From a bacterium (lineage in GTDB: Bacteria > Patescibacteriota > Microgenomatia > UBA1400 > UBA12108), in assembly GCA_021788365.1 (NCBI GenBank), contig JAJYKS010000002.1, positions 96,521-160,520 of the forward strand: DNA of 64,000 nt. Reading direction: 5' to 3'. Positions within the stretch are counted from its first letter, which is position 1; each line of letters begins with the position of its first letter. A program made the position numbers and the translations under genes. The notes under the pieces are model-generated. The model was not told the DNA's origin. It did not search any database and was given only the letters and a program-made list of their open reading frames with translations. Shown here piece by piece: positions 1-64,000 of this stretch.

Positions 1-1028
1 AGTCGCACATGACCATACCCCAAATTCGGGGTATGTACCACGGCGACCAAGCCCGAAAACGCACGCTCATAGACTACGGTTTTCGCCTGGAGTCGGCGAT
101 AGACAATCGGCCCCTAAAGTTCGATGAATTCTATGGCATCCCGCCTCGTTTTATCTATGTATCGGCAACTCCCGACAGTTGGGAACTGGAACAAGCCGGG
201 AAAAACGTCATAGAGCAGCTCGTCCGCCCGACTGGCATCATCGATCCGAAAATAGAAATTCGCCCAGCAAACCCTACGGCCCCGAGCGACAATCGAGGGG
301 GACAAATCAAAGATGTCATCGAAGAAATCCGCAAGCGAGCAGACAAAGGCCAGCGTACCCTGGTGACAACACTTACCAAAAAGACCGCTGAAGATCTAAC
401 AAGCTACCTAAAAGAGCAGGGGATCCGTGCAAGCTATCTCCACTCTGATATTAAAACGCTCGAGCGAACCGATATCCTAGACGCCCTGCGCAAAAATGAG
501 TTCGACGCGCTCATAGGTGTCAATCTTCTCCGAGAAGGCTTGGACCTCCCCGAGGTAACGCTCGTAGCCATTCTAGACGCCGACCGCGAGGGCTTCCTCC
601 GCTCCCGCGTCTCCCTCATTCAGACCATGGGCCGTGCCGCCCGCAACATCGAGGGAGAGGTTATTCTGTACGCAGACGCCGTGACCGACAGCATGAGCGC
701 AGCTATCGAAGAGATCGCTCGCCGCCGGAAGTATCAGCTCACCTACAATACAAAACATGGCATCACCCCACGAACCATAGAGAAACCGGTACGGGAAAAA
801 GTGGTAGAAGGCGACGCCGAAGGGCTGCCCTGGAACACCATAGATACTGTCGAGACCGGCAAGGCACTCAAACTGGACGCCGCCGCTCTGACTCCTCACG
901 ATCGCGAAAAGTGGGTAAAACGACTAGAGCGCGACATGAGACGCCTCGCGGGAGACTTAAACTTCGAGGCGGCAATTGCCGTGCGCGATAAACTACGCGA
1001 ACTGAAAGAAGGTACTTTACAGGGATGA
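1..1028 (+). CDS. uvrB: Excinuclease ABC subunit B, C-terminal portion; the gene starts upstream of the window
   Basis: ORF 9..1028 is in frame from position 3. Helicase C-terminal region motifs and a C-terminal UVR domain (FEAAIAVRDKLRELKE) are present. GC is about 55%. Confidence 0.9.
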   Translation, partial: SHMTIPQIRGMYHGDQARKRTLIDYGFRLESAIDNRPLKFDEFYGIPPRFIYVSATPDSWELEQAGKNVIEQLVRPTGIIDPKIEIRPANPTAPSDNRGGQIKDVIEEIRKRADKGQRTLVTTLTKKTAEDLTSYLKEQGIRASYLHSDIKTLERTDILDALRKNEFDALIGVNLLREGLDLPEVTLVAILDADREGFLRSRVSLIQTMGRAARNIEGEVILYADAVTDSMSAAIEEIARRRKYQLTYNTKHGITPRTIEKPVREKVVEGDAEGLPWNTIDTVETGKALKLDAAALTPHDREKWVKRLERDMRRLAGDLNFEAAIAVRDKLRELKEGTLQG

Positions 1029-1079
1029 TCCTTGTAAGATGCAAAGCATCTCACGAAGATCATCCCTAAAACAAAACAT

Positions 1080-3959
1080 ATGACTAATTATCTAAAAATT
1101 CGCGGTGCCAGACAGCATAACCTGCAAAACATCGACGTGGATATCCCCAAAGACCAGTTTGTAGTCATGACTGGCGTATCCGGGAGCGGAAAAAGTAGTC
1201 TCGCGTTTGACACCATCTACGCCGAGGGACAGCGTCGCTACGTTGAATCCCTTTCTCCCTATGCCCGACAATTTTTAGGCCTCATGGATAAACCGGATGT
1301 AGATAGCATCGAAGGCTTGTCTCCATCGATCTCCATCGATCAAAAAACCGTCTCCCACAATCCCAGGAGTACCGTGGGAACGACAACCGAAATATATGAC
1401 TACCTCCGTCTTCTGTTCGCGCGGATAGGCCACCCCAAATGTCCAGATGACGGCACCGAGATCACCAAATTTAGCCTCGACGAGATCGTCGAACACGCCA
1501 TTGCCGACATCGAGGTGGAGACGACTGCCGGAAAAGCCGCCCCCCACCTATTTACCGTTCTCTCTCCAATAGTTCGAGGCAAGAAGGGAGAGTTCAAGGA
1601 ACTCTTAGACAACGTCCGCTCCAAAGGCTACACTCGAGCCGAAATAGATGGCAAACTATACGAAGACTTCGACGACCTTTCGCTTCTCAAGACAAACAAA
1701 CATAACATCTCGGTAGTGACAGATGTAGTGAGCGTCACCCACCGCGATCTTAAAGATCCTGTGTTTATCGGCAACCTCCGCACACGGCTTGGGGCGGCAG
1801 TTGAGCAGGCCACCAAACTCTCGGCCGGTCTTGTCATGATCCGTGGAGAGGCTACGCATCTCTATTCCGAGAATTACGCCTGTCCGGTCTGCGGCCGCTC
1901 TCTCCCCGAGATTGAACCACGTATGTTTTCCTTCAACTCGCCTTTGGGTGCCTGCGAGACATGCAAAGGACTGGGCACCGTCGAACACATCGAACCCGAG
2001 CGCATTATCAATCCTCGTCTCTCATTTAACGAAGGCGGTATCCTCCCCCTAAACCGCCTCCTACTCCACGACACATGGTACATGCGCCTGGTAAAAGCCG
2101 TCGCAGATGCGGAGGGTGTGAGCCTCACACTCCCCTTGGGAGAGCTCTCTGACCGGGATAAACAAATTTTGCTCTACGGCACGGGTAAAGAGTACGACGT
2201 TGTAGGGAGGAATCGCGATGGCCGGGTCACCACCATTCACGAGATCTGGACCGGCATCGTTCCCAAGCTCGAGGAGCACTACTTCACGGCCCAGTCCGAG
2301 TGGGCACGTATGGATCTTCATCAATATATGCGGGAAGAGGTCTGCGCCAGTTGCAAAGGAGAAAAGCTAAAACCTGAGGTCTTGGCAATCACCGTAAACA
2401 ACGAGAACATCACCGCCTTTACTCGCCGTGCAGTTTCTGAGCTGGCTCCGTACGTCAAAGAAGTCTTACCAGGAATACTCAATGCCTACGAGGTGCAAGT
2501 TGCAACAGGCATCTTAAAAGAAATTGGCATACGTTTGAGCTTCTTGGTAGACGTCGGCCTGGGCTACCTCGATCTCGCTAGAGCCAGCCGTACCCTCTCC
2601 GGTGGCGAAGCGCAGCGGATCCGCCTGGCAAGCCAAATAGGGACCGGGCTAACCGGCGTCCTCTACGTACTGGACGAGCCGTCGATTGGCCTCCACTCCC
2701 GCGACGTCGCGGCTTTGATCGGCTCGCTCCGCCACTTAGTGGAGATTGGCAACAGCTTGGTGGTAGTCGAGCACGACGAAGAGACAATCCGCGCGGCCGA
2801 CTATTTGGTCGAGCTCGGCCCTGCCGCCGGCAAAGGTGGGGGTAAGTTGGTCGCTCATGGCACTGTGCCAGAGATTACCAAAGATACACATTCGCTAACC
2901 GGCCAATATCTCTCCGGCGCCAAATCTATAGAACGAATAGTTTCCCCGGTCAAAACCTCGCTCGGTACTCTCGAACTCAAAGGCGCGCGCGAAAATAATC
3001 TCAAAAAAGTAAATCTTCGACTTCCTCTTGGTAACCTCATCGGGGTGACCGGCGTCTCAGGCTCCGGGAAATCGACACTGATTACCGAGACGCTTTTCCC
3101 AGCCTTGAAGTATTACGTGGACGGCACCTTTGCCGATCACATGGGTGCCTACGATCGCTTGGATGGTTACCAGTACGTCAGATCGGTCTATTTGGTAGAC
3201 CAGTCGCCGATCGGCCGGACTCCGAGGAGCAATCCAGCGACCTATGTAGGCTTCTTCGACGAGATCCGAGATATCTACGCTGCCACACCCGAAGCGCGCC
3301 TCCGCGGCTTTGGCAAGGGTCGGTTTAGCTTCAACGTCAAAGGCGGTCGGTGCGAAAAGTGTCAGGGCGCCGGGGTTATCAAGATTGAGATGCAGTTCTT
3401 GCCGGACGTCTACGTGACGTGTGACGTCTGTGAGGGGAAGCGCTACAACCGCGAGACATTGGAATGTAAATATAAAGGCATGACGATCTTCGATATCTTG
3501 AATATGACCATCACAGACGCTGCTGCTTTCTTTAAGAACCACACCCGCATCTACCGCAAACTCAAGCTTTTATGTGACGTTGGCCTTGGCTATCTCACGG
3601 TGGGGCAGGGTGCCCCAACACTTTCGGGCGGCGAAGCACAACGGGTAAAACTAGCCGCAGAGCTTGGTAAACGAGAGGGAGCGAGCACCGTCTACATCCT
3701 AGACGAGCCAACAACCGGCCTACATTTTGACGATATCAACAAACTCTTGCTCACTCTTCGCCGGCTGGTAGAAAAGGGGAATACTGTTATTGTTATCGAA
3801 CACAATCTCGACGTCATCAAAAACTGTCAGTATGTAGTGGACATGGGCCCCGAGGGCGGCGACGCCGGCGGGCAGATTATCTTCCAGGGACCAACCGACG
3901 AAATCGCAAACATTCGCACGTCCTACACTGCCAAATATCTCAAAAAATATCTTAAGTAA
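1080..3959 (+). CDS. uvrA: Excinuclease ABC subunit A
   Basis: 959 aa with two ABC ATPase modules (GVSGSGKSSLAFDT and GVSGSGKSTL), LSGGEAQR signature motifs and zinc-finger cysteines. This is a classic UvrA N-terminus. Confidence 0.95.
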   Translation: MTNYLKIRGARQHNLQNIDVDIPKDQFVVMTGVSGSGKSSLAFDTIYAEGQRRYVESLSPYARQFLGLMDKPDVDSIEGLSPSISIDQKTVSHNPRSTVGTTTEIYDYLRLLFARIGHPKCPDDGTEITKFSLDEIVEHAIADIEVETTAGKAAPHLFTVLSPIVRGKKGEFKELLDNVRSKGYTRAEIDGKLYEDFDDLSLLKTNKHNISVVTDVVSVTHRDLKDPVFIGNLRTRLGAAVEQATKLSAGLVMIRGEATHLYSENYACPVCGRSLPEIEPRMFSFNSPLGACETCKGLGTVEHIEPERIINPRLSFNEGGILPLNRLLLHDTWYMRLVKAVADAEGVSLTLPLGELSDRDKQILLYGTGKEYDVVGRNRDGRVTTIHEIWTGIVPKLEEHYFTAQSEWARMDLHQYMREEVCASCKGEKLKPEVLAITVNNENITAFTRRAVSELAPYVKEVLPGILNAYEVQVATGILKEIGIRLSFLVDVGLGYLDLARASRTLSGGEAQRIRLASQIGTGLTGVLYVLDEPSIGLHSRDVAALIGSLRHLVEIGNSLVVVEHDEETIRAADYLVELGPAAGKGGGKLVAHGTVPEITKDTHSLTGQYLSGAKSIERIVSPVKTSLGTLELKGARENNLKKVNLRLPLGNLIGVTGVSGSGKSTLITETLFPALKYYVDGTFADHMGAYDRLDGYQYVRSVYLVDQSPIGRTPRSNPATYVGFFDEIRDIYAATPEARLRGFGKGRFSFNVKGGRCEKCQGAGVIKIEMQFLPDVYVTCDVCEGKRYNRETLECKYKGMTIFDILNMTITDAAAFFKNHTRIYRKLKLLCDVGLGYLTVGQGAPTLSGGEAQRVKLAAELGKREGASTVYILDEPTTGLHFDDINKLLLTLRRLVEKGNTVIVIEHNLDVIKNCQYVVDMGPEGGDAGGQIIFQGPTDEIANIRTSYTAKYLKKYLK

Positions 3960-3987
3960 CTTAAGAGGCACAGAACCAACATTCTTT

Positions 3988-4374
3988 CTACCCAGAATAA
4001 GGCTCTACCTCAAAAGCTTTACTACTATCAGGAATACTAAACACAGACCTGCCTCGATTAACCCTTAATCGTTCAAACACCTCGTCAAAATAAAATGTCA
4101 ACTCTATAGGGAAGCGCTTGGCGGCAACTAATGCAGCTACCACAACTCGTAGCTCGTTGACTTTCGCTTCTGGACCAATGCTAACCTTCAACAACTCATC
4201 ACTATCTACCACAGCAGCATACTGGGCCAAATCAGTAACAGACGCTAGCGATGTAAAGTGGCCGCCCTCGCTGCCTCGCACGTGTACTATAGCCATAAAA
4301 CACCCTCCCACAAGTTGTTTAGCATACACAAATCTACGTTCGCCTTTGGAATATAATTTTGTGTGGATTTTCAA
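3988..4374 (-). CDS. Hypothetical protein; possibly the C-terminal half of a gene split by a frameshift
   Basis: 128-aa ORF overlaps the upstream 100-aa ORF (4334..4636, same strand) by 41 nt in a different frame. GC is lower than in the flanking uvr genes. No motif recognised. Confidence 0.3.
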   Translation of the reverse strand: MKIHTKLYSKGERRFVYAKQLVGGCFMAIVHVRGSEGGHFTSLASVTDLAQYAAVVDSDELLKVSIGPEAKVNELRVVVAALVAAKRFPIELTFYFDEVFERLRVNRGRSVFSIPDSSKAFEVEPYSG

Positions 4375-4636
4375 CCATAATATTACTTCGTATCATAGGT
4401 GTCCCGTTTTGCAGAACTATCCCCATAGAATCCTTCTCAGTCACAACTGATATTGCACCCGTGGGAACAACCGTCAACACTTCCATAATCCACGCCTCTA
4501 TCTTATCAATATCCGGTTGTTGAACTTCTGGATCTAAAAAATACGTAACATCTCCACCGACATCTTGCTGAACAATTCCCACATTACCATCACACTGTAT
4601 AGCCCCCGATTCTCCAAAAATTCCAATTACTGGCAT
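4334..4636 (-). CDS. Hypothetical protein; possibly the N-terminal half of the same split gene
   Basis: 100-aa ORF sits directly upstream of, and overlaps, the 3988..4374 ORF on the minus strand. Together they would encode about 228 aa. Confidence 0.3.
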   Translation of the reverse strand: MPVIGIFGESGAIQCDGNVGIVQQDVGGDVTYFLDPEVQQPDIDKIEAWIMEVLTVVPTGAISVVTEKDSMGIVLQNGTPMIRSNIMVENPHKIIFQRRT

Positions 4637-4677
4637 AAATCACTCCGATATATTTTATATGAGATAATTCTACTACT

Positions 4678-6015
4678 ATGAGTCAACTCAATTGGTACAC
4701 CATTTTGGAAGCAAGCGACGCGCCAACAACCGCGGGCGTATATATGTATATGAAGGCTAGTACGCCGCTCTACATCGGCAAGGCAGTAAACCTTAAAGCG
4801 CGTCTTGCAAGCCACGTCCAAAACGCCAAACTAGATGCGCGTGAAGCAGCCTATGTCACTGGTGCGGCGGATATCCGCTATGCCGAGACCGACACAGAAT
4901 TTAAGGCGCTCCTCCTCGAAGCCTCCCTCATCCAAAAATATCAACCTCGCTACAACCGCGCCCTCAAAGACGACAAAAGCTACCTGTATATCGTAATAAA
5001 TACAAGCGACGAATTCCCCAAACCCGTACTCGCCCGCGCCCACGACCTTCAGCGACAAAATAATACATACAAAATAGTAAATAAAAAGTATAAAGTGTTT
5101 GGTCCCTTCCCCAATTCGTATGTCGCCGAAGAAGTGTTACGTACCATCCGTCGACTGGTTCCTTTTTGCCAGCAGAAATCGCGGAGCAAAAATAGCCGGG
5201 CCTGTTTCTACCACCACCTCGGCCTCTGCGATCCGTGTCCCAGCACCATTACGACCGCAGAAGACAAGCGCCGCTATCGTCACCAAATCTTCCAGGTCAT
5301 TCACATACTCGAAGGGAATATCGACCCAGTTATCGCTGCTCTCACCAAAGATATGAAAGCCGCCTCAGCACGGGAAGATTTCGAGTCCGCGCTCCGTCTT
5401 CGCCAAAAAATCGAACGCTTCACCCGCTATATCGAATCTCACTCGTTTTCTCGAGGCGAACACATTTCGTATAACACAGCCGATCTGCGTCTTAATGCTT
5501 TACGTACCCTCCTATCTTCTAGCATCTCTCATCTAGAATCTTTATCCCGCATCGAGGCCTACGATGCCTCCCACCTTGGCATGGCAGACGCAACGGTATC
5601 AATGGTAGTCGCAACCGACGGGCTGCTCGACAGGGGAGCATATCGCCGCTTCCGAGTAAAAAATCCCCGCGCCGTATCTGATTTTGATCGATTAGAAGAG
5701 GCAATGGTTCGCCGTCTCAAAAACACACATTGGCCCGCACCGGACTTGATCGTTATAGATGGCGGCACCCCCCAGCTTCGCCGCTTGCAAAGAGTTTTCG
5801 ACCAGCTTCCCTCGCCCCCTCGTTATCTCGGCCTTGCCAAGCACCCGGATAGGCTGATCCTTCAAGGTCCGTCCTTGAAGGAATCAAACTGGGTCACGAT
5901 CCATGTCCCAAGTAACAATCCCGGGCTTCACTTGCTCGAAGAATTGCGCGACGAAGCCCACCGATTTGCCAACAACTACCGCAAAGTGCTCGGGAGAAAG
6001 CGATCTGGGCTATAA
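4678..6015 (+). CDS. uvrC: UvrC-like excinuclease subunit C, short form (445 aa)
   Basis: N-terminal GIY-YIG motifs (GVYMYM...YIGKAVNLKARL...YNRAL) are followed by a UVR domain (EDFESALRLRQKIERF) and a UvrC RNase H-like endonuclease region (EAYDASHLGMADATVSMVV). The protein ends without a recognisable C-terminal (HhH)2 domain. Confidence 0.85.
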   Translation: MSQLNWYTILEASDAPTTAGVYMYMKASTPLYIGKAVNLKARLASHVQNAKLDAREAAYVTGAADIRYAETDTEFKALLLEASLIQKYQPRYNRALKDDKSYLYIVINTSDEFPKPVLARAHDLQRQNNTYKIVNKKYKVFGPFPNSYVAEEVLRTIRRLVPFCQQKSRSKNSRACFYHHLGLCDPCPSTITTAEDKRRYRHQIFQVIHILEGNIDPVIAALTKDMKAASAREDFESALRLRQKIERFTRYIESHSFSRGEHISYNTADLRLNALRTLLSSSISHLESLSRIEAYDASHLGMADATVSMVVATDGLLDRGAYRRFRVKNPRAVSDFDRLEEAMVRRLKNTHWPAPDLIVIDGGTPQLRRLQRVFDQLPSPPRYLGLAKHPDRLILQGPSLKESNWVTIHVPSNNPGLHLLEELRDEAHRFANNYRKVLGRKRSGL

Positions 6016-6047
6016 TAGAGTGTCATAGCCCTCTTCATAGTCGAAGG

Positions 6048-6122
6048 GCCTCTGTCGTTCAACGGATAGGACTACGGTCTTCGGAACCGTTAATGCTGGT
6101 TCAATTCCTGCCAGAGGCACCA
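6048..6122 (+). tRNA. tRNA-Arg (anticodon TCG) with encoded CCA
   Basis: Cloverleaf folded by hand. Acceptor stem is GCCTCTG/CAGAGGC. D stem is GTTC/GGAC with GG in the D loop. Anticodon stem is ACGGT/ACCGT with loop CTTCGGA (anticodon TCG, G37). T loop is TTCAATT. A discriminator A is followed by CCA. Confidence 0.7.
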
Positions 6123-6242
6123 ATGCTCCCACCAGTGTTTCCGCCCAAGGCGGATCACCCTTGGGATGACGACTCATGCCGGGTGCACAATAGATATACC
6201 TTGCTTGACACCTTCCCAAGTCGTGTATACTAATAGAAATCT

Positions 6243-6944
6243 ATGCAGCTATTTTTGAATAAATTAGTTGAGAAGGCGCTCACGCAAGGCGAGGTAGGGA
6301 ACCGCGCCAACAAAATACAAATCACCGGTGCCTGGAATCCCGACATCGTTATCTCCCGAGATCCGGGGAGTGGCGGTCGCGTCATCGCGCAAAAAATCGC
6401 CAAAAAACTCGAGTGGAAGCTGCTCGATAAAAAAATCATGGAAGAGCTCTCACGCGATCTAGGTATTCCCGAACGAGAGTTCGCCGAAGTCGACGAGCAT
6501 GGCCGCAGTTGGCTCACAGACTCTATCCGTACACTTTTCGATCCCCACTTTGTCTCGGATGTAACGTACGTCAATCACCTCAAGCGTCTGCTGACGCACG
6601 CGGCAAAAGGGGCCGATATAGTGATCGTTGGTCGCGGTGCCAACCACATTATCCCCGCCGACAAATGCCTGCGCGTCAAGATCACTGCATCCTGGAAAAC
6701 TCGAGTAGACAATACCTACAAATATGAAAAAAAGAAATCGCGCGAAGAAGCAGAGGCTTGGGTAAAGCACGTCGAGGAAAAGCGCAACCGCTTTATCGAA
6801 CAATATTTTGGTATGGAAGGCTGTCACCCAGAACACTTTGACCTCATTGTGAATACCGATTACCTCACCCTCGATACCGCCCGCGACATGGTGATTGCTG
6901 CGTTCTACGCCAAATTCCCTGACATGCGCCGCAGAGTCAAATAA
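6243..6944 (+). CDS. Cytidylate kinase-like family protein (AAA_28/CMP kinase-like P-loop protein)
   Basis: 233 aa with an N-terminal ISRDPGSGGRVIAQKIAKKL glycine-rich loop typical of the cytidylate kinase-like family. Host-like GC. Confidence 0.55.
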   Translation: MQLFLNKLVEKALTQGEVGNRANKIQITGAWNPDIVISRDPGSGGRVIAQKIAKKLEWKLLDKKIMEELSRDLGIPEREFAEVDEHGRSWLTDSIRTLFDPHFVSDVTYVNHLKRLLTHAAKGADIVIVGRGANHIIPADKCLRVKITASWKTRVDNTYKYEKKKSREEAEAWVKHVEEKRNRFIEQYFGMEGCHPEHFDLIVNTDYLTLDTARDMVIAAFYAKFPDMRRRVK

Positions 6945-8679
6945 CTTCCCGTACGGTATAATTACTTCGTTGCCGAGATGGCGGAACTGGTAGACGCGCA
7001 CGTTTCAGGAGCGTGTGGAGCAATCCATGGAGGTTCAAGTCCTCTTCTCGGCACCATAGAGAACTTTTTAAATAGTTTTTCAAATCTTCCCGATTTGACA
7101 AGCTATTTTCAGGTTCAAGCGGTCCATTTTTATCGTTGGTGGTTTTTGCACCCTCTTTTAACTTCAAAAAGATAAATCTAGGCTGATATTCAAGTTTTTG
7201 ATCTAGTAAGATCGGGTTCAAGCCGATTGCCTTGAAAATGACCTTTTTGTCTTCTGAGTCTCCACTTTCAAACCGTTGCTTAGCCAGTAACGCGAACTCG
7301 AAGGAGTCTTTTGCAACCTCAGCCCAGTCGGATTCACCACTTTTTGCATGAGCTAGTTGGTGGGTAAGGTTATCTTTCTCGATCATCAGCTCACGTTTCC
7401 TGTCACCAAACTCGGCGTCTGAAAGTAAGCTGCCATCATTTTCTGGGGATATCTTGAGAGCTATCAGATTATCAATTCTCCGATTTACCCCGTCTAAGGC
7501 AGTCTGGAGAGCTTCTACACTTGTTTTATTGACCACCTGACTCTTTTCCTTGGTTTCGTTGAGGGCTTCATACGCCCAATCTACAAATTCCTTATCTTTA
7601 ATCTCGAGTTGACATAAATCGCTAGCGAACTGTCCCTCCAATTTTGAAGTTGAGATGTAGCGCTGGTTACATTTTTCTTCTCCCTTTTTCGTACAACTAT
7701 AGTAGCCAAATACTTGTTCAGTACCATTTTTGTATTTCTTTTTGTGTTCCTGGGCGGTGATGCAGTAATGGCACTCTCCACAATGGATAATACCGTTCAA
7801 GGCGAAGTCATGCTTTTGTTGTCTTGCCTTTGATCTGCCATCTAAAATGTCTTGTAAGAGGTTAAATTCTGCTTCACTGATCATTGCTGGATGTTGGCCT
7901 TGGTATATTTTGCCACAATACATAAACTTGCCGGTATAAAATGGATCACGTAATAGTCTGTGCATCCAACTTTTAACGATAGGCCTACCAGATTTAGAGC
8001 TTCTGATTCCTAAAATCTTGGCTTCACGCATCAATGCTTGAACGCTGTAATTACCAGTTAGTGCAAGATCGAAGAGTTTTCTCATTAAAGGAAAATACAC
8101 CGGGTGAGGTGAGATATCGCGTAACCCTTGAGGTTTTTCGTGATTATTTTTGTATCCTGGTCGTGCTCTACCCGGAAATACACCTCGTTCAGCTTTGAGT
8201 TTTAGTGCCTCCGTGACATTGACACTTTTATTGTCATTCTCAAGTTTTGCCTGGGTACAAAGCAAATTCAGCATGAATTTATCATTCGGATTATTCCGGA
8301 ATGTTTGGTATGGGGTTACTACTTCAAGCAGCTTACCTTGATCCATTAGGTAGATAACCCTGCCGGTATCGACCGTGTTTCTTGATAGACGTGAGGGGTT
8401 AAGAAGCACGATTCCATTCACATCGCCATCTTCAATCTTTTGTATAAGTTGTCCAAAAATAGGTCTGCCTGGAATTTTAGCCGTTCGTTGTTCTTGAAGT
8501 GGTTCACCGACGAGCTCAACACCTCGCTGACGGACGAGAGCAGTTAAATTCGTAATCTGATCAGGAAGTGATTGAATTTGTCTCTCATCAGATTCACTAC
8601 TTTTTCGGCAATACATCATATAGCGAGGGATAATCGGCGTCTGACTTATATTTTGCGTGTTATAGTCTGCCAGTCTCAT
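6937..8679 (-). CDS. Large serine recombinase (integrase) of the island
   Basis: 580 aa with an N-terminal resolvase domain (catalytic Ser in [12 protein letters not shown]), a recombinase domain, and a Cys-rich zinc-ribbon region (CGECHYC...CTKKGEEKC). The likely real start is the MMY at about 8619. The last ~39 codons run antisense through tRNA-Leu, so the true C-terminus is uncertain. Confidence 0.85.
6972..7056 (+). tRNA. tRNA-Leu (anticodon CAG) with encoded CCA
   Basis: Acceptor stem is GCCGAGA/TCTCGGC. D stem is GCG/CGC with an 11-nt D loop containing GG. Anticodon stem is CACGT/GCGTG with loop TTCAGGA (anticodon CAG). A long variable arm is followed by T arm GGTTCAAGTCC, discriminator A and CCA. 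The low-GC island begins immediately 3' of this gene. Confidence 0.85.
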
Positions 8680-8875
8680 ATTGCCTCCTTTCTGGTTGAG
8701 AAGATGTAGGAATAGATGTTTCTGTTTTAATCGGTTTTTGTTTTGGTCGTATTAAGACTTCCATTAGATTGAGAAAATGTGTTGCCAGTTCGGTTGCTTC
8801 CTCGTCCGTGAGAGTAATGTCATATTTGTCTTTATATAACCTCTTAAACTTATCTAAATACTCTTTGCTGATCAT
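8660..8875 (-). CDS. Small protein upstream of, and co-oriented with, the serine recombinase; possible directionality or regulatory factor
   Basis: 71 aa. It overlaps the recombinase start. A related small ORF sits in the same position upstream of the second recombinase (61696..61998), with a shared Y-x-(L/I)-(T/S)...E..E...FL pattern. Confidence 0.4.
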   Translation of the reverse strand: MISKEYLDKFKRLYKDKYDITLTDEEATELATHFLNLMEVLIRPKQKPIKTETSIPTSSQPERRQYETGRL

Positions 8876-8893
8876 GGTTGTACTAGTAAAATT

Positions 8894-8976
8894 AACTACA
8901 ACTATAGTTACAGAATAGCAATTATAGTTGTAGTTGTCAAGCGTATTTTAAGGCTAAATTGTAACTATGGTTGTAG
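8894..8976. promoter_or_regulatory. Inverted and direct repeat cluster in the divergent control region between recombinase module 1 and the XRE gene
   Basis: AACTACAACTATA (8894-8906) and TATAGTTGTAGTT (8923-8935) form a 13-bp perfect inverted repeat. A third degenerate copy AACTATGGTTGTAG lies at 8963-8976. A nested palindrome AACTATAGTT is also present. Confidence 0.5.
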
Positions 8977-9068
8977 GCCAGATTTAGGCATAAATGATGT
9001 CCTATAAGTTGAAGAAATTGAGATTCTTTGATAAACTACCGTAAATTCACGAGTGATATACTACGATT

Positions 9069-9293
9069 ATGAATATGATTCCAGACGAAAAGAGCCAAAA
9101 AGCATTTGGTAAAAATCTTCGCTCAGTGAGGGAAGATAAAAGACTCTCTCAAGAAGAGGTTGCAACCCTGAGTAAGATTTCCACCACTCACTATGCCGGA
9201 ATTGAACGTGGAGAAGAAAACCCTACTTTTTCAGTGCTAGAAAACATCTGTAAAGCGCTCAAAATCAAGTCCTCCCAGGTTCTTCCTTTTTAA
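9069..9293 (+). CDS. XRE-family helix-turn-helix transcriptional regulator
   Basis: 74 aa with an HTH_3 pattern (LSQEEVATLSKISTTHYAGIERGEENPTFSVLENICKALKI). Confidence 0.7.
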   Translation: MNMIPDEKSQKAFGKNLRSVREDKRLSQEEVATLSKISTTHYAGIERGEENPTFSVLENICKALKIKSSQVLPF

Positions 9294-9359
9294 TCTTTTG
9301 CTCGATACGATAACTTCCTGTATACTCTCAACTAAATCCTGCCTCTATTAGGTCGGATT

Positions 9360-11951
9360 ATGTTAAAGATAACATCTCTACAAATAATTCTTTCTAAATA
9401 TACCTTTCGTTTGTTTGTTTTTGTTAATCCATATATCACACCTCTAAAAATAGCAGTTGTTGCGACGGTTGCGCTGTATGTGTGCTATCAGCTATTACGA
9501 CTTTATTTCACCATCAAACAACTAAAAGAGAAAAGTATTCTCTTTGAACTTCAGCCACTAAAAAATACTGAGCAATCCTCATATACCACTCAGCAATTAT
9601 TTGCCATTTTGCATGGACTTGCCAAACAGCGATCCTTTATTAATCGATTATTTGATATACAAAAGATCTATGCTTTTGAGATCGTTTCAACAAAGAATGG
9701 AGGAATAACCTATTACACAAGAATTGGCGAAGAAGAGGCTGACTTAGTGAAGAAAACCCTTTTAGCGTATTTGCCAGGAATCAGTGTAAAAGAATCGACT
9801 GATTACTTACAGTTCCTTACCAATCAACACAAACGAATATCAAGTTATAAACTTTCTAGGCACTTTGCATGCCCACTAAAACATCAAGAAGACCTGACGC
9901 TCCATGATCCGATAGCGTATCTAACTGGAAGTATGACTAAACTTACCGAGGATGAACTTATTGCTTTTCAAGTTGTGTTATCTCCGCTTCGCAAGTCTTC
10001 ACTTCCGGCTGTTTCGCGGATTTCTCACCTTATATATTCAGGTAAAGATTTAGTTTCAAACATCGGAAACGATACAGATACAAACCCAGTTATTATTGTT
10101 TTCAAGACTCTGTTTAGAGTAGTACTTCGCGTCCTTATGCTTCCATTTGGCTTATTGGTATTTATCACCACAGACGGACGAGAAGGTCCGGTATTAAGAC
10201 TTCCTACAGATATAGCACCGCTTAAAACCCCCAATCCATATCAGATTGAGCTTGAACAACTTGTAAAACATAAACTTGATCAACAGTTATTCACTTCATC
10301 TGTAAGACTAATGGTAGCGAGCAATAATTACAGCGAACTCAGAAAAAGAGAAAGAGGTTTTCAATCTGCTCTATCTGCGCTGAATAATTCAGACTATCAA
10401 GCTCTTATTCCATCATTTAGGATCACGTTAAAGCTATTTGATCGATTAATGGAGGTTCTTTATAACCATAGATTATTGATACCGACTAAATCATTGATTC
10501 TCTCAGCTACCGAAATTTCTGATCTGTATCACTTTCCCTATACCAGTACGACCAAAACGGAGGATTTACTCAAGCAACATAGTAAAGAACTACCAGCACC
10601 ACTGTCCTTGAAACAGAAGCAGGAATGCGATTTGTACTTTGGAATAAATACCTATGGTGGCACTGAAACAAAAATAGGATTAACGACTGATGAAAGACGA
10701 CGCCATGTCTATATTCTCGGAGCAACGGGCACGGGTAAATCCACCATGCTGTTATCAATGATTAAACAGGACATAGATCATGATAAAGGATTATGTGTCG
10801 TCGATCCTCACGGTGATTTAATCGAACAGATTGTATCCGTTATTCCTCATGGTCGTATTTCTGATGTTGTGTATTTTAACCCAGATGATATTAGCTATCC
10901 GATGGGCATTAACCTCCTTGAATTGACTCCGGGGTTAAATCCGGAAGATGCTATAAGAGAAAAAGAATTTATTGCTGAAAGTATCATCTCGGTTTTCCAT
11001 AAAATTTACACCGATAAATACTCCGGCCCAAGAATGGAATATATTTTGCGCAATACGATTCACACCGCCTTTACCGTGCCGGATGTAACCTTGTTTACCG
11101 TCTACAAACTTCTGATAAATACCTCATATAGAAAAGGGGTTGTGAGAGGACTTACCGATGAAAACCTCAAGGACTTCTGGAAATATGAATTTGCAAAAGC
11201 CGGTGATTACCAGAAAGTGAAGATGATTTCTCCGATTACTAACAAAATCGGGCGCTTCCTATTTTCTCCGACTGCAAAACGAATTCTTGAACAAGGCAAG
11301 TCGACAATTAACTTTGACACAATCATGAACGAAGGTAAGATTCTGCTTTGTAATCTATCGAAAGGAAAAGTTGGCGAGGATAATTCCGAAGTCTTCGGCG
11401 TACTTATCATGGCTAAGATCCAGTTGGCCGCTTTAAAAAGAGCCAGGATGAAGCAAGAAAATAGAAAAGATTTCTACCTATACGTTGATGAGTTCCAAAA
11501 CTTTGCCACTCCTGCGTTTGCCCAGATTCTCTCAGAAGCTCGTAAGTATCGATTAGGTGCAATTCTCGCTCACCAAACCACTTCACAACTTGAAGATATC
11601 TCGCTCGTAAATATTACCCTGGCCAATACTGGTACAGTCATTTGTTTCCGTACGGCTAATCCAGAGGATGAACGGATGATCTTGCCACAATTCAGGCCAT
11701 ATATTGAACAAGGTGAAATTGCCAGTCTTCCTTCATACCATTTTTACATGAGACTTGGAGCACTTAATCCTGAAGAGCCGTTTTCAGGCGTTACTGTTCC
11801 GGTGAAGATTGAATACAGTCAAAATAGGGTGAATGAGGTTATTGAATCGTCCAGAAAATTGTATGCCAAATCCTATACTCCCGAGAAACAATCATCAGTC
11901 AAAAAACCTACGAATCAAGCTATTCAAAAGATCTATGCTACAGTGCCATAA
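9360..11951 (+). CDS. Type IV secretion coupling protein (VirD4/TraG/TraD-like T4CP) with a large N-terminal membrane/extracytoplasmic domain
   Basis: 863 aa. Two TM segments are separated by a ~190-aa loop. Walker A is YILGATGTGKST followed by VDPHGD. The C-terminal TraG-D_C-like region reads YVDEFQNFATPAFAQILSEARKYRLGAILAHQTTSQL. A close paralog begins at 62169. Confidence 0.7.
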   Translation: MLKITSLQIILSKYTFRLFVFVNPYITPLKIAVVATVALYVCYQLLRLYFTIKQLKEKSILFELQPLKNTEQSSYTTQQLFAILHGLAKQRSFINRLFDIQKIYAFEIVSTKNGGITYYTRIGEEEADLVKKTLLAYLPGISVKESTDYLQFLTNQHKRISSYKLSRHFACPLKHQEDLTLHDPIAYLTGSMTKLTEDELIAFQVVLSPLRKSSLPAVSRISHLIYSGKDLVSNIGNDTDTNPVIIVFKTLFRVVLRVLMLPFGLLVFITTDGREGPVLRLPTDIAPLKTPNPYQIELEQLVKHKLDQQLFTSSVRLMVASNNYSELRKRERGFQSALSALNNSDYQALIPSFRITLKLFDRLMEVLYNHRLLIPTKSLILSATEISDLYHFPYTSTTKTEDLLKQHSKELPAPLSLKQKQECDLYFGINTYGGTETKIGLTTDERRRHVYILGATGTGKSTMLLSMIKQDIDHDKGLCVVDPHGDLIEQIVSVIPHGRISDVVYFNPDDISYPMGINLLELTPGLNPEDAIREKEFIAESIISVFHKIYTDKYSGPRMEYILRNTIHTAFTVPDVTLFTVYKLLINTSYRKGVVRGLTDENLKDFWKYEFAKAGDYQKVKMISPITNKIGRFLFSPTAKRILEQGKSTINFDTIMNEGKILLCNLSKGKVGEDNSEVFGVLIMAKIQLAALKRARMKQENRKDFYLYVDEFQNFATPAFAQILSEARKYRLGAILAHQTTSQLEDISLVNITLANTGTVICFRTANPEDERMILPQFRPYIEQGEIASLPSYHFYMRLGALNPEEPFSGVTVPVKIEYSQNRVNEVIESSRKLYAKSYTPEKQSSVKKPTNQAIQKIYATVP

Positions 11952-11954
11952 CTT

Positions 11955-12085
11955 TACCTACCGGTAGGAAAACACTATTTTGAGATTAGCCCGATTTATA
12001 GACCTTTTTACTTTTTATTTTTACCCCTTATTCCTTATATATAAGGGAGAGGAATGATACAATCATTCCAGATTCTGCCCACAGA
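11955..12085. promoter_or_regulatory. Candidate origin of transfer (oriT) or control region rich in palindromes
   Basis: Perfect palindromes CCTACCGGTAGG (11957-11968) and CCTTATATATAAGG (12033-12046) plus hairpin GGAATGAT-aca-ATCATTCC (12051-12069). The region lies between the T4CP gene and the replication-relaxation family gene. Confidence 0.35.
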
Positions 12086-12091
12086 CACACT

Positions 12092-12865
12092 ATGGACAAT
12101 CAAAAACTAACTACCACACAATTAAACATTCTTCACTATATCTATCGCTTTCGCTTCTTAACCAGTCTACAACTTCAAAAACTTCTTACTCACAAAAATA
12201 TCCGCCTGACTAACTACTACCTACAATTACTCACTGCAAAAAATTACATCGGCAAACACTATACTCGGTCACTCAGTCTAGCTAATATACCCGCGGTCTA
12301 TTTTCTTACCTCAGGAAGTATTCAAGTGTTAGAGAATACCGACGGAATCGAAAAACGAGCATTGAATCGGATCTATCGAGAAAAAATCCGCTCTCAACAA
12401 TTTATATCCCATACATCATTTTTAGCGGAGTACTATCTATTTCTGAGAAGTGAATCTGAAAAATCAAAGCACACACTCGATTTTTTCACGAAAACCGATC
12501 TTTTAGCACATCCCTACATAATCCATCCATTACCCGATGGTTATTTTGCGAGGGTCGATAACGTAGGCAACACTAAGCGATATTTTGTTGAAGTTATCGA
12601 GGATAGTTCACCTCGGTTTGCCTTACGTAAAAGAGTTCAGGCGTATTGTGATTATATTGATGAAGGAAAATTTGAGAGGGCCACAAGCCATCCGTTTCCG
12701 GTGATCCTCTTTATATGTCCGGGTATAGCGAGCCTTATATACCTAAAGAAACACATATCACGAATGTATGAAGAAATATCATTTGACCAAGTTGATATTT
12801 ATATCGCCACCCGTGAGGGTGCGTTTTCCGGAAAATGGGAAAAGGTGGAAGCAGAAGATGACTAA
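12092..12865 (+). CDS. Replication-relaxation (Replic_Relax) family protein; putative relaxase or mobilisation protein
   Basis: 257 aa with an N-terminal winged-helix-like segment (LTTTQLNILHYIYRFRFLTSLQLQKLL). Size and position next to the T4CP fit Replic_Relax proteins of Gram-positive ICEs. Family assignment is from memory. Confidence 0.4.
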   Translation: MDNQKLTTTQLNILHYIYRFRFLTSLQLQKLLTHKNIRLTNYYLQLLTAKNYIGKHYTRSLSLANIPAVYFLTSGSIQVLENTDGIEKRALNRIYREKIRSQQFISHTSFLAEYYLFLRSESEKSKHTLDFFTKTDLLAHPYIIHPLPDGYFARVDNVGNTKRYFVEVIEDSSPRFALRKRVQAYCDYIDEGKFERATSHPFPVILFICPGIASLIYLKKHISRMYEEISFDQVDIYIATREGAFSGKWEKVEAEDD

Positions 12866-13360
12866 TTACGGCATGAAAAAGTAGTTATATTCATCAAACG
12901 GAAAGTGTCCGGCCGGTTTGTTCAAGAGTAGATCAGCCAATTCCCAGGCGGTCATATTTTCTGAAATTCTGTACTCTGCGTTTGTGTCGATTGAGCCGTT
13001 ACCGATCTTGATTGCTTTGTCGCTTGGCGTGGAGTCTTTAGTGTGTTCTAGAGCCAACTTGAATGCTTTTTCATCCCGTATAAAACCATAATAAAAAAGA
13101 TTACCTATAAGAGCGTTAAGGGTAACGTCTTTGTTTATTCGTAAATCTACCGTTCCGTCCACTCCTGGCCTCGATCTGATTTTTTCAGCCTCAGCTACAG
13201 GCATATGGAGGCGTTCAATAAAATAATCTTCTACTTTCTTAGCTGATTTCCAGTCTTTCCCTGGAGCCTTAAAATTTTCTACGTTTGGTTTAGTAATTAA
13301 AGAATAACCACCTAATACTAACAATAAAAACACGACCAATATACTGATTTTCCTGATCAT
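12866..13360 (-). CDS. Membrane-anchored or secreted hypothetical protein
   Basis: 164 aa with an N-terminal hydrophobic segment (ISILVVFLLLVLGGYSLI). No catalytic motif recognised. Confidence 0.4.
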   Translation of the reverse strand: MIRKISILVVFLLLVLGGYSLITKPNVENFKAPGKDWKSAKKVEDYFIERLHMPVAEAEKIRSRPGVDGTVDLRINKDVTLNALIGNLFYYGFIRDEKAFKLALEHTKDSTPSDKAIKIGNGSIDTNAEYRISENMTAWELADLLLNKPAGHFPFDEYNYFFMP

Positions 13361-13643
13361 GCCCTTATTATAGACCTTCTAAGCTAGACGCTTTCTTTTC
13401 GGCCGAGAAACCTATTCAGCTCCCTACGTCCTTCTTCTGTTTGACGAAACTCATAAAACAACTTAGCGCCTTTATCTGTTAAAAATGACACATATACAGG
13501 TAAATCATTGAGTGACATTTTTCTAAATTCCTGCAACCGTCATATCGACGGTGTAACTTTTAAAAACTGGTAGTATTCTGATCATATTTTTATTCCTTTC
13601 TAATCCCATCCGCTGGATTGCTAGGCCAGCGAATGGGTAACTT

Positions 13644-13958
13644 TTATAATTTGGCACTTGGTACAACCTCACTGATCCGCTTTTCATCAAAATACAAATC
13701 ACGCTCTATCCCTAGACCGAATTGTCCGCGGTAGCTTTCGAGCTCTGCCAGTGAAAATGAACCCCATTCGTCATTCCAATCCCCAAAGATTGAAACGTAT
13801 CCGAAAAATTCCTTTGACACTGGATCATATTCGGTGGCGTACCATGTACCCGCTCCGGCTGGGTTGAAAAACTTCGCCACTACAACGGGGTCTTTGCTGT
13901 CCTCTTGTCTTCCAATCTTCGCGAACCTCATTAGTAGCTCGTTGGTTAATAGCTTCAT
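13644..13958 (-). CDS. DUF2958-family protein (plasmid/ICE associated)
   Basis: 104 aa with the motifs VVAKFFNPAGAGTWYATEYDP and FGDWNDEWGSFSLAELES characteristic of DUF2958. Confidence 0.55.
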   Translation of the reverse strand: MKLLTNELLMRFAKIGRQEDSKDPVVVAKFFNPAGAGTWYATEYDPVSKEFFGYVSIFGDWNDEWGSFSLAELESYRGQFGLGIERDLYFDEKRISEVVPSAKL

Positions 13959-14005
13959 ATGTTGTCACCTCCTTTTTTTTGGGTTTTCCCTGATAATTTA
14001 TTTTT

Positions 14006-14152
14006 GGGAAGCATGCCCATGCTTCCCATACCAGGGGAACCCTCAAGCGAGGTGAAATTTTGCAAGGGCAATCCCGCCATAGGCGGGAGCAGTTTATTGA
14101 AGGCGAAGCCGGAAACCCTTGCAAAATGAGGGGCAAGACCCCTAGAGACTCG
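14006..14152. repeat. Copy A of a ~140-nt hairpin-rich repeated element
   Basis: Perfect hairpin GGAAGCATG-CC-CATGCTTCC. Long-range stem TTTTGCAAGGG...CCCTTGCAAAA. Internal hairpins CCCGCC-ATA-GGCGGG, GGC-GAA-GCC and AGGGG-CAAGA-CCCCT. Related copies lie at 24031-24165 and 28172-28222. Confidence 0.6.
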
Positions 14153-14233
14153 ATAAATATCTGAAAAACATATTTAATTGCTTGACTCACAGAACAGTAT
14201 GGGAGTAATATATGAATATAGATTCATATTACT

Positions 14234-14590
14234 ATGTCAGACACAAATCCAGTGCGTTTACAGAAACTTTTAAAGCTTATTTCCAATGAGAATAAGTTCA
14301 ACATTATCCAACTTCTTTCCAAAGGAGAGGTTTGTGTGTGTGATATCGGCGAGAAACTAGGCATCGAGCAGTCATTAGTTTCTCACCATTTAAATTCGCT
14401 TCGAAAAGCCGGACTTATTAACGATCGCAAACTTGGAACTTGGATACACTGCTCATTAAACAGAAATGCGTTCGCAGACTTAATGTCCCTGTTTTATATG
14501 CACTTAAGTCAGGATGCGATATCGGAAAAAATGTGTTGCGTACACGATGAATGTAAATGTTTACGTAAAGGAGCAAAAAATGAAAAATAA
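14234..14590 (+). CDS. arsR: ArsR-family arsenic-responsive repressor
   Basis: 118 aa with a winged HTH and an As(III)-binding ELCVCDL-like motif (GEVCVCDIGE). It is the first gene of the ars operon. Confidence 0.8.
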   Translation: MSDTNPVRLQKLLKLISNENKFNIIQLLSKGEVCVCDIGEKLGIEQSLVSHHLNSLRKAGLINDRKLGTWIHCSLNRNAFADLMSLFYMHLSQDAISEKMCCVHDECKCLRKGAKNEK

Positions 14591-14894
14591 AATCATTATT
14601 TACGATCCACCTATGTGTTGTTCTTCAGGGGTTTGTGGACCTAATCCAAATAGAACCTTGCTTGATTTTCAAGACACCTTCAAACATTTAGTCCAAAATG
14701 GGGAATTGATTGAACGCTACATCATTACCCAAAGTCCAGAGAAATTTAAGGAAAATCCGAAAATTATTAAGCTAATCCAAGACCAAAAGTTAAAAGTTCT
14801 TCCTATTACTACAGTCAATGGAGACGTAGTAAAAACCGGATCGTATCCAACTAAAGAAGAACTTGAAAGTTATTTAGTAATTAGAAAAGCATAA
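14580..14894 (+). CDS. arsD: Arsenic metallochaperone/repressor ArsD
   Basis: N-terminus MKNKIIIYDPPMCCSSGVCGP matches the ArsD Cys12-Cys13-Cys18 motif. An RBS (aaggagc) precedes the ATG at 14580. The ORF-track start at 14514 is probably too far upstream. Confidence 0.8.
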   Translation: MKNKIIIYDPPMCCSSGVCGPNPNRTLLDFQDTFKHLVQNGELIERYIITQSPEKFKENPKIIKLIQDQKLKVLPITTVNGDVVKTGSYPTKEELESYLVIRKA

Positions 14895-14897
14895 AGC

Positions 14898-16748
14898 ATG
14901 AATACAAAATTCTTATTTTTCTCAGGTAAAGGCGGGGTGGGTAAAACAACCATGTCTTGTGCCACTGCCATTCATTATGCCAATGAAGGTAAAAAGACAT
15001 TAATTATTACCACTGACCCGGCTTCGAATCTTGCGGATGTATTTGAACAAACAATTGGCCATAAAATTACTCCCATCAAAACAATCTGGAACCTTTCAGC
15101 TATGGAGCTCGATCCGGATAAGGCTACAGCAGAGTATAAAGAACGGACGTTATCCCCTTTGCGAGGACTTATCCCAGAAGAAAGTTTTGCCGTTCTTGAA
15201 GAACAATTAAACTCACCGTGTACCGCAGAAATGGCCTCTTTTGACCGCTTTACTGATTTTGTGCAGGATGGTCAGTTTGATATTGTCATTTTTGATACCG
15301 CTCCGACCGGTCATACATTGCGTTTACTTGAGTTGCCGGTGGAATGGAGTGGGGTGATTGAAAAAGCAGCTAATGATAGTAGCGGTGGACAAACCTGTAT
15401 TGGTCCTGCGGCAGCGTTGGCAGCCTCCAAAGCCAAGTTTGATCGAGCTATCACTGTCATGCGAGATCCCAGAATTACAACTTTTCTATTCGTTCTGCGC
15501 CCCGAATCAACACCAATCTATGAAGCTGAGCGCTCTATTTCCGAGCTGAATAAGTTAGATATTCACTCGTTGGAGATCATCGTCAACGGAGTCTATCCAG
15601 CAGAAGCTTGTGACAATCCCTTCATGACTGCGCGGTTTATGAAACAACAGGAGTTTTTAAAGGCAATTAACCAGAAGTTTTCGGTTCCCGCTCGAATCGT
15701 TGAATTAGGCTCCGAAGAAATCAAAGGAGTTGAACGTCTAGCTTCAATTGCCGTCAAACTCTTTGATAATCCAACAGAACTGATAGATTATCAATACAAA
15801 AATCTGGAGGTGAAAGAATCGTCTGCAACTCATGGTTATGTTTTACCCAACGAAAACATAAAGAAATTGCTCACCCCCTTAAATGAGAAGAAACGGGTGA
15901 TCTTTTTTGCCGGTAAAGGCGGTGTGGGTAAGACCTCGATTTCCGCCGCTACCGCTCTCTGGGTGGCCCAAGCCGGATACAAGACATTATTGTTAACCAC
16001 TGATCCAGCCTCTCACTTAAAACAGATTTTTGATCAAGAAGTCACTGACAAACCTACTCTGGTGAACGGAGAGAAAAATTTATGGTTTACACATATTGAC
16101 GCTAAAAAAGCGGTAGAAGAATACAAGGAGAAAATTCTCTCTGAGGCTCGAACTAAATATGATAAAGATCGCGTCACTGCTATTGAAGAGGAGCTAAACT
16201 CACCCTGTACCGAAGAAATGGCCACCTTTGAAAAATTTATTGAGTTTGTCGCCCGAAAAGACTTTGAGGTAATTGTATTTGACACGGCTCCCACTGGTCA
16301 TACGTTACGATTGCTCGAATTACCCGTGGACTGGAACAGGCAATTGGAAATTAAAACTTTTACCACAACAGGTGAAACCGATGTCGATAAGATAACTAAG
16401 TCTAAATTTAAGGAAGTGATTGATCTGCTTCAGGATCCAGATCAGACTACATTTAGTTTTGTTATGTATCCGGAAGCAACACCAATTGAAGAAGCATCTA
16501 GGGCGATTAAGGAACTCTTAACCATCAGCGTCCCTACTAGTCTGATTGCGGCTAACTTAATTCTTTCCGAAACTATTGTTACCAATGAGTATTTACGGCA
16601 ACGAAAGGCCATGCAGGAGAAATATCTAGCTGTAATGGCTAAACGCTTTACAGCCCCCATCGTTACTCTCCCACTCCTAAAAGAAGATTTAATGGGCAAA
16701 GATCGATTGCGTGAAGCTGGTTATCTATTGTATGGAAAATTAAACTAA
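14898..16748 (+). CDS. arsA: Arsenite-transporting ATPase ArsA (duplicated halves)
   Basis: 616 aa with two P-loops (GKGGVGKTT twice) and two TDPASNL/TDPASHL motifs. A metalloid-binding Cys is present. Confidence 0.9.
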   Translation: MNTKFLFFSGKGGVGKTTMSCATAIHYANEGKKTLIITTDPASNLADVFEQTIGHKITPIKTIWNLSAMELDPDKATAEYKERTLSPLRGLIPEESFAVLEEQLNSPCTAEMASFDRFTDFVQDGQFDIVIFDTAPTGHTLRLLELPVEWSGVIEKAANDSSGGQTCIGPAAALAASKAKFDRAITVMRDPRITTFLFVLRPESTPIYEAERSISELNKLDIHSLEIIVNGVYPAEACDNPFMTARFMKQQEFLKAINQKFSVPARIVELGSEEIKGVERLASIAVKLFDNPTELIDYQYKNLEVKESSATHGYVLPNENIKKLLTPLNEKKRVIFFAGKGGVGKTSISAATALWVAQAGYKTLLLTTDPASHLKQIFDQEVTDKPTLVNGEKNLWFTHIDAKKAVEEYKEKILSEARTKYDKDRVTAIEEELNSPCTEEMATFEKFIEFVARKDFEVIVFDTAPTGHTLRLLELPVDWNRQLEIKTFTTTGETDVDKITKSKFKEVIDLLQDPDQTTFSFVMYPEATPIEEASRAIKELLTISVPTSLIAANLILSETIVTNEYLRQRKAMQEKYLAVMAKRFTAPIVTLPLLKEDLMGKDRLREAGYLLYGKLN

Positions 16749-16753
16749 AACGT

Positions 16754-17116
16754 ATGAACGACCAACTTTTACAACTTGTCCGTGGTTTTTCTCAAGAATT
16801 GGTAAATGAAATACCTGAATTTCAGGAACTCATTCAAGCGAAACAGGCACTCGATAGAGATCCGGTGTCACAACGATTATGGCAAGAAAAGGAAGAGCAA
16901 CGACAAACTGTAGACTTACTAAAAAAACAAGGTTTACCAGTATCAACCGAACAGGAGCAGAGATTGTTTCAAAAACTCCAAGAGATGCGGGAGAACCCTA
17001 TCACGATGCGATATCTTAAGGCTATCAATTTTGCTAATAAAATATCAGGCAAAATCGGCGCCGAATTATTTGATTTTATCGGGGTTGACTTTGCCCCAAG
17101 AAAGGGGTGTGCATAA
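16754..17116 (+). CDS. YlbF/YmcA (UPF0342)-like protein ending in a Cys motif
   Basis: 120 aa helical protein with the YlbF-like pattern (EFQELIQAKQAL...PVSQRLWQEKEE...NPITMRYLKA). The C-terminus reads PRKGCA. Confidence 0.4.
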   Translation: MNDQLLQLVRGFSQELVNEIPEFQELIQAKQALDRDPVSQRLWQEKEEQRQTVDLLKKQGLPVSTEQEQRLFQKLQEMRENPITMRYLKAINFANKISGKIGAELFDFIGVDFAPRKGCA

Positions 17117-17484
17117 TGTCAAAACAAATCTATTCTAAAACAAAAGACTACATTCAATCCTTACTGGATACTGATGAAGTGAAAGCCTATACCAAAGCGG
17201 TTGATGATTTTCAAAACGATATCGAGGCTAAAAAACTACTGAAAGATTTGCAGGAATCACAACAAACGCTTGCTGTATTTCGACAGGGTGGATTTACAGG
17301 TGTAGAAGAACAGGAGCGTAAAGTGAAGCTTTTGCGGAATAAAGTTTCTAAAGATAAAAAAGTTCAAATCTTAATAAGATCACAACAAGAGTTACAAGAT
17401 TTAGTGGGTGCATTGGCGGGAGAAATCAGTCAAGCAATTAATTTCCCATTTGCCCAACCACAACGAGGAGGGTGCTGCGGCTAA
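17107..17484 (+). CDS. Second YlbF/YmcA (UPF0342)-like paralog with a Cys-rich C-terminus
   Basis: 125 aa with the same family pattern (EVKAYTKAVDDFQND...AKKLLKDLQESQQ). The C-terminus reads QRGGCCG. It overlaps the previous gene by 10 nt. Confidence 0.4.
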   Translation: MCIMSKQIYSKTKDYIQSLLDTDEVKAYTKAVDDFQNDIEAKKLLKDLQESQQTLAVFRQGGFTGVEEQERKVKLLRNKVSKDKKVQILIRSQQELQDLVGALAGEISQAINFPFAQPQRGGCCG

Positions 17485-17487
17485 ACT

Positions 17488-18228
17488 ATGAAAAACATTA
17501 AGCAAATAGTCAAAGAAAATTATTGCCAAATCGCCAAGCAAAATAGTTCGTGCTGCGGTGGTGGTTCATGCTGTAATGGTAGTTTGCCAGATTTAAGCAA
17601 AATTATCGGGTATACCGACGAACAGATAACTGAAGTACCGGATGGCGCCAATCTCGGTTTGGGTTGTGGTAACCCACTCGCTTTAGCAACATTGAAACCA
17701 GGAGAAACGGTATTGGATTTGGGCTCAGGAGCTGGCTTTGACGTATTTCTAGCATCTCGGAAAGTAGGATCCAGCGGTAAGGTTATTGGTGTGGATATGA
17801 CTGAAGAAATGATTAAAAAAGCCAGGAAGAATGCTATTACCGGTAAATTTACAAACGTTGAGTTTAAACTGGGAGATATTGAAAATTTACCCGTAGAAAG
17901 TTCAACCATTGATGCAATTATTTCCAATTGTGTCATTAATTTAGCACCGAATAAGAATAAGGTTTTTGCTGAAGCTTACCGAGTACTAAAGCCCGGTGGC
18001 AGATTGATGATCTCCGATGTAGTGTTATCAAAGGAACTACCAGAGAATCTAAAAGGTGACGAAGCACTGCTAACTGGTTGCGTTAGTGGAGCCATTCTAA
18101 AAGAAGACTATTTGCAAATGATAAAGGAAGCTGGATTTAAAGAAGTCAAAATTACCAAGGAAGTGCCGATGTTCATGGAAGCGTATGCACTAAGCATTTC
18201 ATTTACTGCAAAGAAAGTTAATAAATAA
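17488..18228 (+). CDS. arsM: Arsenite S-adenosylmethionine methyltransferase ArsM
   Basis: 246 aa. N-terminal Cys cluster ([10 protein letters not shown]). SAM-binding motif [13 protein letters not shown] and the conserved C-terminal VSGA region. Confidence 0.8.
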
Positions 18229-18424
18229 TGAGTAACAAATTATGATAAATATATTTTATTGTCAAAAATGCAAAAGGAAAATGATGATTTCAATAAATAT
18301 GCTGAAGAGTTACAAAATAGAGGTGGCGGATGTTATGTCGATAGAGTGTGCCACGGCTAAACTATGAAAAACACAAATACTTTTATTTGTTGACATTTAC
18401 AATTGTTTTTTATAGCATTAACAT

Positions 18425-18811
18425 ATGTCTTCATCAAAAAAAGTTGATTTAGTGAGTATGGCAGATTCGGCCTGTCAAACGGAAATTCCTCGATATAGAA
18501 AGAATGGAACACCTTTCCTGTCAAATTCTATGCTCATCAATTTTTCAACTTTTGCCCATGCACTTAGCGATAGTATCCGACTTCAAATGCTCTTTTTGTT
18601 GACACAATATCCTGACCTATGTACCTGTGAATTCGAGGAGCTTTTATCTATAAGTCAATCGAAAGTGTCTTATCACCTCAAGATACTCACTGATGCTCAA
18701 CTTGTTTCACGAAAAACGCAAGGAACATGGAGTCACTTTAGTCTTATTCGGAAAGATATTTTTAATGAGCTTCAACCCTTTACTAAATTTAAGAAAAAAA
18801 ACCAATCATAA
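18425..18811 (+). CDS. ArsR/SmtB-family metal-responsive regulator
   Basis: 128 aa with an HTH and a LCTCE metal-site motif. It immediately precedes a P1B ATPase. A candidate promoter TTGACA(18390-18395)-N16-TATAGC lies upstream. Confidence 0.7.
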   Translation: MSSSKKVDLVSMADSACQTEIPRYRKNGTPFLSNSMLINFSTFAHALSDSIRLQMLFLLTQYPDLCTCEFEELLSISQSKVSYHLKILTDAQLVSRKTQGTWSHFSLIRKDIFNELQPFTKFKKKNQS

Positions 18812-21072
18812 TGAAAAATAATCATTCAAAAAAATCTATTAAGACAGTTGAAATACCTATTCAAGGCATGACCTGCGTTGACTGTTCGTTTGATATTGAG
18901 GCTGCTATAAAAAAGGTACCAGGCGTGCAAACTGTTGAGGTACTCGTAAACTCCGAAAAGGCACACGTCCAATTCGATCCAACGAAAGCATCGATTGAGG
19001 ATATTCACTCTGCGATAGAAAATGCTGGCTATTGCACCCCGCTTTCTCTTCAACCAACAGTGCAACCAAAAAATCCATCGGATACTCAAATACCGTTGGG
19101 AAATTTTACTAATCGCATTTTAATACTATTTGGAATTGTGTTTGGAGTGGTTTTACTTGTTGTCGTGATGGGTGAAGTGCTTGGGATATTTGATCGTTAC
19201 ACAGAGCAAATACCATGGTTTGTCTGGCTTATTTTAGTGATTATCAGCGGGTATTCGATTTTTCGAGGAGTTATTCAAGCAACACTAAGAAAACAGATAA
19301 CCTCGCATACCCTCATGACGGTGGGGCTTATTGCAGCTGCAGTTGTTGGAGAATGGACTACAGCACTACTTATCGTTTTTTTCATGCGAGTTGCCGAGTA
19401 TGTTGAGAAATTTACTACTGAACGTGCCAGGCAAGCTCTGAAAAACCTTACCCGACTTGCTCCACTCACAGCTCGAATAGAAAAAAATGGAGAGGAACAA
19501 GAAGTCATGATTGGGGCAGTACAGAAAGACGATATTGTTATCGTCCGACCAGGAGAACGTATTCCCGTTGACGGTGTTGTTATCGATGGCCAAGCAACAG
19601 TAAATCAAGCAGCGATTACAGGTGAATCAATGCCGGCAGAAGTCGGTGTCGGAGCGAAAGTATATGCTGCAACAATAGCACAATTCGGGACGCTTCGCAT
19701 TCGCACCACTCTTATCGGTGAAGATACAACTTTTGGCAAAGTGATTAAATTGGTTGAGGAGGCAGAAACCCATCGAGCAGACGTACAACGAGTTGCGGAT
19801 AAGTTTTCCGCATACTATTTACCGGTTGTTGTCGTTGTAGCAACACTCACATTTGTATTTAGTCACAATCCTTTGGCGACCGCTGCCGTTTTAGTCGTTG
19901 CCTGTTCCTGTTCGTTTGCCATGGCTACCCCCATAGCCGTTTTAGCTTCAGTGGGAGCGGCTGCTAAGAGAGGCCTGCTTGTTAAAGGAGGAAAATACCT
20001 TGAAGAGCTCTCGCGTATTGATGTTTTATTGATTGATAAGACTGGGACTTTGACTTTAGGTCGTCCTACAATTTTAGACGTAGTTTCTTTGGGTAAAATG
20101 ACAGAGAGTGAAATTGTTAAACTGGCTGCTTCTGCAGAAAGGTATTCAGAGCATCCCTTAGCTGAAGCGGTACGAACTCTCGCACACAATCGAAATATTA
20201 CTTTGTCTCAACCAAGTGAGTTTGTGGCCATACCAGGAAAAGGAATTCGGACAAAAATCTCAGATAAATCAATTGCCGTGGGAAGCAAACGTCTCTTTAC
20301 AGACAGTATGTTAAACGATAAAAAAATCCATGAAATAATTTCCAAACTTGAAATACAGGGAAAGACATGTTTGATAGTTTCGCAAGATGATACTATTGTC
20401 GGAATATTAGCAGCTTCAGATACAACGAGAACTGAAGTGCCCAAAGCGATAGATGACCTTCGTGCACTGGGCATCAAAAAAATAGAGCTGTTGACTGGTG
20501 ACAATGAACGAGTCGCCGCTTCACTTGCAAATACTTTAAAAGTTGATTACCAGGCTGGTCTTCTCCCTGAAGACAAAATACGAATCGTAAAAGAATATCA
20601 GAAAAAAGGTCACACTGTTGCAATGATTGGTGATGGGGTAAACGATGCTCCCGCTCTTGCCCAAGCCAATGTCGGAATTGCCATGGGAGCAGCCGGCACT
20701 GATGTCGCAATTGAGGCAGCACATATTGCATTGATGCGCGATGATTGGGCGCTTATACCAGAGGTCATCCATATATCTCGCCGTACCATGTCTGTTGTTA
20801 AATTTAATATTGGATTCACTGTTGTGTACAACTTTATTGGTTTAGCGCTCGCATCAACTGGCATTTTACCTCCTGTGTTTGCAGCGGCTGCCCAAACACT
20901 GCCCGATTTAATTATTTTAGGAAATTCATCTCGTTTATTAAAAAGGAGTGTATTTACAAAAAATATTCCTATTAATAAAGTAAAATTTACTAACAGAAAT
21001 GAAAAAGGAGCTGAATGCGATCCAAATACCTGCGCATGCGGCTCAGTATCAATTGATCAGGTACACTCTTAA
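18811..21072 (+). CDS. Heavy-metal P1B-type ATPase with a non-canonical CSC transmembrane motif
   Basis: 753 aa. N-terminal HMA domain (GMTCVDCSFDIEAA). DKTGTLT phosphorylation site and GDGVNDAP motif. The TM6 motif reads VVACSCSFAMATP where CPC is expected. A Cys-rich C-terminal tail (CDPNTCACGS) is present. Confidence 0.85.
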   Translation: MKNNHSKKSIKTVEIPIQGMTCVDCSFDIEAAIKKVPGVQTVEVLVNSEKAHVQFDPTKASIEDIHSAIENAGYCTPLSLQPTVQPKNPSDTQIPLGNFTNRILILFGIVFGVVLLVVVMGEVLGIFDRYTEQIPWFVWLILVIISGYSIFRGVIQATLRKQITSHTLMTVGLIAAAVVGEWTTALLIVFFMRVAEYVEKFTTERARQALKNLTRLAPLTARIEKNGEEQEVMIGAVQKDDIVIVRPGERIPVDGVVIDGQATVNQAAITGESMPAEVGVGAKVYAATIAQFGTLRIRTTLIGEDTTFGKVIKLVEEAETHRADVQRVADKFSAYYLPVVVVVATLTFVFSHNPLATAAVLVVACSCSFAMATPIAVLASVGAAAKRGLLVKGGKYLEELSRIDVLLIDKTGTLTLGRPTILDVVSLGKMTESEIVKLAASAERYSEHPLAEAVRTLAHNRNITLSQPSEFVAIPGKGIRTKISDKSIAVGSKRLFTDSMLNDKKIHEIISKLEIQGKTCLIVSQDDTIVGILAASDTTRTEVPKAIDDLRALGIKKIELLTGDNERVAASLANTLKVDYQAGLLPEDKIRIVKEYQKKGHTVAMIGDGVNDAPALAQANVGIAMGAAGTDVAIEAAHIALMRDDWALIPEVIHISRRTMSVVKFNIGFTVVYNFIGLALASTGILPPVFAAAAQTLPDLIILGNSSRLLKRSVFTKNIPINKVKFTNRNEKGAECDPNTCACGSVSIDQVHS

Positions 21073-21077
21073 ATTAT

Positions 21078-21725
21078 ATGAGCAAAAAGAAACATAATCT
21101 TAGACAATCATCTTATGATCCGTCCATGGAGACAGTCATGCCTATGGAGAATCCGGTATCGAGTAAGAATAATCTGCAAGTCTTATTTCTTGCGCTTGGG
21201 ATCGGTATCGTTTTGATATTAATATTGGCAAATCGTTTACTAGACCTGAAAAATAATACAAGCAATGGATCAGTAAAGGCTGTAAGTACGATTCAAGGAG
21301 TAGGAGGTATAACATGGAGTGTTCCAACGATTGACGGAGGCACATATGATTTTGCAGAGCATAAGGGAAAGCCGACGGTTTTATTCCTAAGTTCTTCATG
21401 GTGTAAAGAATGTCGAGGTGAAGTGGCAAAATTAGCCCGTGTATACAACACATACAAAAATAAGGGGCTGGAGATTGTTGCTCTTGATATCTATCCTCAG
21501 GAGGGTCCAGAGCCGTGGAGACAGTTTAAGGATGATGGCGCGGGTGGCGAGACTGTAAATTATGTGTGGGCTATGGATACAAATAATCAGATTGCTCGTC
21601 TATTAAACGTTCAATATTTGGATACAAAAATATTTATAAACAGTCAAGGAAAAGAGGTAGCACGTACCCTTGGTATTCGCCCTTACGAAGAGATTGAAGC
21701 ACATGTTAAGGAGACGCTTCAATGA
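21078..21725 (+). CDS. Membrane-anchored thioredoxin-like (TlpA/ResA-like) thiol-disulfide oxidoreductase
   Basis: 215 aa with an N-terminal TM segment and a WCKEC CxxC motif in a thioredoxin-fold context. Confidence 0.65.
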   Translation: MSKKKHNLRQSSYDPSMETVMPMENPVSSKNNLQVLFLALGIGIVLILILANRLLDLKNNTSNGSVKAVSTIQGVGGITWSVPTIDGGTYDFAEHKGKPTVLFLSSSWCKECRGEVAKLARVYNTYKNKGLEIVALDIYPQEGPEPWRQFKDDGAGGETVNYVWAMDTNNQIARLLNVQYLDTKIFINSQGKEVARTLGIRPYEEIEAHVKETLQ

Positions 21726-22417
21726 ACAATCTCCCTCTAGCGTATGCATTCGGCGCCGGATTGCTGGCGACCTTAAATCCATGTTGTGTGGCAATGCTTC
21801 CATCCTTCCTCGCGTTTTATATCGGAGCCAATAACGAAGGCTACGAGCACATTCCACTACATAGTCGCCTAAAGAATGCAGTTATGACAGGAATCCTTGT
21901 CACATTAGGGTTCTTAACCATATATCTTGGTGGTGGCATCTTGGTAAGTCTAGGCTTACAAATGTTTATCAACTGGGTACCTCAACTTACGATCCTCATA
22001 GGGTCCATTTTAATGGTAATGGGCGGGACTATGCTCCTAGGGCACTCTCTTAAGGTTCATCTATTTCATCCACAATGGAGCGTAAAAAAAACGGGATTAT
22101 TGCCAATGTTTTTATATGGGGTAAGTTATGCAATTGCATCGTTATCGTGCACATTGCCAATGTTCTTGATTATCGTAGGCAGTACAGCCTCTGCTCCAGG
22201 ACCACTATCGACACTGCTTATGTTTCTGAGTTATGGGTTGGGAATCGCAGTTGTTCTTATTGGTATCACCTGCGCAACTATGCTCTTTCAGACTGCAGTA
22301 AATCGATGGCTGCACAGAATTCTTCCATATGTTCAGATAGTTAGCGGGTTGCTTCTGATTGGGGTGGGAGCGTATTTAATCTATTATCAATTACACTTTG
22401 CCTTTAGGTTGTTTTAA
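21722..22417 (+). CDS. CcdA/DsbD-family transmembrane electron transporter
   Basis: 231 aa multi-TM protein with an NPCCVAMLPSFLAFY signature. It is translationally coupled to the thioredoxin-like gene. Confidence 0.7.
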   Translation: MNNLPLAYAFGAGLLATLNPCCVAMLPSFLAFYIGANNEGYEHIPLHSRLKNAVMTGILVTLGFLTIYLGGGILVSLGLQMFINWVPQLTILIGSILMVMGGTMLLGHSLKVHLFHPQWSVKKTGLLPMFLYGVSYAIASLSCTLPMFLIIVGSTASAPGPLSTLLMFLSYGLGIAVVLIGITCATMLFQTAVNRWLHRILPYVQIVSGLLLIGVGAYLIYYQLHFAFRLF

Positions 22418-22419
22418 TA

Positions 22420-23139
22420 TCAATCCTCACCAGGAAACACATATTTTGATAGCATTGGTCGAGGCAGTTCAGACTCGGAACCAAAGGTCACCAGGATTTC
22501 ATCGTGCTGATTAAGGGGTAGTTGTCTTGGATCACCTTGATACTGTTTCCCATTAACAAAAACGGTTAGTTTATTAGTTTCATCAATAGTATAGCCACCA
22601 ATATTTTTTTCGGTGAAAAATACACCCCAGACATCAAAAAATAATCCGAGCGTTGGCTTAAAAGTAGTATCTGACGCTTCGACATGAATAATGCCTGTCG
22701 GATCATGTGTATGCGTAGGCAATTCCACTGTACTGGAAAGTCCAATTTGCGCAGGGACAACAATATTCTGGTTATGGATATAAATATCTAAATGGTCATG
22801 GTGGTGTAGATATGACGGGTCTGCAGGTGGTAAATGAAGCAAGGCTGTAAGTTCGGGCAACATATCTGCATTCGGTTTCCAAGTTGAGTTCTTAGTCAAA
22901 TCTAACGTTTGATGAGATAAACGGTTTTGCACAAAGTTCACATTGTTTACGCTGGTTGAAGTTTCAGATGCAGGCGGATAATTCTGTTGCGTTAAATTGT
23001 GTTGATTTGATTTAATCAAGAATAAAGCACTAGTAACAACTACAATTACGATAAGAGCAATCTTTATTATCCAATTACGTTGATTATTTTGTCTATTTAC
23101 GTACGTCGTCATATTAAATCTCTCCCGACACCTGAGCAT
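22420..23139 (-). CDS. His-rich secreted or membrane-anchored hypothetical protein
   Basis: 239 aa with an N-terminal TM segment and a His cluster (YLHHHDHLDIYIH, PTHTHDP), suggesting metal binding. Confidence 0.4.
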   Translation of the reverse strand: MLRCRERFNMTTYVNRQNNQRNWIIKIALIVIVVVTSALFLIKSNQHNLTQQNYPPASETSTSVNNVNFVQNRLSHQTLDLTKNSTWKPNADMLPELTALLHLPPADPSYLHHHDHLDIYIHNQNIVVPAQIGLSSTVELPTHTHDPTGIIHVEASDTTFKPTLGLFFDVWGVFFTEKNIGGYTIDETNKLTVFVNGKQYQGDPRQLPLNQHDEILVTFGSESELPRPMLSKYVFPGED

Positions 23140-23259
23140 TTTCTTCTCCTTTTTTTGTCAAATGTCGTAGTTCGTAATACATAATCTTTATTATAGTAAA
23201 TTATAACTAAAGATTCTTGCTTGTTCGTAACATAGACGAACACTGAATAAAGTTCCGGA

Positions 23260-23837
23260 AGGTGCCAATTTGGGTTTAGGGTTTGGCAGGCACTTGCTTT
23301 GGCTGCACTGCTATCAGAAGAAACAGTATTAGATCTAGAGTCAGACGCTGGTTTAAGTCTTTTTAGCTGCCTGCAAGGTAGGAAGTACAGGCAAAGTTAT
23401 CAGTGTTGGTAGTACTGAAGAAATGATTACAAATGCAAGGTAAATGCTGCCTCCGGTAAATTTACAAATGTTGAGTTTTGTCTTGGAGATACTGAAAATT
23501 TACCTACAGTAAGCGTAACCATCGATGCGATTATTTCTAATTATGTGATAAATTTAGCACCGAATAAGGATAAGGTCTTTGCTGACACTTACCGAGTATT
23601 AAAACCGGAGTCAGATTGATGATTTCCGACGTAGTGCTATCAAAAGTATTACCAGAAAATCTCAAAGAGGATAGTACATTGCGCACAGGATGTGTCAGCG
23701 GTGCTATCTTAAAAAATAACTATCTCAAAATACTAAATGAGGCCGGATTCAAAGACATCAGCATAACAAAGAAGGTACCGATGTTCATAGAGGAATATGC
23801 GTTAAGTATTTCATTTACAGCAATAAAACCAAAGTAA
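23260..23837 (+). pseudogene. Degraded second copy of arsM
   Basis: Nucleotide-level similarity to arsM 17640-18228, but with several stops and frameshifts. Only the last 73 codons (23616..23837) remain open and match the ArsM C-terminus (MISDVVLSK...ALSISFTA). Confidence 0.6.
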
Positions 23838-24030
23838 AGGTTAGTTGCACTATGAATAAATTTTTCTATGAATAATGCAAATTAGGATTTGAAGTCTAAG
23901 AAAATAATCTTGAATATTAAGATCAGCAATGTCTTCTCACCTGCCTAATTTGCAAATCTCGTTAGAGCTAATTTGTAAAAAATTTCATAATTTCACACCT
24001 CCTTTTGACTTCTTCCCGAAATTAATTGTT

Positions 24031-24165
24031 AGGAAGTATGACCATACTTCCCATACCTGGGAATCTTTCTAGCGGGGTGAAATTTTGCAATGGCAAACGA
24101 AGTGCAGTTTATTGAAGCGAAGCGGAAACCCTTGCAAAAAGAGGGGCAAGGCCCTTAAAAGAATC
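24031..24165. repeat. Copy B of the ~140-nt hairpin-rich element
   Basis: Aligns with copy A. Hairpin 1 is GGAAGTATG-AC-CATACTTCC, with a compensatory C:G to T:A change relative to copy A. The TTTTGCAATGG...CCCTTGCAAAA and AGGGG-CAAGG-CCCTT stems are conserved. The internal hairpin is deleted. Confidence 0.6.
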
Positions 24166-24176
24166 GCATTTGATAA

Positions 24177-25466
24177 CTATTTCTGTATAAAGGGAAACTG
24201 ATAATACGTTGCTTTGCTACCGAGCTGCCGCTCAATTCTCATAAGTCGATTATATTTTGCTACCCGTTCGCTTCGGGCGGGAGCGCCGGTTTTCATTTGT
24301 CCTATTCCCATTGCAACGGTAAAATCAGCTATAAATGTATCTTCCGTTTCTCCACTCCTATGGGAAACGACTGATGACATGCCGTTTTTCCGAGCAAGTA
24401 ACACTGCGTCAACCGTTTCTGTCAACGTGCCGATTTGATTCAGTTTGATGAGAACAGAGTTAGTCGTTTTACTATCTATGCCTTTTTGTAATAGTTTTAC
24501 GTTTGTCACATACAAATCATCGCCGACAATTTGTAATTTGTCCTCATACGACGAGGTAAATCTTTGAAATGCTTCCCAGTCATCCTCAGCAAATATATCT
24601 TCAAGGGAAATGATGGGATATTTTTTGGCAAGTTGTGTAAAAAATTCCGCTAGTTCATCACTGTTCACTGTTTTTCCTTCTTTACTGAGTTGGTATGTTC
24701 CATTTTTATAAAATTCAGATGCGGCAGGATCAATACCAAAACTAATATCTCTGCCAAGAATATAGTTTGCTTTTTCTATTGCCTCAGACAATAATTGAAA
24801 TGGCTCTTCATTTGATGTTACATTTGGAGCAAAACCACCCTCATCACCAACAGTTACACTGTAACCTTTTGTTTTTAGAATCTTTTTGAGACTTTGATAA
24901 ACCTCAGTATTCATGCGTACCGCCTCAACTATATTTTTTACTCCAATCGGAAACAGCATATATTCCTGAATATCGGTTGCCCAATTAGCGTGCTTACCAC
25001 CATTCATAACATTCATTTCTGGAATTGGCATGAGATATGTTCCCATAAAATCAGGATTAAATTTCGTAAGGTATTCGTAGAGTTCTTTTTTTTCAGTTGC
25101 CGCTTGTGCTCTGGCGGCACTCAGCGATACAGAAAGAATTGCATTGGTGCCAAGCTTTGCTTTATTTTCTGTACCATCCAAGTCAATTAACGTTTGATCA
25201 AGCTTCCGTTGATCCTGCGCATCTATACCTGAAACTGCATTGCTAATAATTGAATTCACATTGGCAACGGCGGACAGCACACCCTTTCCGTTATAACGAT
25301 TGATATCTCCATCACGAAGTTCAACGGCTTCGTGTTTTCCGGTAGAAGCGCCTGATGGTATAGCGGCCCAACCTGTTGATCCATCTTCAAGAATTGTTAC
25401 CGCTTCAATCGTCGGATTTCCCCGACTATCAAGAATTTCTTGTGCATTTACTGATCTAATTTTCAT
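24177..25466 (-). CDS. eno: Enolase (phosphopyruvate hydratase), island-borne copy
   Basis: 429 aa with a canonical N-terminus (IRSVNAQEILDSRGNPTIEAV) and the SHRSGETED motif. It is the last gene of the fluoride-riboswitch operon. Confidence 0.95.
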   Translation of the reverse strand: MKIRSVNAQEILDSRGNPTIEAVTILEDGSTGWAAIPSGASTGKHEAVELRDGDINRYNGKGVLSAVANVNSIISNAVSGIDAQDQRKLDQTLIDLDGTENKAKLGTNAILSVSLSAARAQAATEKKELYEYLTKFNPDFMGTYLMPIPEMNVMNGGKHANWATDIQEYMLFPIGVKNIVEAVRMNTEVYQSLKKILKTKGYSVTVGDEGGFAPNVTSNEEPFQLLSEAIEKANYILGRDISFGIDPAASEFYKNGTYQLSKEGKTVNSDELAEFFTQLAKKYPIISLEDIFAEDDWEAFQRFTSSYEDKLQIVGDDLYVTNVKLLQKGIDSKTTNSVLIKLNQIGTLTETVDAVLLARKNGMSSVVSHRSGETEDTFIADFTVAMGIGQMKTGAPARSERVAKYNRLMRIERQLGSKATYYQFPFIQK

Positions 25467-26656
25467 ACGCGAAAGTATCTCTTTCTATGATACATAACAA
25501 ATATGGCAAGTGCGAGTATTGCCATCACACTGCCATACAAAAACGTTGCAGATGGTTTTATTGTATTCCAGAGAATTCCGCCAATAAAAGAAGCCAAAAA
25601 TGTCCCGATTGCCGTAATCGTATAATACGCTCCAAAATATGTTCCGGATTCCTCAGGATGGATAAATTCGGCGATGTACGCCTTTGACACTCCGTCGGTC
25701 GCTGCAATATAGATGCCATATATAGGAAACAAAAACCAGAGTAATTGCGTCGTATGAATGATTCCAAAGGCGAAATATACGATTGCAAAGATCAGGAGAC
25801 CAAATAAATAGACTTTTTTCGGTCCCAAACGGTCCGATGTTTTTCCAAGCGGCGTGGAAAATGCCGTATACGATATGTTATAGAGCACATAGGCAAGAAC
25901 GACAAAGGTTGTTGTAAGTCCTAAGTTTTTTGCCTGTAGGAGAAGAAACGCATCGGAGCTGTTACCCGCCGAAAAAATAAAGCTGATTAGCAAAAAAAAT
26001 TTTAATTCCTTGGGTATAGTTCGCCAGGAAAAACGACTTAAACGGTACTGAGATGTAATGGTCGCCCGTTTTGTTTCACCAACAAAAAAGAATATGAGAA
26101 GTATAGCGATAACTGCAGGAATGAACGCGATAAAGAATGTCAGTCGGATATTTTCTTTGAATAGTGCTAAGAGAACTAGAGCCGCAAGTGGCCCAAATAC
26201 TGCACCTAGGCTATCAAACGCGCGATGGAATCCGAAAATGAATCCTCGGTTCGTGCGGTTGGTATTATCGAGAAGTAAACTATCTCGCGCTGCGGTCCGC
26301 ATGCCTTTGCCGAGACGGTCAATAAAGCGGGCAAAGAGGACAAGCGGCCACGTGTACGCAAGACCGATAAGCACCTTTGAAACCGCTCCTAGCGTATAGC
26401 CGCCTATTACAAATGGTTTCCGCTTATGAATTGAATCGGAATATACGCCAAATAAGAACTTCGTGATGCTTGCGGTTGCCTCGGCAATACCTTCGATCAA
26501 CCCAATGACTGGAATTGTCGTGTGAAGAACTGAGGTTAAGAAAATCGGGACTATCGGGTAAATCATTTCCGACGCCAGATCATTGAAAAAACTCACCAAA
26601 CCCAAAAAGAAGACTGTTCGTGGGATAGATGTCAGTTTTTTCGTTACTATGGACAT
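25463..26656 (-). CDS. MFS transporter
   Basis: 397 aa with 12 predicted TM segments and the MFS loop motif (RFIDRLGKGMRTAARD). Confidence 0.8.
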   Translation of the reverse strand: MSIVTKKLTSIPRTVFFLGLVSFFNDLASEMIYPIVPIFLTSVLHTTIPVIGLIEGIAEATASITKFLFGVYSDSIHKRKPFVIGGYTLGAVSKVLIGLAYTWPLVLFARFIDRLGKGMRTAARDSLLLDNTNRTNRGFIFGFHRAFDSLGAVFGPLAALVLLALFKENIRLTFFIAFIPAVIAILLIFFFVGETKRATITSQYRLSRFSWRTIPKELKFFLLISFIFSAGNSSDAFLLLQAKNLGLTTTFVVLAYVLYNISYTAFSTPLGKTSDRLGPKKVYLFGLLIFAIVYFAFGIIHTTQLLWFLFPIYGIYIAATDGVSKAYIAEFIHPEESGTYFGAYYTITAIGTFLASFIGGILWNTIKPSATFLYGSVMAILALAIFVMYHRKRYFRV

Positions 26657-26670
26657 GATTTTATTGTACG

Positions 26671-27195
26671 CTACTTACCCTCAGCGGCGAACCGTTTTTG
26701 CGCTTCATTGATAATCCTATATGCTTCCGTTTTATTAAGCCAACCTACAACTTCAACGTTTTTTTCTTCGAGATGTTTATACACTTCAAAGAAATGGACT
26801 ATTTCCTTTCTGTGATGTTCGTTTACGTCGTCAATCTCCTTGAGATACGATAGTTTTGGATCCCTATCAGCAACAGCAAGAATTTTCCAATCCTGACCGG
26901 CATTATCATTCATGTTCAACATTCCAATAGGTCGAACAGTTAAGATACAACCAGGGAATGTGGGTTCAGTTATAAGAACAAGCACATCTAAATGATCGCC
27001 GTCTTCTGAACGAGTTTGTGGAATAAAACCATAGTCTGTCGGATAAAAGACTGGTGAATGCAGGACTCGGTCAAGTCGAATTTCGTCAAAGTTTTCGTCG
27101 TACTCATATTTGTGATGCGATCCTCGAGGAATCTCAACGATAACAGTAATTATTTCCGGAGCTTTATCTCCGAGTGGAATTGTATGAAATGCCAT
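26671..27195 (-). CDS. ppa: Family I inorganic pyrophosphatase
   Basis: 174 aa with the motifs EIPRGS..KYE, DGDHLDVLV and the DNAGQDWK-type pattern of soluble PPases. Confidence 0.9.
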   Translation of the reverse strand: MAFHTIPLGDKAPEIITVIVEIPRGSHHKYEYDENFDEIRLDRVLHSPVFYPTDYGFIPQTRSEDGDHLDVLVLITEPTFPGCILTVRPIGMLNMNDNAGQDWKILAVADRDPKLSYLKEIDDVNEHHRKEIVHFFEVYKHLEEKNVEVVGWLNKTEAYRIINEAQKRFAAEGK

Positions 27196-27197
27196 AT

Positions 27198-27539
27198 TTA
27201 TCCTTTCTTCCCATATTGAATAATTTGAACTCGCTCTTGAGTTATTAATGTGCTCGCGGATATATCCCAGGTTGAATACACTTGTTTAAATTGCTCAATT
27301 TTTTCTTCCCTATCAACAACTTCGACTATAATTGGCTCATCAGAAGAAAGTTCTAGGATGTTTGCCGTATGGATTTTACTGGCTTTTCCATACCCCTCTA
27401 TGCCACGAAGAACAGTGACGCCAGCGAAATGATTTGTCCTAAGGTATTCGACAATATACATATATAACGTTTTCCCTTGATATTTATCTTTCTCACCCAT
27501 GTATATGCGAAGTAATAGTACTGTTGATTCTTGTTCCAT
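27198..27539 (-). CDS. DUF190-family protein (commonly fluoride-riboswitch associated)
   Basis: 113 aa with LLLRIYMGEKDKYQGKTLYMYIVEYLR...AGVTVLRGIEGYG, matching the DUF190 pattern usually found next to crcB. Confidence 0.7.
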   Translation of the reverse strand: MEQESTVLLLRIYMGEKDKYQGKTLYMYIVEYLRTNHFAGVTVLRGIEGYGKASKIHTANILELSSDEPIIVEVVDREEKIEQFKQVYSTWDISASTLITQERVQIIQYGKKG

Positions 27540-27541
27540 AG

Positions 27542-27919
27542 TTACTTAGTTATCAATATTGCCAAATTTCTGCTTAATCCAATTGCCAATAAGCATAACA
27601 GTATGTTTGCAGAGAGATTTATACCAAATAATAATACATCGTTCATCTCTGCAAGTCTTACAGACTCAAAAGCAAACGTTGACATAGTGGTATAAGCACC
27701 AATAAATCCAACGGTTATCATATTACGAATATCTGGATTGATATTTCTGCCATATAGCACCATATAGCTGATAAATCCGAGAAAAAAACTTCCTGTAACG
27801 TTCACGAATAAGGTGCCTATAGGAAATGACGGGAAAAGATTACCTATAAAGCGGGAAATAATAAATCTACTGATACTGCCAAAAAATCCACCAATTCCAA
27901 TATAGATAACTTGTTGCAT
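27542..27919 (-). CDS. crcB: Fluoride ion channel CrcB/Fluc
   Basis: 125 aa, 4 TM segments, with the characteristic N-terminus (IGIGGFFGSISRF...GTLFVNVTGSFFLG). Confidence 0.85.
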   Translation of the reverse strand: MQQVIYIGIGGFFGSISRFIISRFIGNLFPSFPIGTLFVNVTGSFFLGFISYMVLYGRNINPDIRNMITVGFIGAYTTMSTFAFESVRLAEMNDVLLFGINLSANILLCLLAIGLSRNLAILITK

Positions 27920-27920
27920 A

Positions 27921-27997
27921 AAAAAAAAGCTCCTACAAAAATATTTGTAGAAGCTATCAGCCTTTCGGCACTTATAGAGCGAGCTTCATCGCTTACG
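27921..27997 (-). ncRNA. Fluoride riboswitch (crcB motif) with an intrinsic-terminator expression platform
   Basis: The minus strand reads AGCGAUGAAGCUCGCU-CUAUAA-GUGCCGAAAGGC-UGAUAGCUUCUAC. This matches the fluoride aptamer architecture: GCGAUGRRGYUCGC P1, a GNRA-capped P3, the conserved GAUGnnUUCUAC-like 3' segment, and a GAAGCU/AGCUUC pseudoknot. It is followed by hairpin CUACAAA-UAUU-UUUGUAG and U8 immediately 5' of the crcB ATG. Confidence 0.7.
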
Positions 27998-28171
27998 TTG
28001 TATTATAGTTGTGAAAAATATTGTTTGCAAGGTGACTATTGTTTGGGTAAATATCAAAGATAGATTAGACCCAATACTGATCGTTGCCTCTCTGTTTCGT
28101 CACCATTCATGAAGCAAATACTCGCACAATAAAAACAGTAATCAGTTTCCTCAAAATTGGTCAAAACTATC

Positions 28172-28222
28172 GAAACAAAGCAGAAACCTTTCAAAAAGAG
28201 GGATAAGACCGTTAAATCTCTA
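28172..28222. repeat. Partial copy C of the hairpin-rich element (3' portion only)
   Basis: GAAACAAAGCAGAAACCTTTCAAAAAGAGGGATAAGACCGTTAAATCTC aligns with the 3' third of copies A and B (GAAGCGGAAACCCTTGCAAAAAGAGGGGCAAGGCCCTTAAAAGAATC). Confidence 0.45.
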
Positions 28223-28240
28223 GTCCTGCGAAGTTACAAC

Positions 28241-30685
28241 CTAAGTATTCGTTCTTTTCAGCAACCGGGCGGAGTTAAGAAAAACAGCGACATCGGGGAA
28301 TGATTGGGCGGCAGCTGCAAGCACTGGAGGTAAAAATCCTATTGAGGCTAATCCCATCCCCACAATATCAAAACCAATCCCTAAAGTAATATTTTGCTTA
28401 ATCGTACGAAAGGTTTGCTTGGCAATAGCAATAGCTTCAGGGAGTTGATTCCAATCATCTCCCATCAATACTACATCTGCAGCTTCAAGAGCAATATCGG
28501 TACCGGCGACACCCATACCGATACCTACATCAGCCTGCGATAGCGAAGGAGCATCGTTGACCCCATCATCGATCATGGCTACTTTGTACCCTCGTTTTTG
28601 TAAGTCTTTTACCTCCTCAATTTTGTCTTCGGGTAATAAATGCGCCTGATAACCAATGCCTAAAGCTGATGCGACTGTTTGGGCGGCGTGTTTATTGTCT
28701 CCGGTCAGCATAATGATCTTTTTAAACCCGAGTTTTTTTAGTGTTTCAATTGCCGGTTTTACTTCATTTCGAATAATGTCAGTAATTGCCAACAAGCCCA
28801 AAACACCATCTTTTCTATTGGCTAAGATTAAGACGGTTTTCCCTTGTTTTTCAGAAGCTTCTATCAGGTCTTTTATTTTAGAGTTGATGGTAATGCCTTG
28901 CTCTTGAAGTAATTTTTGATTACCTAAATAATAGGTAAGCTTTTTGATATTGGCGATCACTCCTTTACCGGCGAGGGTTGAAAATTTGCCTGGATCGGAT
29001 AGATGTACGGCTGATTCTGCTGCCTTGTCGAGGACGGATTTGGCTAAAACATGTTCTGAATACCGTTCCATTGTGGCGGCAATCGACAGGATGTCATCAC
29101 TTGTCAAAGTAGAAACGGAAATAATATCAGTCACCTGCGGTTTTCCAAAGGTCAGGGTACCGGTTTTATCCACTAACAACACATTTACTTTGGTCAATAG
29201 TTCCAGATAACGGCCACCTTTAATCAAAATCCATTGTTTGGCCGCTCTACCGGTCGCTGCTACCACTGCCATCGGAGTTGATAATGCTACCGCACAGGGG
29301 CAGGCTACCACCAACACAGCAATTGTTGCCGATAAGTTCCGGCTGATTAAAAATGTCGCGGTCGCAATTAAAATAACCAGTGGCAGATAATAACCACTAA
29401 ACCGATCAGCAAATTTCTGAATTGGCGCTTTGTGTGTTTCGGCCTCTTCGACCAAGTGAATAATTTTGCCTAGAGTAGTATCAGCACCAATCCTGTTTAC
29501 CTTGATTTCCAGATGACCTGATTGATTCATGGTGGAAGCAAAAACCTGACTTCCCAGTTCAATCCGGACGGGTGTTGATTCCCCGGTAATGGTTGACTGA
29601 TCCACCGCACTAACCCCTCTCGAGACTTTACCATCAACCGGAATTCTCTCACCGGGTTTAACCACTACCGTATCCCCAACGATAATATCGGTGATATTCA
29701 CTTCAACTTCCTGGCCGTCTTTTTTGATCCACGCCGTAGTAGGAGCCAGTTTAATCAGTTCGTTAATTGCTTGGCGGGAGCGGTCAACGGTAAAGTTTTC
29801 CAGAAAGTGAGCTATGCGAACAAAAAATACAATTAATAACGCGGCGGATAATTCGTGTGAGACTGATGCTGCGGCTATACCAACACTCATGATCAAGTCA
29901 GTGTTGACTGACTTATGTAATAGATTTTGTAGGGCACTTTTAAAAATCGGATAACCGCCAACCAGAGTGGCACCAACTAACAACCAGTTGGGGATGGGAA
30001 CCAGAATCGCTTCAAGAATACCGAGTCGTTCAAAGACTATTTCGATTAAAAGAATCACTGCCAAAAATCCAACAAAAGCAAAAGTAATGATGCCATCAGT
30101 CTTGATTCCCTGCGTTTTTGCATCATCGGCTACTGTAAAACCTGAGCGTTGGATTAATTGTTTGATATCATCAATCGTAATTTTGCTGTCGTCATAGGTG
30201 AGAGAGATTTTTTCGGCGGTAAACAGTAAGGTATAGGTACCAATACCTGTTTGTGTTTTAAGTACCCCTTCTAAAGGGATGGCACATTCCGGACAATCCA
30301 ATCCTTTTACTTTTAAACTTATCGTCTTTGTCGCTTGAGTTTTTGCTGTTGGGTTTATGGTTACCCCGGCTACATTTGATTGACGGCTACACTGACCATC
30401 ACCACATGTATCACAACTATTGTCTTTTCTCATTCGATAGAAACCATAGATGACAGAAAGCAAGGTTAGACCGGCGATAATCGGTTTGGTGATACCTAAA
30501 AACGAGGCGCCGAACATCCCGGCATAAATGGCCAGCATGGGTGAACCACAGCAGCCAATCAAGAAACAACCTGCAAAAGACAAAACAGAAACTAACGACA
30601 GTCCACCAAAGACACCTTTCAGGTTACCGGCCGAGGATCGTCGGCGATCCAGGTAATTAATGAAAGTAAACGTCATAAACGCCAT
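28241..30685 (-). CDS. Heavy-metal P1B-type ATPase (CPC) with an extended Cys-rich N-terminal membrane region
   Basis: 814 aa. Extra N-terminal TM helices carry CFLIGCCGS and CDTCGDGQC. An HMA-like domain (GLDCPECAIP) is present. TM6 is VVACPCAVALSTP. DKTGTLT and GDGVNDAP motifs are present. Confidence 0.9.
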   Translation of the reverse strand: MAFMTFTFINYLDRRRSSAGNLKGVFGGLSLVSVLSFAGCFLIGCCGSPMLAIYAGMFGASFLGITKPIIAGLTLLSVIYGFYRMRKDNSCDTCGDGQCSRQSNVAGVTINPTAKTQATKTISLKVKGLDCPECAIPLEGVLKTQTGIGTYTLLFTAEKISLTYDDSKITIDDIKQLIQRSGFTVADDAKTQGIKTDGIITFAFVGFLAVILLIEIVFERLGILEAILVPIPNWLLVGATLVGGYPIFKSALQNLLHKSVNTDLIMSVGIAAASVSHELSAALLIVFFVRIAHFLENFTVDRSRQAINELIKLAPTTAWIKKDGQEVEVNITDIIVGDTVVVKPGERIPVDGKVSRGVSAVDQSTITGESTPVRIELGSQVFASTMNQSGHLEIKVNRIGADTTLGKIIHLVEEAETHKAPIQKFADRFSGYYLPLVILIATATFLISRNLSATIAVLVVACPCAVALSTPMAVVAATGRAAKQWILIKGGRYLELLTKVNVLLVDKTGTLTFGKPQVTDIISVSTLTSDDILSIAATMERYSEHVLAKSVLDKAAESAVHLSDPGKFSTLAGKGVIANIKKLTYYLGNQKLLQEQGITINSKIKDLIEASEKQGKTVLILANRKDGVLGLLAITDIIRNEVKPAIETLKKLGFKKIIMLTGDNKHAAQTVASALGIGYQAHLLPEDKIEEVKDLQKRGYKVAMIDDGVNDAPSLSQADVGIGMGVAGTDIALEAADVVLMGDDWNQLPEAIAIAKQTFRTIKQNITLGIGFDIVGMGLASIGFLPPVLAAAAQSFPDVAVFLNSARLLKRTNT

Positions 30686-30864
30686 CGCTAAAGCGTGGAA
30701 AATCCGAGAAAATAATCCCTTTGGTCAAAATATCCTTGAATGATCAGTGGTATCTGGCTGTTATCGACCACCCACGGAGAAAAGGGTTTTGCTTAATATT
30801 CGAAAGCTAAAGTGTAGCGAAAAGACTGTTATAAATACGGCAAATGGGAGGTATGACTTTAACT

Positions 30865-31311
30865 TCATTGGGGTTTGACCTGAGTGGCCTTAATAATCAA
30901 TTTCCCCGAACTATCGCGAGACACCATTCCTGAAACTTGGACATAATCTTTAACATTAGGTAAGGTTCCCGTGTAATTTACCGGAATTTGATTGATGGCA
31001 CATGTGACCACTCCGCAATTGGCAAACTCCTTGTTATCAATAACTACCAGTGATTGGCTTTCCGGATAAACAAAGGAAACTACACCTTTAAGGTTTATCG
31101 ATTTATCAAAGTATTGATTGACATTGTTTGCCAGCATATCAACGTCCAAAACGGTATTTGAATCTATCTGGCTATTTTTGCTTGTACTGTTGGCTGCCTT
31201 GATCAGTGTTCTATATTTGACGATTAAACCAATCCCAATGAGGAGCATGATGATTAGGGCGATTGTTAGGTATTTTGTTGTTTTCATATATTTAATATCT
31301 GGTACACGCAA
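30865..31311 (-). CDS. Membrane-anchored hypothetical protein in an operon with the ATPase
   Basis: 148 aa with an N-terminal TM segment (LTIALIIMLLIGIGLIV). It lies between the ArsR-family gene and the ATPase on the same strand. Confidence 0.35.
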   Translation of the reverse strand: MRVPDIKYMKTTKYLTIALIIMLLIGIGLIVKYRTLIKAANSTSKNSQIDSNTVLDVDMLANNVNQYFDKSINLKGVVSFVYPESQSLVVIDNKEFANCGVVTCAINQIPVNYTGTLPNVKDYVQVSGMVSRDSSGKLIIKATQVKPQ

Positions 31312-31621
31312 AAATAGTATTGGCGGTCAATTTTAAGATGCTTTGACCAAGTTCTATCAGTTCGGCGATTTTTTTATCCACCAAACTATAGATAACCTGT
31401 CGGCCGTCATGTCTTGATTGAACCAAGCCACACTCCTTAAGGCAGCTTAGATGGGCTGATACATTGGGTTGGGATAAACCAGTTTCCTCAACCACATCGC
31501 TGACAGATTTTTCTTTGTCGATTAAAGATTTAAGAATGGTTAATCGAGAACTATCGGCGAAACCGTTAAACAGGCGAGCCTCTAGTTGAATAGTGCTTTG
31601 ATTGGTGACATTACGACTCAT
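31292..31621 (-). CDS. ArsR/SmtB-family metal-responsive repressor
   Basis: 109 aa with an HTH (LSQPNVSAHLSCLKECGLV). Candidate operator ATAATC-N12-GATTAT lies upstream at about 31623-31650. Confidence 0.75.
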   Translation of the reverse strand: MSRNVTNQSTIQLEARLFNGFADSSRLTILKSLIDKEKSVSDVVEETGLSQPNVSAHLSCLKECGLVQSRHDGRQVIYSLVDKKIAELIELGQSILKLTANTIFACTRY

Positions 31622-31827
31622 ATATATAATCGTGTAATTATATGATTATAGAATAGTTGGAAGTAAAAAGATGTCAATAACTTAACAGTATTCACTGCAA
31701 GAATATTCATGGGGTTTGATAGTTCACAATATAAAATAGTTAGAAAATATTCAAAAAATATAACATAATGTCACTGCATTTTCTTGTCATCATCTTCATA
31801 AAATCTTAATATCGCCAGGAGTACGAT

Positions 31828-32121
31828 TTGACTATGAATATCAAAACTCAGGATCTCGACAAACAGGAAATTGTTAAAAAATTACGGTTGGCGAGTGGAA
31901 TTATCAGCATATTGATTAACCAAATGGAAGAGGGTCTAGATTGGGAATTGGCACATACCCAACTCGTCGTAGCAATAACTCAACTTAAATCTGTAACAAG
32001 ACAACTTGCAGTGCATCATCTAGTTGTTTGTATAGCTAATAGACTAAAAATTGAACAGAGTCAAGAAATCTCGAAACAAAATATTAGTGAATTTATAAAA
32101 ACATTTAATTACATAAACTAA
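31828..32121 (+). CDS. CsoR/RcnR/FrmR-family metal-sensing repressor
   Basis: 97 aa all-helical protein with the family core (KKLRLASGIISILINQMEEG...HTQLVVAITQLKSVTRQLAVHHLVVCI) including H-x3-C. The first Cys of CsoR is absent, which makes it RcnR-like. Confidence 0.6.
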   Translation: MTMNIKTQDLDKQEIVKKLRLASGIISILINQMEEGLDWELAHTQLVVAITQLKSVTRQLAVHHLVVCIANRLKIEQSQEISKQNISEFIKTFNYIN

Positions 32122-32122
32122 T

Positions 32123-32620
32123 ATGTCACCAAAAACAATCATCATCGGTATACTCATATTCTTCCTAGCAGTAGTAGGACTGTCATTTCTTTTGACCGCA
32201 GGCCAAAAACCCGCACCTGCTACCGCTTCATTTTCAGCGCAGGATACGGATCGTCCTAAAGCAGAAACGACAAATACTCAAAGAAATCTGGGTGAAATTA
32301 AAGTATCGGATGTAAAAGTTGAAGATTATGCTGTTAAAAATGTGGGTACGAAGCCACTCCAAATTCTCAATATCAATTCGAGCTGTGGATGTACGGCAGG
32401 CCAGATCATATACCAAGGTAAAACGAGCAAAGAGTTCAGTATGCATACCCAAAGTGGATTTGTCACCGAAATTGCACCGGGAGATACCGCAACTGTTCGT
32501 TTGACCTACCGACCGGCCACTATGCCTGTCTACGGACTCGTAGAGCGTGAAGTATACGTTGAGACAAATGACCCTGCAAATGCAAAATTGATCTTTAGCA
32601 TAACTGCGAAAGTAAAATAA
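32123..32620 (+). CDS. DUF1573-domain protein (membrane-anchored, SCGCT motif)
   Basis: 165 aa with an N-terminal TM segment and a DUF1573 core (VKNVGTKPLQILNINSSCGCTAG). Confidence 0.55.
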   Translation: MSPKTIIIGILIFFLAVVGLSFLLTAGQKPAPATASFSAQDTDRPKAETTNTQRNLGEIKVSDVKVEDYAVKNVGTKPLQILNINSSCGCTAGQIIYQGKTSKEFSMHTQSGFVTEIAPGDTATVRLTYRPATMPVYGLVEREVYVETNDPANAKLIFSITAKVK

Positions 32621-32622
32621 CC

Positions 32623-33450
32623 ATGGATACAAATTTCCTTTTTGGTATATCGTTAACCGCATCCTTTTTGGCCGGAGTATTGGCATTATTTGCCCCATGC
32701 TGTATCACTTTTCTGTTACCGTCATATCTAGGCACAATATTTAAAGAGCGTAAACGGGTCATGTATTACACGCTTATATTTGCACTTGGTCTTGCATTAG
32801 TTCTCGTTCCTATCGCACTTGGGATTCGTTCTGCAATATTCTTCCTTGACGCCTACCATACTCCTATCTATTACCTTGGAGCACTTGTGATGATCCTCAT
32901 GGGGGTAATGACACTAAAACCGATCTTTCACCTTCCACAGTTTTTCCATGTTTCTGGATTGCAGGGTAAAAAAGTAAATACGGCAAGTGTGTTTGGCCTT
33001 GGACTTATGTCCGGCCTTACCTCAGCTTGCTGTGCGCCAGTTCTTTTTGCCGCAGTTACCCTGACTTCGCTCTCTCCGTCACTATTCCAAGCTCTGATAG
33101 TTTCAATAGCCTATGTTGTGGGTATTGTTATGCCGCTATTTATTATGTCGATGTTCTATGAAAAGGCTACCAGTAAAGTCACTGGCGCCAATAGGCAGAA
33201 AATCTATACGATACTAACAAGGCTTGGAGCAGGCATCTTTTTTCTCACAGGCATTTTGATTGCGATTTTTAACTACCTCGGCAAAATTCAGATGAACCAA
33301 ATGGAGCCATACAGTATCAAAATCCGCATGATCGTTTTTGAAATTGCCAAATATTTCCAAAATCCGATAGTTGATCTCGCGGTATTTGGAATTGTGCTCT
33401 ACGCTTTTTATAAATTACTGCGCTACAAAGGAGGCAACGATGAAAAATAA
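32623..33450 (+). CDS. CcdA/DsbD-family transmembrane electron transporter, second copy
   Basis: 275 aa multi-TM protein with FAPCCITFLLPSYLG and a second conserved Cys (SACCAPVLF). Confidence 0.7.
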   Translation: MDTNFLFGISLTASFLAGVLALFAPCCITFLLPSYLGTIFKERKRVMYYTLIFALGLALVLVPIALGIRSAIFFLDAYHTPIYYLGALVMILMGVMTLKPIFHLPQFFHVSGLQGKKVNTASVFGLGLMSGLTSACCAPVLFAAVTLTSLSPSLFQALIVSIAYVVGIVMPLFIMSMFYEKATSKVTGANRQKIYTILTRLGAGIFFLTGILIAIFNYLGKIQMNQMEPYSIKIRMIVFEIAKYFQNPIVDLAVFGIVLYAFYKLLRYKGGNDEK

Positions 33451-34375
33451 ACTACTGCCGATCCTTCTTGTAAGTGTCGTTGCCAATACTATTTTGGCTG
33501 CATTTTTGCTCGCTCCGAAACTAGCCGTCTGGAGAGCAAATGGCTTTAAACCTGCAAGTAAAACAAATACGACTCAGGCAACTTCTGCCAGTAAAGACAA
33601 CCTATTTGACGAAGTAAATCCGGTAGCTGGATTTAAAATTAATGCCAGCTACGGTCAGCTCGGCCCGAAAATGACAGCAATGGGGGTTATCGATCCAGAC
33701 AAGTTTAAAAACACCTATGAAAAATCCAATCAACCTCTAACTGTCGAGCAGGAACAAATTTTGTTAAAGGGCTCTGATGAAAAGATTACTATTACCCGAG
33801 AAAATTCGTATTTTCTTCTGAACTACTTTTGGGCGGTAGGTCTGGCTAATAAGTCAAAGATTTTAGATGAAGGAGAAATGATCAAGTATGGTGGTAAAGA
33901 GGGAGCCGGAAACTTCGCCTCAACCGGTGGTTGGAGTCTAGCCAGGGGAAACGCGATGAGCTACTATTCTAAATCCGCTCTTATTCCACTAACCAAAGAA
34001 CAAGAAGCATTAGTTGAGCTCGTGGCCTCCAATATATATCGGCCATGTTGTAATAATTCGACGGCATTCCCGGATTGTAATCACGGGATGGCACTTTTAG
34101 GAGTACTCCAACTGATGGTGAGTAACGGTGCAACGGAAAGAGAAATGTATGAAGCTGCCAAATATGTGAATGCATTTTGGTTTCCGGGTAACTATTATGA
34201 CCTAGCGCTCTACTTTAAAAACAAAGAGGGTAAGTCATTTAATGATATTGATGCCAAGACATTGCTAAGCAAAGATTATTCTTCGGCTTCAGGATGGCAA
34301 GGAGCCAAACAATGGCTTGCTGATAAGGGATTAGTACAACGACCTCCTAAACAGGCTGGAGGATGCGGCGTATAA
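33440..34375 (+). CDS. Secreted or membrane-anchored Cys-containing hypothetical protein
   Basis: The start is chosen at MKNKLLPILLVSV, after the RBS ggaggcaacg at 33440. A signal/TM segment is followed by RPCCNNSTAFPDCNHG and a C-terminal GGCGV. No family recognised. Confidence 0.4.
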   Translation: MKNKLLPILLVSVVANTILAAFLLAPKLAVWRANGFKPASKTNTTQATSASKDNLFDEVNPVAGFKINASYGQLGPKMTAMGVIDPDKFKNTYEKSNQPLTVEQEQILLKGSDEKITITRENSYFLLNYFWAVGLANKSKILDEGEMIKYGGKEGAGNFASTGGWSLARGNAMSYYSKSALIPLTKEQEALVELVASNIYRPCCNNSTAFPDCNHGMALLGVLQLMVSNGATEREMYEAAKYVNAFWFPGNYYDLALYFKNKEGKSFNDIDAKTLLSKDYSSASGWQGAKQWLADKGLVQRPPKQAGGCGV

Positions 34376-34411
34376 ACGTAAAAAATGGTACTATAAATAT
34401 GTTGAGTCACT

Positions 34412-34891
34412 ATGAAGCATTATCACAAAAGTATCGTACTTTCTGCGTCTCCTGAGCAAGTGTTCGATTACGCCGATGATCATTCCCGTTTTTCATCTCA
34501 CATGACTAGTTCGTCATGGATGATGATGGGAAGCAGCATGCATATTTCAACAGATGATAAACTCGGGAGGGAAGTTGGTTCTCACATATTTTTGAAAGGC
34601 ACAATTTTAGGTATTCCTATGTTTGTGGATGAAGTGGTAACGGAGCATAGAAAGCCGAGTGTAAAATCATGGAAAACGGTCAACGTACAGAATCTGTTAA
34701 TAATTGGTGACTATGCGATGAAATTCGATATTTTCCCTCAAGCACATAGTTCTCTGTTTCGCGTTTCGATTGATTATGAACAGCCAAAAAAGCACAAATT
34801 GCTTGGTATCTTGTTTGGCGATTGGTATGCTCAGTGGTGTGTTCAACAAATGCTCGATAATGCAAAAAGTATTTTTTCTCGTAAATCTTAA
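34412..34891 (+). CDS. SRPBCC (START/Bet v1-like) domain protein
   Basis: 159 aa with fold-family N-terminal features (ASPEQVFDYADDHSRFSSHM). Weak assignment. Confidence 0.35.
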   Translation: MKHYHKSIVLSASPEQVFDYADDHSRFSSHMTSSSWMMMGSSMHISTDDKLGREVGSHIFLKGTILGIPMFVDEVVTEHRKPSVKSWKTVNVQNLLIIGDYAMKFDIFPQAHSSLFRVSIDYEQPKKHKLLGILFGDWYAQWCVQQMLDNAKSIFSRKS

Positions 34892-34925
34892 TGATTTCTT
34901 CATGATTTTTTAATATAATAGTATC

Positions 34926-35591
34926 ATGAGAGTCTTAATTGTCGAGGACGAACGTCGCCTATCAAACATCATTAAAAAAGGCTTCATTGAGGATGGGTTT
35001 GCTGTTGATCAGGCATTTGATGGTGAGGAGGGTCAATATCTCGCTGAAAGCGAGCAGTATGATCTGATAGTGCTTGATATCATGCTCCCTAAACTTGATG
35101 GTCTTCAAGTTTGCAAAGAACTTCGCAAAAAGAGCATCAAAACACCCGTCCTCATGCTTACTGCTAAATCAACAACCGAAGATAAGGTTGCCGGACTTGA
35201 TAGCGGGGCTGACGACTATATAACGAAGCCTTTTTCGTTTATTGAATTTCGTTCCCGCATCCATGCCCTAATCCGCCGAAGCCATCAGGAAACGTCGCCA
35301 GTATTGTTAATTGATGGCCTAGAGCTTGATCCGTTGAAGCATACCGTTTCCCGTGACACAAAGGCATTAACCTTGACACCAAAAGAATTTGCGGTTTTAG
35401 AGCTTATGATGCGACACAAAGGTGAAGTTGTTTCCCGCACAATGATTATTGAACATGTGTGGGATTACAACTTTGACGGTATGAGTAATGTAGTTGATGT
35501 ATTTGTAGGCACGCTTCGAAAGAAAATTGATTTGCACGCTAAGAAAAAACTCATCCAGACCGTGCATGGTGTGGGGTATAAAATTGGATAA
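34926..35591 (+). CDS. OmpR-family response regulator
   Basis: 221 aa with a receiver domain (MRVLIVEDE...DLIVLDIMLPKLDG...LMLTAK) and a winged-helix trans_reg_C domain. Confidence 0.9.
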   Translation: MRVLIVEDERRLSNIIKKGFIEDGFAVDQAFDGEEGQYLAESEQYDLIVLDIMLPKLDGLQVCKELRKKSIKTPVLMLTAKSTTEDKVAGLDSGADDYITKPFSFIEFRSRIHALIRRSHQETSPVLLIDGLELDPLKHTVSRDTKALTLTPKEFAVLELMMRHKGEVVSRTMIIEHVWDYNFDGMSNVVDVFVGTLRKKIDLHAKKKLIQTVHGVGYKIG

Positions 35592-35592
35592 C

Positions 35593-36996
35593 ATGAATAG
35601 AAAATCTATCCGTTTTCGATTGACACTGTGGTACTCCACTGCATTTTTTGTCAGTACTGCAATTGTCTTCGCCGTATTCTTCTATGTTACGAAACAAACA
35701 ATCCTCTATCAGACTGATCGTGCAGTAATAGCTCATGCCGAAACATTAACCCATATCGTATCGAATGATCAACCAAGCATGGCACAGGGTGTTTTTAACC
35801 AAGGCATCATCAGCCAACAATTTGCCGAAATGCCCGGAATGCTGGTTATTATTACCGATTCAACGGGGAAGATTACCGGTAGTTCTCAGATGGGAGCAGA
35901 TCAAAATCCCATACTAAAAGACCTGATAGAAAAATCCATAAATATCATTAAGCCAACGTTTGTTGAACGAAAAATTGGTTCTACAACACTTCGTATAGGA
36001 GTATTTCCTATCATTAAAGATGGCGTGATCTCAGGTCTTGTTTTTATGGGTGATCCAGTCGATGCAATATACCATTCGTTTAACGCACTTCTGCTTACCC
36101 TCGTCACTATCTATATTTTGTTTGCATTTCCGACAATAATTGGAAGTTACTTCTTGGCAAAAAGTGCAATGCAGCCGATCCGCAGGATTTCTGGTGAATT
36201 AAAATCTATCACTTCCCAGGATCTGAATCGACAGGTTGAAGTTCCAAAAACATCCGATGAAGTCTCTGAGCTAGTAATCACCTTTAACGATTTGCTCCGA
36301 CGCCTTCATGAGTCATTTAAGAGAGAACGCCAATTTATCGGGGATGTCGCACATGAATTGAAAACACCGGTCGCGACGTTAAAAGGAGAAATTGAACTAG
36401 CATTATCAAAAAAACGCACAAATGAAGAATATAAAAGTGCTTTTAACGAAACACTTATTGATGTAAACCGACTTTCAGCCACAATTAGAAATATTCTCGA
36501 TTTAGCATGGATCGGGGCAGACAAGGCGATTAGTAATAATCAGCAAACTGATCTGACTGCGGTACTTACAGAACTAAACGAAATTGCAATTAAACTAGCT
36601 GCACAAAAACATATTACAGTCAAAAGTCATATTACCGAAGGCGTGCTGGTTTCTGGATCTGAAGACAAGCTCGCCCGGGCAATTCTTAACATCCTAGATA
36701 ACGCGGTGAAATATACTCCTTTGAATGAGACCATTTCCATCTTTCTTCGTACAAAAAATAACGAGGCTGTGATTGAAGTTATCGATACAGGTAGTGGTAT
36801 TTCCGAAAAGGATTTGCCCCACATCTTTGACCGTTTCTATCGCGGTTCAAAAACAGCCAAAACACTAGGCTCCGGACTAGGACTTGCCATTGCCCAAGGT
36901 ATTATAGAGTCTCACAGTGGCACAATTTCTATAGCTAGCAAGGTCGGTAAGGGAACACACGTCACCATGACTCTCCCTCTGATAGATAAATCTTAA
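35593..36996 (+). CDS. Sensor histidine kinase
   Basis: Start MNRKSIRF at 35593, one nt after the RR stop. Two TM segments, a HAMP region, an H-box (FIGDVAHELKTPV) and HATPase_c motifs (DNAVKYT, DTGSGI, GSGLGLAIA). Confidence 0.85.
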   Translation: MNRKSIRFRLTLWYSTAFFVSTAIVFAVFFYVTKQTILYQTDRAVIAHAETLTHIVSNDQPSMAQGVFNQGIISQQFAEMPGMLVIITDSTGKITGSSQMGADQNPILKDLIEKSINIIKPTFVERKIGSTTLRIGVFPIIKDGVISGLVFMGDPVDAIYHSFNALLLTLVTIYILFAFPTIIGSYFLAKSAMQPIRRISGELKSITSQDLNRQVEVPKTSDEVSELVITFNDLLRRLHESFKRERQFIGDVAHELKTPVATLKGEIELALSKKRTNEEYKSAFNETLIDVNRLSATIRNILDLAWIGADKAISNNQQTDLTAVLTELNEIAIKLAAQKHITVKSHITEGVLVSGSEDKLARAILNILDNAVKYTPLNETISIFLRTKNNEAVIEVIDTGSGISEKDLPHIFDRFYRGSKTAKTLGSGLGLAIAQGIIESHSGTISIASKVGKGTHVTMTLPLIDKS

Positions 36997-37050
36997 TCTT
37001 CATACTTTCTTAATCTGTACGTTACTATAATCTGGGTAAGGAGGTTAGAT

Positions 37051-37260
37051 ATGGATCACTCAACAATGAATCATTCAACCAATGGGGATACAAAAAGTAA
37101 AACGAATTGGCTACTTATATGTCTTGGGGTTGTGGCGGCAATATTCATAGCCGTAAAGATATTTGGAGTGCCCCTCACAAATGTAGTGTACTTTGGAGCC
37201 ATACTAGCTTGTCCGCTGATGCACATCTTAATGATGCGCAATGCCGGTCATAAACATTAA
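37051..37260 (+). CDS. Small membrane protein, DUF2933-like (CPLMH motif, His-rich ends)
   Basis: 69 aa with a single TM segment and ACPLMHILMMRNAGHKH. Proteins of this type are common in copper-resistance loci. Confidence 0.4.
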   Translation: MDHSTMNHSTNGDTKSKTNWLLICLGVVAAIFIAVKIFGVPLTNVVYFGAILACPLMHILMMRNAGHKH

Positions 37261-37306
37261 ATGCTTGTATTTTCGTATCTAAACTTCTACAATTCGTAGT
37301 AGAGAT

Positions 37307-37684
37307 ATGAAAGTGAAAGCGTTAAGTGAACTTGAATTCGAAGTAATGAATGTGGTCTGGAATATTCAGACCTGTTCGGTGCGTGATGTCTTGGCCCAGA
37401 TATCAAAAGATAAAGATCTTGCATATACCACGATCGCTACGATACTTCAGAGACTACACGAAAAAGGGTTAGTCAACCGGAGTGACAAAGATTTTGCTGT
37501 TCACTACAAGCCGAGAATTTCAAAGGCCGAGTATAGCAAATCAGTTGCCGGATCATTCTTCACTAAATTTTTTGATTCATTTGGCGACGCGGCGATTGCT
37601 TCTTTTGCGGAATCGGTCGATGAGTTGCCCAGAGAGAAGAAGGAATATTTCCTCAGACTCTTAGAAAAGAGCCATGAAACCTAA
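37307..37684 (+). CDS. BlaI/MecI/CopY-family transcriptional repressor
   Basis: 125 aa with a penicillinase-repressor winged helix (LSELEFEVMNVVW...YTTIATILQRLHEKGLV). Confidence 0.75.
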   Translation: MKVKALSELEFEVMNVVWNIQTCSVRDVLAQISKDKDLAYTTIATILQRLHEKGLVNRSDKDFAVHYKPRISKAEYSKSVAGSFFTKFFDSFGDAAIASFAESVDELPREKKEYFLRLLEKSHET

Positions 37685-38663
37685 TTCCTACTTACTAGGT
37701 TTTGGAGGTCTCGTAGCATTTCTTGCGTTCAGTCATTTTTTTGTTATCGTTAAATATTTTCAACTCCTCATTCATCACACAATTTATTATTGCCAGACCA
37801 TGGCAAAAACATTGAACGTACAAATTCCAAGCGATGTAAGCCGTATATATATTGGTTTTTTGGTTCTTGCCGTGGCATATACCATTATTAAGATCGGCGT
37901 AGCGGTTATCAAAATATATACATTTAAAAAAACTTTGAGAAAAGTCACGACCCAATTCAGCGATACTTTCGACGATATATGTAATAGATTAGATCTTCGC
38001 AACAAAGTAATATTGCTTCACCAAACCACACCTCAGGCATTTTGCTTTGGTATTTTTAATCCCAAAATATATGTTTCGACTAGTCTTTTGGCAATGATGA
38101 GTGACAAAGAAGTGGAAATAATACTTAGGCATGAGCAATATCATCTGAACCATAAAGATTCACTGGTGTTTTTACTTGCGACCATTATTGAATCACTTTT
38201 TCCATTTTTTCCTGTTATTTCAGATTTCATTCGTGCATATAGGATGGATAGAGAAGTTCAGGCAGATACAACGGCTATTAAAGAATCGGGAGATAAACAC
38301 TCGCTTGCCGAAGTGTTAAAAAAATTACTTCAGTACGAGCCAGCAGTAAGTACCGCGTTTGTGGCAGGCATTATTTCGGAAGATGTGCTTGAAGCCCGAA
38401 TACGGTCTCTTTTATCACAGAAGCCAACTCGTCATAAGGCTTACTTCCGTAATATTATTTTTAGCGCCACTTCTTTGGTTATACTATTAGGTCTTATGGT
38501 AAGTCCTGTTAATGCCATTGAACTTCACGATTCGGGACGTGATGTGGTGATGGTATGTAATAGTACAGTGAATTGCGCCTCTGTTTGTCGCAAAGAAACG
38601 TTATTACAACTCCAAAGCCATACTCCCCGGTATTCTTCAAGTAATTTCAGTTCTCAAAATTGA
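37674..38663 (+). CDS. BlaR1-like M56 family membrane metalloprotease (signal transducer partner of BlaI/CopY)
   Basis: 329 aa multi-TM protein with an HExxH zinc motif (ILRHEQYHLNHKD). It overlaps the BlaI-like gene by 11 nt. Confidence 0.7.
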   Translation: MKPNSYLLGFGGLVAFLAFSHFFVIVKYFQLLIHHTIYYCQTMAKTLNVQIPSDVSRIYIGFLVLAVAYTIIKIGVAVIKIYTFKKTLRKVTTQFSDTFDDICNRLDLRNKVILLHQTTPQAFCFGIFNPKIYVSTSLLAMMSDKEVEIILRHEQYHLNHKDSLVFLLATIIESLFPFFPVISDFIRAYRMDREVQADTTAIKESGDKHSLAEVLKKLLQYEPAVSTAFVAGIISEDVLEARIRSLLSQKPTRHKAYFRNIIFSATSLVILLGLMVSPVNAIELHDSGRDVVMVCNSTVNCASVCRKETLLQLQSHTPRYSSSNFSSQN

Positions 38664-38718
38664 CATAGAAGGATACTGTTGACAGTCAGACATTATATCT
38701 ACTACACTGTGTAGTAAT

Positions 38719-39447
38719 ATGATAGAAAATAAATACGGTCCTTATGTCACTCCAGTATTGATAGGATTATTAATTATTGGAGCATTTTTCCTTGGTTCTC
38801 TTTGGACAAAAGTGCAATTTCTTGAAAAAAATGGATCAACTTCCTTGGCGGCCGCAGCTCCTGCTGCTCCACAAGGTAATCAACCTCAGGCTCCTGCTCC
38901 TGGTCAAAAATATTCTGTAGATGTTGGCCACTTTCCAATCAAAGGTAAAGGTGATGCCAAGGTAACCATTGTGGCATTTGAAGATTTTCGTTGCCCATTT
39001 TGTGAAAAAACCTTTACTAATACTGAACCGCAGATATTCAAAGATTATGTCGATACGGGCAAGGTGAAATTTGCCTATCGGCACTATCAATTTTTAGGAG
39101 CGCCCTCAGTGGTCGCTGGGAATGCGGCGGAGTGTGCGAATGAACAGAAAAAGTTTTGGGAGTACCACGATTATCTTTATAAAAACCAACCAAGCGAATC
39201 CGATACCTCAATGTATACAACCGATAGGATGACTGAAATAGCTGGTCAACTCGGCCTTGACGTCAGTCAATTCAAATCCTGCCTAAGCAGTACCAAATAT
39301 CAAAAAAATGTTGATCAGGACTTTGCCGATGGCCAAAAAGTTGGAGTCTCGGGCACTCCAACATTCTATATAAACGGAATTCAACTTGTTGGTGCCCAAC
39401 CATATAGCGCATTTAAAACAATTATTGATCAAGAATTGTCGAAATAG
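38719..39447 (+). CDS. DsbA-family thioredoxin-fold thiol:disulfide oxidoreductase, membrane-anchored
   Basis: 242 aa with an N-terminal TM segment and FEDFRCPFCEKTF (CPFC active site). Confidence 0.7.
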   Translation: MIENKYGPYVTPVLIGLLIIGAFFLGSLWTKVQFLEKNGSTSLAAAAPAAPQGNQPQAPAPGQKYSVDVGHFPIKGKGDAKVTIVAFEDFRCPFCEKTFTNTEPQIFKDYVDTGKVKFAYRHYQFLGAPSVVAGNAAECANEQKKFWEYHDYLYKNQPSESDTSMYTTDRMTEIAGQLGLDVSQFKSCLSSTKYQKNVDQDFADGQKVGVSGTPTFYINGIQLVGAQPYSAFKTIIDQELSK

Positions 39448-39988
39448 ACGCATATATGTTAGGGCAAAACTTTTTACGTATAAATTATATATAGCTAGTT
39501 TTGCCGTTGCCGCAATCTATATCATCCTCACCATTTACCTTATGAATTTTCGACTGGTGCGAGACACGATATTTGGTACCTATCCTCTCACGTACAAAAG
39601 TAGATTACTCACTGATCTGTTGGGTGGTATGTGGACGTCAATGACGGGGAAAGGGCTAGTATTACTTGTGACAACCTCTATACTTACCGGAGTCGATTTA
39701 TCACTTCTTGTAAGTCGCCTAAAGGAATTAAAACGCCAAGGGAAAACACGTTTGGTTGTAGGCGGCAGTTCTTTTCTTGGGATTATTGGCAGTGGATGTG
39801 CAGCCTGTGGGTTGCCAGTTCTGGCTCTCCTGGGACTTAGCGGCAGTGTTGCATTCCTACCTTTAAGGGGAATGGAGCTGTCATATTTTTCGGTTTTGCT
39901 TCTGCTCATGTCATTTTTAGTTTTAACGAGAACTAACACTCAACAATCCTGTACGATTAAAAATAGAAATATACATACAAATGAATAA
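39386..39988 (+). CDS. Multi-TM membrane protein with a CAAC motif; possible redox partner of the DsbA-like protein. Start uncertain (likely the internal Met near 39541)
   Basis: Hydrophobic helices and GIIGSGCAACGLPVLALLGL. The ORF-track start overlaps the upstream gene. Confidence 0.3.
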   Translation: MLVPNHIAHLKQLLIKNCRNRRIYVRAKLFTYKLYIASFAVAAIYIILTIYLMNFRLVRDTIFGTYPLTYKSRLLTDLLGGMWTSMTGKGLVLLVTTSILTGVDLSLLVSRLKELKRQGKTRLVVGGSSFLGIIGSGCAACGLPVLALLGLSGSVAFLPLRGMELSYFSVLLLLMSFLVLTRTNTQQSCTIKNRNIHTNE

Positions 39989-40277
39989 AGAATTTTTACA
40001 AAAAAACAGATATATCATTTTTGTCTTGATTGCTGTCATTCTGGGTATTATTTTTTTCCGGATAAATAATGCAAAAAATCGTACGGCATTGAAGAGCGCT
40101 CCAGCAGAGTTATCCATTTCTGGCATAAACGAAACTGCTCTTAAGGCAATGGAGGCGATTCCACAAGATAATGTACCACAAACAATAGAGAGACAAGGTC
40201 TTCAGGAATTGCTATCTAAAAGGAAAGTGGATGTTGCATTGTCATATACCCCACCACACAACGAACGAACACGTTGA
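39981..40277 (+). CDS. Small membrane-anchored hypothetical protein
   Basis: 98 aa with an N-terminal TM segment (YIIFVLIAVILGIIFF). Confidence 0.25.
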   Translation: MNKEFLQKNRYIIFVLIAVILGIIFFRINNAKNRTALKSAPAELSISGINETALKAMEAIPQDNVPQTIERQGLQELLSKRKVDVALSYTPPHNERTR

Positions 40278-40339
40278 ACCAGGAGGACTTATGATGATGA
40301 TCGACGTGACATATTAAAAATTATTAAGGAGGTGAAAAT

Positions 40340-40732
40340 ATGAACAATAAAACATTAGTAATAATTTTAGTCGTTATGGGTATTGCAGTTGCTTACTTAG
40401 GATGGAAATCAAGTTCCATCGGCGACTCATGGACTTCTGGCGGAATATCACTATCAACAGATCCAAACCCGTTACGACCAGGGAGAGCGACCTTTATGAT
40501 CGATGTGAAGGACAAGAATGGAAAACCCGTCGACAATGCGACCGTCTCCTTTGATTTAAATATGACTACAATGAACATGGGAACTCAAAGAGGAGATGCT
40601 ACATCACAGGGGAATGGGAGGTATGCTGCAGTTGGTTCCATGTCAATGAGAGGTCCATGGCGAGTGAGAACAAGCGTCAAAATGCCCGATGGAAGCACGG
40701 AAAATAAGGACTTTACGGTTGATGTTCCTTAA
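40340..40732 (+). CDS. FixH/YtkA-like Ig-fold protein (putative copper-binding)
   Basis: 130 aa with an N-terminal TM segment. Pattern RPGRATFMIDVKDKNGKPVDNATVSFDLNMTTMNMG...GNGRYAAVGSMSMRGPWRVRTSV is typical of FixH/YtkA family proteins. An RBS (ggaggtg) lies upstream. Confidence 0.5.
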   Translation: MNNKTLVIILVVMGIAVAYLGWKSSSIGDSWTSGGISLSTDPNPLRPGRATFMIDVKDKNGKPVDNATVSFDLNMTTMNMGTQRGDATSQGNGRYAAVGSMSMRGPWRVRTSVKMPDGSTENKDFTVDVP

Positions 40733-40782
40733 CATCTTTATGGGGGAATATCCGGAACTAATGATATCCTCACGATTTCTTC

Positions 40783-41469
40783 ATGTATGAATTGTTAGAC
40801 TGCAGATATATGTATGACTATGGAAACTGGTTGCTTGTATTCCTAAATATCGGAATATTTCTCTATTTTCTGAAAAGCTCATTTAAACCCAGAACAAAAA
40901 CTGACTGGCGGACATATCATTCCTTTGGAGCATTTATTGTGGCTCTTTTTGCCGAGATGTATGGTTTTCCTCTAACTATCTATGTATTAACAGCTTTATT
41001 TGGAAAAAGGCTCGGCCTTGATTTTACCCATGATAACGGACATTTACTTAATACCCTGTTGGGAATAAAGGGTAATCCTCACTTTAGTGCACTTCATATT
41101 ATCAGTTATGGCCTCATAATTGGCGGCTTTTCGCTTCTGGCTAATGCTTGGGAAGTCTTATATACAGCTCAGAAAAGACATCGCTTAGCCACTTCCGGAA
41201 TTTATACATATATTCGTCATCCTCAATACTTGGCATTTACACTCATTATCTTTGGATTTCTCGCACAATGGCCTACGCTTATCACGCTCTTAATGGCTCC
41301 GATTCTGATTTGGAGATATGTCCGTCTTGCAAGGCTTGAAGAGGTGGAGATGCGCACTCAATTTGGCATTTCCTACATTCGATATCAAAAACACACAGCA
41401 GCGTTTATTCCATCGATTAAGCAGATTCTGCAAAAAAATTCACGTAAGCTAATTCCGGCAAGTAATTAA
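40783..41469 (+). CDS. Isoprenylcysteine carboxyl methyltransferase (ICMT/PEMT) family membrane protein
   Basis: 228 aa with GIYTYIRHPQYLAFTLIIFG and a C-terminal E..E motif (LEEVEMRTQFG). Confidence 0.6.
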   Translation: MYELLDCRYMYDYGNWLLVFLNIGIFLYFLKSSFKPRTKTDWRTYHSFGAFIVALFAEMYGFPLTIYVLTALFGKRLGLDFTHDNGHLLNTLLGIKGNPHFSALHIISYGLIIGGFSLLANAWEVLYTAQKRHRLATSGIYTYIRHPQYLAFTLIIFGFLAQWPTLITLLMAPILIWRYVRLARLEEVEMRTQFGISYIRYQKHTAAFIPSIKQILQKNSRKLIPASN

Positions 41470-41481
41470 ACACAGGAGTTT

Positions 41482-41970
41482 ATGAATAAAGAACCCATAC
41501 GTGCAAGTGTCGCAACCCTTGCCATTCAGCTCGTCAGTCTGCTTATTTTTACTGATCTTGTGTATAGCATCATAAATTTCTTTTTGATGAAAGTATATTT
41601 TTTACAAGGTGTTTTACCCTTTGATACCCATCGCTACATCGTTTTTATCCTTGCAGCTCTTCATATTGGCAAAAGTATTTTTCAGGTGATTTTTGTGTTG
41701 AAATTCGTGATGAAATGGATTAGTGAATCGTATTTCATTGCCGAAGCACATCTGGTTAAAAGAAGCGGTATTATGAATATGATTGAGAAAACGTATGATC
41801 TGGATAACGTCAGGTCCATTACAGTCAATCAGAGTGTACTGGGAAAACTTTTTCACTTCGGCGATGTCCTTATTGAAACAAGTGCTTCCGGTGGATATAT
41901 GGATCAAATAATTCTTGCTGGAGTATCTAATCCCGAGCAATTTGAGCATAAAATCGGACGACATTTTTAG
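41482..41970 (+). CDS. Membrane protein with a bacterial PH (bPH_2/YdbS-like) domain
   Basis: 162 aa with two N-terminal TM segments followed by the YdbS-like pattern (EAHLVKRSGIMNMIEKTYDLDNVRSITVNQSVLGKLFHFGDVLIETS). Confidence 0.45.
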   Translation: MNKEPIRASVATLAIQLVSLLIFTDLVYSIINFFLMKVYFLQGVLPFDTHRYIVFILAALHIGKSIFQVIFVLKFVMKWISESYFIAEAHLVKRSGIMNMIEKTYDLDNVRSITVNQSVLGKLFHFGDVLIETSASGGYMDQIILAGVSNPEQFEHKIGRHF

Positions 41971-42008
41971 TTTGCCAACGTACTCAAAGAGGCTCATAAT
42001 GAAATGAT

Positions 42009-44243
42009 ATGAAACACATGAATATGACAATGTATACCTGTTCAATGCATCCGGAAGTAATGAAAGAATCTCCTGGAACGTGTCCAAAATGCGGCATGAC
42101 GCTGATACCTACTGAGATGAGCCACGAGCCAACAGATTTTTCCACTCGTTCTGAGCATGCCTCTCATACGATGAAGTCAACAGCAGAAATGACTTTTTGG
42201 GCAAAGCTCAAAATGAGCATGACGATGACCATGGGTATGGATCACACCGGTCTTGCAGGTCGTGAAATGGCAAAACTCATGGAAGAGGACATTCGGAATA
42301 AATTCTTTTTTGCACTTCTTTTAACGATACCGATTTTGGTGTATTCCATGGGAAGGACGATGTTTGGTTGGAGCCTGCCATCTCCTTTGCCTTACTCATG
42401 GATACTCTTTATTCTTACAACACCAGTATTTTTCTACAGTGGTTGGTTATTTTTGTATTCTTCCTTTTTTGAGCTAAAGACGCTCCGTCTTGGTATGTCA
42501 GTCCTCATCGCGGTCGGTATTTCGGCTGCATATGGGTTTAGTGTAGTCTTAACACTCCTAGGAAGTAACGACTCCTATTACGAAGCAGCCGCCATGTTGA
42601 TCACCTTTGTCCTCTTTGGCCACTGGATGGAAATGAAATCGCGGCGTGGAACCACTGATGCACTTCAGGCACTTTTTAATATCGTTCCGCCACAAGCGAG
42701 GCTTTGGAAAAATGGAGTTGAATCAACGGTTCCTACAGCAAGTATAGTTCTAGGCGATATTCTCATTTTAAAGCCAGGCGACAAAGTGCCGGTTGATGGT
42801 GAAATTTTCGAGGGAGAGACAGCAATAGATGAATCTCTCGTTACGGGTGAATCGCTCCCTGTTGCAAAATCTGTCGGAAACTCCGTTATTGGCGGATCAA
42901 TTAATACATCTGGATCGGTAAAATTCAAAGCTACAAAAGTTGGTGGTGACACAGCTCTTGCCCAAATTGTAAAAATGGTTGAGACTGCTCAAAATTCCAA
43001 AGCTCCGGGACAAAAAATTGCCGATCAATTTGCGAAATATCTGGTCATTGTTGCAGTTGGTGGTGGATTATTAACGTTTGGCATTTGGTTTTTTGTCATG
43101 GGTCAACCGTTACTCTTTGCGCTTACCTTTGCTATTTCCACCGTTGTTATTGCCTGTCCTGATGCTTTGGGTCTTGCGACTCCGACAGCGGTAGCTGTGG
43201 GAACAGGATTGGGAGCAAAACACAACATCCTTATCAAAGACGCTCCGACACTTGAGCAGGTCTCAAAGATTCAATCAGTCGTTTTGGATAAAACGGGAAC
43301 ACTAACCGAAGGAAAACCCCGTATAACCGATGTGGTAGCGGCAAATGGATTTACCGAAGACCAGATTATCGAGCTTGATAGTGCAGCCGAGGCAAAATCT
43401 TCTCACCCTTTAAGCATGGCAGTGCTTGAGGAAGCAAAACGCAGAAATCTTACGGTACCGACTCAGGTGGAAAAATTTAACAATCTCGCCGGTCACGGAG
43501 TTGAGGCGGTAGTAAATGGCAAACATATTCTTGTAGGGACAACGAAACTAATGAATGACTGGAAAGTAGATATGACGCCGATTCAATCAGATATAGAGCG
43601 ACTTCTTACTGAGGGAAAAACAATAATGATTTTGGCAGTAGATAAAAAAATCGCTGGTGTTGCAGCGGCATCCGATCCAATAAAAACAAATGCTAAAGTG
43701 GCAATCAACCGTATGAAAGAAATGGGTCTTGAAGTTGCGATGATTACCGGTGATAACAAAAAGACCGCTGAAGCAATTGGGAAAGAGCTTGGAATCAATA
43801 GAATTTTCTCTGAAGTATTGCCTGAGGATAAAGCGTCATATGTCAAAAAGTTACAGTCAGAGGGTAAGTTTACTGCCATGGTCGGCGACGGCGTCAATGA
43901 CGCTCCGGCTCTTGCACAGGCCGATATTGGCATTGCTATAGGAGCAGGAACCGATGTTGCCATCGAAACCGCCAAAGTCGTGCTGATGAAATCAGATCCT
44001 GCAGATATTTTACGTGCCATACGCTTATCAAAAGCAACAGTCAGAAAAATGAAAGAAAATCTTGTCTGGGCAAGTATGTATAATCTGTTGGCTATTCCAA
44101 TAGCTGCTGGGGTACTGTATCCTCGATTTGGTATCACTCTCCGCCCGGAGTTTTCAGCCCTATTAATGAGCATTTCCTCAATTATTGTTGCCACTAACGC
44201 AGTATTATTAAAGCGTGCGGAAAAGAGCTTAATCACTGTATAA
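42009..44243 (+). CDS. Heavy-metal P1B-type ATPase with an N-terminal YHS/TRASH-like Cys domain and a non-canonical CPD motif
   Basis: 744 aa. N-terminus YTCSMHPEV...CPKCGM and a Met-rich stretch (MSMTMTMGMDH). TM6 is IACPDALGLATP. DKTGTLT and GDGVNDAP motifs are present. Confidence 0.85.
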   Translation: MKHMNMTMYTCSMHPEVMKESPGTCPKCGMTLIPTEMSHEPTDFSTRSEHASHTMKSTAEMTFWAKLKMSMTMTMGMDHTGLAGREMAKLMEEDIRNKFFFALLLTIPILVYSMGRTMFGWSLPSPLPYSWILFILTTPVFFYSGWLFLYSSFFELKTLRLGMSVLIAVGISAAYGFSVVLTLLGSNDSYYEAAAMLITFVLFGHWMEMKSRRGTTDALQALFNIVPPQARLWKNGVESTVPTASIVLGDILILKPGDKVPVDGEIFEGETAIDESLVTGESLPVAKSVGNSVIGGSINTSGSVKFKATKVGGDTALAQIVKMVETAQNSKAPGQKIADQFAKYLVIVAVGGGLLTFGIWFFVMGQPLLFALTFAISTVVIACPDALGLATPTAVAVGTGLGAKHNILIKDAPTLEQVSKIQSVVLDKTGTLTEGKPRITDVVAANGFTEDQIIELDSAAEAKSSHPLSMAVLEEAKRRNLTVPTQVEKFNNLAGHGVEAVVNGKHILVGTTKLMNDWKVDMTPIQSDIERLLTEGKTIMILAVDKKIAGVAAASDPIKTNAKVAINRMKEMGLEVAMITGDNKKTAEAIGKELGINRIFSEVLPEDKASYVKKLQSEGKFTAMVGDGVNDAPALAQADIGIAIGAGTDVAIETAKVVLMKSDPADILRAIRLSKATVRKMKENLVWASMYNLLAIPIAAGVLYPRFGITLRPEFSALLMSISSIIVATNAVLLKRAEKSLITV

Positions 44244-44252
44244 TGATGGTAT

Positions 44253-44732
44253 ATGTTTCTGATAGTTTTTGGTGCTAAGTATCTTTATATAGTAGTTGGC
44301 TTGATTGCTATCACAGTATTTTTTTTATCGAGTATTCAGATAAAAAATAAACTACTATTACTTGCCGCTGTGGTTTTCCCAATTAGTTATCTTTTATCAA
44401 AACTGTTTGGATATTTCATACAAAGTCCACGCCCTTTTATTGTCAGCCATATAAAACCACTTATTGATGCGTCAAATGACAACGGCTTCCCCTCCGACCA
44501 TACACTATTAGCTATGGCAGTTGCTTCAGTGATTTTTGTGTATAATCGAAAAGTTGGAAGTCTATTAATATTACTAGCTATCCTTGTTGGATTATCGAGA
44601 GTATTAGTGGGTGTTCACCATCCTATTGATGTTATAGGGAGTATTGTCATCGCAATATTCACGACATATATAGTATATACATATCCTTTTAAGGATTTGG
44701 GAAAGAAAATACAGGTAAATAAAAAATTATGA
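44253..44732 (+). CDS. PAP2-family membrane phosphatase
   Basis: 159 aa with PAP2 motifs PSDHT and SRVLVGVHHPIDV. Confidence 0.65.
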   Translation: MFLIVFGAKYLYIVVGLIAITVFFLSSIQIKNKLLLLAAVVFPISYLLSKLFGYFIQSPRPFIVSHIKPLIDASNDNGFPSDHTLLAMAVASVIFVYNRKVGSLLILLAILVGLSRVLVGVHHPIDVIGSIVIAIFTTYIVYTYPFKDLGKKIQVNKKL

Positions 44733-45325
44733 AGTTGCTTAAAATATCATTGCTCCTGCTAAGCTTTATTGCGCTCTTTTTTGGACACAGTCCGTTAGTC
44801 TACGCACAAGTGATGATGGGGCGATTTACTTCTCCTAATCCTTCAGAGCCTTCTTCTATATCTTCAACAGTAAAAGATGAGGCAGATGGAAAAGTCATAT
44901 ATGAGCTACTACAGTCCAAACAAAAATCATGCAAAGATCTCTCTGATGATGACTTTGATGTCTTAGGTGACTACTTTATGAGTCAGCGGGTAGGGAATAC
45001 CCAAACGCATGACTCAATGAATACCATGATGGGAAACATGATGGGCGAAGACGGCGAGAAACAGATGCACATTTCACTGGGTAAACGCTTGAGCGGCTGT
45101 ATTGCGGATGCACCTCTTCCAGCTCAAGGCACAAACTTTTTGCCAATGATGGGACTTGGCGGAATGATGAACGGTGGCATAAACAACTGGGGTGATCGGA
45201 GTTCTATGATGGGTTTTGGTTCATCTGGTTCACTCTTAGAATCTGTCATATTAATTCTGGTTGTCATCTTCCTTGTTTTGGGAATTATCTATTTCTGGAA
45301 AGAAATCAATCGAAAAAAGAAGTAG
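44729..45325 (+). CDS. Met-rich secreted protein with a C-terminal TM anchor (putative Cu-binding)
   Basis: 198 aa with a signal peptide, repeated Met motifs (MMGNMMGEDGE, MMGLGGMMNGG, MMGFG) and a C-terminal hydrophobic helix. Confidence 0.45.
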   Translation: MKLLKISLLLLSFIALFFGHSPLVYAQVMMGRFTSPNPSEPSSISSTVKDEADGKVIYELLQSKQKSCKDLSDDDFDVLGDYFMSQRVGNTQTHDSMNTMMGNMMGEDGEKQMHISLGKRLSGCIADAPLPAQGTNFLPMMGLGGMMNGGINNWGDRSSMMGFGSSGSLLESVILILVVIFLVLGIIYFWKEINRKKK

Positions 45326-45367
45326 TGTGCCTTATTTCATGAAGTCGCAATATCGTACAATATAGAC

Positions 45368-47263
45368 ATGCTCATCATAGAAATTTTTAAAGAAACCAAG
45401 TTTAGGCGCTTAGTTGCAACCCTTCTTCTTATTATTCCACTTGAAATTTTATCTCTTTTTTCAATCCATTTACCGAAATTTGTGGAGTACCCGTTATTTG
45501 CCGCAGTCATTTTTATCTATGGTAAAGACGTCATTCTTGGTGGTTTGCATAGTTTGATTCGGCTCAAATTTTCCAACATTAACCTTCTCATGACTATCTC
45601 CACTTTTGGTGCCCTCTTTTTAGGAGAGCTCGAGGAAGCAGCTATCATTATTGTTCTCTTTGCCATCAGTGAGGCGCTTGAGGAATTTGGCATTACCAAA
45701 AGTCAGAATGCCCTTGAAGAGCTAGTAGAACAGACTCCCAAAACAGCTTTATTGAAAGGACAGGAAACCAAAACATCAATAGAAAATATCTCATTCGATG
45801 ATGTTGTGATTGTCAAACCTGGAGACTATATTCCTCTGGACGGCATTGTAGTTAAAGGTAAGTCTTTGGTGGACGAGAGCAGTATTACCGGCGAACCGCT
45901 TCCTAAGAGTAAATATAGTGGTGAAGTGGTATATGCCGGAACTCTTAATAGTCAAGGCTACTTGGAAATTAAGGTCACCAAAACCTCAAAGGATTCTACG
46001 TTAGCCAAAATTGTTGATCTGACATTTCAAGCTGCCGAAAGAAAGTCTCAGGCCGCTACGTTCATTGAAAAATTTGCTTCATATTACACTCCTGCTGTCC
46101 TGGTTGTTGCAGCCTTGTTGGTTGTTATACCGGTAGTATTTTTTGCTCAGCCATTTACTCCCTGGTTTACCCAAAGCCTGACTCTACTTCTTATCGCCTG
46201 TCCGTGTGCTCTGGTTATATCTACTCCAATTACAATATTTTCCGCTATCGGGAATGCAACAAGACGGGGTGTTCTTATCAAAGGAGGTCAATTTTTAGAG
46301 GAAATGGGAAGAATAAAGGCAATCGCCTTTGACAAAACACGAACATTAACAAAAGGAGAACCTGTGGTTTCTGATGTCATACCGTTAAACGGATATTCCA
46401 AAGGGGAGCTACTGGCATGCGTAGCTGGCGCAGAAGCATTCTCCGAACACCCGATTGCCAAAAGCATTATTGACATCTCTAAGAATTTTCCGGATATCAA
46501 AGACCATCAGTACGCCAACTTTAAAGCTATTATAGGAAAGGGTATCACCGGTGAATGTATGGTCTGCGTAGATAAACATCACTGCATCGGCACGTTACAG
46601 TTCGTGATGGAAGAGCACAAAGTAGATGAGCGCGTCATAAAAATTGTTGAGGAATTTGAAAAAGAAGGCAAAACGACCATAATTGTCAGCGACGATAAAA
46701 AGCTTGAAGGTATTATTGGGATTGTTGATGAGATCAGATCGGAAAGCACATCTGCAATAAAAGAATTACATACGCTTGGACTTAAAACTGCAATCCTAAC
46801 CGGAGATAATGCATCGGCGGCTTCATATGTGGCAAACGCAGTTAATATAGATGAAGTTCATGCGAAGCTCTTGCCTGATGAAAAAGTTATCCAACTGAAA
46901 AATTTAGTTACGAAATACAAAGATGTGGCAATGGTCGGTGATGGAGTAAATGATGCTCCGTCACTCTCTACTGCATCTGTTGGAATAGCTATGGGGGCTA
47001 TTGGCTCCGAAGTAGCAGTTGAAAACGCCGACATAGCGCTTATGAACAATAACCTAAATCTCATTCCGTTTCTGGTAAAATTAGGCCGAGCTTCCGGTAA
47101 TACCATCCGAATGAATGTCTCTCTGGCCATAGCAGTTAAAGCTGTTTTTCTTTTATTGGCGCTCTTAGGGAAAAGTAATCTGGCTTTGGCTATATTCGCA
47201 GATGTAGGTGTTGCCGTGATCGTTGTTATAAACGGTTTAAGTCTCTTGAATTATTCCCCATAA
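45368..47263 (+). CDS. Heavy-metal P1B-type ATPase (CPC; Zn/Cd/Pb-type core without an N-terminal HMA)
   Basis: 631 aa. TM6 is IACPCALVISTP. DKTRTLT replaces the canonical DKTGTLT (an unusual Arg). GDGVNDAP is present. Confidence 0.85.
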   Translation: MLIIEIFKETKFRRLVATLLLIIPLEILSLFSIHLPKFVEYPLFAAVIFIYGKDVILGGLHSLIRLKFSNINLLMTISTFGALFLGELEEAAIIIVLFAISEALEEFGITKSQNALEELVEQTPKTALLKGQETKTSIENISFDDVVIVKPGDYIPLDGIVVKGKSLVDESSITGEPLPKSKYSGEVVYAGTLNSQGYLEIKVTKTSKDSTLAKIVDLTFQAAERKSQAATFIEKFASYYTPAVLVVAALLVVIPVVFFAQPFTPWFTQSLTLLLIACPCALVISTPITIFSAIGNATRRGVLIKGGQFLEEMGRIKAIAFDKTRTLTKGEPVVSDVIPLNGYSKGELLACVAGAEAFSEHPIAKSIIDISKNFPDIKDHQYANFKAIIGKGITGECMVCVDKHHCIGTLQFVMEEHKVDERVIKIVEEFEKEGKTTIIVSDDKKLEGIIGIVDEIRSESTSAIKELHTLGLKTAILTGDNASAASYVANAVNIDEVHAKLLPDEKVIQLKNLVTKYKDVAMVGDGVNDAPSLSTASVGIAMGAIGSEVAVENADIALMNNNLNLIPFLVKLGRASGNTIRMNVSLAIAVKAVFLLLALLGKSNLALAIFADVGVAVIVVINGLSLLNYSP

Positions 47264-47289
47264 TCTTCATAAAATCTTAATATCTGTTT

Positions 47290-49113
47290 TTGTATGCTTT
47301 GATAATGAAAACACAAAAAGTTCATATCAAAGGCATGCACTGTCGGTCGTGCGAAATCCTCATTGAGGATGAATTAAAACAAATTTCCGGGGTTAAAGGT
47401 GTCAACGTAAACCATCAAACAGGAATTGCAGACATAGAATGCGAGTGTGAACTGAACAGTGATGAGGTAAAGGTAGCTATAGAAAAAGCGGGTTATACTA
47501 TTGGTGAGGACGGTAAAATTCATTTTTTCTCACGCAATCACCGTGATTATATTGATGTCGGCATCGCCTTCTTTATTGCCACAGCATTATTTTTAATAGC
47601 TAAATCTCTGGGACTTTTTGACCTTAGTAAATCTATCTCAGGGAGTTATTCAAGTCTCCCGATCGTTTTCCTCGTTGGCTTAACTGCAGGGGTATCAACA
47701 TGTATGGCACTAGTTGGTGGATTGGTCCTCGGAGCTTCAGCACGTTTTTCAGCGCAATTCCCCAATGCAACCGGCATGGAAAAATTCAAACCACACCTGT
47801 TTTTTAATCTTGGCAGAATCGCTTCATATACTATTCTCGGGGGAGTTATTGGACTTGCCGGATCATTCATTCAGTTATCGACCTCCGTACTAGGTCTATT
47901 AACAGTAGCTGTTGGACTCGTCATGATGCTACTCGGAGGCCAACTCATCGACATCTTTCCAGTCCTCAAAAAGGTCTCATTCACCTTGCCAAAAGGAATA
48001 TCAAGAGCACTGGGTATTCAGGAGAAAACTCAGCTTGAGTACAGCAATAAAAATGCTGCCATCATGGGTGCATCGACATTTTTTCTTCCCTGTGGTTTCA
48101 CTCAGGCAATGCAACTGTTTGCCATGAGCACCGGAAGTCCAGTACAGGGAGCCTTAACTATGGGTGTTTTTGCCTTGGGCACAGCACCTGGCCTACTCGG
48201 TGTTGGCGGGTTATCGGCAGCTGTGAAAGGTAACTCTGCAAAGTTATTTTTCAAAACAGCCGGTGTTGTCGTTATTATGCTGGCGTTCTTTAATGTCTCA
48301 AACGGCCTTAACTTACTTGGTGTTCCTCAAGTGCTCGGAGCGATTACGGCAAATACAAGTGCTCCAAATTCTAGCTACGATCCGAATGTCACCATCGTAA
48401 ATGGTGTTCAGGTAGTTCGAATGACACAGGATTCTTCCGGATATTCACCAAATAAGTTTACGATCAAAAATAATGTTCCAGTCAAATGGATTGTAACATC
48501 AAAAGATGTCTTTACCTGCGCCAGCAGTATTGTGTCTCAACAACTTGATATTCGCAAGGGATTGGCATTGGGTGAAAATATATTTGAATTTACTCCAACT
48601 CAAACAGGTACTATTCGTTTTTCATGCTCAATGGGTATGTATAACGGATCATTCATAGTGGTTGATGATGCGGGTGCAACAAACTTCACACCGCTGCAGG
48701 AAAAAGCACCAATCGTACAAAACCAACCTGTTTCCGGTGCCGGTGCTTCATGTAGCGCTAACGGTGGAGGATGTGGATGCGGCGGAGGAACGAGAAAGCA
48801 GGTAACTACTTCCGCAGGAGAGACAAATACGCAAGGAACTGTTCAAATCTTGAAGGCAACCTATTCTTCTTTGAGCGATATAAAGCCAAATACTTTTACT
48901 GTTAAAGCGAATCAACCAGTACGATTTGAAATTGACGCCACTGATGATGGTCAGGGGTGTATGGGGAGCGTGACTATTCCGAGGCTTACCAATAAAGTTG
49001 AAGTATTCTCCAAAGGTCAAAAGACCGTCTTTGAATTTACCCCTACGAGTACTGGTTCATTTCCTATCACCTGCGCAATGGGAATTCCGAGGGGACAAAT
49101 ACAAGTTAATTAA
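47290..49113 (+). CDS. Fusion protein: HMA domain, then a DsbD_2/TauE-like multi-TM domain, then two C-terminal cupredoxin-like repeats
   Basis: 607 aa. N-terminus is GMHCRSCEILIED. The TM region carries FLPCGFTQA. Two C-terminal ~100-aa repeats each end in a C-x-MG motif (FSCSMGMYNG and ITCAMGIPRG). A Gly/Cys linker (CSANGGGCGCGGG) joins them. Confidence 0.55.
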   Translation: MYALIMKTQKVHIKGMHCRSCEILIEDELKQISGVKGVNVNHQTGIADIECECELNSDEVKVAIEKAGYTIGEDGKIHFFSRNHRDYIDVGIAFFIATALFLIAKSLGLFDLSKSISGSYSSLPIVFLVGLTAGVSTCMALVGGLVLGASARFSAQFPNATGMEKFKPHLFFNLGRIASYTILGGVIGLAGSFIQLSTSVLGLLTVAVGLVMMLLGGQLIDIFPVLKKVSFTLPKGISRALGIQEKTQLEYSNKNAAIMGASTFFLPCGFTQAMQLFAMSTGSPVQGALTMGVFALGTAPGLLGVGGLSAAVKGNSAKLFFKTAGVVVIMLAFFNVSNGLNLLGVPQVLGAITANTSAPNSSYDPNVTIVNGVQVVRMTQDSSGYSPNKFTIKNNVPVKWIVTSKDVFTCASSIVSQQLDIRKGLALGENIFEFTPTQTGTIRFSCSMGMYNGSFIVVDDAGATNFTPLQEKAPIVQNQPVSGAGASCSANGGGCGCGGGTRKQVTTSAGETNTQGTVQILKATYSSLSDIKPNTFTVKANQPVRFEIDATDDGQGCMGSVTIPRLTNKVEVFSKGQKTVFEFTPTSTGSFPITCAMGIPRGQIQVN

Positions 49114-49123
49114 AGGAGGATTT

Positions 49124-49327
49124 ATGAATAAACAAACAATCACATTATCAGGCCTAACCTGCGCAGCCTGCAAAAAAATTACCGAAAAAAGAATTGGCGG
49201 ACTGGATGGTGTTACAAAAGTTGAGACGACGGTTGAAACAGGTTTGGTTGCAATCGAAGCCAATAGGGAAATTTCTGCCCAAGAAATTATTACTGTATTA
49301 AAAGACACACCTTATAAAATTATTTAA
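49124..49327 (+). CDS. copZ: Copper chaperone CopZ (single HMA domain)
   Basis: 67 aa. [21 protein letters not shown] carries the GMxCxxC motif. An RBS (aaaggagga) precedes the ATG at 49124. Confidence 0.8.
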
Positions 49328-49337
49328 CAAAAAAACT

Positions 49338-52300
49338 ATGAACAGAACAATCGACTTAGATATTAAAGGCATGCACTGCCAATCATGCGAAATGCTGATT
49401 AAAGACGAACTTACGGCTCTTCCAGGTATTAAAGAAGTGAGTGTTGACCACAAGGCTGGTAAAGCCACAATTATTACAACCAACGGTCAGGTAACAGAGC
49501 AAACAATTATAGATGCTGTCAAAAGTGCTGGCTACCAAAGCCAGATTGTCCGAAAAGATAATCCTACCAATAGCCATTCGCTGATGACAAAAGAGCTCTT
49601 TGAACAACAAGTAAAACCACTTTTTGTGCTTCCTCCGGAGATAGAGATTGACGGAAAAGTTGGTCAAGATGAAGAGGGTCAATGGACCATTAAAGGAATA
49701 TTACGTTTCGGATCGGCACAAAAGTCCCCGTCTACACAGACAGTGACCTCCGACAGTATTATCTCAGCAGGCTCAGCAACAGGTAAAACAGAGCGCGCGA
49801 GTCTCGTCATTTCAGGCATGCATTGCTCCTCTTGTGCTGCAATTATTGAACGTCAATTAAAAAAAGTCCCAGGTGTTTCTGAAGCCAAAGTTAATTTCGC
49901 TTCAGAAAAAGCTTCAATTCTTTACGACACTGCGTCAGCCAAAGCTGACGATCTTATAAAAGCAGTAGAAAAAGCAGGATACAAAGGAATGCTTGCAAGC
50001 TCTGAAGACTCTCAAGCTCAAACCAAACGTCAACTATCGGAAATTAAAGGGCAATGGAAAAAATTTCTATTCAGCCTTGTTCTCTCATCACCGATGATTT
50101 ACTTCATGTTCTTAGATTTCTTTAATTTCTTACCGGGAGGAAAGACGTTACTTCCCTATATTGGAATTATTTCCTTCATCTTAGCAACGCCTGTACAGTT
50201 TATTAGCGGCGCAAGTTTCTATAAAGGCATGATATCAGCACTCAAGATGCGGACGTTTAATATGGATAGTCTGATTGCTATTGGGACATCAGTTGCCTAT
50301 TTCTACAGTGTCGCCAACTTTTTTTCCTTTTATAGCGCAACTGGTTCTCTGATTGGATTAAACGGCGCTAAAATACCAGAATTGTATTTCGAAACCGCCG
50401 CGTTCCTTATAACTTTCGTTATCTTGGGTAAATATCTTGAAGCAAAAGCCAAAGGCAGAACCGGCGAAGCTATCAAAAAACTCATGGGTCTACAGGCAAA
50501 AACCGCCAGAGTTATCAGAAACGGGGAAACTCTGGATATCCCGACGGACCAAGTGGTGAAAAACGATATCATTGTGGTGCGTCCAGGCGAAAAAGTACCA
50601 GTCGATGGCGTCATAATCAAGGGGGCATCATCTATTGATGAGTCCATGATCACCGGCGAAAGTATGCCGTGCGAAAAACATGTTGACGATATGGTAATTG
50701 GTGGCACAATCAATAAAGTCGGCAGCTTTGAGTTCATGGCAACGAGAATTGGCTCGGAAACGACTCTTTCGCAAATCATCCGCCTTGTGGAAGACGCACA
50801 AGGATCGAAGGCGCCTATTCAGGCAGTTGCCGATCGTATTTCAGCGTTCTTCGTTCCTGGAGTCATTACCATTGCGGCACTCACATTTGTCGTCTGGTAC
50901 TTCTTCTTGGGAGCACCACTCTCATTTGCGCTTATGGCCTTTACGGCCGTAATCGTCATTGCGTGTCCCTGTGCCCTTGGATTGGCTACACCGACCGCCA
51001 TTATGGTCGGCACAGGTGTCGGAGCCGAACATGGAATTTTAGTCAAAGGCGGAGAACCACTGGAGAGTGCCAGCAAAATCAATACCATCGTTTTTGATAA
51101 AACCGGTACGATTACCAAGGGCAAACCGGAAGTCACCGATGTTGAGGATGTAGGTTCCATGGACGAGGAAGAAGTGCTCACTATTTCAGCAAGTTTGGAG
51201 AAGCAGTCGGAACATCCACTTGCCGAGGCCATCTATTCCTACGCACAGGAAGAGAGAGTTGTTCTCAGTGATGTTGATAAGTTTGCAGCAATACCTGGAC
51301 ATGGAGTCAAAGGCACGATCGGTAAAACCGAGTATTATTTTGGCAACCGTAAGCTCATAACAGAAACCCTCAGTCTGGAAGTCGGGAAATTCGAACGCAA
51401 ACTAACCCGGATGGAAGAGCAGGGAAAGACCGCTATGATTTTGGCAACCAAAAAAGAAATCTTGGGGCTCATTGGGGTAGCTGATACGGTTAAGGAAACC
51501 TCTCGTGAGGCCGTAGAGATGCTTACCAAGATGGGTATCGAGGTTTGGATGATCACCGGCGACAATACCCGCACCGCCAAAGCTATAGCCGCTCAAGTCG
51601 GAATAACCAACGTTCTTGCTGAGGTCTTACCTCAGGACAAAGCCAATGAGGTGAAAAAACTTCAGGATGCTGGCAAGAAAGTAGCCATGGTTGGCGATGG
51701 TATCAACGACGCTCCTGCCCTAGCACAGGCTGATCTTGGTATTGCCATGGGGTCAGGCACTGATGTAGCCATGGAAGCAGGCGGAATTGTCATTATAAAG
51801 AACGATCTGCGAGATGTCGTACACGCTCTGGAACTATCAAAAACGACAGTGCAAAAAATACAACAGAATATGTTTTTTGCATTATTTTACAACGTGATTG
51901 GCATCCCAATTGCAGCACGGATATTCTCATTCGTCGGATTAGTACTCAAACCAGAGCTCGCTGGTCTTGCCATGGCGTTAAGCTCTGTATCTGTGGTCGG
52001 TAATTCGTTATTGCTGCGCAAATATAAGCCAGGCAAAAAGAACTATCTTTCCATGTTTGCTCCGGCAATCATGATGATTGCGTTTACCGTTCTATTTATC
52101 GAATTTGCCCGGTTTAGCTCAACTATGGCAGCACCAGCTAAGATGGATATTAAAGAAAAAACAAGCCAAGTGCTGATTAATAAAAATGTGATCATCGCTA
52201 AAACTTCTGAAGGCGTGGAAAAGAAGTTCTATATGGTCGATGCCAAGGCTTCAAAAGACCTAGCTAATAAACTTCCAATAGACGGTTTTAATATCGTCTA

Positions 52301-52511
52301 TATCGGTGGAAAAAAATATCTTCCGGTATATATTGGCTATGATGAGGCGCAAGTCATGATAAAAGAAAAACTCTTTACTAAAGAAGGTGACACGATTTCG
52401 GACTTCTTTGGTAATGACGTAATTGTGTCCGGTATTTTAGCCAAGACAAATACCAGTCTAGATAATTATCATTTTGTTAAAGATGGATTTAAGATCGCTT
52501 CAGCAAAATAG
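49338..52511 (+). CDS. copA: Copper-translocating P1B-type ATPase with two HMA domains and a ~200-aa C-terminal extension
   Basis: 1057 aa. HMA1 is [13 protein letters not shown]2 is [12 protein letters not shown]6 is [19 protein letters not shown] and GDGINDAP are present. After the last canonical TM comes an extra helix and a soluble domain (aa ~860-1057). Confidence 0.9.
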
Positions 52512-52529
52512 AGTTTGTGAGAACAACTC

Positions 52530-52656
52530 GATAGCTCGTTTCGGCAGTTACTGCAAATAACTGTGTCAGAACGAGCTATCTTGTTGACTTTGCCTCCGGT
52601 CTGTATCATAATCCGCTCAAGTTCAAAAGAGCTGCCCCTCCGATAGGGGCTTTTTT
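52530..52656 (+). promoter_or_regulatory. Control region between copA and the T4SS operon: strong nested hairpin, sigma70-like promoter, intrinsic terminator-like hairpin
   Basis: 11-bp inverted repeat GATAGCTCGTT (52530-52540) and AACGAGCTATC (52570-52580) with nested CAGTTA/TAACTG. TTGACT (52584-52589), 17 bp, CATAAT (52607-52612). GCCCCT-CCGAT-AGGGGC plus T6 (52634-52656). Confidence 0.4.
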
Positions 52657-52711
52657 GTAGCTAAAAGCCTGCCGTCTATTAACAAATTATTTATTTGTAA
52701 GGAGGTGGGTT

Positions 52712-53047
52712 ATGAATAAAAAATTAATCACTATATCTTCACTAGCCATCATGGCGCTAGTATTTGCATCTCCAGCATACGCAGCAGCAGGTGACGTCAC
52801 CAACGTTGAAACATTCATCAAGAGCATCATTCTCATTCTCGTTAAAATTGCTGGACTTGTCGCAGCCGGATTCTTTGTCTGGGGAGGGTTTGGATATATC
52901 ACCAGTTCCGGAAATCCTGAAATGCTTGATCGTTCCAAGAAAACAATTTTGTACTCTGCAATCGGGCTTGCGGTTGTTCTTGGTGCGTTTGTTTTAACAA
53001 ATATCGTATCCGACTTGGCTACCGGTGCATTTGGTGCCACGCCGTAA
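52712..53047 (+). CDS. VirB2/TrbC-like T4SS pilin candidate
   Basis: 111 aa with a signal peptide ending AYAAAG and two hydrophobic helices (IILILVKIAGLVAAGFFVWGG, ILYSAIGLAVVLGAFVL). An RBS (aggaggtg) is present. It is the first gene of the T4SS cluster. Confidence 0.45.
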   Translation: MNKKLITISSLAIMALVFASPAYAAAGDVTNVETFIKSIILILVKIAGLVAAGFFVWGGFGYITSSGNPEMLDRSKKTILYSAIGLAVVLGAFVLTNIVSDLATGAFGATP

Positions 53048-53074
53048 ATACAATTATGCACGAAAAAATACTTT

Positions 53075-54352
53075 ATGCTGAAACTGATGCTCTTGGCCGG
53101 TATCATACTTAGCTCGTTATTATTTCCTCACTCAGTTCTGGCCGCTTCTTCAATTCCTGAAATTACTTCATACACTTCGGATACACTCACCATTATCACT
53201 CTGATTGCCTCTGCGTCTGCAGTATTCTTTTTACTGCGTGGTGGGTATCTTTATATCACTTCAACCGGCAAACCGGAGGTTCTAGAAGAAGCTAAGAAAA
53301 CAATTCGTAATGCGCTACTTGGCCTTGTTCTTGTTATCGCGGCACACGCCATCGTTTCCACTCTTCAAGGTGCGCTTGTTGGCAATACAAATACAGGTAC
53401 AATATCGAATCTTCCGTTAGCCCAGATTGAAAGTGTCAAACCAAATGAGGGATTAACTCAAGTACTGATTGATGCCGTCAATGGATTTATCCAAAATATC
53501 GTGGAAAGCTCTACAAAGCCTGTGGTGGACGGAATTATGACCATGCTTACCACGACACCGGAATTACTAACAAATGGCACGATTGTTAAATTTTGGCTCA
53601 TTATGCTAGGTATTACTGATACACTTTTTGTTCTGGTTGTCGCTTTTTTGGGACTTCAGTTTATGAGTACCTCCACTTTTGGATTTGAGGAGATTGAATT
53701 CAAGCATCTGCTTCCCAGAATTGGCTTAGCCTTCCTGGGGACGAATATATCTTTGTTTCTCGCTGATTATGCCGTAAAGACTTGTAACGCTCTGGTGAGT
53801 GGCGTCATTTCAGCAACAGGTGGTCTTAATCATGCATGGATTACAAACGCTATCACACTGCAAAACATCACCACTGGAACTGCACCATTAATTACTTTGA
53901 TATTTTTACTTCTCTTCTTGATAGTCGCAATTGTTCTACTACTCATGTATATCAGTCGGCTAATCGTTATTGCACTTGGAGCTGTCCTTTCACCTTTTAT
54001 TTTTCTTCTCTGGACACTCCCAAAAACTGCTGACTTTGCCGAAATGGCAATTAAGAGCTATTTAGTCTCCGTATTTATGATCTTTATCCATGTCGTAACA
54101 ATTCAATTGGCAGGGTCGTTTCTGGCGCTTCCGGAACAAACGAATAATTCACTTATCTCAGTGGCTGTTGCAATTGGACTTCTATTTACCTTACTTAAAA
54201 TTCCGAGCTTTCTCATGCAACTTATTCTTTTCTCACGAAGTGTGGGAACGGTCAAAAGCATGGGCAGTCAGATTATTAACGTCATGAGTACAGATTCAAC
54301 ACATAAGGGAACGGTCGGAGCTAAGACACCGAGGAAGTCGATCAATATATGA
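53075..54352 (+). CDS. VirB6/TrbL-like polytopic T4SS membrane protein with an N-terminal pilin-like module
   Basis: 425 aa with at least 6 TM segments. The N-terminal ~100 aa resemble the preceding pilin (LRGGYLYITSTGKPEVLEEAKKTIRNALLGLVLV versus GGFGYITSSGNPEMLDRSKKTILYSAIGLAVV). Confidence 0.5.
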   Translation: MLKLMLLAGIILSSLLFPHSVLAASSIPEITSYTSDTLTIITLIASASAVFFLLRGGYLYITSTGKPEVLEEAKKTIRNALLGLVLVIAAHAIVSTLQGALVGNTNTGTISNLPLAQIESVKPNEGLTQVLIDAVNGFIQNIVESSTKPVVDGIMTMLTTTPELLTNGTIVKFWLIMLGITDTLFVLVVAFLGLQFMSTSTFGFEEIEFKHLLPRIGLAFLGTNISLFLADYAVKTCNALVSGVISATGGLNHAWITNAITLQNITTGTAPLITLIFLLLFLIVAIVLLLMYISRLIVIALGAVLSPFIFLLWTLPKTADFAEMAIKSYLVSVFMIFIHVVTIQLAGSFLALPEQTNNSLISVAVAIGLLFTLLKIPSFLMQLILFSRSVGTVKSMGSQIINVMSTDSTHKGTVGAKTPRKSINI

Positions 54353-54822
54353 GAACAACAATTATTCCGGCACAAATCACTACTGTCGAAGACAAAATTG
54401 CAGGATCACTGAATTTTGTTCAGATAATGCTCATGATGACACCCGTGCTCTGGGGGACCTTGGTGTATGCAATCTTTAGTCCGGTCATGAAGATATCACC
54501 ATACAAAATTAGCTTAGTTCTGTTCGTAACCGCCATATCACTCGTCTTGGCGCTCAGGATAAAAGATAAAATAATTGCTGAGTGGATTGGTATACTTCTT
54601 CGGTATAAATTACGGCCTACATATTATGTATTTAACAAAAATGACGTAAGCGAACGCATAATTGATCTGCCGTTTGAACCAACATCCCATCATAAGACTT
54701 CAGTAGCAAAAGCCGGAAAAAAACAAACAACCGAATTATCGATAGAAGAGCTAATACGTCTTGAACAGGCGATGAACTCAAAACGACTCGCTGTCTCATT
54801 TCATTATGGAAAAAGAGGATAA
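54349..54822 (+). CDS. VirB3/PrgI-like small T4SS membrane protein
   Basis: 157 aa with two TM segments immediately upstream of VirB4, as in Gram-positive T4SS. Confidence 0.4.
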   Translation: MRTTIIPAQITTVEDKIAGSLNFVQIMLMMTPVLWGTLVYAIFSPVMKISPYKISLVLFVTAISLVLALRIKDKIIAEWIGILLRYKLRPTYYVFNKNDVSERIIDLPFEPTSHHKTSVAKAGKKQTTELSIEELIRLEQAMNSKRLAVSFHYGKRG

Positions 54823-54824
54823 CT

Positions 54825-55439
54825 ATGGCGCTATTTAAGCCAAAAACACAATCATCACGTCAGCAGATCCAGATCAAAAAGGTCTTTGATAATGTATTGG
54901 TGTTACCAAACCAAGAATACCGGATGATTCTTGAAACGTCCTCCATTAACTTTGAGCTCAAGAGTGAAGAAGAGCAGGATGTGATGATCGACAGTTTTCA
55001 AAATTTCCTCAATGCGCTACCGTGCCAAATTCAAATACTCGTTCGGGTCAGGGAAATCGATATCGATAAATACGCAGAAGATGTAGCGAGATCAAAGGAT
55101 AAAGAAAAAGATCCCATCTACCGGAAACAAATAGAGGGATACAGCGCATTTGTCAAAAAGCTGGTATCCGGCAACAGTATCCTTTCCCGACGGTTCTATA
55201 TTATTTTGCCATATCACCATCCAGATCGTCACGAAGATTGGAAAGTGATCAAAGAACACCTCAATCTAAATCGCGATATTGTCGTCAAAGGCTTGGAACG
55301 GATGCAGATGAAGGCAAAGGTTCTCTCGAGCCTGGAAATTATCAATCTGTTCTACAGTTTTTATAATCCTGAGTCGGTGAAAACTCAGGCAATTACCAAA
55401 GAGGCATTATCAGCACTATTCACTCATAATTATGTTTAA
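54825..55439 (+). CDS. VirB4/TraC-like ATPase, N-terminal domain (separate ORF)
   Basis: 204 aa. It ends 8 nt inside the next ORF. Together the two ORFs give ~799 aa, the usual VirB4 size. Confidence 0.55.
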   Translation: MALFKPKTQSSRQQIQIKKVFDNVLVLPNQEYRMILETSSINFELKSEEEQDVMIDSFQNFLNALPCQIQILVRVREIDIDKYAEDVARSKDKEKDPIYRKQIEGYSAFVKKLVSGNSILSRRFYIILPYHHPDRHEDWKVIKEHLNLNRDIVVKGLERMQMKAKVLSSLEIINLFYSFYNPESVKTQAITKEALSALFTHNYV

Positions 55440-57219
55440 TCTAACCAAAATCAAACCTATTCGGGATTGGCAGAGGCGCCAAAAGAAAAAACGCCTCACT
55501 CATCAGGCGATCAATATCACGTTTGGTGAACAAGACCAACTTGAGCTTATGTCCTATGCCGGAATGAAAGAAGAATCCAGTTATTTGCAGATCAATGATA
55601 CGTTCGTGAGAACTCTGTTTGTGTCAGGTTACCCATATGTTGCTTCAACCGGTTGGCTATCGATGCTCGTAAACTTCAACCACAATATCGATATCAACTA
55701 CCATATAGAGCAAATTGACCCACTCATTGCCTTGCCTAAATTGAATCGGAAGATTACAGAACTTGAATCTACTAAACGCACCATGCTCAAAGAGGGTCGG
55801 GTGATTGGGAGTGAAATTACTGATCCGCTCGAATCGGCCATGGAGCTTAAAGATAAAATTCAACGAGGTATGGAAAAGCTGTTTCAGGTCTCAATCTATA
55901 TGACTGTTACTGCCGATAGTCTTGTTGAGCTTAATAAAGTCACAAAACTACTGGAAACGGTCATGCAGACACGACTTTTCTACATTAAGCCAGCGACGTT
56001 TCAACAAGTCGAAGCACTTCAATCCATATTGCCCAGAGGTGAAAACAAATTAGCTCAGAAACGAAATCTGGATAGCTCAAGCGCCGCCTTGACCTTCCCG
56101 TTTGTCTCATCTGAACTCGTCCAAGAATCAGGCATCTTATATGGTATCAACAAATCAAATAACTCACTGGTCATTATCGACCGGTATAGTTTAAACAACG
56201 CCAACTCGATAATTTTTGCCCAGAGTGGATCCGGAAAAAGCTTTACCGCTAAAGTCGAGATACTCCGGCACCTCATGCAAGGCACAAAAGTCATTGTGAT
56301 CGACCCAGAACGCGAATATAAACAACTGGCCAAAAGTGTGGGTGGTACATATATCAAGCTATCAAGTACATCCAAGGAAAAGATTAATCCGTTTGATTAC
56401 TCCCAGAATTCGGTGACGGGTGAAAATAGCCTCACTGAACACATCCAAGACCTGACAGAACTCATTTCTCTTATGGTTGGCTCTCTGACCTCCGAAGAGC
56501 GGGCAACAGTCGACAGAGCCCTCCTACAAACGTATAAGAACGTAGGGTTAAGTAAGAGAAAGAACGGGAAAAAGCCAGCAAAAATTGTATATCCACTCCT
56601 CAAAGACTTTTACAACGAGCTTAAGGCATTAAAACATAAAGACCTTTGCAATCGGCTTGAACGGTTTGTGAAAGGGTCACTTGGTGGAGTATTCGATTCC
56701 CAAACCAACATTGAGATGAATAATCGCCTCGTCGTGTTTGATATTAAAGATCTCAGCGAGTCCTTACGTCAAATCATGATGATGGTGGTTGCTAACTTCG
56801 TACATAGCGAAGTCAAACAGAGTCCACAAAAGCGCATGTTAGTTATCGATGAGGGTTGGATACTCCTACAAGAGCCGGAGAGCGCCAGATTTATCTCAGG
56901 CTTAGTACGACGCGCCAGAAAATACTATCTGGGAGTCACCATTATCACGCAACAAGCCAACGATTTTCTTTCACAGGAATACGGCAAAGCAGTAGCCAGC
57001 CAATCCTCCCTGCGCATATTAATGAGACAAGATACAACCACCATCAAAAAAGTTGCCGAAGAGTTTCACCTCTCAGCCTTTGAACAGCACTATTTATTAA
57101 CGTGCGAGCGGGGTGAGGCATTAATTATTGCCGATCAGAATCATGTTGCTGTTAAAGTAGTGGCATCTGAGGAAGAACACCCGCTTCTTACAACTGATCC
57201 TCGGGAAATATACATCTGA
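55432..57219 (+). CDS. VirB4/TraC/CagE-like T4SS ATPase (ATPase domain)
   Basis: 595 aa with Walker A FAQSGSGKSFTAK, Walker B LVIDEGWILL and a VirB4 C-terminal pattern. Confidence 0.85.
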   Translation: MFNLTKIKPIRDWQRRQKKKRLTHQAINITFGEQDQLELMSYAGMKEESSYLQINDTFVRTLFVSGYPYVASTGWLSMLVNFNHNIDINYHIEQIDPLIALPKLNRKITELESTKRTMLKEGRVIGSEITDPLESAMELKDKIQRGMEKLFQVSIYMTVTADSLVELNKVTKLLETVMQTRLFYIKPATFQQVEALQSILPRGENKLAQKRNLDSSSAALTFPFVSSELVQESGILYGINKSNNSLVIIDRYSLNNANSIIFAQSGSGKSFTAKVEILRHLMQGTKVIVIDPEREYKQLAKSVGGTYIKLSSTSKEKINPFDYSQNSVTGENSLTEHIQDLTELISLMVGSLTSEERATVDRALLQTYKNVGLSKRKNGKKPAKIVYPLLKDFYNELKALKHKDLCNRLERFVKGSLGGVFDSQTNIEMNNRLVVFDIKDLSESLRQIMMMVVANFVHSEVKQSPQKRMLVIDEGWILLQEPESARFISGLVRRARKYYLGVTIITQQANDFLSQEYGKAVASQSSLRILMRQDTTTIKKVAEEFHLSAFEQHYLLTCERGEALIIADQNHVAVKVVASEEEHPLLTTDPREIYI

Positions 57220-57220
57220 C

Positions 57221-57829
57221 ATGAATCCAAAACTGTTCCTTACTCTCTGGTCATTTCGCAAGGAACTGAAATTTGTATTCCTAGCATTTCTTGCGATCCT
57301 CATGTTTCCAGTCATCGGAGTAATCCTTCTTACTCAGGTTGGTATTAACATCATCTCTGATAAGCTGGTTGAAAGTAATCCGGTTACTCAATCAATTGAA
57401 ATCAAGGACCCGACATCCGGGAATGTGGTTAAATCAATCACTCCACAGGTTGTTTGGCCTGTACACGGGGTTATAACGCTAGAATTCGGACAGTCGAGTG
57501 GGTATCAGGTGTTCCATACAGGTATTGATATAGCCAATCCCAATGGACAGATCGGAGATCCAATTAACCCAGCCATGAACGGTGTCGTTACGTACGCCGG
57601 AGAAATATTCTGGGGGTATGGCAAACATATTATTATTGATAATGGGAACAATATTACAACCGTCTACGCGCATCTCGATAAGATTTATGTCTACCCAGGT
57701 CAGAAAGTTACTATCACAGATATGATTGGAAGAGAAGGACAAACCGGTTGGGCTACAGGACCTCATCTACACTTTGAAACAAGAATATATGGGATACCAG
57801 TCAATCCGAGAGTATTTTTAGGCCAGTAA
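57221..57829 (+). CDS. M23/LytM-family peptidoglycan endopeptidase (T4SS cell-wall hydrolase)
   Basis: 202 aa with an N-terminal TM segment and the motifs HTGIDIA, GYGKHIIIDNGNNITTVYAHL and GPHLHFE. Confidence 0.85.
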   Translation: MNPKLFLTLWSFRKELKFVFLAFLAILMFPVIGVILLTQVGINIISDKLVESNPVTQSIEIKDPTSGNVVKSITPQVVWPVHGVITLEFGQSSGYQVFHTGIDIANPNGQIGDPINPAMNGVVTYAGEIFWGYGKHIIIDNGNNITTVYAHLDKIYVYPGQKVTITDMIGREGQTGWATGPHLHFETRIYGIPVNPRVFLGQ

Positions 57830-57862
57830 GTAACATTCATTACTGTAGCTTGATATAATTAT

Positions 57863-58759
57863 ATGTATCTGAATAATATGGCAACAACGATCAATCAAGC
57901 ATTTACACAATTTAAATCTAATCTAAATATTACTGGATTACAGGCGCAAACAGTTTCAACGCGTCAACAAAACGTGCGAAAGGTTGTCGAGGAAGGATTA
58001 ACCGTGTTGGATTCGTTCCTTACAGGATCTTACTCTAGAGGCACAATGATTTGTCCACTTTCTGAAGCTGATATAGATATTTTCATGGTACTCGATAATT
58101 CATATTACTATCATTACCATGGTAAAAATGGTGGTCAGGCAGGTTTATTGGACTTTGTGAAACGGACTTTACGAAAAACGTATACAAAAACACCGGACAT
58201 AAGCAGGAACGGCCAAGCAGTTACAATTAGATTTGATGATTTTATGGTTGATGTAATCCCAGCATTTAATCGGCAAGGTGGAGGGTATTTGATTCCGAAT
58301 TCTATAACTCAATCTTGGCTCTCAACAAATCCAAAAAAGCATGTTGAGTTAATCAGCGCATCAAATTCAGCTCACAATGGAGATTTCGTTCCACTTGTTA
58401 AAATGATCAAATGCTGGAACCGCAATATACAGTCTCACTTTCATTCTTTTCATCTTGAAGTACTTGCCCTCTCAATTTTTTCGAATATAGAAATATCGGA
58501 CTTACCGTCTGGGGTGCGATACTTTTTTGACAAAGCAAGAGTATTGGTTACAAAGCAAAATTCCGATCCGGCTGGGTATGACGGAGACGTAGGTAGCTAT
58601 ATAAATAACCAAGATAAGATCGATGAAGCCGTTTCAAGACTCCAGACAGCATATGATCGAGCAGTCAAAGCTGAATACTGCTCAACTCTAGGACAAACAA
58701 GCAATGCCATAGACGAATGGAGAAAAATATTTGGCAATTACTTCCCTACATATGGCTAA
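57863..58759 (+). CDS. SMODS-type (CD-NTase-like) nucleotidyltransferase
   Basis: 298 aa with a Pol-beta NTase core GSYSRGTMICPLSEADIDIFMVLD (GS-x9-S/DxD) and a helical C-terminal half. A 2TM SLATT-like gene follows. Family assignment is by motif and context. Confidence 0.5.
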   Translation: MYLNNMATTINQAFTQFKSNLNITGLQAQTVSTRQQNVRKVVEEGLTVLDSFLTGSYSRGTMICPLSEADIDIFMVLDNSYYYHYHGKNGGQAGLLDFVKRTLRKTYTKTPDISRNGQAVTIRFDDFMVDVIPAFNRQGGGYLIPNSITQSWLSTNPKKHVELISASNSAHNGDFVPLVKMIKCWNRNIQSHFHSFHLEVLALSIFSNIEISDLPSGVRYFFDKARVLVTKQNSDPAGYDGDVGSYINNQDKIDEAVSRLQTAYDRAVKAEYCSTLGQTSNAIDEWRKIFGNYFPTYG

Positions 58760-59321
58760 TACTACGAGAACAACCAAAACTACCGCTAGTGAAAAACCTA
58801 TTTCTCAGGCGAAGGACGAAATTATTAAGGAGGCAAAAAGAATTGAAGAAGCCTGCCTTTTTTCAGCAAAGCGTCATTTTATTTCTGCTAATTTCTGGGG
58901 AGGTCTGAATTACTGGTTAGGTATACCAGCTGTCCTTTTATCTGGTGTTGTCGGAGTATCAGTATTCTCCGACTTTGATAAAACTCATACAATTTCAAAA
59001 TTGTCCTCAATTTTTGTAGCAGGCCTAACAAGCTTAATGACTTTTCTCAATCCCAATCAAAAATCATCGACACACCAAGACTCTGGTAATAGCTACGATG
59101 CTTTACTAAATAAGGTCAGAATATTTTGGTCAATAGACTGTTGGGAAGAGAAGTCGACAGAAGTGCTAACTGGAAGATTAAAGGGTATTTCGGAAGAAAA
59201 GGACAGATTAAATAAAACCAGTCCACAAACTATTGGAATATCGTACTTTCTTGCAAAACGATCAATCGAACGAGGAGAGGCAAGCTATACTGTCGATAAC
59301 CAAGACCTACCAGCCAATTAG
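58731..59321 (+). CDS. SLATT-like two-TM effector protein partnered with the SMODS NTase
   Basis: 196 aa. An N-terminal helix (ACLFSAKRHFISANFWGG) is followed by two closely spaced TM helices (LGIPAVLLSGVVGVSVF and LSSIFVAGLTSLMTFL) and a ~90-aa soluble tail. It overlaps the NTase by 29 nt. Confidence 0.45.
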   Translation: MAITSLHMANTTRTTKTTASEKPISQAKDEIIKEAKRIEEACLFSAKRHFISANFWGGLNYWLGIPAVLLSGVVGVSVFSDFDKTHTISKLSSIFVAGLTSLMTFLNPNQKSSTHQDSGNSYDALLNKVRIFWSIDCWEEKSTEVLTGRLKGISEEKDRLNKTSPQTIGISYFLAKRSIERGEASYTVDNQDLPAN

Positions 59322-59548
59322 TTTGGTAAATCTTCTTCAGACTTCAAATCTCGAGCTTTCATGCTCATAAACGTATCAGAGGTTTTAAGAAGTTCGGCAA
59401 ACTCAATAGCATTTTCATTATGGTCAGGATCAAGAACATCGAGTATTTTCTGCACATCATCCATAACGTTGATATTCATATTATGATCATGCGCATATTG
59501 AAGCGCATCTATCACGAGTTCAGACTTTTGTGAAACTGGATCTTTCAT
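59318..59548 (-). CDS. Small acidic hypothetical protein downstream of the PLD nuclease
   Basis: 76 aa, D/E-rich, no motif recognised. It lies 11 nt after the nuclease gene on the same strand. Confidence 0.3.
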   Translation of the reverse strand: MKDPVSQKSELVIDALQYAHDHNMNINVMDDVQKILDVLDPDHNENAIEFAELLKTSDTFMSMKARDLKSEEDLPN

Positions 59549-59559
59549 AATTTTCTCCT

Positions 59560-60072
59560 TTAGTATAACAAATGTTTTTTAATATCACTAACTTGATCGT
59601 ATTTCAAAAATTTAAACAAGACTTCTGCCTTTTGCTTGTTTTCGTCACGCTCCATAAACTCACGAGTATTTCGGTGAGAGAGGATATTGAGACTGCCTTT
59701 CCATACTATTGTCCTATCAATCATTGCCAACTTCCTATGGTGTGACTTACAGAGAAGTACCTGAATGCCTAATTTCTCAAAATATTGTATTCCTGCCTCA
59801 GATTGCTCGACCATGAACGAATCATGCTCTTCGGGATGTCTCGTGATGATAAATACCGCCACCCCTCGCGCAATCAACCGTTCAAAAGCAGCTTTCAGAC
59901 TACGCATCTTCGGAACCGTGATATATGGACTTTCAATAATCACTTCTTGCTTCGCTTGGTTCAAATCCTGCTCGAATTGGTAGTAAAAGCTATTTTCATC
60001 TGTTAAAATATAGCTTGCAGTCTGGGAATCAAGAGATTGCGTGTCCATTGGGGACTTAGTGAACCAGTTCAT
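59560..60072 (-). CDS. PLD/HKD-family nuclease (Nuc/BfiI-like, single HKD)
   Basis: 170 aa with an HxKx4D...GSxN motif (SHHRKLAMIDRTIVWKGSLNI). No signal peptide. Confidence 0.7.
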   Translation of the reverse strand: MNWFTKSPMDTQSLDSQTASYILTDENSFYYQFEQDLNQAKQEVIIESPYITVPKMRSLKAAFERLIARGVAVFIITRHPEEHDSFMVEQSEAGIQYFEKLGIQVLLCKSHHRKLAMIDRTIVWKGSLNILSHRNTREFMERDENKQKAEVLFKFLKYDQVSDIKKHLLY

Positions 60073-60145
60073 TGTTTTCCCTCCTTTTTAAAATGAGCGA
60101 TGGAAATGATGAGACTAGCTTTCTCTTTGGGATCGATAGAGGAGG

Positions 60146-61699
60146 TTAGGTAGGTTCTAACATCGTCCCAGATGGTGCACTAGAAAAGAGAGCATTAGTA
60201 TCAATGGTACAAATTGATTGATACAACGGGCTAATCTGGCGGTTCAAGGTGCCATTTTGGTTCCAAGCCAACCCTGACGGGAATATTGAACCAAGGAGTA
60301 CTTTGATCTGGCTAAGGCTTGATCTTTTATACGTTTCTCCTAAATCCGCAAGCAGCGTTCGTATAAAAGTAGTAACGTCTTCAATATTATATTTATCAAT
60401 CGTGGCATCGTCTTTGACGATATGTGCTTTGGTCATTCGGTCCTCAATAACAGCATTTTGCTCTTTATACACCTCGTCAGAATACACACCAGCCAGGTTT
60501 TTCTCGACCAATGTTTTCCGAAGTGCTTTTAGTGTGGCAATCTCTTGATCTGCCTCGGTTTTTATCTTTTGCAGTCTTGATAGCCGTTGGTGATATGTCC
60601 GATACAGGAATGTAATAAAAAGGTTTAGACACTCCTTTTTTGGTGTTACCTGTTTGAGTGTTTGAACAACGGAATTTTCAAGTATTTCCGATTTAGCTGC
60701 TACGCCCTTACAAACACCACAGCACCGGTAATACGCATATTTGGCATGTCTACCTTTACTCCAGCCGCCAGTCATTCCCATTCCGCAAACTCCGCATCGG
60801 ACTATCCGGCGGAGAGGAAAATCTGGGTTGGCATGATTTCTTTTGGCAAGTGCCACTTTATTTGGATTTCGACCATCTAGAATTGCTTGTACGCGATAAA
60901 ACTGCTCATCAGTAATCATGGGCACATGTTGCGCTTTTACTTCCTCAAGGTACGTCTTAGATGTTAAAATACCCATGTAAAACTTATTCCTGAATAACAC
61001 ATCAACGCGTTGAGCACGGATAATAAATTCCCGTTTTCCTCGTCGCTCTTTCATGCCCCACACGTTCATAAGGTCTGCCATTTCCTGTAAACTCTTTGTT
61101 CCCGTCGCCATGAGGTCCCAAGATTTTTTCATTAAATCCCAAGTTTTGTCATCTTTAACTGCATAGCCTGCTTGAACGGCATATCCCAGAGGAACTTGGC
61201 CCGTAACGATCATACCGGAAAGAAATCTCGCTTTAAGACCGTTTCGTGACCGTTCGCTGCGGATATCATTATCAAGTTGAGCAAATCCGGCAAGAATCGT
61301 CTCAACGAGTTTTTCAGTAGGGCTATCACCAGTCGGCTCAGTTGCAGAGAGTATAGTTACTCCGTTCTCTGTTAGCTTTTTTCGAATTGCCAAGTAGTCA
61401 GCAGTTATACGGGAAATGCGGTCCAGACGATACACAAATACCGCTTGTACCGCGTGTTTATGCTTCCGGCAATATTCAAGAAGCTGGATAAGTATCGGTC
61501 GTCCGGTGATGCTTTTGGCGGACCTGCCTTCTTCACGAAACATCTCGATTACTTGATATCCGCGTTTTTCTGCCTCTTTCCTGCAAATTTCTTCTTGGGT
61601 ACCCAGTGAAAAATTATCAACTTGTTCCTCGGTAGAAACTCGAAGATAAAGTACCGCCTTTTTCCCATCGGCATAAACGGCATTATTTAATTTCATCAT
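60146..61699 (-). CDS. Large serine recombinase, second copy
   Basis: 517 aa with an N-terminal resolvase domain (AVLYLRVSTEEQ; catalytic Ser), a recombinase domain and a Cys-rich zinc ribbon (CGVCGMGMTGG...YRCCGVCKG). Confidence 0.85.
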   Translation of the reverse strand: MMKLNNAVYADGKKAVLYLRVSTEEQVDNFSLGTQEEICRKEAEKRGYQVIEMFREEGRSAKSITGRPILIQLLEYCRKHKHAVQAVFVYRLDRISRITADYLAIRKKLTENGVTILSATEPTGDSPTEKLVETILAGFAQLDNDIRSERSRNGLKARFLSGMIVTGQVPLGYAVQAGYAVKDDKTWDLMKKSWDLMATGTKSLQEMADLMNVWGMKERRGKREFIIRAQRVDVLFRNKFYMGILTSKTYLEEVKAQHVPMITDEQFYRVQAILDGRNPNKVALAKRNHANPDFPLRRIVRCGVCGMGMTGGWSKGRHAKYAYYRCCGVCKGVAAKSEILENSVVQTLKQVTPKKECLNLFITFLYRTYHQRLSRLQKIKTEADQEIATLKALRKTLVEKNLAGVYSDEVYKEQNAVIEDRMTKAHIVKDDATIDKYNIEDVTTFIRTLLADLGETYKRSSLSQIKVLLGSIFPSGLAWNQNGTLNRQISPLYQSICTIDTNALFSSAPSGTMLEPT

Positions 61700-61998
61700 T
61701 TGCCTCCTTTCTCATGCAGTAATTCCTGCAGAGTTAAACCTTTAAATATGTGTCGCTCATATTCATCAAGCCAGGTTTCAGTTAAAAACTCTACCTCCAT
61801 GACGACGGTCTCAAGCTCTGTTGCGGACAATTCATATCCGAGAAGTCCTAGTGCGTCTTTTGCTTGCTTGAGGCGTTTCTCTTCATATTTTTGTTCGGGA
61901 AATAATTTTTCAAGGGATTGCTCCGTACTTTGTGGAATAGTAACCAACCCTAGTTCTTTTTGCTCTAATCCCATGGCAGTTTGCATACTCATATCCAA
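61696..61998 (-). CDS. Small protein upstream of, and overlapping, recombinase 2; homolog of 8660..8875
   Basis: 100 aa with a 4-nt overlap onto the recombinase start. It shares YELSATELETVVMEVEFL with YDITLTDEEATELATHFL in the module-1 small protein. Confidence 0.4.
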   Translation of the reverse strand: MDMSMQTAMGLEQKELGLVTIPQSTEQSLEKLFPEQKYEEKRLKQAKDALGLLGYELSATELETVVMEVEFLTETWLDEYERHIFKGLTLQELLHEKGGK

Positions 61999-62015
61999 TC
62001 TAGAATCTTACTAAC

Positions 62016-62072
62016 CTATCTATATATAGATAGTGTATATCGAAATATAGATAGCTGTCAAGTATCTAGATA
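62016..62072. promoter_or_regulatory. Palindrome cluster in the divergent region between recombinase module 2 and the T4CP paralog
   Basis: 18-bp perfect palindrome CTATCTATATATAGATAG (62016-62033). Direct repeat ATATAGATAG (62045-62054). Palindrome TATCTAGATA (62063-62072). Confidence 0.4.
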
Positions 62073-62168
62073 TCCCAGCATTTTTGCACAAATTCCATCT
62101 CTGGAGTATCATTCTAACAACATCAAATACGTTGAGTTGACGATGCTAACTGCCCGTAAAGGGTAGTT

Positions 62169-64000
62169 ATGTTTAAAAATAACGTTATTCTGATAATTCT
62201 TCAAAAAGAGCTTTTTAAGGTAAGCGACTATTTACATCCATATTTCATTGTTTGGCTCCATGTGCTTACTGACTATATCCCGTTTATATTTGTAGGTGTT
62301 GTCACGTTGATCGTTTTCTGGGTCGCCTATCTGGCGATCAAGTTACGTCTAATTTGGAACGAATCGGGTAAACCAGTCGCATTGTTTGAAGTTTCACCGC
62401 CCACAAACACAGAACAAAGTTCCTTTACTACCACTCAGCTATTCACCTCAGTCCACGGACTCCTGAAACAGCGTTCGTGGCTACTTAGACTCTTTGACGT
62501 GACAAAATCCTACGCGTTTGAAATTGTATCTACAAAAGACAAAGGTATTCGATATATCTTCCGTATTGCAACCGAAGACGAACAAATCATCAAAAAGACT
62601 CTGATTGCATACCTCCCAGGTATTCAAGTTAAAGAAATTGACGACTATCTCGATCCAAACATTACTCGCGGTCATGTTCTTGATTTTCGTTTAACCCATC
62701 ATTTTGCGTTTCCCCTAAAAAAACAAGAAAAACTCGAGGAATACGATCCCATCTCCTACATTACCGGGACTATGACCAAATTAGAGGCTAGTGAGCTGGT
62801 TGCGGTACAAACCGTGGTATCTCCCGTGAGTCGATCTATATCGCGAAGCGTTGGACACTTACGATCACTCTTCCTGGGAAAGAAAGACATACTCACGGAA
62901 TTAGCCTTCAGCAATCAAGCAGGATCATTCTTGATGTTTGTTATTCGTTTTTGTCTGCAACTTTTATTATTTCCTGTTGGGCTTATGATTTTCGTCTTTA
63001 CTGGTGGTCGTGAAGGCCCGATGCTACCGATTATGTCCCTTAAAGCTCAATTACCGGATAGTACGTATCGCGATATTGTAGAGACTCAAATCAAACAAAA
63101 AATTGACCAACAGCTTTTTACAGTTTCGTTGAGATTTCTGACCGTTGCCGATTCGTATACCAATAGATCAAGAATCGAGAAGGGGTTCGTTGCAGCACTG
63201 TCGCCATTCACTAATGCGGGATATCAATCGCTACGTCCAAAAAGATATATAAAAGTAAAGGCAGTAAACAACGAACTGTTGTGGCTGTATCAACATCGAA
63301 TACTCGGATTCATTGATAATTTAGTTTTATCTACGTCTGAACTATCTGACCTCTATCATTTCCCATATACCAGCACAACAAAAACAGAAAATCTCTCCAA
63401 ATTGCACAGTCGAGAACTTCCTGCTCCGTTATCGCTTAAACAAAAATCTGCGTGTGATCTCTATTTTGCCAAAAATACCTATGGCGGTACTGAAACAAGG
63501 ATTGGTTTGACGCTCGATGAACGAAGACGCCATGTGTATATTTTGGGGGCAACCGGAACCGGAAAATCTACAATGCTTCTGTCAATGATCCAGCAGGATA
63601 TCGAACACAAGAAAGGATTATGTGTTATTGACCCGCACGGTGATTTGATTGAACAGGTGCTATCAATTATTCCTAGAGAGCGGATACCGGATGTCGTGTA
63701 CTTTAACCCAGACGATATCAGCTATCCGATGGGTATTAATTTACTCGAACTGACACCTGGATTATCTTCTGAAGATGCTATCCGCGAAAAGGAGTTCATC
63801 GCTGAAAGTATTATTTCTGTCTTCCACAAAATCTACTCTGACAAGTATTCCGGCCCGAGAATGGAATATATTTTGCGAAACACAATCCACACAGCTTTTA
63901 CTGTTCCTGATGCCACACTATTTACGATCTATAAACTTTTAATAAACACCCCATTTAGAAAATCAGTTGTACGGAATCTAACAGACGAGAACCTCAAGGA
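62169..64000 (+). CDS. Second VirD4/TraG-like coupling protein (paralog of 9360..11951), 5' portion; continues past the window
   Basis: Translation from the ATG at 62169 aligns along its length with the 9360 protein. Examples: TNTEQSSFTTTQLF, FEIVSTKDKGIRY, LYHFPYTSTTKTE, and Walker A YILGATGTGKSTMLLSMIQQDIEHKKGLCVIDPHGD. It is absent from the ORF table because no stop codon occurs inside the window. Confidence 0.7.
   Translation, partial: MFKNNVILIILQKELFKVSDYLHPYFIVWLHVLTDYIPFIFVGVVTLIVFWVAYLAIKLRLIWNESGKPVALFEVSPPTNTEQSSFTTTQLFTSVHGLLKQRSWLLRLFDVTKSYAFEIVSTKDKGIRYIFRIATEDEQIIKKTLIAYLPGIQVKEIDDYLDPNITRGHVLDFRLTHHFAFPLKKQEKLEEYDPISYITGTMTKLEASELVAVQTVVSPVSRSISRSVGHLRSLFLGKKDILTELAFSNQAGSFLMFVIRFCLQLLLFPVGLMIFVFTGGREGPMLPIMSLKAQLPDSTYRDIVETQIKQKIDQQLFTVSLRFLTVADSYTNRSRIEKGFVAALSPFTNAGYQSLRPKRYIKVKAVNNELLWLYQHRILGFIDNLVLSTSELSDLYHFPYTSTTKTENLSKLHSRELPAPLSLKQKSACDLYFAKNTYGGTETRIGLTLDERRRHVYILGATGTGKSTMLLSMIQQDIEHKKGLCVIDPHGDLIEQVLSIIPRERIPDVVYFNPDDISYPMGINLLELTPGLSSEDAIREKEFIAESIISVFHKIYSDKYSGPRMEYILRNTIHTAFTVPDATLFTIYKLLINTPFRKSVVRNLTDENLK

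Follow-up and report, generated by a model that had tools for sequence, protein, structure and literature searches.

The 64-kb window analysed here, by which we mean the whole stretch of 64,000 nucleotides, belongs to a CPR bacterium that the relatives of its UvrA place as Microgenomatia-like, and probably carries a fluoride-inducible resistance operon as cargo of an integrative conjugative element (ICE). The RNA element upstream of crcB is confirmed as a fluoride riboswitch, with a ligand response that its sequence predicts. Directly behind it follow five tightly packed ORFs in the order crcB, DUF190, ppa, MFS and eno, all of which were identified by profile, as the first-pass annotation had proposed. 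Their intergenic gaps are 2, 2 and 14 nt, with a 4-nt overlap between MFS and eno, and the five genes are likely co-transcribed from the riboswitch leader. The features of this region are:

28002..28030, minus strand: sigma-70-type promoter-like site, TTGCAA-17-TATAAT, a consensus match only (10/12)
27941..28002, minus strand: fluoride riboswitch aptamer, with P1 AGCG/CGCU, P3 GCC-GAAA-GGC and pseudoknot GAAGC:GCUUC
27919..27955, minus strand: expression platform, a terminator hairpin of 12 bp (27955..27928) and a U9 run, ahead of the crcB AUG at 27919
27542..27919, minus strand: crcB (125 aa), Fluc-type fluoride channel; Pfam PF02537, 86.1 bits vs 32.9
27198..27539, minus strand: DUF190/UPF0166 protein (113 aa); DUF190, 110 bits
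26671..27195, minus strand: family I soluble inorganic pyrophosphatase ppa (174 aa); PF00719, 197 bits vs 23.5
25463..26656, minus strand: MFS transporter (397 aa) from a highly conserved family not yet characterised; MFS_1, 159 bits
24177..25466, minus strand: enolase eno (429 aa); Enolase_N/C, 178/383 bits

Searching with the RF01734 covariance model, as had been suggested for the minus strand, gave an above-threshold match at 28002..27941 that spans the full model (1-64) with 37.4 bits and E = 9e-7, and this is the only RF01734 match that Rfam cmscan finds in the whole window. The gathering score being 34 bits, the locus lies only 3.4 bits above it. The pseudoknot adds independent support, because the covariance model leaves it unscored: both strands differ from the Rfam consensus (GAAGC/GCUUC instead of GGAGU/ACUCC), while the pairing is kept. 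Across the related riboswitch leaders, of which there are only four, pairing in P1 and the pseudoknot reaches 100%, compared to 31-48% in slid controls of the alignment, and 3/9 of their pairs carry compensatory changes (double changes at 12:27, 14:25 and 22:51). P3 consists of only 3 bp, and 66.7% of its cells are paired in the same four-leader alignment, in which the P3 of one MAG locus, L003, does not align cleanly. The details given earlier for the well-formed aptamer, its P1 strand GCGAUGAAGCUCGC, GAAA-capped P3 and pseudoknot, are correct, and score and compensatory pairing bear out the riboswitch. Its placement upstream of crcB holds as well, but the upper coordinate first given, 27997, clips both the aptamer (to 28002) and the promoter (to 28030).

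The promoter-like site abuts the aptamer, its last base being the first aptamer base, 28002. The leader is near-identical in the variant L075, and a diverged relative, L078 (73%), has a TTGAAA...TATAAT of its own. Downstream, the expression platform folds with an MFE of -25.5 kcal/mol (z = -2.7), and here too the first-pass annotation was right in placing an intrinsic terminator over the aptamer: the 5’ arm of the 12-bp hairpin, AGCUUCUAC, is the 3’ strand of the pseudoknot, with GCUUC common to both, so that on sequence terminator and pseudoknot are shown to be mutually exclusive structures. The 3’ arm includes the AGGAG Shine-Dalgarno, some 10 nt from the crcB AUG. Terminators that overlap the motif are the norm within the crcB-motif class (PMC2864571). 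The canonical fluoride riboswitch is a 5’-UTR aptamer with P1, P3, a pseudoknot and an overlapping terminator, acting as an ON switch, and the genes most commonly found behind it include crcB, eno, ppa and Na+/H+ antiporters (Weinberg 2010, PMC2864571; Baker 2012 via PMC5533749, PMC11139923). The present element shares this architecture and has crcB downstream, and differs in the sequence of its pseudoknot, in its short P3 with GAAA loop, and in a terminator that additionally sequesters the Shine-Dalgarno.

How would such an operon work? Transcription is expected to start at the promoter ending at 28002. At low fluoride, the nascent leader would fold into the terminator 27955..27928 with its U9 and stop ahead of crcB, and any transcript that reads through would have its Shine-Dalgarno held in the hairpin. 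With fluoride present, the aptamer would close on a Mg2+-F- cluster and the GAAGC:GCUUC pseudoknot would take the 5’ arm of the terminator, allowing RNA polymerase to proceed into crcB-DUF190-ppa-MFS-eno. CrcB would then export fluoride. Pyrophosphatase and enolase are the two classic fluoride-inhibited enzymes, and their added supply may compensate for the inhibition, whereas DUF190 and MFS, though recurrently linked to fluoride, have no assigned role. We looked for a convincing terminator 3’ of eno and found none.

The predicted proteins fit these roles to varying degrees. Against the NCBIfam equivalog TIGR00494, CrcB scores 79.0 bits (cut-off 80.45). Aligned to Fluc-Ec2 (5A43/6B2A), it keeps the pore Asn (GTLFVN; Ec2 N41) and, of the central Phe pair (Ec2 F80 and F83), F83, and reads TTMSTF where Ec2 has STFSTF, placing a Met at the F80 position; Ec2 H106 seems to pair with an Asn, at a poorly aligned end of the match. 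Met is the sole functional substitute at F80, the F80M channel retaining 0.78 of wild-type flux (PMC5636608). This favours the reading as a channel, since the one substitution found at this position is the one known to preserve activity. With crcB present as a single gene, the channel is presumably a homodimer. The structural relatives of the DUF190 protein, PDB 2DCL (PH1503) and 1O51 (TM0021), were both deposited as hypothetical proteins. The pyrophosphatase aligns over its full length to Thermococcus/Thermus PPases in the PDB (E = 2e-47), and at 176.8 bits stays under the cut-off of 200 of the stricter equivalog NF002317. Enolase far exceeds its TIGR01060 cut-off (599.6 bits, cut-off 300), and in a full-length alignment to 4YWS the motifs VGDEGGFAP, SLED..AEDDW, VGDDL, IKLNQIG and SHRSGETED, which we take to be catalytic, are unchanged. 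The identity of this enolase to stand-alone ones from Roizman-, Woese- and Microgenomates MAGs ranges over 68-82%, 82% being the best match in the genome collection searched; both the eno and the MFS of the island are of CPR type.

Directly past a host tRNA-Leu gene (7056), the GC content drops from ~52% to 40%, and between this step and the end of the window the following features surround the operon:

6972..7056, plus strand: host tRNA-Leu(CAG); the island starts right after its CCA end (left junction 7056/7057)
6937..8679, minus strand: large serine recombinase, integrase candidate (Resolvase + Recombinase + Zn_ribbon_recom)
9360-11951, plus strand: type IV coupling protein (T4CP), profile match
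12092-12865, plus strand: Replic_Relax (PF13814) relaxase, candidate only, profile match
14234..22417, plus strand: ars/cad cargo of ArsR, ArsD, ArsA, two YlbF, a methyltransferase, ArsR + P1B ATPase and a thioredoxin-like protein
28241..31621, minus strand: ArsR - hypothetical - P1B ATPase module, adjoining the riboswitch promoter on its upstream side
52712..57829, plus strand: T4SS block of pilin/TrbL-like, PrgI-like and TraC-like proteins, a VirB4-type ATPase and an M23 peptidase
60146-61699, minus strand: second large serine recombinase
~62166 to beyond 64000, plus strand: second T4CP homolog

The backbone of the element (9360..12865) recurs with 91-95% identity in other metagenomes (L076 and L077), there at the 3’ ends of two other tRNA-Leu genes. 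The junction after the tRNA-Leu CCA is identical in all three contexts, with differing cargo. The T4SS block is 73% homologous to the one that adjoins the fluoride cassette in L078. The stretch 60146..64000 probably constitutes a second, related element, and with this starting near 60.1 kb the first probably ends at ~59.4-60.1 kb. The carrier would measure roughly 53 kb at 40% GC within a host of ~52% GC, its left end being exact and its right end estimated. Taken together, integrase, T4CP, relaxase candidate and a T4SS with VirB4 ATPase suggest an apparently mobile ICE, which may actually transfer by conjugation. The view of the operon as mobile-element cargo is upheld by these genes, by the GC step, and by the three tRNA-Leu sites with their different cargo.

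The eno and ppa of the island would, in our view, be extra copies beside those of the host elsewhere. If they were instead the only copies of the cell, housekeeping genes that happen to sit behind a riboswitch, there would be no dosage compensation. We consider this unlikely, although CPR genomes, at ~1 Mb, leave little room for redundancy and the host is of this kind, and although the island enolase resembles the stand-alone CPR enolases closely. The L003 locus could be read in the same way, as there a homologous riboswitch directly precedes ppa and heads a ppa...eno operon, with no signs of a mobile element near it. However, the genes lie inside a 40% GC element in a 52% GC host, copies of this element differ in their insertion sites and in whether the neighbouring cargo is present, and in L076 its backbone comes without the fluoride operon in the 10 kb seen. 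Moreover, an only glycolytic enolase behind a 12-bp terminator would make an enzyme of glycolysis dependent on fluoride, which seems implausible. Less probable still is that the riboswitch governs crcB-DUF190 alone, with ppa-MFS-eno an independent module parked downstream under its own promoter. L078 reads riboswitch-Na+/H+ antiporter-ppa-MFS-eno, so that the last three genes move as a unit behind different first genes, and a weak promoter-like site (9/12 matches) is present at 27556..27527. Yet such sites number 13 in the region against 15.3 expected from shuffled sequence, the gap between DUF190 and ppa is 2 nt with no terminator between, and in L003 it is ppa that directly follows the riboswitch. 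In Enterobacter cloacae FRM, the whole operon is co-transcribed and fluoride-induced (PMC5533749). Transcription of all five genes under the riboswitch is the reading we retain. Since L078 keeps ppa-MFS-eno behind a different first gene, these three form a conserved core, and counting the present locus, L003 and L078 bring the architectures in which ppa and eno stand under a fluoride riboswitch to three.

The concept of a mobile riboswitch-driven operon with crcB, eno and PPase is not new, as it was preceded by genomic island GI3 of E. cloacae FRM, demonstrated experimentally as riboswitch-ppaC-uspA-eno-gpmA-crcB-orf5249 (PMC5533749), and by the same cassette, which in Pantoea vagans sits on plasmid pPV989-94 and which transposons carry as well (PMC5971314). 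As in GI3, an RF01734 riboswitch heads one operon with a CrcB exporter, enolase and pyrophosphatase on horizontally acquired DNA, following the same logic of export plus replacement of the inhibited enzymes. The differences lie in the pyrophosphatase (family I, PF00719, instead of ppaC), in DUF190 and MFS taking the place of uspA and gpmA, which only GI3 has, and in crcB coming first rather than fifth. The carriers differ as well, a serine-recombinase/T4SS ICE at tRNA-Leu compared to a transposase-flanked island or plasmid, and so do the hosts, a CPR bacterium compared to an enterobacterium. Judged by gene content alone, the present operon looks like an assembly of the same idea independent of the Enterobacter cassette, joining fluoride export and overproduced fluoride-sensitive enzymes under one riboswitch from other gene families. 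The locus is therefore a new example of a known principle; less ordinary are its CPR host, its apparently mobile ICE and a recurrent uncharacterised MFS family. Members of this family also occur downstream of fluoride riboswitches in L078, L148, L162 and L101, the last three representing at least three unrelated lineages, and share the N-terminal motif GLxSFFxDxxxEM. Together with DUF190, these recurrent partners are candidates for uncharacterised fluoride-response functions.

A survey of MPF-FATA-like T4SS in Patescibacteria found most clusters without a relaxase and inferred non-conjugative roles (PMC12102498). The present T4SS resembles these in its VirB4, pilin, PrgI/TrbL-like and T4CP genes, its monoderm type and its CPR genome, but it belongs to a separate element of low GC that also has a recombinase, a T4CP and a Replic_Relax protein and is seen at three insertion sites with different cargo. 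We tentatively propose, as a possibility that we rate somewhat below even, an ICE family genuinely mobile among Microgenomatia, with a conserved core of riboswitch-[crcB-DUF190 or Na+/H+ antiporter]-ppa-MFS-eno whose MFS protein would be a previously unrecognised fluoride-response transporter. If true, mobile ICEs would exist in a group whose T4SS clusters are now thought to be mostly non-conjugative. That the ~53-kb element turns up behind three tRNA-Leu genes with its cargo exchanged is direct evidence, at the sequence level, that ICEs move in CPR bacteria.

The fluoride module rides this conjugative-type element alongside genes for resistance to arsenic and heavy metals. L075 lacks the ArsR - hypothetical - P1B ATPase module, and L077 lacks the ars/cad block, which in the present window has a direct repeat of 227 bp on either side (13918-14144 and 23949-24157).

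An Rfam scan of the whole window, run at the gathering threshold, yielded one fluoride riboswitch and two tRNAs. The riboswitch (RF01734, 28002..27941, minus strand) matches the model from end to end with 37.4 bits (E = 9e-7) where the gathering score is 34, bearing out the fluoride aptamer that the first-pass annotation had placed directly upstream of crcB. The anatomy claimed there was accurate as well: a P1 of (A)GCG/CGC(U), a 3-bp P3 with a GAAA cap, and a pseudoknot formed by GAAGC of the P1 loop with GCUUC of the tail. Compared with the GGAGU/ACUCC of the Rfam consensus, both pseudoknot strands are altered and the pairing is kept, and because the covariance model leaves this pairing unscored, it provides independent support for the riboswitch. 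A promoter-like TTGCAA-17-TATAAT has its last base at 28002, where the aptamer begins. The minimum free energy fold of the leader (-25.5 kcal/mol, z = -2.7) contains P1, P3 and a 12-bp hairpin at 27955..27928, followed by nine U and the crcB AUG at 27919. This hairpin was also recovered by a terminator scan, so that the overlapping intrinsic terminator described earlier is indeed present. The pseudoknot strand lies within its 5' arm, AGCUUCUAC, so that terminator and aptamer are mutually exclusive. As read from the sequence, the 3' arm holds AGGAG some 10 nt 5' of the crcB AUG, which implies that the ribosome-binding site is hidden in the OFF structure.

In four related leaders, every cell of P1 and of the pseudoknot is paired (100%), and three pairs, 12:27 (A-U/U-A), 14:25 (C-G/U-A) and 22:51 (C-G/U-A), show compensatory changes on both sides. 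When the partner columns were slid by 1 to 3 positions as a control, only 31-48% of cells in these four leaders paired. Four leaders are a small sample, but the covariation is coherent.

The leader is followed by five ORFs on the same strand:

27919..27542, minus strand: crcB, Pfam family match far above threshold
27539..27198, minus strand: DUF190, Pfam family match far above threshold
27195..26671, minus strand: ppa, Pfam family match far above threshold
26656..25463, minus strand: MFS transporter, Pfam family match far above threshold
25466..24177, minus strand: eno, Pfam far above threshold; NCBIfam equivalog TIGR01060, 599.6 vs 300

With gaps of 2, 2 and 14 nt and a 4-nt overlap between MFS and eno, these ORFs are tightly packed, and together with their Pfam identities this upholds the five-gene operon proposed downstream of the riboswitch. 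The alignment of the enolase with solved enolases spans the whole protein, and the conserved motifs VGDEGGFAP, SLED..AEDDW, VGDDL, IKLNQIG and SHRSGETED, known as catalytic in enolases, are unchanged. The pyrophosphatase belongs to family I and aligns to the Thermococcus and Thermus enzymes, its score lying under the NF002317 equivalog cut-off. CrcB, which falls 1.5 bits short of the TIGR00494 cut-off, is presumably a homodimeric Fluc, since one gene encodes it. Its residues 78-83 read TTMSTF versus STFSTF in E. coli Fluc-Ec2, placing a natural Met at the first Phe-box position, and the PDB entry that matches it best, 6B2A, is an engineered F80M mutant. Last et al. reported that within the Phe box Met at F80 is the sole functional replacement and keeps 0.78 of wild-type flux (PMC5636608); the substitution is thus consistent with a working channel. 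In a poorly aligned stretch, an Asn of CrcB lies opposite Ec2 H106, a residue reported not to tolerate substitution. A search for a terminator after eno returned only a 4-bp GGGC/GCCC hairpin with a U-run, which is not convincing, and the region as a whole folds no better than shuffles (z = -0.72).

The window thus holds the motif, competing structures and a tightly packed operon, for which a transcriptional ON switch, reinforced at the level of translation, is the best-supported mechanism. When fluoride is absent, the terminator would form; when it is present, the pseudoknot would take up the 5' arm of the terminator, and the five genes would be transcribed. We infer such a ligand response and co-transcription of the operon, along with a role of eno and ppa in dosage compensation. 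The proposed switch matches the general behaviour of the fluoride riboswitch class (PMC2864571), as well as that of the experimentally characterised FRM operon of E. cloacae, where fluoride raises the expression of ppaC, eno and crcB, all under one riboswitch, 10- to 100-fold and where these genes together provide resistance (PMC5533749). The concept of a horizontally mobile, riboswitch-controlled operon that pairs a fluoride exporter with additional enolase and pyrophosphatase has been published and tested (PMC5533749). Such operons are also found on plasmids and transposons (PMC5971314), and eno and ppa were reviewed as being among the genes most often associated with these riboswitches (PMC11139923). 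This locus is a further example of a known concept, made of other parts: unlike the E. cloacae operon, it has a family I pyrophosphatase, DUF190 and an MFS transporter and neither uspA nor gpmA. Its vehicle differs too, and its host is a very different bacterium.

Exact-protein look-ups led to the same assembly only (L001, L002, L073 and L074, all 100% identical), in the form of ENA ERZ27233565 k141_818376 (130,751 bp, in which the window corresponds to 62341-126340) and Logan SRR13170411. Independent variants were reached through cluster members. In L075 (ENA ERZ27237587), the operon is 97% identical and the aptamer identical, and the ArsR-hypothetical-P1B ATPase module found here just upstream of the operon (28209-31788) is absent. 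In L077, from the same sample, eno directly adjoins the element backbone and the ars/cad block is absent. A 73%-identical relative, L078 (ENA ERZ27237563), carries a riboswitch of 37.7 bits followed by a Na+/H+ exchanger, ppa (86% aa identity), MFS (85%) and eno (74%), abutting the T4SS block. Among named genomes, the closest eno (82%) is that of L003, a locus of MAG DBS1-1.bin22 (36.7% GC), where two fluoride riboswitches (42.5 and 34.8 bits) lie back to back on opposite strands at 1041-1188, one of them leading an operon of ppa-DUF211-x-x-DUF6624-PIF1-eno, PIF1 being a helicase. The other drives a 71-aa membrane protein without a Pfam match. This riboswitch lineage thus precedes ppa and eno in three different architectures. 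From these gene orders, ppa-MFS-eno behaves as a conserved core with an exchangeable first module, either crcB-DUF190 or a Na+/H+ antiporter. Antiporters form the second commonest class of riboswitch-associated genes (PMC11139923).

So what could DUF190 and the MFS transporter contribute? Literature searches for DUF190/COG1993 with fluoride, and for MFS with fluoride riboswitches, gave nothing informative. DUF190 matches only two structural-genomics entries in the PDB, 2DCL and 1O51, both of unknown function. For the MFS substrate, PDB sequence matches were weak (NorA, YajR-like, E ~1e-5), and every NCBIfam match lay far under its cut-off. The MFS family comprises more than 100 clusters at 65-85% identity, mostly from CPR genomes, and in Roizmanbacteria and Saccharimonadales genomes it also occurs as a lone gene amid housekeeping genes. 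On a Roizmanbacteria contig with the MFS context (L082), a DUF3800-IX RNA (RF02968, 58.4 bits) adjoins a tRNA at 2805-2877. Metagenomes were scanned for the riboswitch signature GCGATGAAGCTCGC-N22-26-GCTTCT, with six protein probes applied downstream of at least 83 occurrences; 58 of 83 had none of these probes downstream among the matches listed. Because the signature is common to many unrelated fluoride riboswitches, the scan carries little information on the frequency of the cassette and is useful only for recurrences of MFS and DUF190. Among the matches listed, the MFS family occurs in riboswitch-led operons of at least three independent lineages: L148 (51% identity, sharing the N-terminal motif GLVSFFND.ASEMIYPIVPIFL), L162 (34%, directly behind the riboswitch) and L101 (33%). 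Also among these, L139 has crcB followed by a DUF190-containing protein. That both recur in riboswitch-led operons suggests a real fluoride-related role for each.

The flanking UvrA has its nearest named relatives in Woesebacteria (73%), Collierbacteria (72%), Microgenomates (69%) and Roizmanbacteria (63%), which identifies the host as a Microgenomatia-like CPR bacterium. The host UvrC (4678-6015) is just 445 aa long, with GIY-YIG, UVR and RNase H-like domains and no C-terminal helix-hairpin-helix region. The island eno shares 68-82% identity with stand-alone enolases from MAGs of Roizmanbacteria, Woesebacteria and Microgenomates, but only about 50% with enolases from ordinary bacteria. The idea that this eno is a xenolog of distant phylum origin was rejected, as UvrA puts the host itself among the Microgenomates. 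Since the relatives of eno and MFS sit in CPR genomes, the cargo genes were drawn from the gene pool of the CPR itself. Given the small genomes of CPR bacteria and an enolase of CPR type, one could argue that eno and ppa are simply the housekeeping genes of this host. We consider this improbable: both sit in a mobile element of foreign composition and variable cargo and are gated by a strong terminator, which argues for accessory copies.

At 7056 the GC content drops, from about 52% in the left part to about 40% over the rest of the window; the two parts encode the following:

1-7056, ~52% GC: uvrB, uvrA, uvrC, tRNA-Arg, cytidylate-kinase-like protein, tRNA-Leu(CAG)
Low-GC part, backbone: large serine recombinase, HTH protein, T4 coupling protein (T4CP), Replic_Relax protein, DUF2958
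Low-GC part, arsenic: arsR-arsD-arsA and ArsM-like methyltransferase
18811-21072, 28241-30685, 42009-44243, 45368-47263 and 49338-52511: five P1B-type heavy-metal ATPases with ArsR-type regulators
Low-GC part, other: two-component system, BlaI/BlaR-like genes, DsbA-like proteins
Low-GC part, T4SS block: pilin/TrbL-like, PrgI-like, VirB4-type ATPase, M23 peptidase
57863-60072, distal end: SMODS nucleotidyltransferase (CBASS-like) and adjacent 196-aa ORF, PLD-family nuclease
60146-64000: second large serine recombinase and second T4CP homolog (34-72% aa identity to the first)

The metal-resistance load (five P1B ATPases, ArsR, arsD/arsA and the ArsM-like gene) is unusually dense for a CPR genome, and the SMODS/PLD genes are possible defence cargo. 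L076 (JGI 3300044712) and L077 share the backbone at 91-95% DNA identity. In all three copies, identity starts right after the CCA end of a tRNA-Leu (...GCACCA followed by TAGAGAACTTTTTA), and the tRNA-Leu genes themselves differ (CAG versus GAG anticodons, each with its own self-complementary acceptor stem), as do the genes beyond them. This sets the left end at 7056/7057, and the 3' ends of tRNA-Leu genes are the predicted attachment site. Cargo varies from copy to copy: L077 lacks the ars/cad block, L075 the ArsR-ATPase module, L078 has the cassette beside the T4SS, and L076 carries different genes after DUF2958. Taken with the GC step and the recombinase, T4CP, Replic_Relax and T4SS genes, these differences in insertion site and cargo bear out the earlier view of the operon as mobile-element cargo. 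A 227-bp direct repeat (13918-14144 and 23949-24157, 74% identical) flanks the block missing from L077, which was probably gained or lost through recombination between the repeats; for the module missing from L075, no significant border repeats were found. The right end was not located, the tRNA/junction sequence being unrepeated within the window. Because the second recombinase/T4CP pair repeats the backbone layout, a related element probably follows in tandem from ~60.1 kb, which would make the first ~53 kb long.

This context, an ICE-like element in a Microgenomatia-like CPR host, is the more unusual aspect of the locus when set against a 2025 survey, in which Patescibacteria T4SS clusters mostly lacked relaxases and were probably non-conjugative (PMC12102498). 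In contrast, the present element combines a recombinase, T4CP, Replic_Relax and T4SS with polymorphism in insertion site and cargo, although its Replic_Relax candidate (PF13814) may or may not fall within the count of that survey, which typed relaxases with MOBscan (PMC12102498).

The serine recombinase ORF (8679..6937, minus strand) runs with its last ~40 codons (6937-7056) antisense through the host tRNA-Leu, so that the insertion site determines how the protein ends; its length by gene callers is 560 aa in the window and 544 aa in L077. Lastly, in L074 (Logan SRR13170411_30648), which comes from an independent assembly of this sample, the contig breaks off at ~7228, about 170 bp inside the island junction; a mixed population, in which some cells lack the element, would be expected to give such a break.

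Follow-up and report, generated by a model that had tools for sequence, protein, structure and literature searches.

Whether two small genes at the end of a conjugation operon make up a genuine CBASS defence system, of which class, and in whose service, is the question raised by a locus of an uncultured, Microgenomates-like CPR bacterium. The genes are co-directional and overlapping, and span 57863-59321 of the window (i.e. the whole stretch of DNA analysed, 64,000 nucleotides). A first-pass annotation had described them as a minimal "CBASS-like" defence pair, a SMODS-type nucleotidyltransferase followed by a SLATT-like protein with two transmembrane helices (2TM).

Both open reading frames were recovered as first annotated (Table 1). 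More than 100 homologues of the cyclase are 293–294 aa in length and begin with the residues MATTI, which makes ATG 57878 the probable start of the cyclase. For the effector, ATG 58752 is the start used in a metagenome gene call, and most homologues in the alignment begin there or shortly downstream, which points to this codon as the likely start. The 29-nt overlap first reported between the genes was the product of a mechanical TTG start and was dropped in favour of this ATG. The overlap is then 8 nt (ATGGCTAA), with the effector ATG lying across the cyclase stop, and the genes overlap under either effector start. A promoter-like site upstream of the cyclase (Table 1) is possibly the pair's own promoter; the count of such sites in the region was no higher than in shuffled sequence, and the site is thus offered as a suggestion. 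A terminator scan found nothing convincing 3' of the effector gene, again with counts no better than those of shuffled sequence.

Table 1. Features of the two-gene locus, in window positions.
Feature	Positions	Strand	Details
CD-NTase gene (CBASS oligonucleotide cyclase, SMODS domain)	57863..58759	+	298-aa ORF; probable true start ATG 57878 (293 aa)
SLATT_4-type 2TM CBASS effector gene	58752..59321	+	189 aa from likely start; mechanical ORF 58731..59321, 196 aa from TTG 58731
Promoter-like site GTAACA-18-(TG)TATAAT	57830..57859	+	33-bp gap after M23 peptidase gene; 10/12 matches, extended -10
Effector TM1, hydrophobic segment	58902..58979	+	residues ~51-76 of 189 aa; C-terminal part of AF2 helix 19-72
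Effector TM2, hydrophobic segment	58992..59048	+	residues ~81-99 of 189 aa; AF2 helix 80-99

The first gene product was identified as a CD-NTase at the level of sequence, active site and predicted fold. It matched the PADLOC "Cyclase" profile PDLC00823 (2.9e-109) over positions 1-285 of 285, the NCBIfam equivalog CBASS_cyclase_b at 218.7 bits (cut-off 200) and Pfam SMODS at 97.5 bits (cut-off 26.5; 1.3e-27). The possibility that it belongs instead to the MNT/AbiEii or aminoglycoside nucleotidyltransferases was rejected, as significant matches were to CD-NTase/SMODS families only: the generic NTP_transf_2 model scored 20.7 bits, below its cut-off, and no AbiEii, MNT or ANT family was among the Pfam, PADLOC and NCBIfam matches. 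The GS/SxADID core proposed in the first-pass annotation is present (GSYSRGTMICPLSEADIDIFMVLD; G55 S56 ... D70 I D72 in the 298-aa numbering), with the spacing GS-x10-SEADID and not the x9 originally given. FMVDVIPAF supplies a third acidic residue, D130 (same numbering), so that the Pol-beta nucleotidyltransferase set of GS, [DE]xD and third Asp is complete. In an alignment of 37 homologues, G50, S51, D65, D67 and D125 (293-aa numbering) are invariant.

Searches for solved relatives led to the same family. The best PDB sequence match was the CdnD of Pseudomonas aeruginosa (PaCdnD; 5.9e-28), aligned end-to-end with DIDIF on DIDIF; D70 and D72 fall on the DID of that enzyme (D62/D64 according to the 6p8j entry name). 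When the AlphaFold (AF2) model of the cyclase (pLDDT 88.5) was searched against the PDB with Foldseek, ranks 1-50 were all CD-NTases, the best with a TM-score of 0.82 (6p82, PaCdnD), and the predicted fold is bilobed and cGAS/DncV-like. Clade D enzymes are the closest to the 293-aa protein, which is expected to fall in that clade. A total of 2270 cyclase homologues were found, and the NCBI annotation pipeline names close homologues of the two proteins "CBASS oligonucleotide cyclase" and "SLATT domain-containing protein".

The second protein matched the PADLOC CBASS model "Effector 2TM" (PDLC00712; 1.3e-61), far more strongly than RT-associated SLATT models, to which its matches were weak (4.9e-09), and scored 116.7 bits against NCBIfam NF033632, SLATT_4 (cut-off 55). 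Scores against the Pfam SLATT_4 and SLATT_6 models (PF18186 and PF18169) were 16.2 and 18.7 bits, respectively, below the gathering score of 27; family membership in the Pfam sense therefore rests on the NCBIfam and PADLOC matches and on homologues, many of which, at 50-59% identity, carry a precomputed PF18186 match. Hydrophobic segments were called from 19-residue Kyte-Doolittle windows scoring at least 1.4; in the 196-aa ORF, these were confined to residues 58-83 and 88-106. The AF2 model (pLDDT 82) is all helical, with helices at 19-72, 80-99, 101-127, 136-156 and 162-173, the first two separated by a 7-residue loop. Two near-adjacent transmembrane helices are thus flanked on either side by helical soluble regions, the SLATT arrangement, in agreement with the first-pass annotation.

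The most conserved motif of the effector family lies just after TM2 (TFLNPN..H...GN.YD.L.N..R.FWSIDCW), and invariant columns of the homologue alignment are T97, F98, N100, P101, N102, H108, N113, Y115, R123, F125, I128 and C130. A search for solved homologues by sequence returned chance matches only (E above 0.5), and a Foldseek search with the AF2 model gave no match at E <= 0.001. Since no solved structure resembles the effector, its ligand site and pore mechanism as described below are extrapolated.

Taken together, the pair is very probably a two-gene type I CBASS abortive-infection system carried as cargo by an integrative conjugative element (ICE). Type I is used here for a cyclase and an effector that are adjacent and co-oriented, whose adjacency is kept elsewhere, and that lack ancillary genes; those looked for were Cap2/Cap3 (type II), HORMA/TRIP13 (type III) and Cap9/Cap10 with OGG (type IV). 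Types II and III had to be weighed because the best solved relative, PaCdnD, is HORMA-dependent; they were rejected, as no HORMA, TRIP13, Cap2 or Cap3 was seen among the PADLOC matches listed or in the Pfam annotation of the neighbours. In the PADLOC scan of 45 ORFs of the window, no CBASS family beyond the pair appeared among the matches listed (25 of 42 families), and type I was therefore assigned by exclusion. The label "CBASS-like" consequently understated the case, as the pair falls within the working definition of type I itself. The absence of a sensor or regulatory domain had been remarked on at the outset; the cyclase indeed has no fused sensor domain, and no regulator was seen among the Pfam matches or the PADLOC matches listed. 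Type I is the commonest CBASS class, and this absence is its defining property, not a peculiarity of the locus. In type I operons, the cyclase is mostly of clade D, E or F and its partner an effector with 2 or 4 TM helices (bioRxiv 10.1101/2023.05.21.541620), and SLATT4 and SLATT6 are included among the listed CBASS effector classes (PMC12480259). The pair therefore represents an already catalogued kind of system, to which it adds one more member.

Linkage of the two genes was assessed in 14 genome loci from other phyla (at least 10), each with a gene for a cyclase relative. A membrane effector adjoins the cyclase relative in all 14. It belongs to the 2TM family found here, directly downstream of the cyclase, in 10 loci, and is the PADLOC "4TM" CBASS effector instead in the remaining 4/14; 2TM and 4TM effectors are thus swapped between close relatives of the cyclase. 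In the 10 other-phyla loci with the pair, tblastn detected no relatives of the VirB4, M23, PLD or 76-aa proteins that neighbour it here. Because the pair occurs in these loci without the tested element neighbours, we regard it as an autonomous two-gene module, and the identity of 54-74% within the cyclase family over more than 10 phyla implies that this module moves freely between lineages.

In the present genome, the T4SS operon of a metal-resistance integrative conjugative element carries the pair as cargo at its distal end. The placement of the pair right after the T4SS genes was confirmed: TrbC/T4SS pilins, a TraC-like protein, a VirB4-like ATPase and an M23 peptidase are encoded directly upstream. 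Besides the peptidase, the surrounding genes encode a small, very acidic 76-aa protein and a PLDc_2 protein (an HKD nuclease), both convergent to the pair, and a serine recombinase. At least two diverged versions of the element family carry the pair at this position, with cyclases that are 84% identical and with the order VirB4, M23, pair, convergent small acidic protein and PLD nuclease. The source genome contains two related elements arranged in tandem. Elsewhere in the window, no contigs encoding the histidine kinase ORF at 35527-36996 were found, probably because its TTG start is wrong.

This retention of position in diverged element versions, and the tandem arrangement, which makes competition between elements plausible, would suit a pair that serves the element in inter-element conflict (by killing competitor acquirers, by addiction-like stabilisation or by guarding against pilus phages) and not mainly general anti-phage immunity. 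We nevertheless consider such a role improbable, given that the pair is found in 10 loci of other phyla without relatives of the tested element genes and has no antitoxin-like partner for post-segregational killing; moreover, mobile elements commonly carry CBASS, e.g. the VSP-1 island of Vibrio cholerae. We likewise think it unlikely that the pair, the HKD (PLD-like) nuclease and the 76-aa acidic protein as its partner form a conserved block, placed last in the T4SS operon in this lineage of CPR elements, that arbitrates conjugation conflicts (with pilus phages or rivals such as the tandem neighbour), or, in a related form, that the sensor-less cyclase acts as a constitutive guard in the manner of Panoptes.

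Taken by itself, the Panoptes-like scheme would have a constitutively made nucleotide keep the 2TM effector closed, until its depletion by a phage sponge or nuclease frees the effector. The lack of a sensor domain or regulator at the pair is compatible with such an inverse guard, yet both proteins match canonical CBASS families, and the Panoptes effector is a 2TM-beta-barrel protein. Minimal systems of a nucleotide synthase and a 2TM effector described recently do work in this way, but Panoptes as described there is an mCpol (Cas10-palm) synthase with its 2TM effector, neither a CD-NTase nor a SLATT protein (PMC12657230, PMC12657218). As activation by infection is what tests of type I CBASS operons have shown to date (bioRxiv 10.1101/2023.05.21.541620), we judge this scheme very unlikely. 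Passive carriage of a remnant, decaying or no longer functional, would fit a promoter-like site that does not rise above chance; it is hardly credible for two ORFs that show no truncation against more than 100 homologues, with invariant catalytic and motif residues, widespread homologues and an identical cyclase protein on contigs of two independent data sets (an ENA assembly and a Logan assembly).

By analogy with its family, the type I CBASS pair would work as follows. The CD-NTase would be kept inactive before phage infection and, upon infection, would convert NTPs into a cyclic oligonucleotide, plausibly a cyclic trinucleotide, since this is the type of product made by CdnD and CdnC, the nearest relatives with solved structures. 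The signal would bind the cytoplasmic face of the effector, made up of the N-terminal amphipathic helix and the conserved helices after TM2, with both termini predicted to be cytoplasmic. SLATT effectors are believed to form oligomeric assemblies that breach the membrane (bioRxiv 10.64898/2025.12.03.692087), and the effector may similarly oligomerise and breach the inner membrane. Host death would then precede the release of phage progeny, and the pair would shield the host of the element and thereby the element too.

The association of SMODS and SLATT was reportedly predicted by Burroughs et al. in 2015 (in Nucleic Acids Res), predictive work that is said to have been subsumed later by work on CBASS; the architecture here, a SMODS synthetase beside a two-TM SLATT effector, is identical to that prediction. 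Among characterized systems, the pair resembles EcCdnF04-SLATT6 and EcCdnD12-4TM, which are also overlapping two-gene operons with a small membrane effector and without Cap accessories (bioRxiv 10.1101/2023.05.21.541620). EcCdnF04-SLATT6 defends E. coli and reduces phages at least 10,000-fold (same source); its effector differs from the present one, which is of the SLATT_4 and not the SLATT_6 subfamily. In the literature found, experimental defence data were available for SLATT6 operons and none for SLATT4. The locus also differs from known type I CBASS with TM effectors in its CPR host.

The closest solved cyclase relative, from P. aeruginosa ATCC 27853 (6p82, 6p8j, 6p8u), belongs to a type III CBASS and shares the GS...DID...D active site, at an identity of only ∼28% (Foldseek). 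HORMA proteins activate PaCdnD, a TRIP13-like ATPase regulates it, and its signal goes to the NucC nuclease, whereas these partners are absent here from the neighbours and from the PADLOC matches listed. A SLATT 2TM effector coupled to an enzyme that produces a signal or a nucleic acid is likewise a feature of DRT10/UG17 (RT-SLATT5) and of type VII Thoeris (TIR-ThsH(SLATT)), in which the partner enzyme is a reverse transcriptase and a TIR protein, respectively, and not a CD-NTase.

On its own the locus carries little weight, being one more case of the commonest CBASS architecture. It documents, however, that abortive infection of the signalling type can be stable cargo on a large conjugative element for metal resistance, here in a CPR bacterium of a Microgenomates-like group with tiny genomes. 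The spread of the cyclase family shows how freely the module travels across lineages. Furthermore, the SLATT_4 effector, with its invariant motif after TM2 and no solved structure, would be a compact target for learning how SLATT proteins read a nucleotide signal.

The nucleotidyltransferase of the pair, described in the first-pass annotation as SMODS-type, proved to be so: it matched Pfam SMODS (1.3e-27; 97.5 bits, cut-off 26.5 bits), the NCBIfam equivalog CBASS_cyclase_b (218.7 bits, cut-off 200 bits) and, across the entire profile, the PADLOC oligonucleotide-cyclase model PDLC00823 (2.9e-109), together with ∼30 further PADLOC CBASS cyclase models. The generic NTP_transf_2 match fell below threshold. 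With these models above their cut-offs and no AbiEii, MNT or ANT family among the Pfam, PADLOC and NCBIfam matches, an AbiEii, MNT or aminoglycoside nucleotidyltransferase identity was rejected. The best solved relative was P. aeruginosa CdnD (6p82, 6p8j, 6p8u; 5.9e-28, residues 7 to 295 aligned), the alignment pairing DIDIF with DIDIF and VDxxPAF with VDxxPAF. An AlphaFold2 model (AF2; pLDDT 88.5) was obtained from an alignment of 37 homologues, and its best 50 Foldseek matches in the PDB were all CD-NTases (CdnD, CdnC, CdnB, CdnE, CdnG and DncV; top TM-score 0.82). The ORF contains GSYSRGTMICPLSEADIDIFMVLD, with FMVDVIPAF further along; G50, S51, D65, D67 and D125 (numbered on the 293-aa protein) are invariant across homologues, and the active site is intact. 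A Kyte-Doolittle scan found no hydrophobic stretches. The CD-NTase is clade-D-like, and because its nearest solved relatives, CdnD and CdnC, are titled cyclic trinucleotide synthases in the PDB, a trinucleotide is a reasonable guess for its product.

The second protein had been read as SLATT-like with two transmembrane helices, and the models agree. It matched the PADLOC CBASS “Effector 2TM” model PDLC00712 (1.3e-61) and NCBIfam SLATT_4 (116.7 bits, cut-off 55 bits); Pfam SLATT_4 and SLATT_6 matched below threshold only. Many homologues at 50–59% identity carry PF18186, and “SLATT domain-containing protein” is the NCBI name of some. The only hydrophobic stretches in the 196-aa ORF by Kyte-Doolittle scan were residues 58–83 and 88–106. 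The AF2 model of the protein (pLDDT 82) is entirely helical, with a long helix (19–72) ending in TM1, a 7-residue loop, TM2 (80–99) and three more helices. Lysines and arginines cluster towards both termini, and the loop has a single one, which suggests an N-in/C-in topology. Conservation among aligned homologues is highest immediately after TM2 (TFLNPN..H...GN.YD.L.N..R.FWSIDCW), and neither sequence nor fold searches returned a similar solved structure.

Feature coordinates are collected in the table below. The two ORFs were as first delimited (57863-59321), yet their starts there are those of mechanical ORFs. More than 100 cyclase homologues of 293–294 aa begin MATTI..., so that ATG 57878 is the probable cyclase start. 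A metagenome gene caller began the effector gene at ATG 58752 (189 aa), and most homologues begin at, or slightly downstream of, this position, the probable true start. Overlap of the genes was confirmed; its size was not, being 8 nt rather than 29 nt since ATG 58752 runs across the cyclase stop as ATGGCTAA.

Coordinates of the pair, neighbouring operon, elements and repeats (window positions unless stated; locus L001 continues the second element)
Feature	Coordinates	Orientation	Remarks
Cyclase ORF, mechanical	57863..58759	same direction as effector ORF	six-frame ORF list, 298 aa
Effector ORF, mechanical	58731..59321	same direction as cyclase ORF	six-frame ORF list, 196 aa, TTG start
Operon convergent to CBASS pair	59318-60072	- strand	PLDc_2 protein + 76-aa protein
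First element	6937-60100		beside tRNA-Leu
Second element	60146-64000, continuing in L001 12284-20549		tandem with first
Repeat set 1	17617-18211 ~ 23235-23823
Repeat set 2	13918-14144 ~ 23949-24157 ~ (L001-extended) 67211-67377

A survey of one genome per species identified 14 loci that encode a cyclase relative (54–74% identity), from Daviesbacteria, Acidobacteriota, Atribacteria, Nitrospirota, Hyphomicrobiales, Verrucomicrobiota, Peregrinibacteria, Armatimonadota, Bacteroidota, Negativicutes, Cryosericota, Sphingomonas and Planctomycetota. The 2TM effector family of the window lies directly downstream in 10 of these (38–58% identity), and a PADLOC CBASS “4TM” effector adjoins the cyclase relative in the remaining four (E-values down to 2.6e-106); the M23, VirB4, PLD and 76-aa genes of the window had no tblastn match at the loci from other phyla. 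A cyclase and a membrane effector thus form the unit, the effector being exchanged in the manner typical of CBASS. Both family memberships and this conserved adjacency uphold the initial proposal of a CBASS-like cyclase-effector pair. Among the 25 listed of 42 PADLOC families matched by the 45 window ORFs, no CBASS family besides those of the two genes was found; because Cap2/Cap3, HORMA/TRIP13 and other accessory genes were likewise absent from this list, the pair is classed on gene content as a textbook type I CBASS. Other listed PADLOC matches among these ORFs were mad8 (two ORFs, 3.6e-24), mad2 (4.9e-26) and HerA (two ORFs, 2e-08). They most probably reflect generic domains and not defence systems; those to mad8 are probably serine recombinases and those to HerA DUF87 conjugation ATPases. 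The Negativicutes locus (L013 4944-7755) encodes two different CD-NTases in tandem, one matching PDLC00802 (3.7e-146) and the other related to the window's cyclase, followed by a single 4TM effector.

By analogy with these families, infection would switch on the cyclase, the SLATT effector would bind the cyclic oligonucleotide at its cytoplasmic face, and effector oligomers would breach the membrane and abort the infection. Most type I CBASS operons pair a cyclase of clade D, E or F with an effector of 2 or 4 TM helices, and CdnF-SLATT6 operons protected E. coli ≥10,000-fold (bioRxiv 10.1101/2023.05.21.541620); SLATT4 and SLATT6 are among the listed CBASS membrane effectors (PMC12480259).

A 130.8-kb ENA metagenome contig covers the window at ∼62.3–126.3 kb. 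The first 6–7 kb of the window (1-6900; GC 0.46–0.54) are host flank, where cytidylate kinase is encoded along with uvrB, uvrA, uvrC, tRNA-Arg and tRNA-Leu. UvrA shares 73% identity with a Candidatus Woesebacteria protein, 72% with Collierbacteria and 69% with a “Microgenomates group” protein, which points to a Microgenomates-like CPR/Patescibacteria host. From tRNA-Leu (6972-7056) on, GC falls to ∼0.40 (compared over 8000-64000) and the first conjugative element starts: large serine recombinase, HTH protein, coupling protein (DUF8128/DUF87/TraG-D_C), Replic_Relax relaxase, DUF2958 protein, ars operon, further cargo that includes at least five P-type metal ATPases, then TrbC/T4SS pilins, TraC-like protein, VirB4-like ATPase, M23 peptidase and, after 33 bp, the pair, in keeping with its original placement right after the T4SS genes of a conjugative island. 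Beyond the convergent operon, a second serine recombinase opens the second, related element. Both elements start with a large serine recombinase, DUF8128/DUF87 coupling protein, Replic_Relax relaxase and DUF2958 protein, and their coupling-protein/relaxase/DUF2958 blocks share 70–76% DNA identity (e.g. 10512-11870 vs 63339-64697).

Metal-resistance cargo is heavy at 14500-52500 and includes ArsR, ArsD, ArsA, P-type (E1-E2) ATPases bearing HMA domains (at least five), a DsbD_2-cupredoxin protein, a BlaR1-like M56 peptidase and a HAMP histidine kinase. Enolase, an MFS transporter and inorganic pyrophosphatase (24177-27195, - strand) are unusual for a mobile element. Repeated segments of 200–600 bp (74–83% identity) in and between the elements, one near DUF2958 genes, may be what is left of a third element, or scars of recombination. 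In the convergent operon, the PLDc_2 HKD protein (170 aa) keeps its HxKxxxxD motif (HRKLAMID) intact and shows no obvious signal peptide; the 76-aa gene, 12 nt beyond, encodes a very acidic protein (net charge about -10) that matches no family. The two genes keep synteny with the pair in the related elements L018 and L020 but not at CBASS loci of other phyla, and their products could form a nuclease-immunity or anti-restriction pair.

Contigs with an 84%-identical cyclase share the order pilin, PrgI, TraC-like, VirB4, M23, extra ORF, cyclase, 2TM, small protein and PLD, so the pair is stable cargo of this element lineage. This conserved position would also fit a role centred on the element, in inter-element conflict or defence against pilus-specific phages; such a role is unlikely, and is not needed since the same pair occurs in other phyla without any tested element gene. 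Panoptes-like inverse signalling would likewise involve a nucleotide synthase and membrane effector, but its synthase, mCpol, is of another family and its effector, 2TM-beta, differs from that of the pair, making this very improbable. Pseudogenisation is scarcely credible, contradicted by full-length ORFs and invariant motifs in both proteins.

As a CBASS unit, the pair is already recognised by standard annotation resources, the only mildly unusual features being its CPR host and the tandem conjugative element that carries it. Mobile DNA at GC 0.40 exceeds 55 kb in this apparently Microgenomates-like CPR bacterium, a large load for genomes this small.
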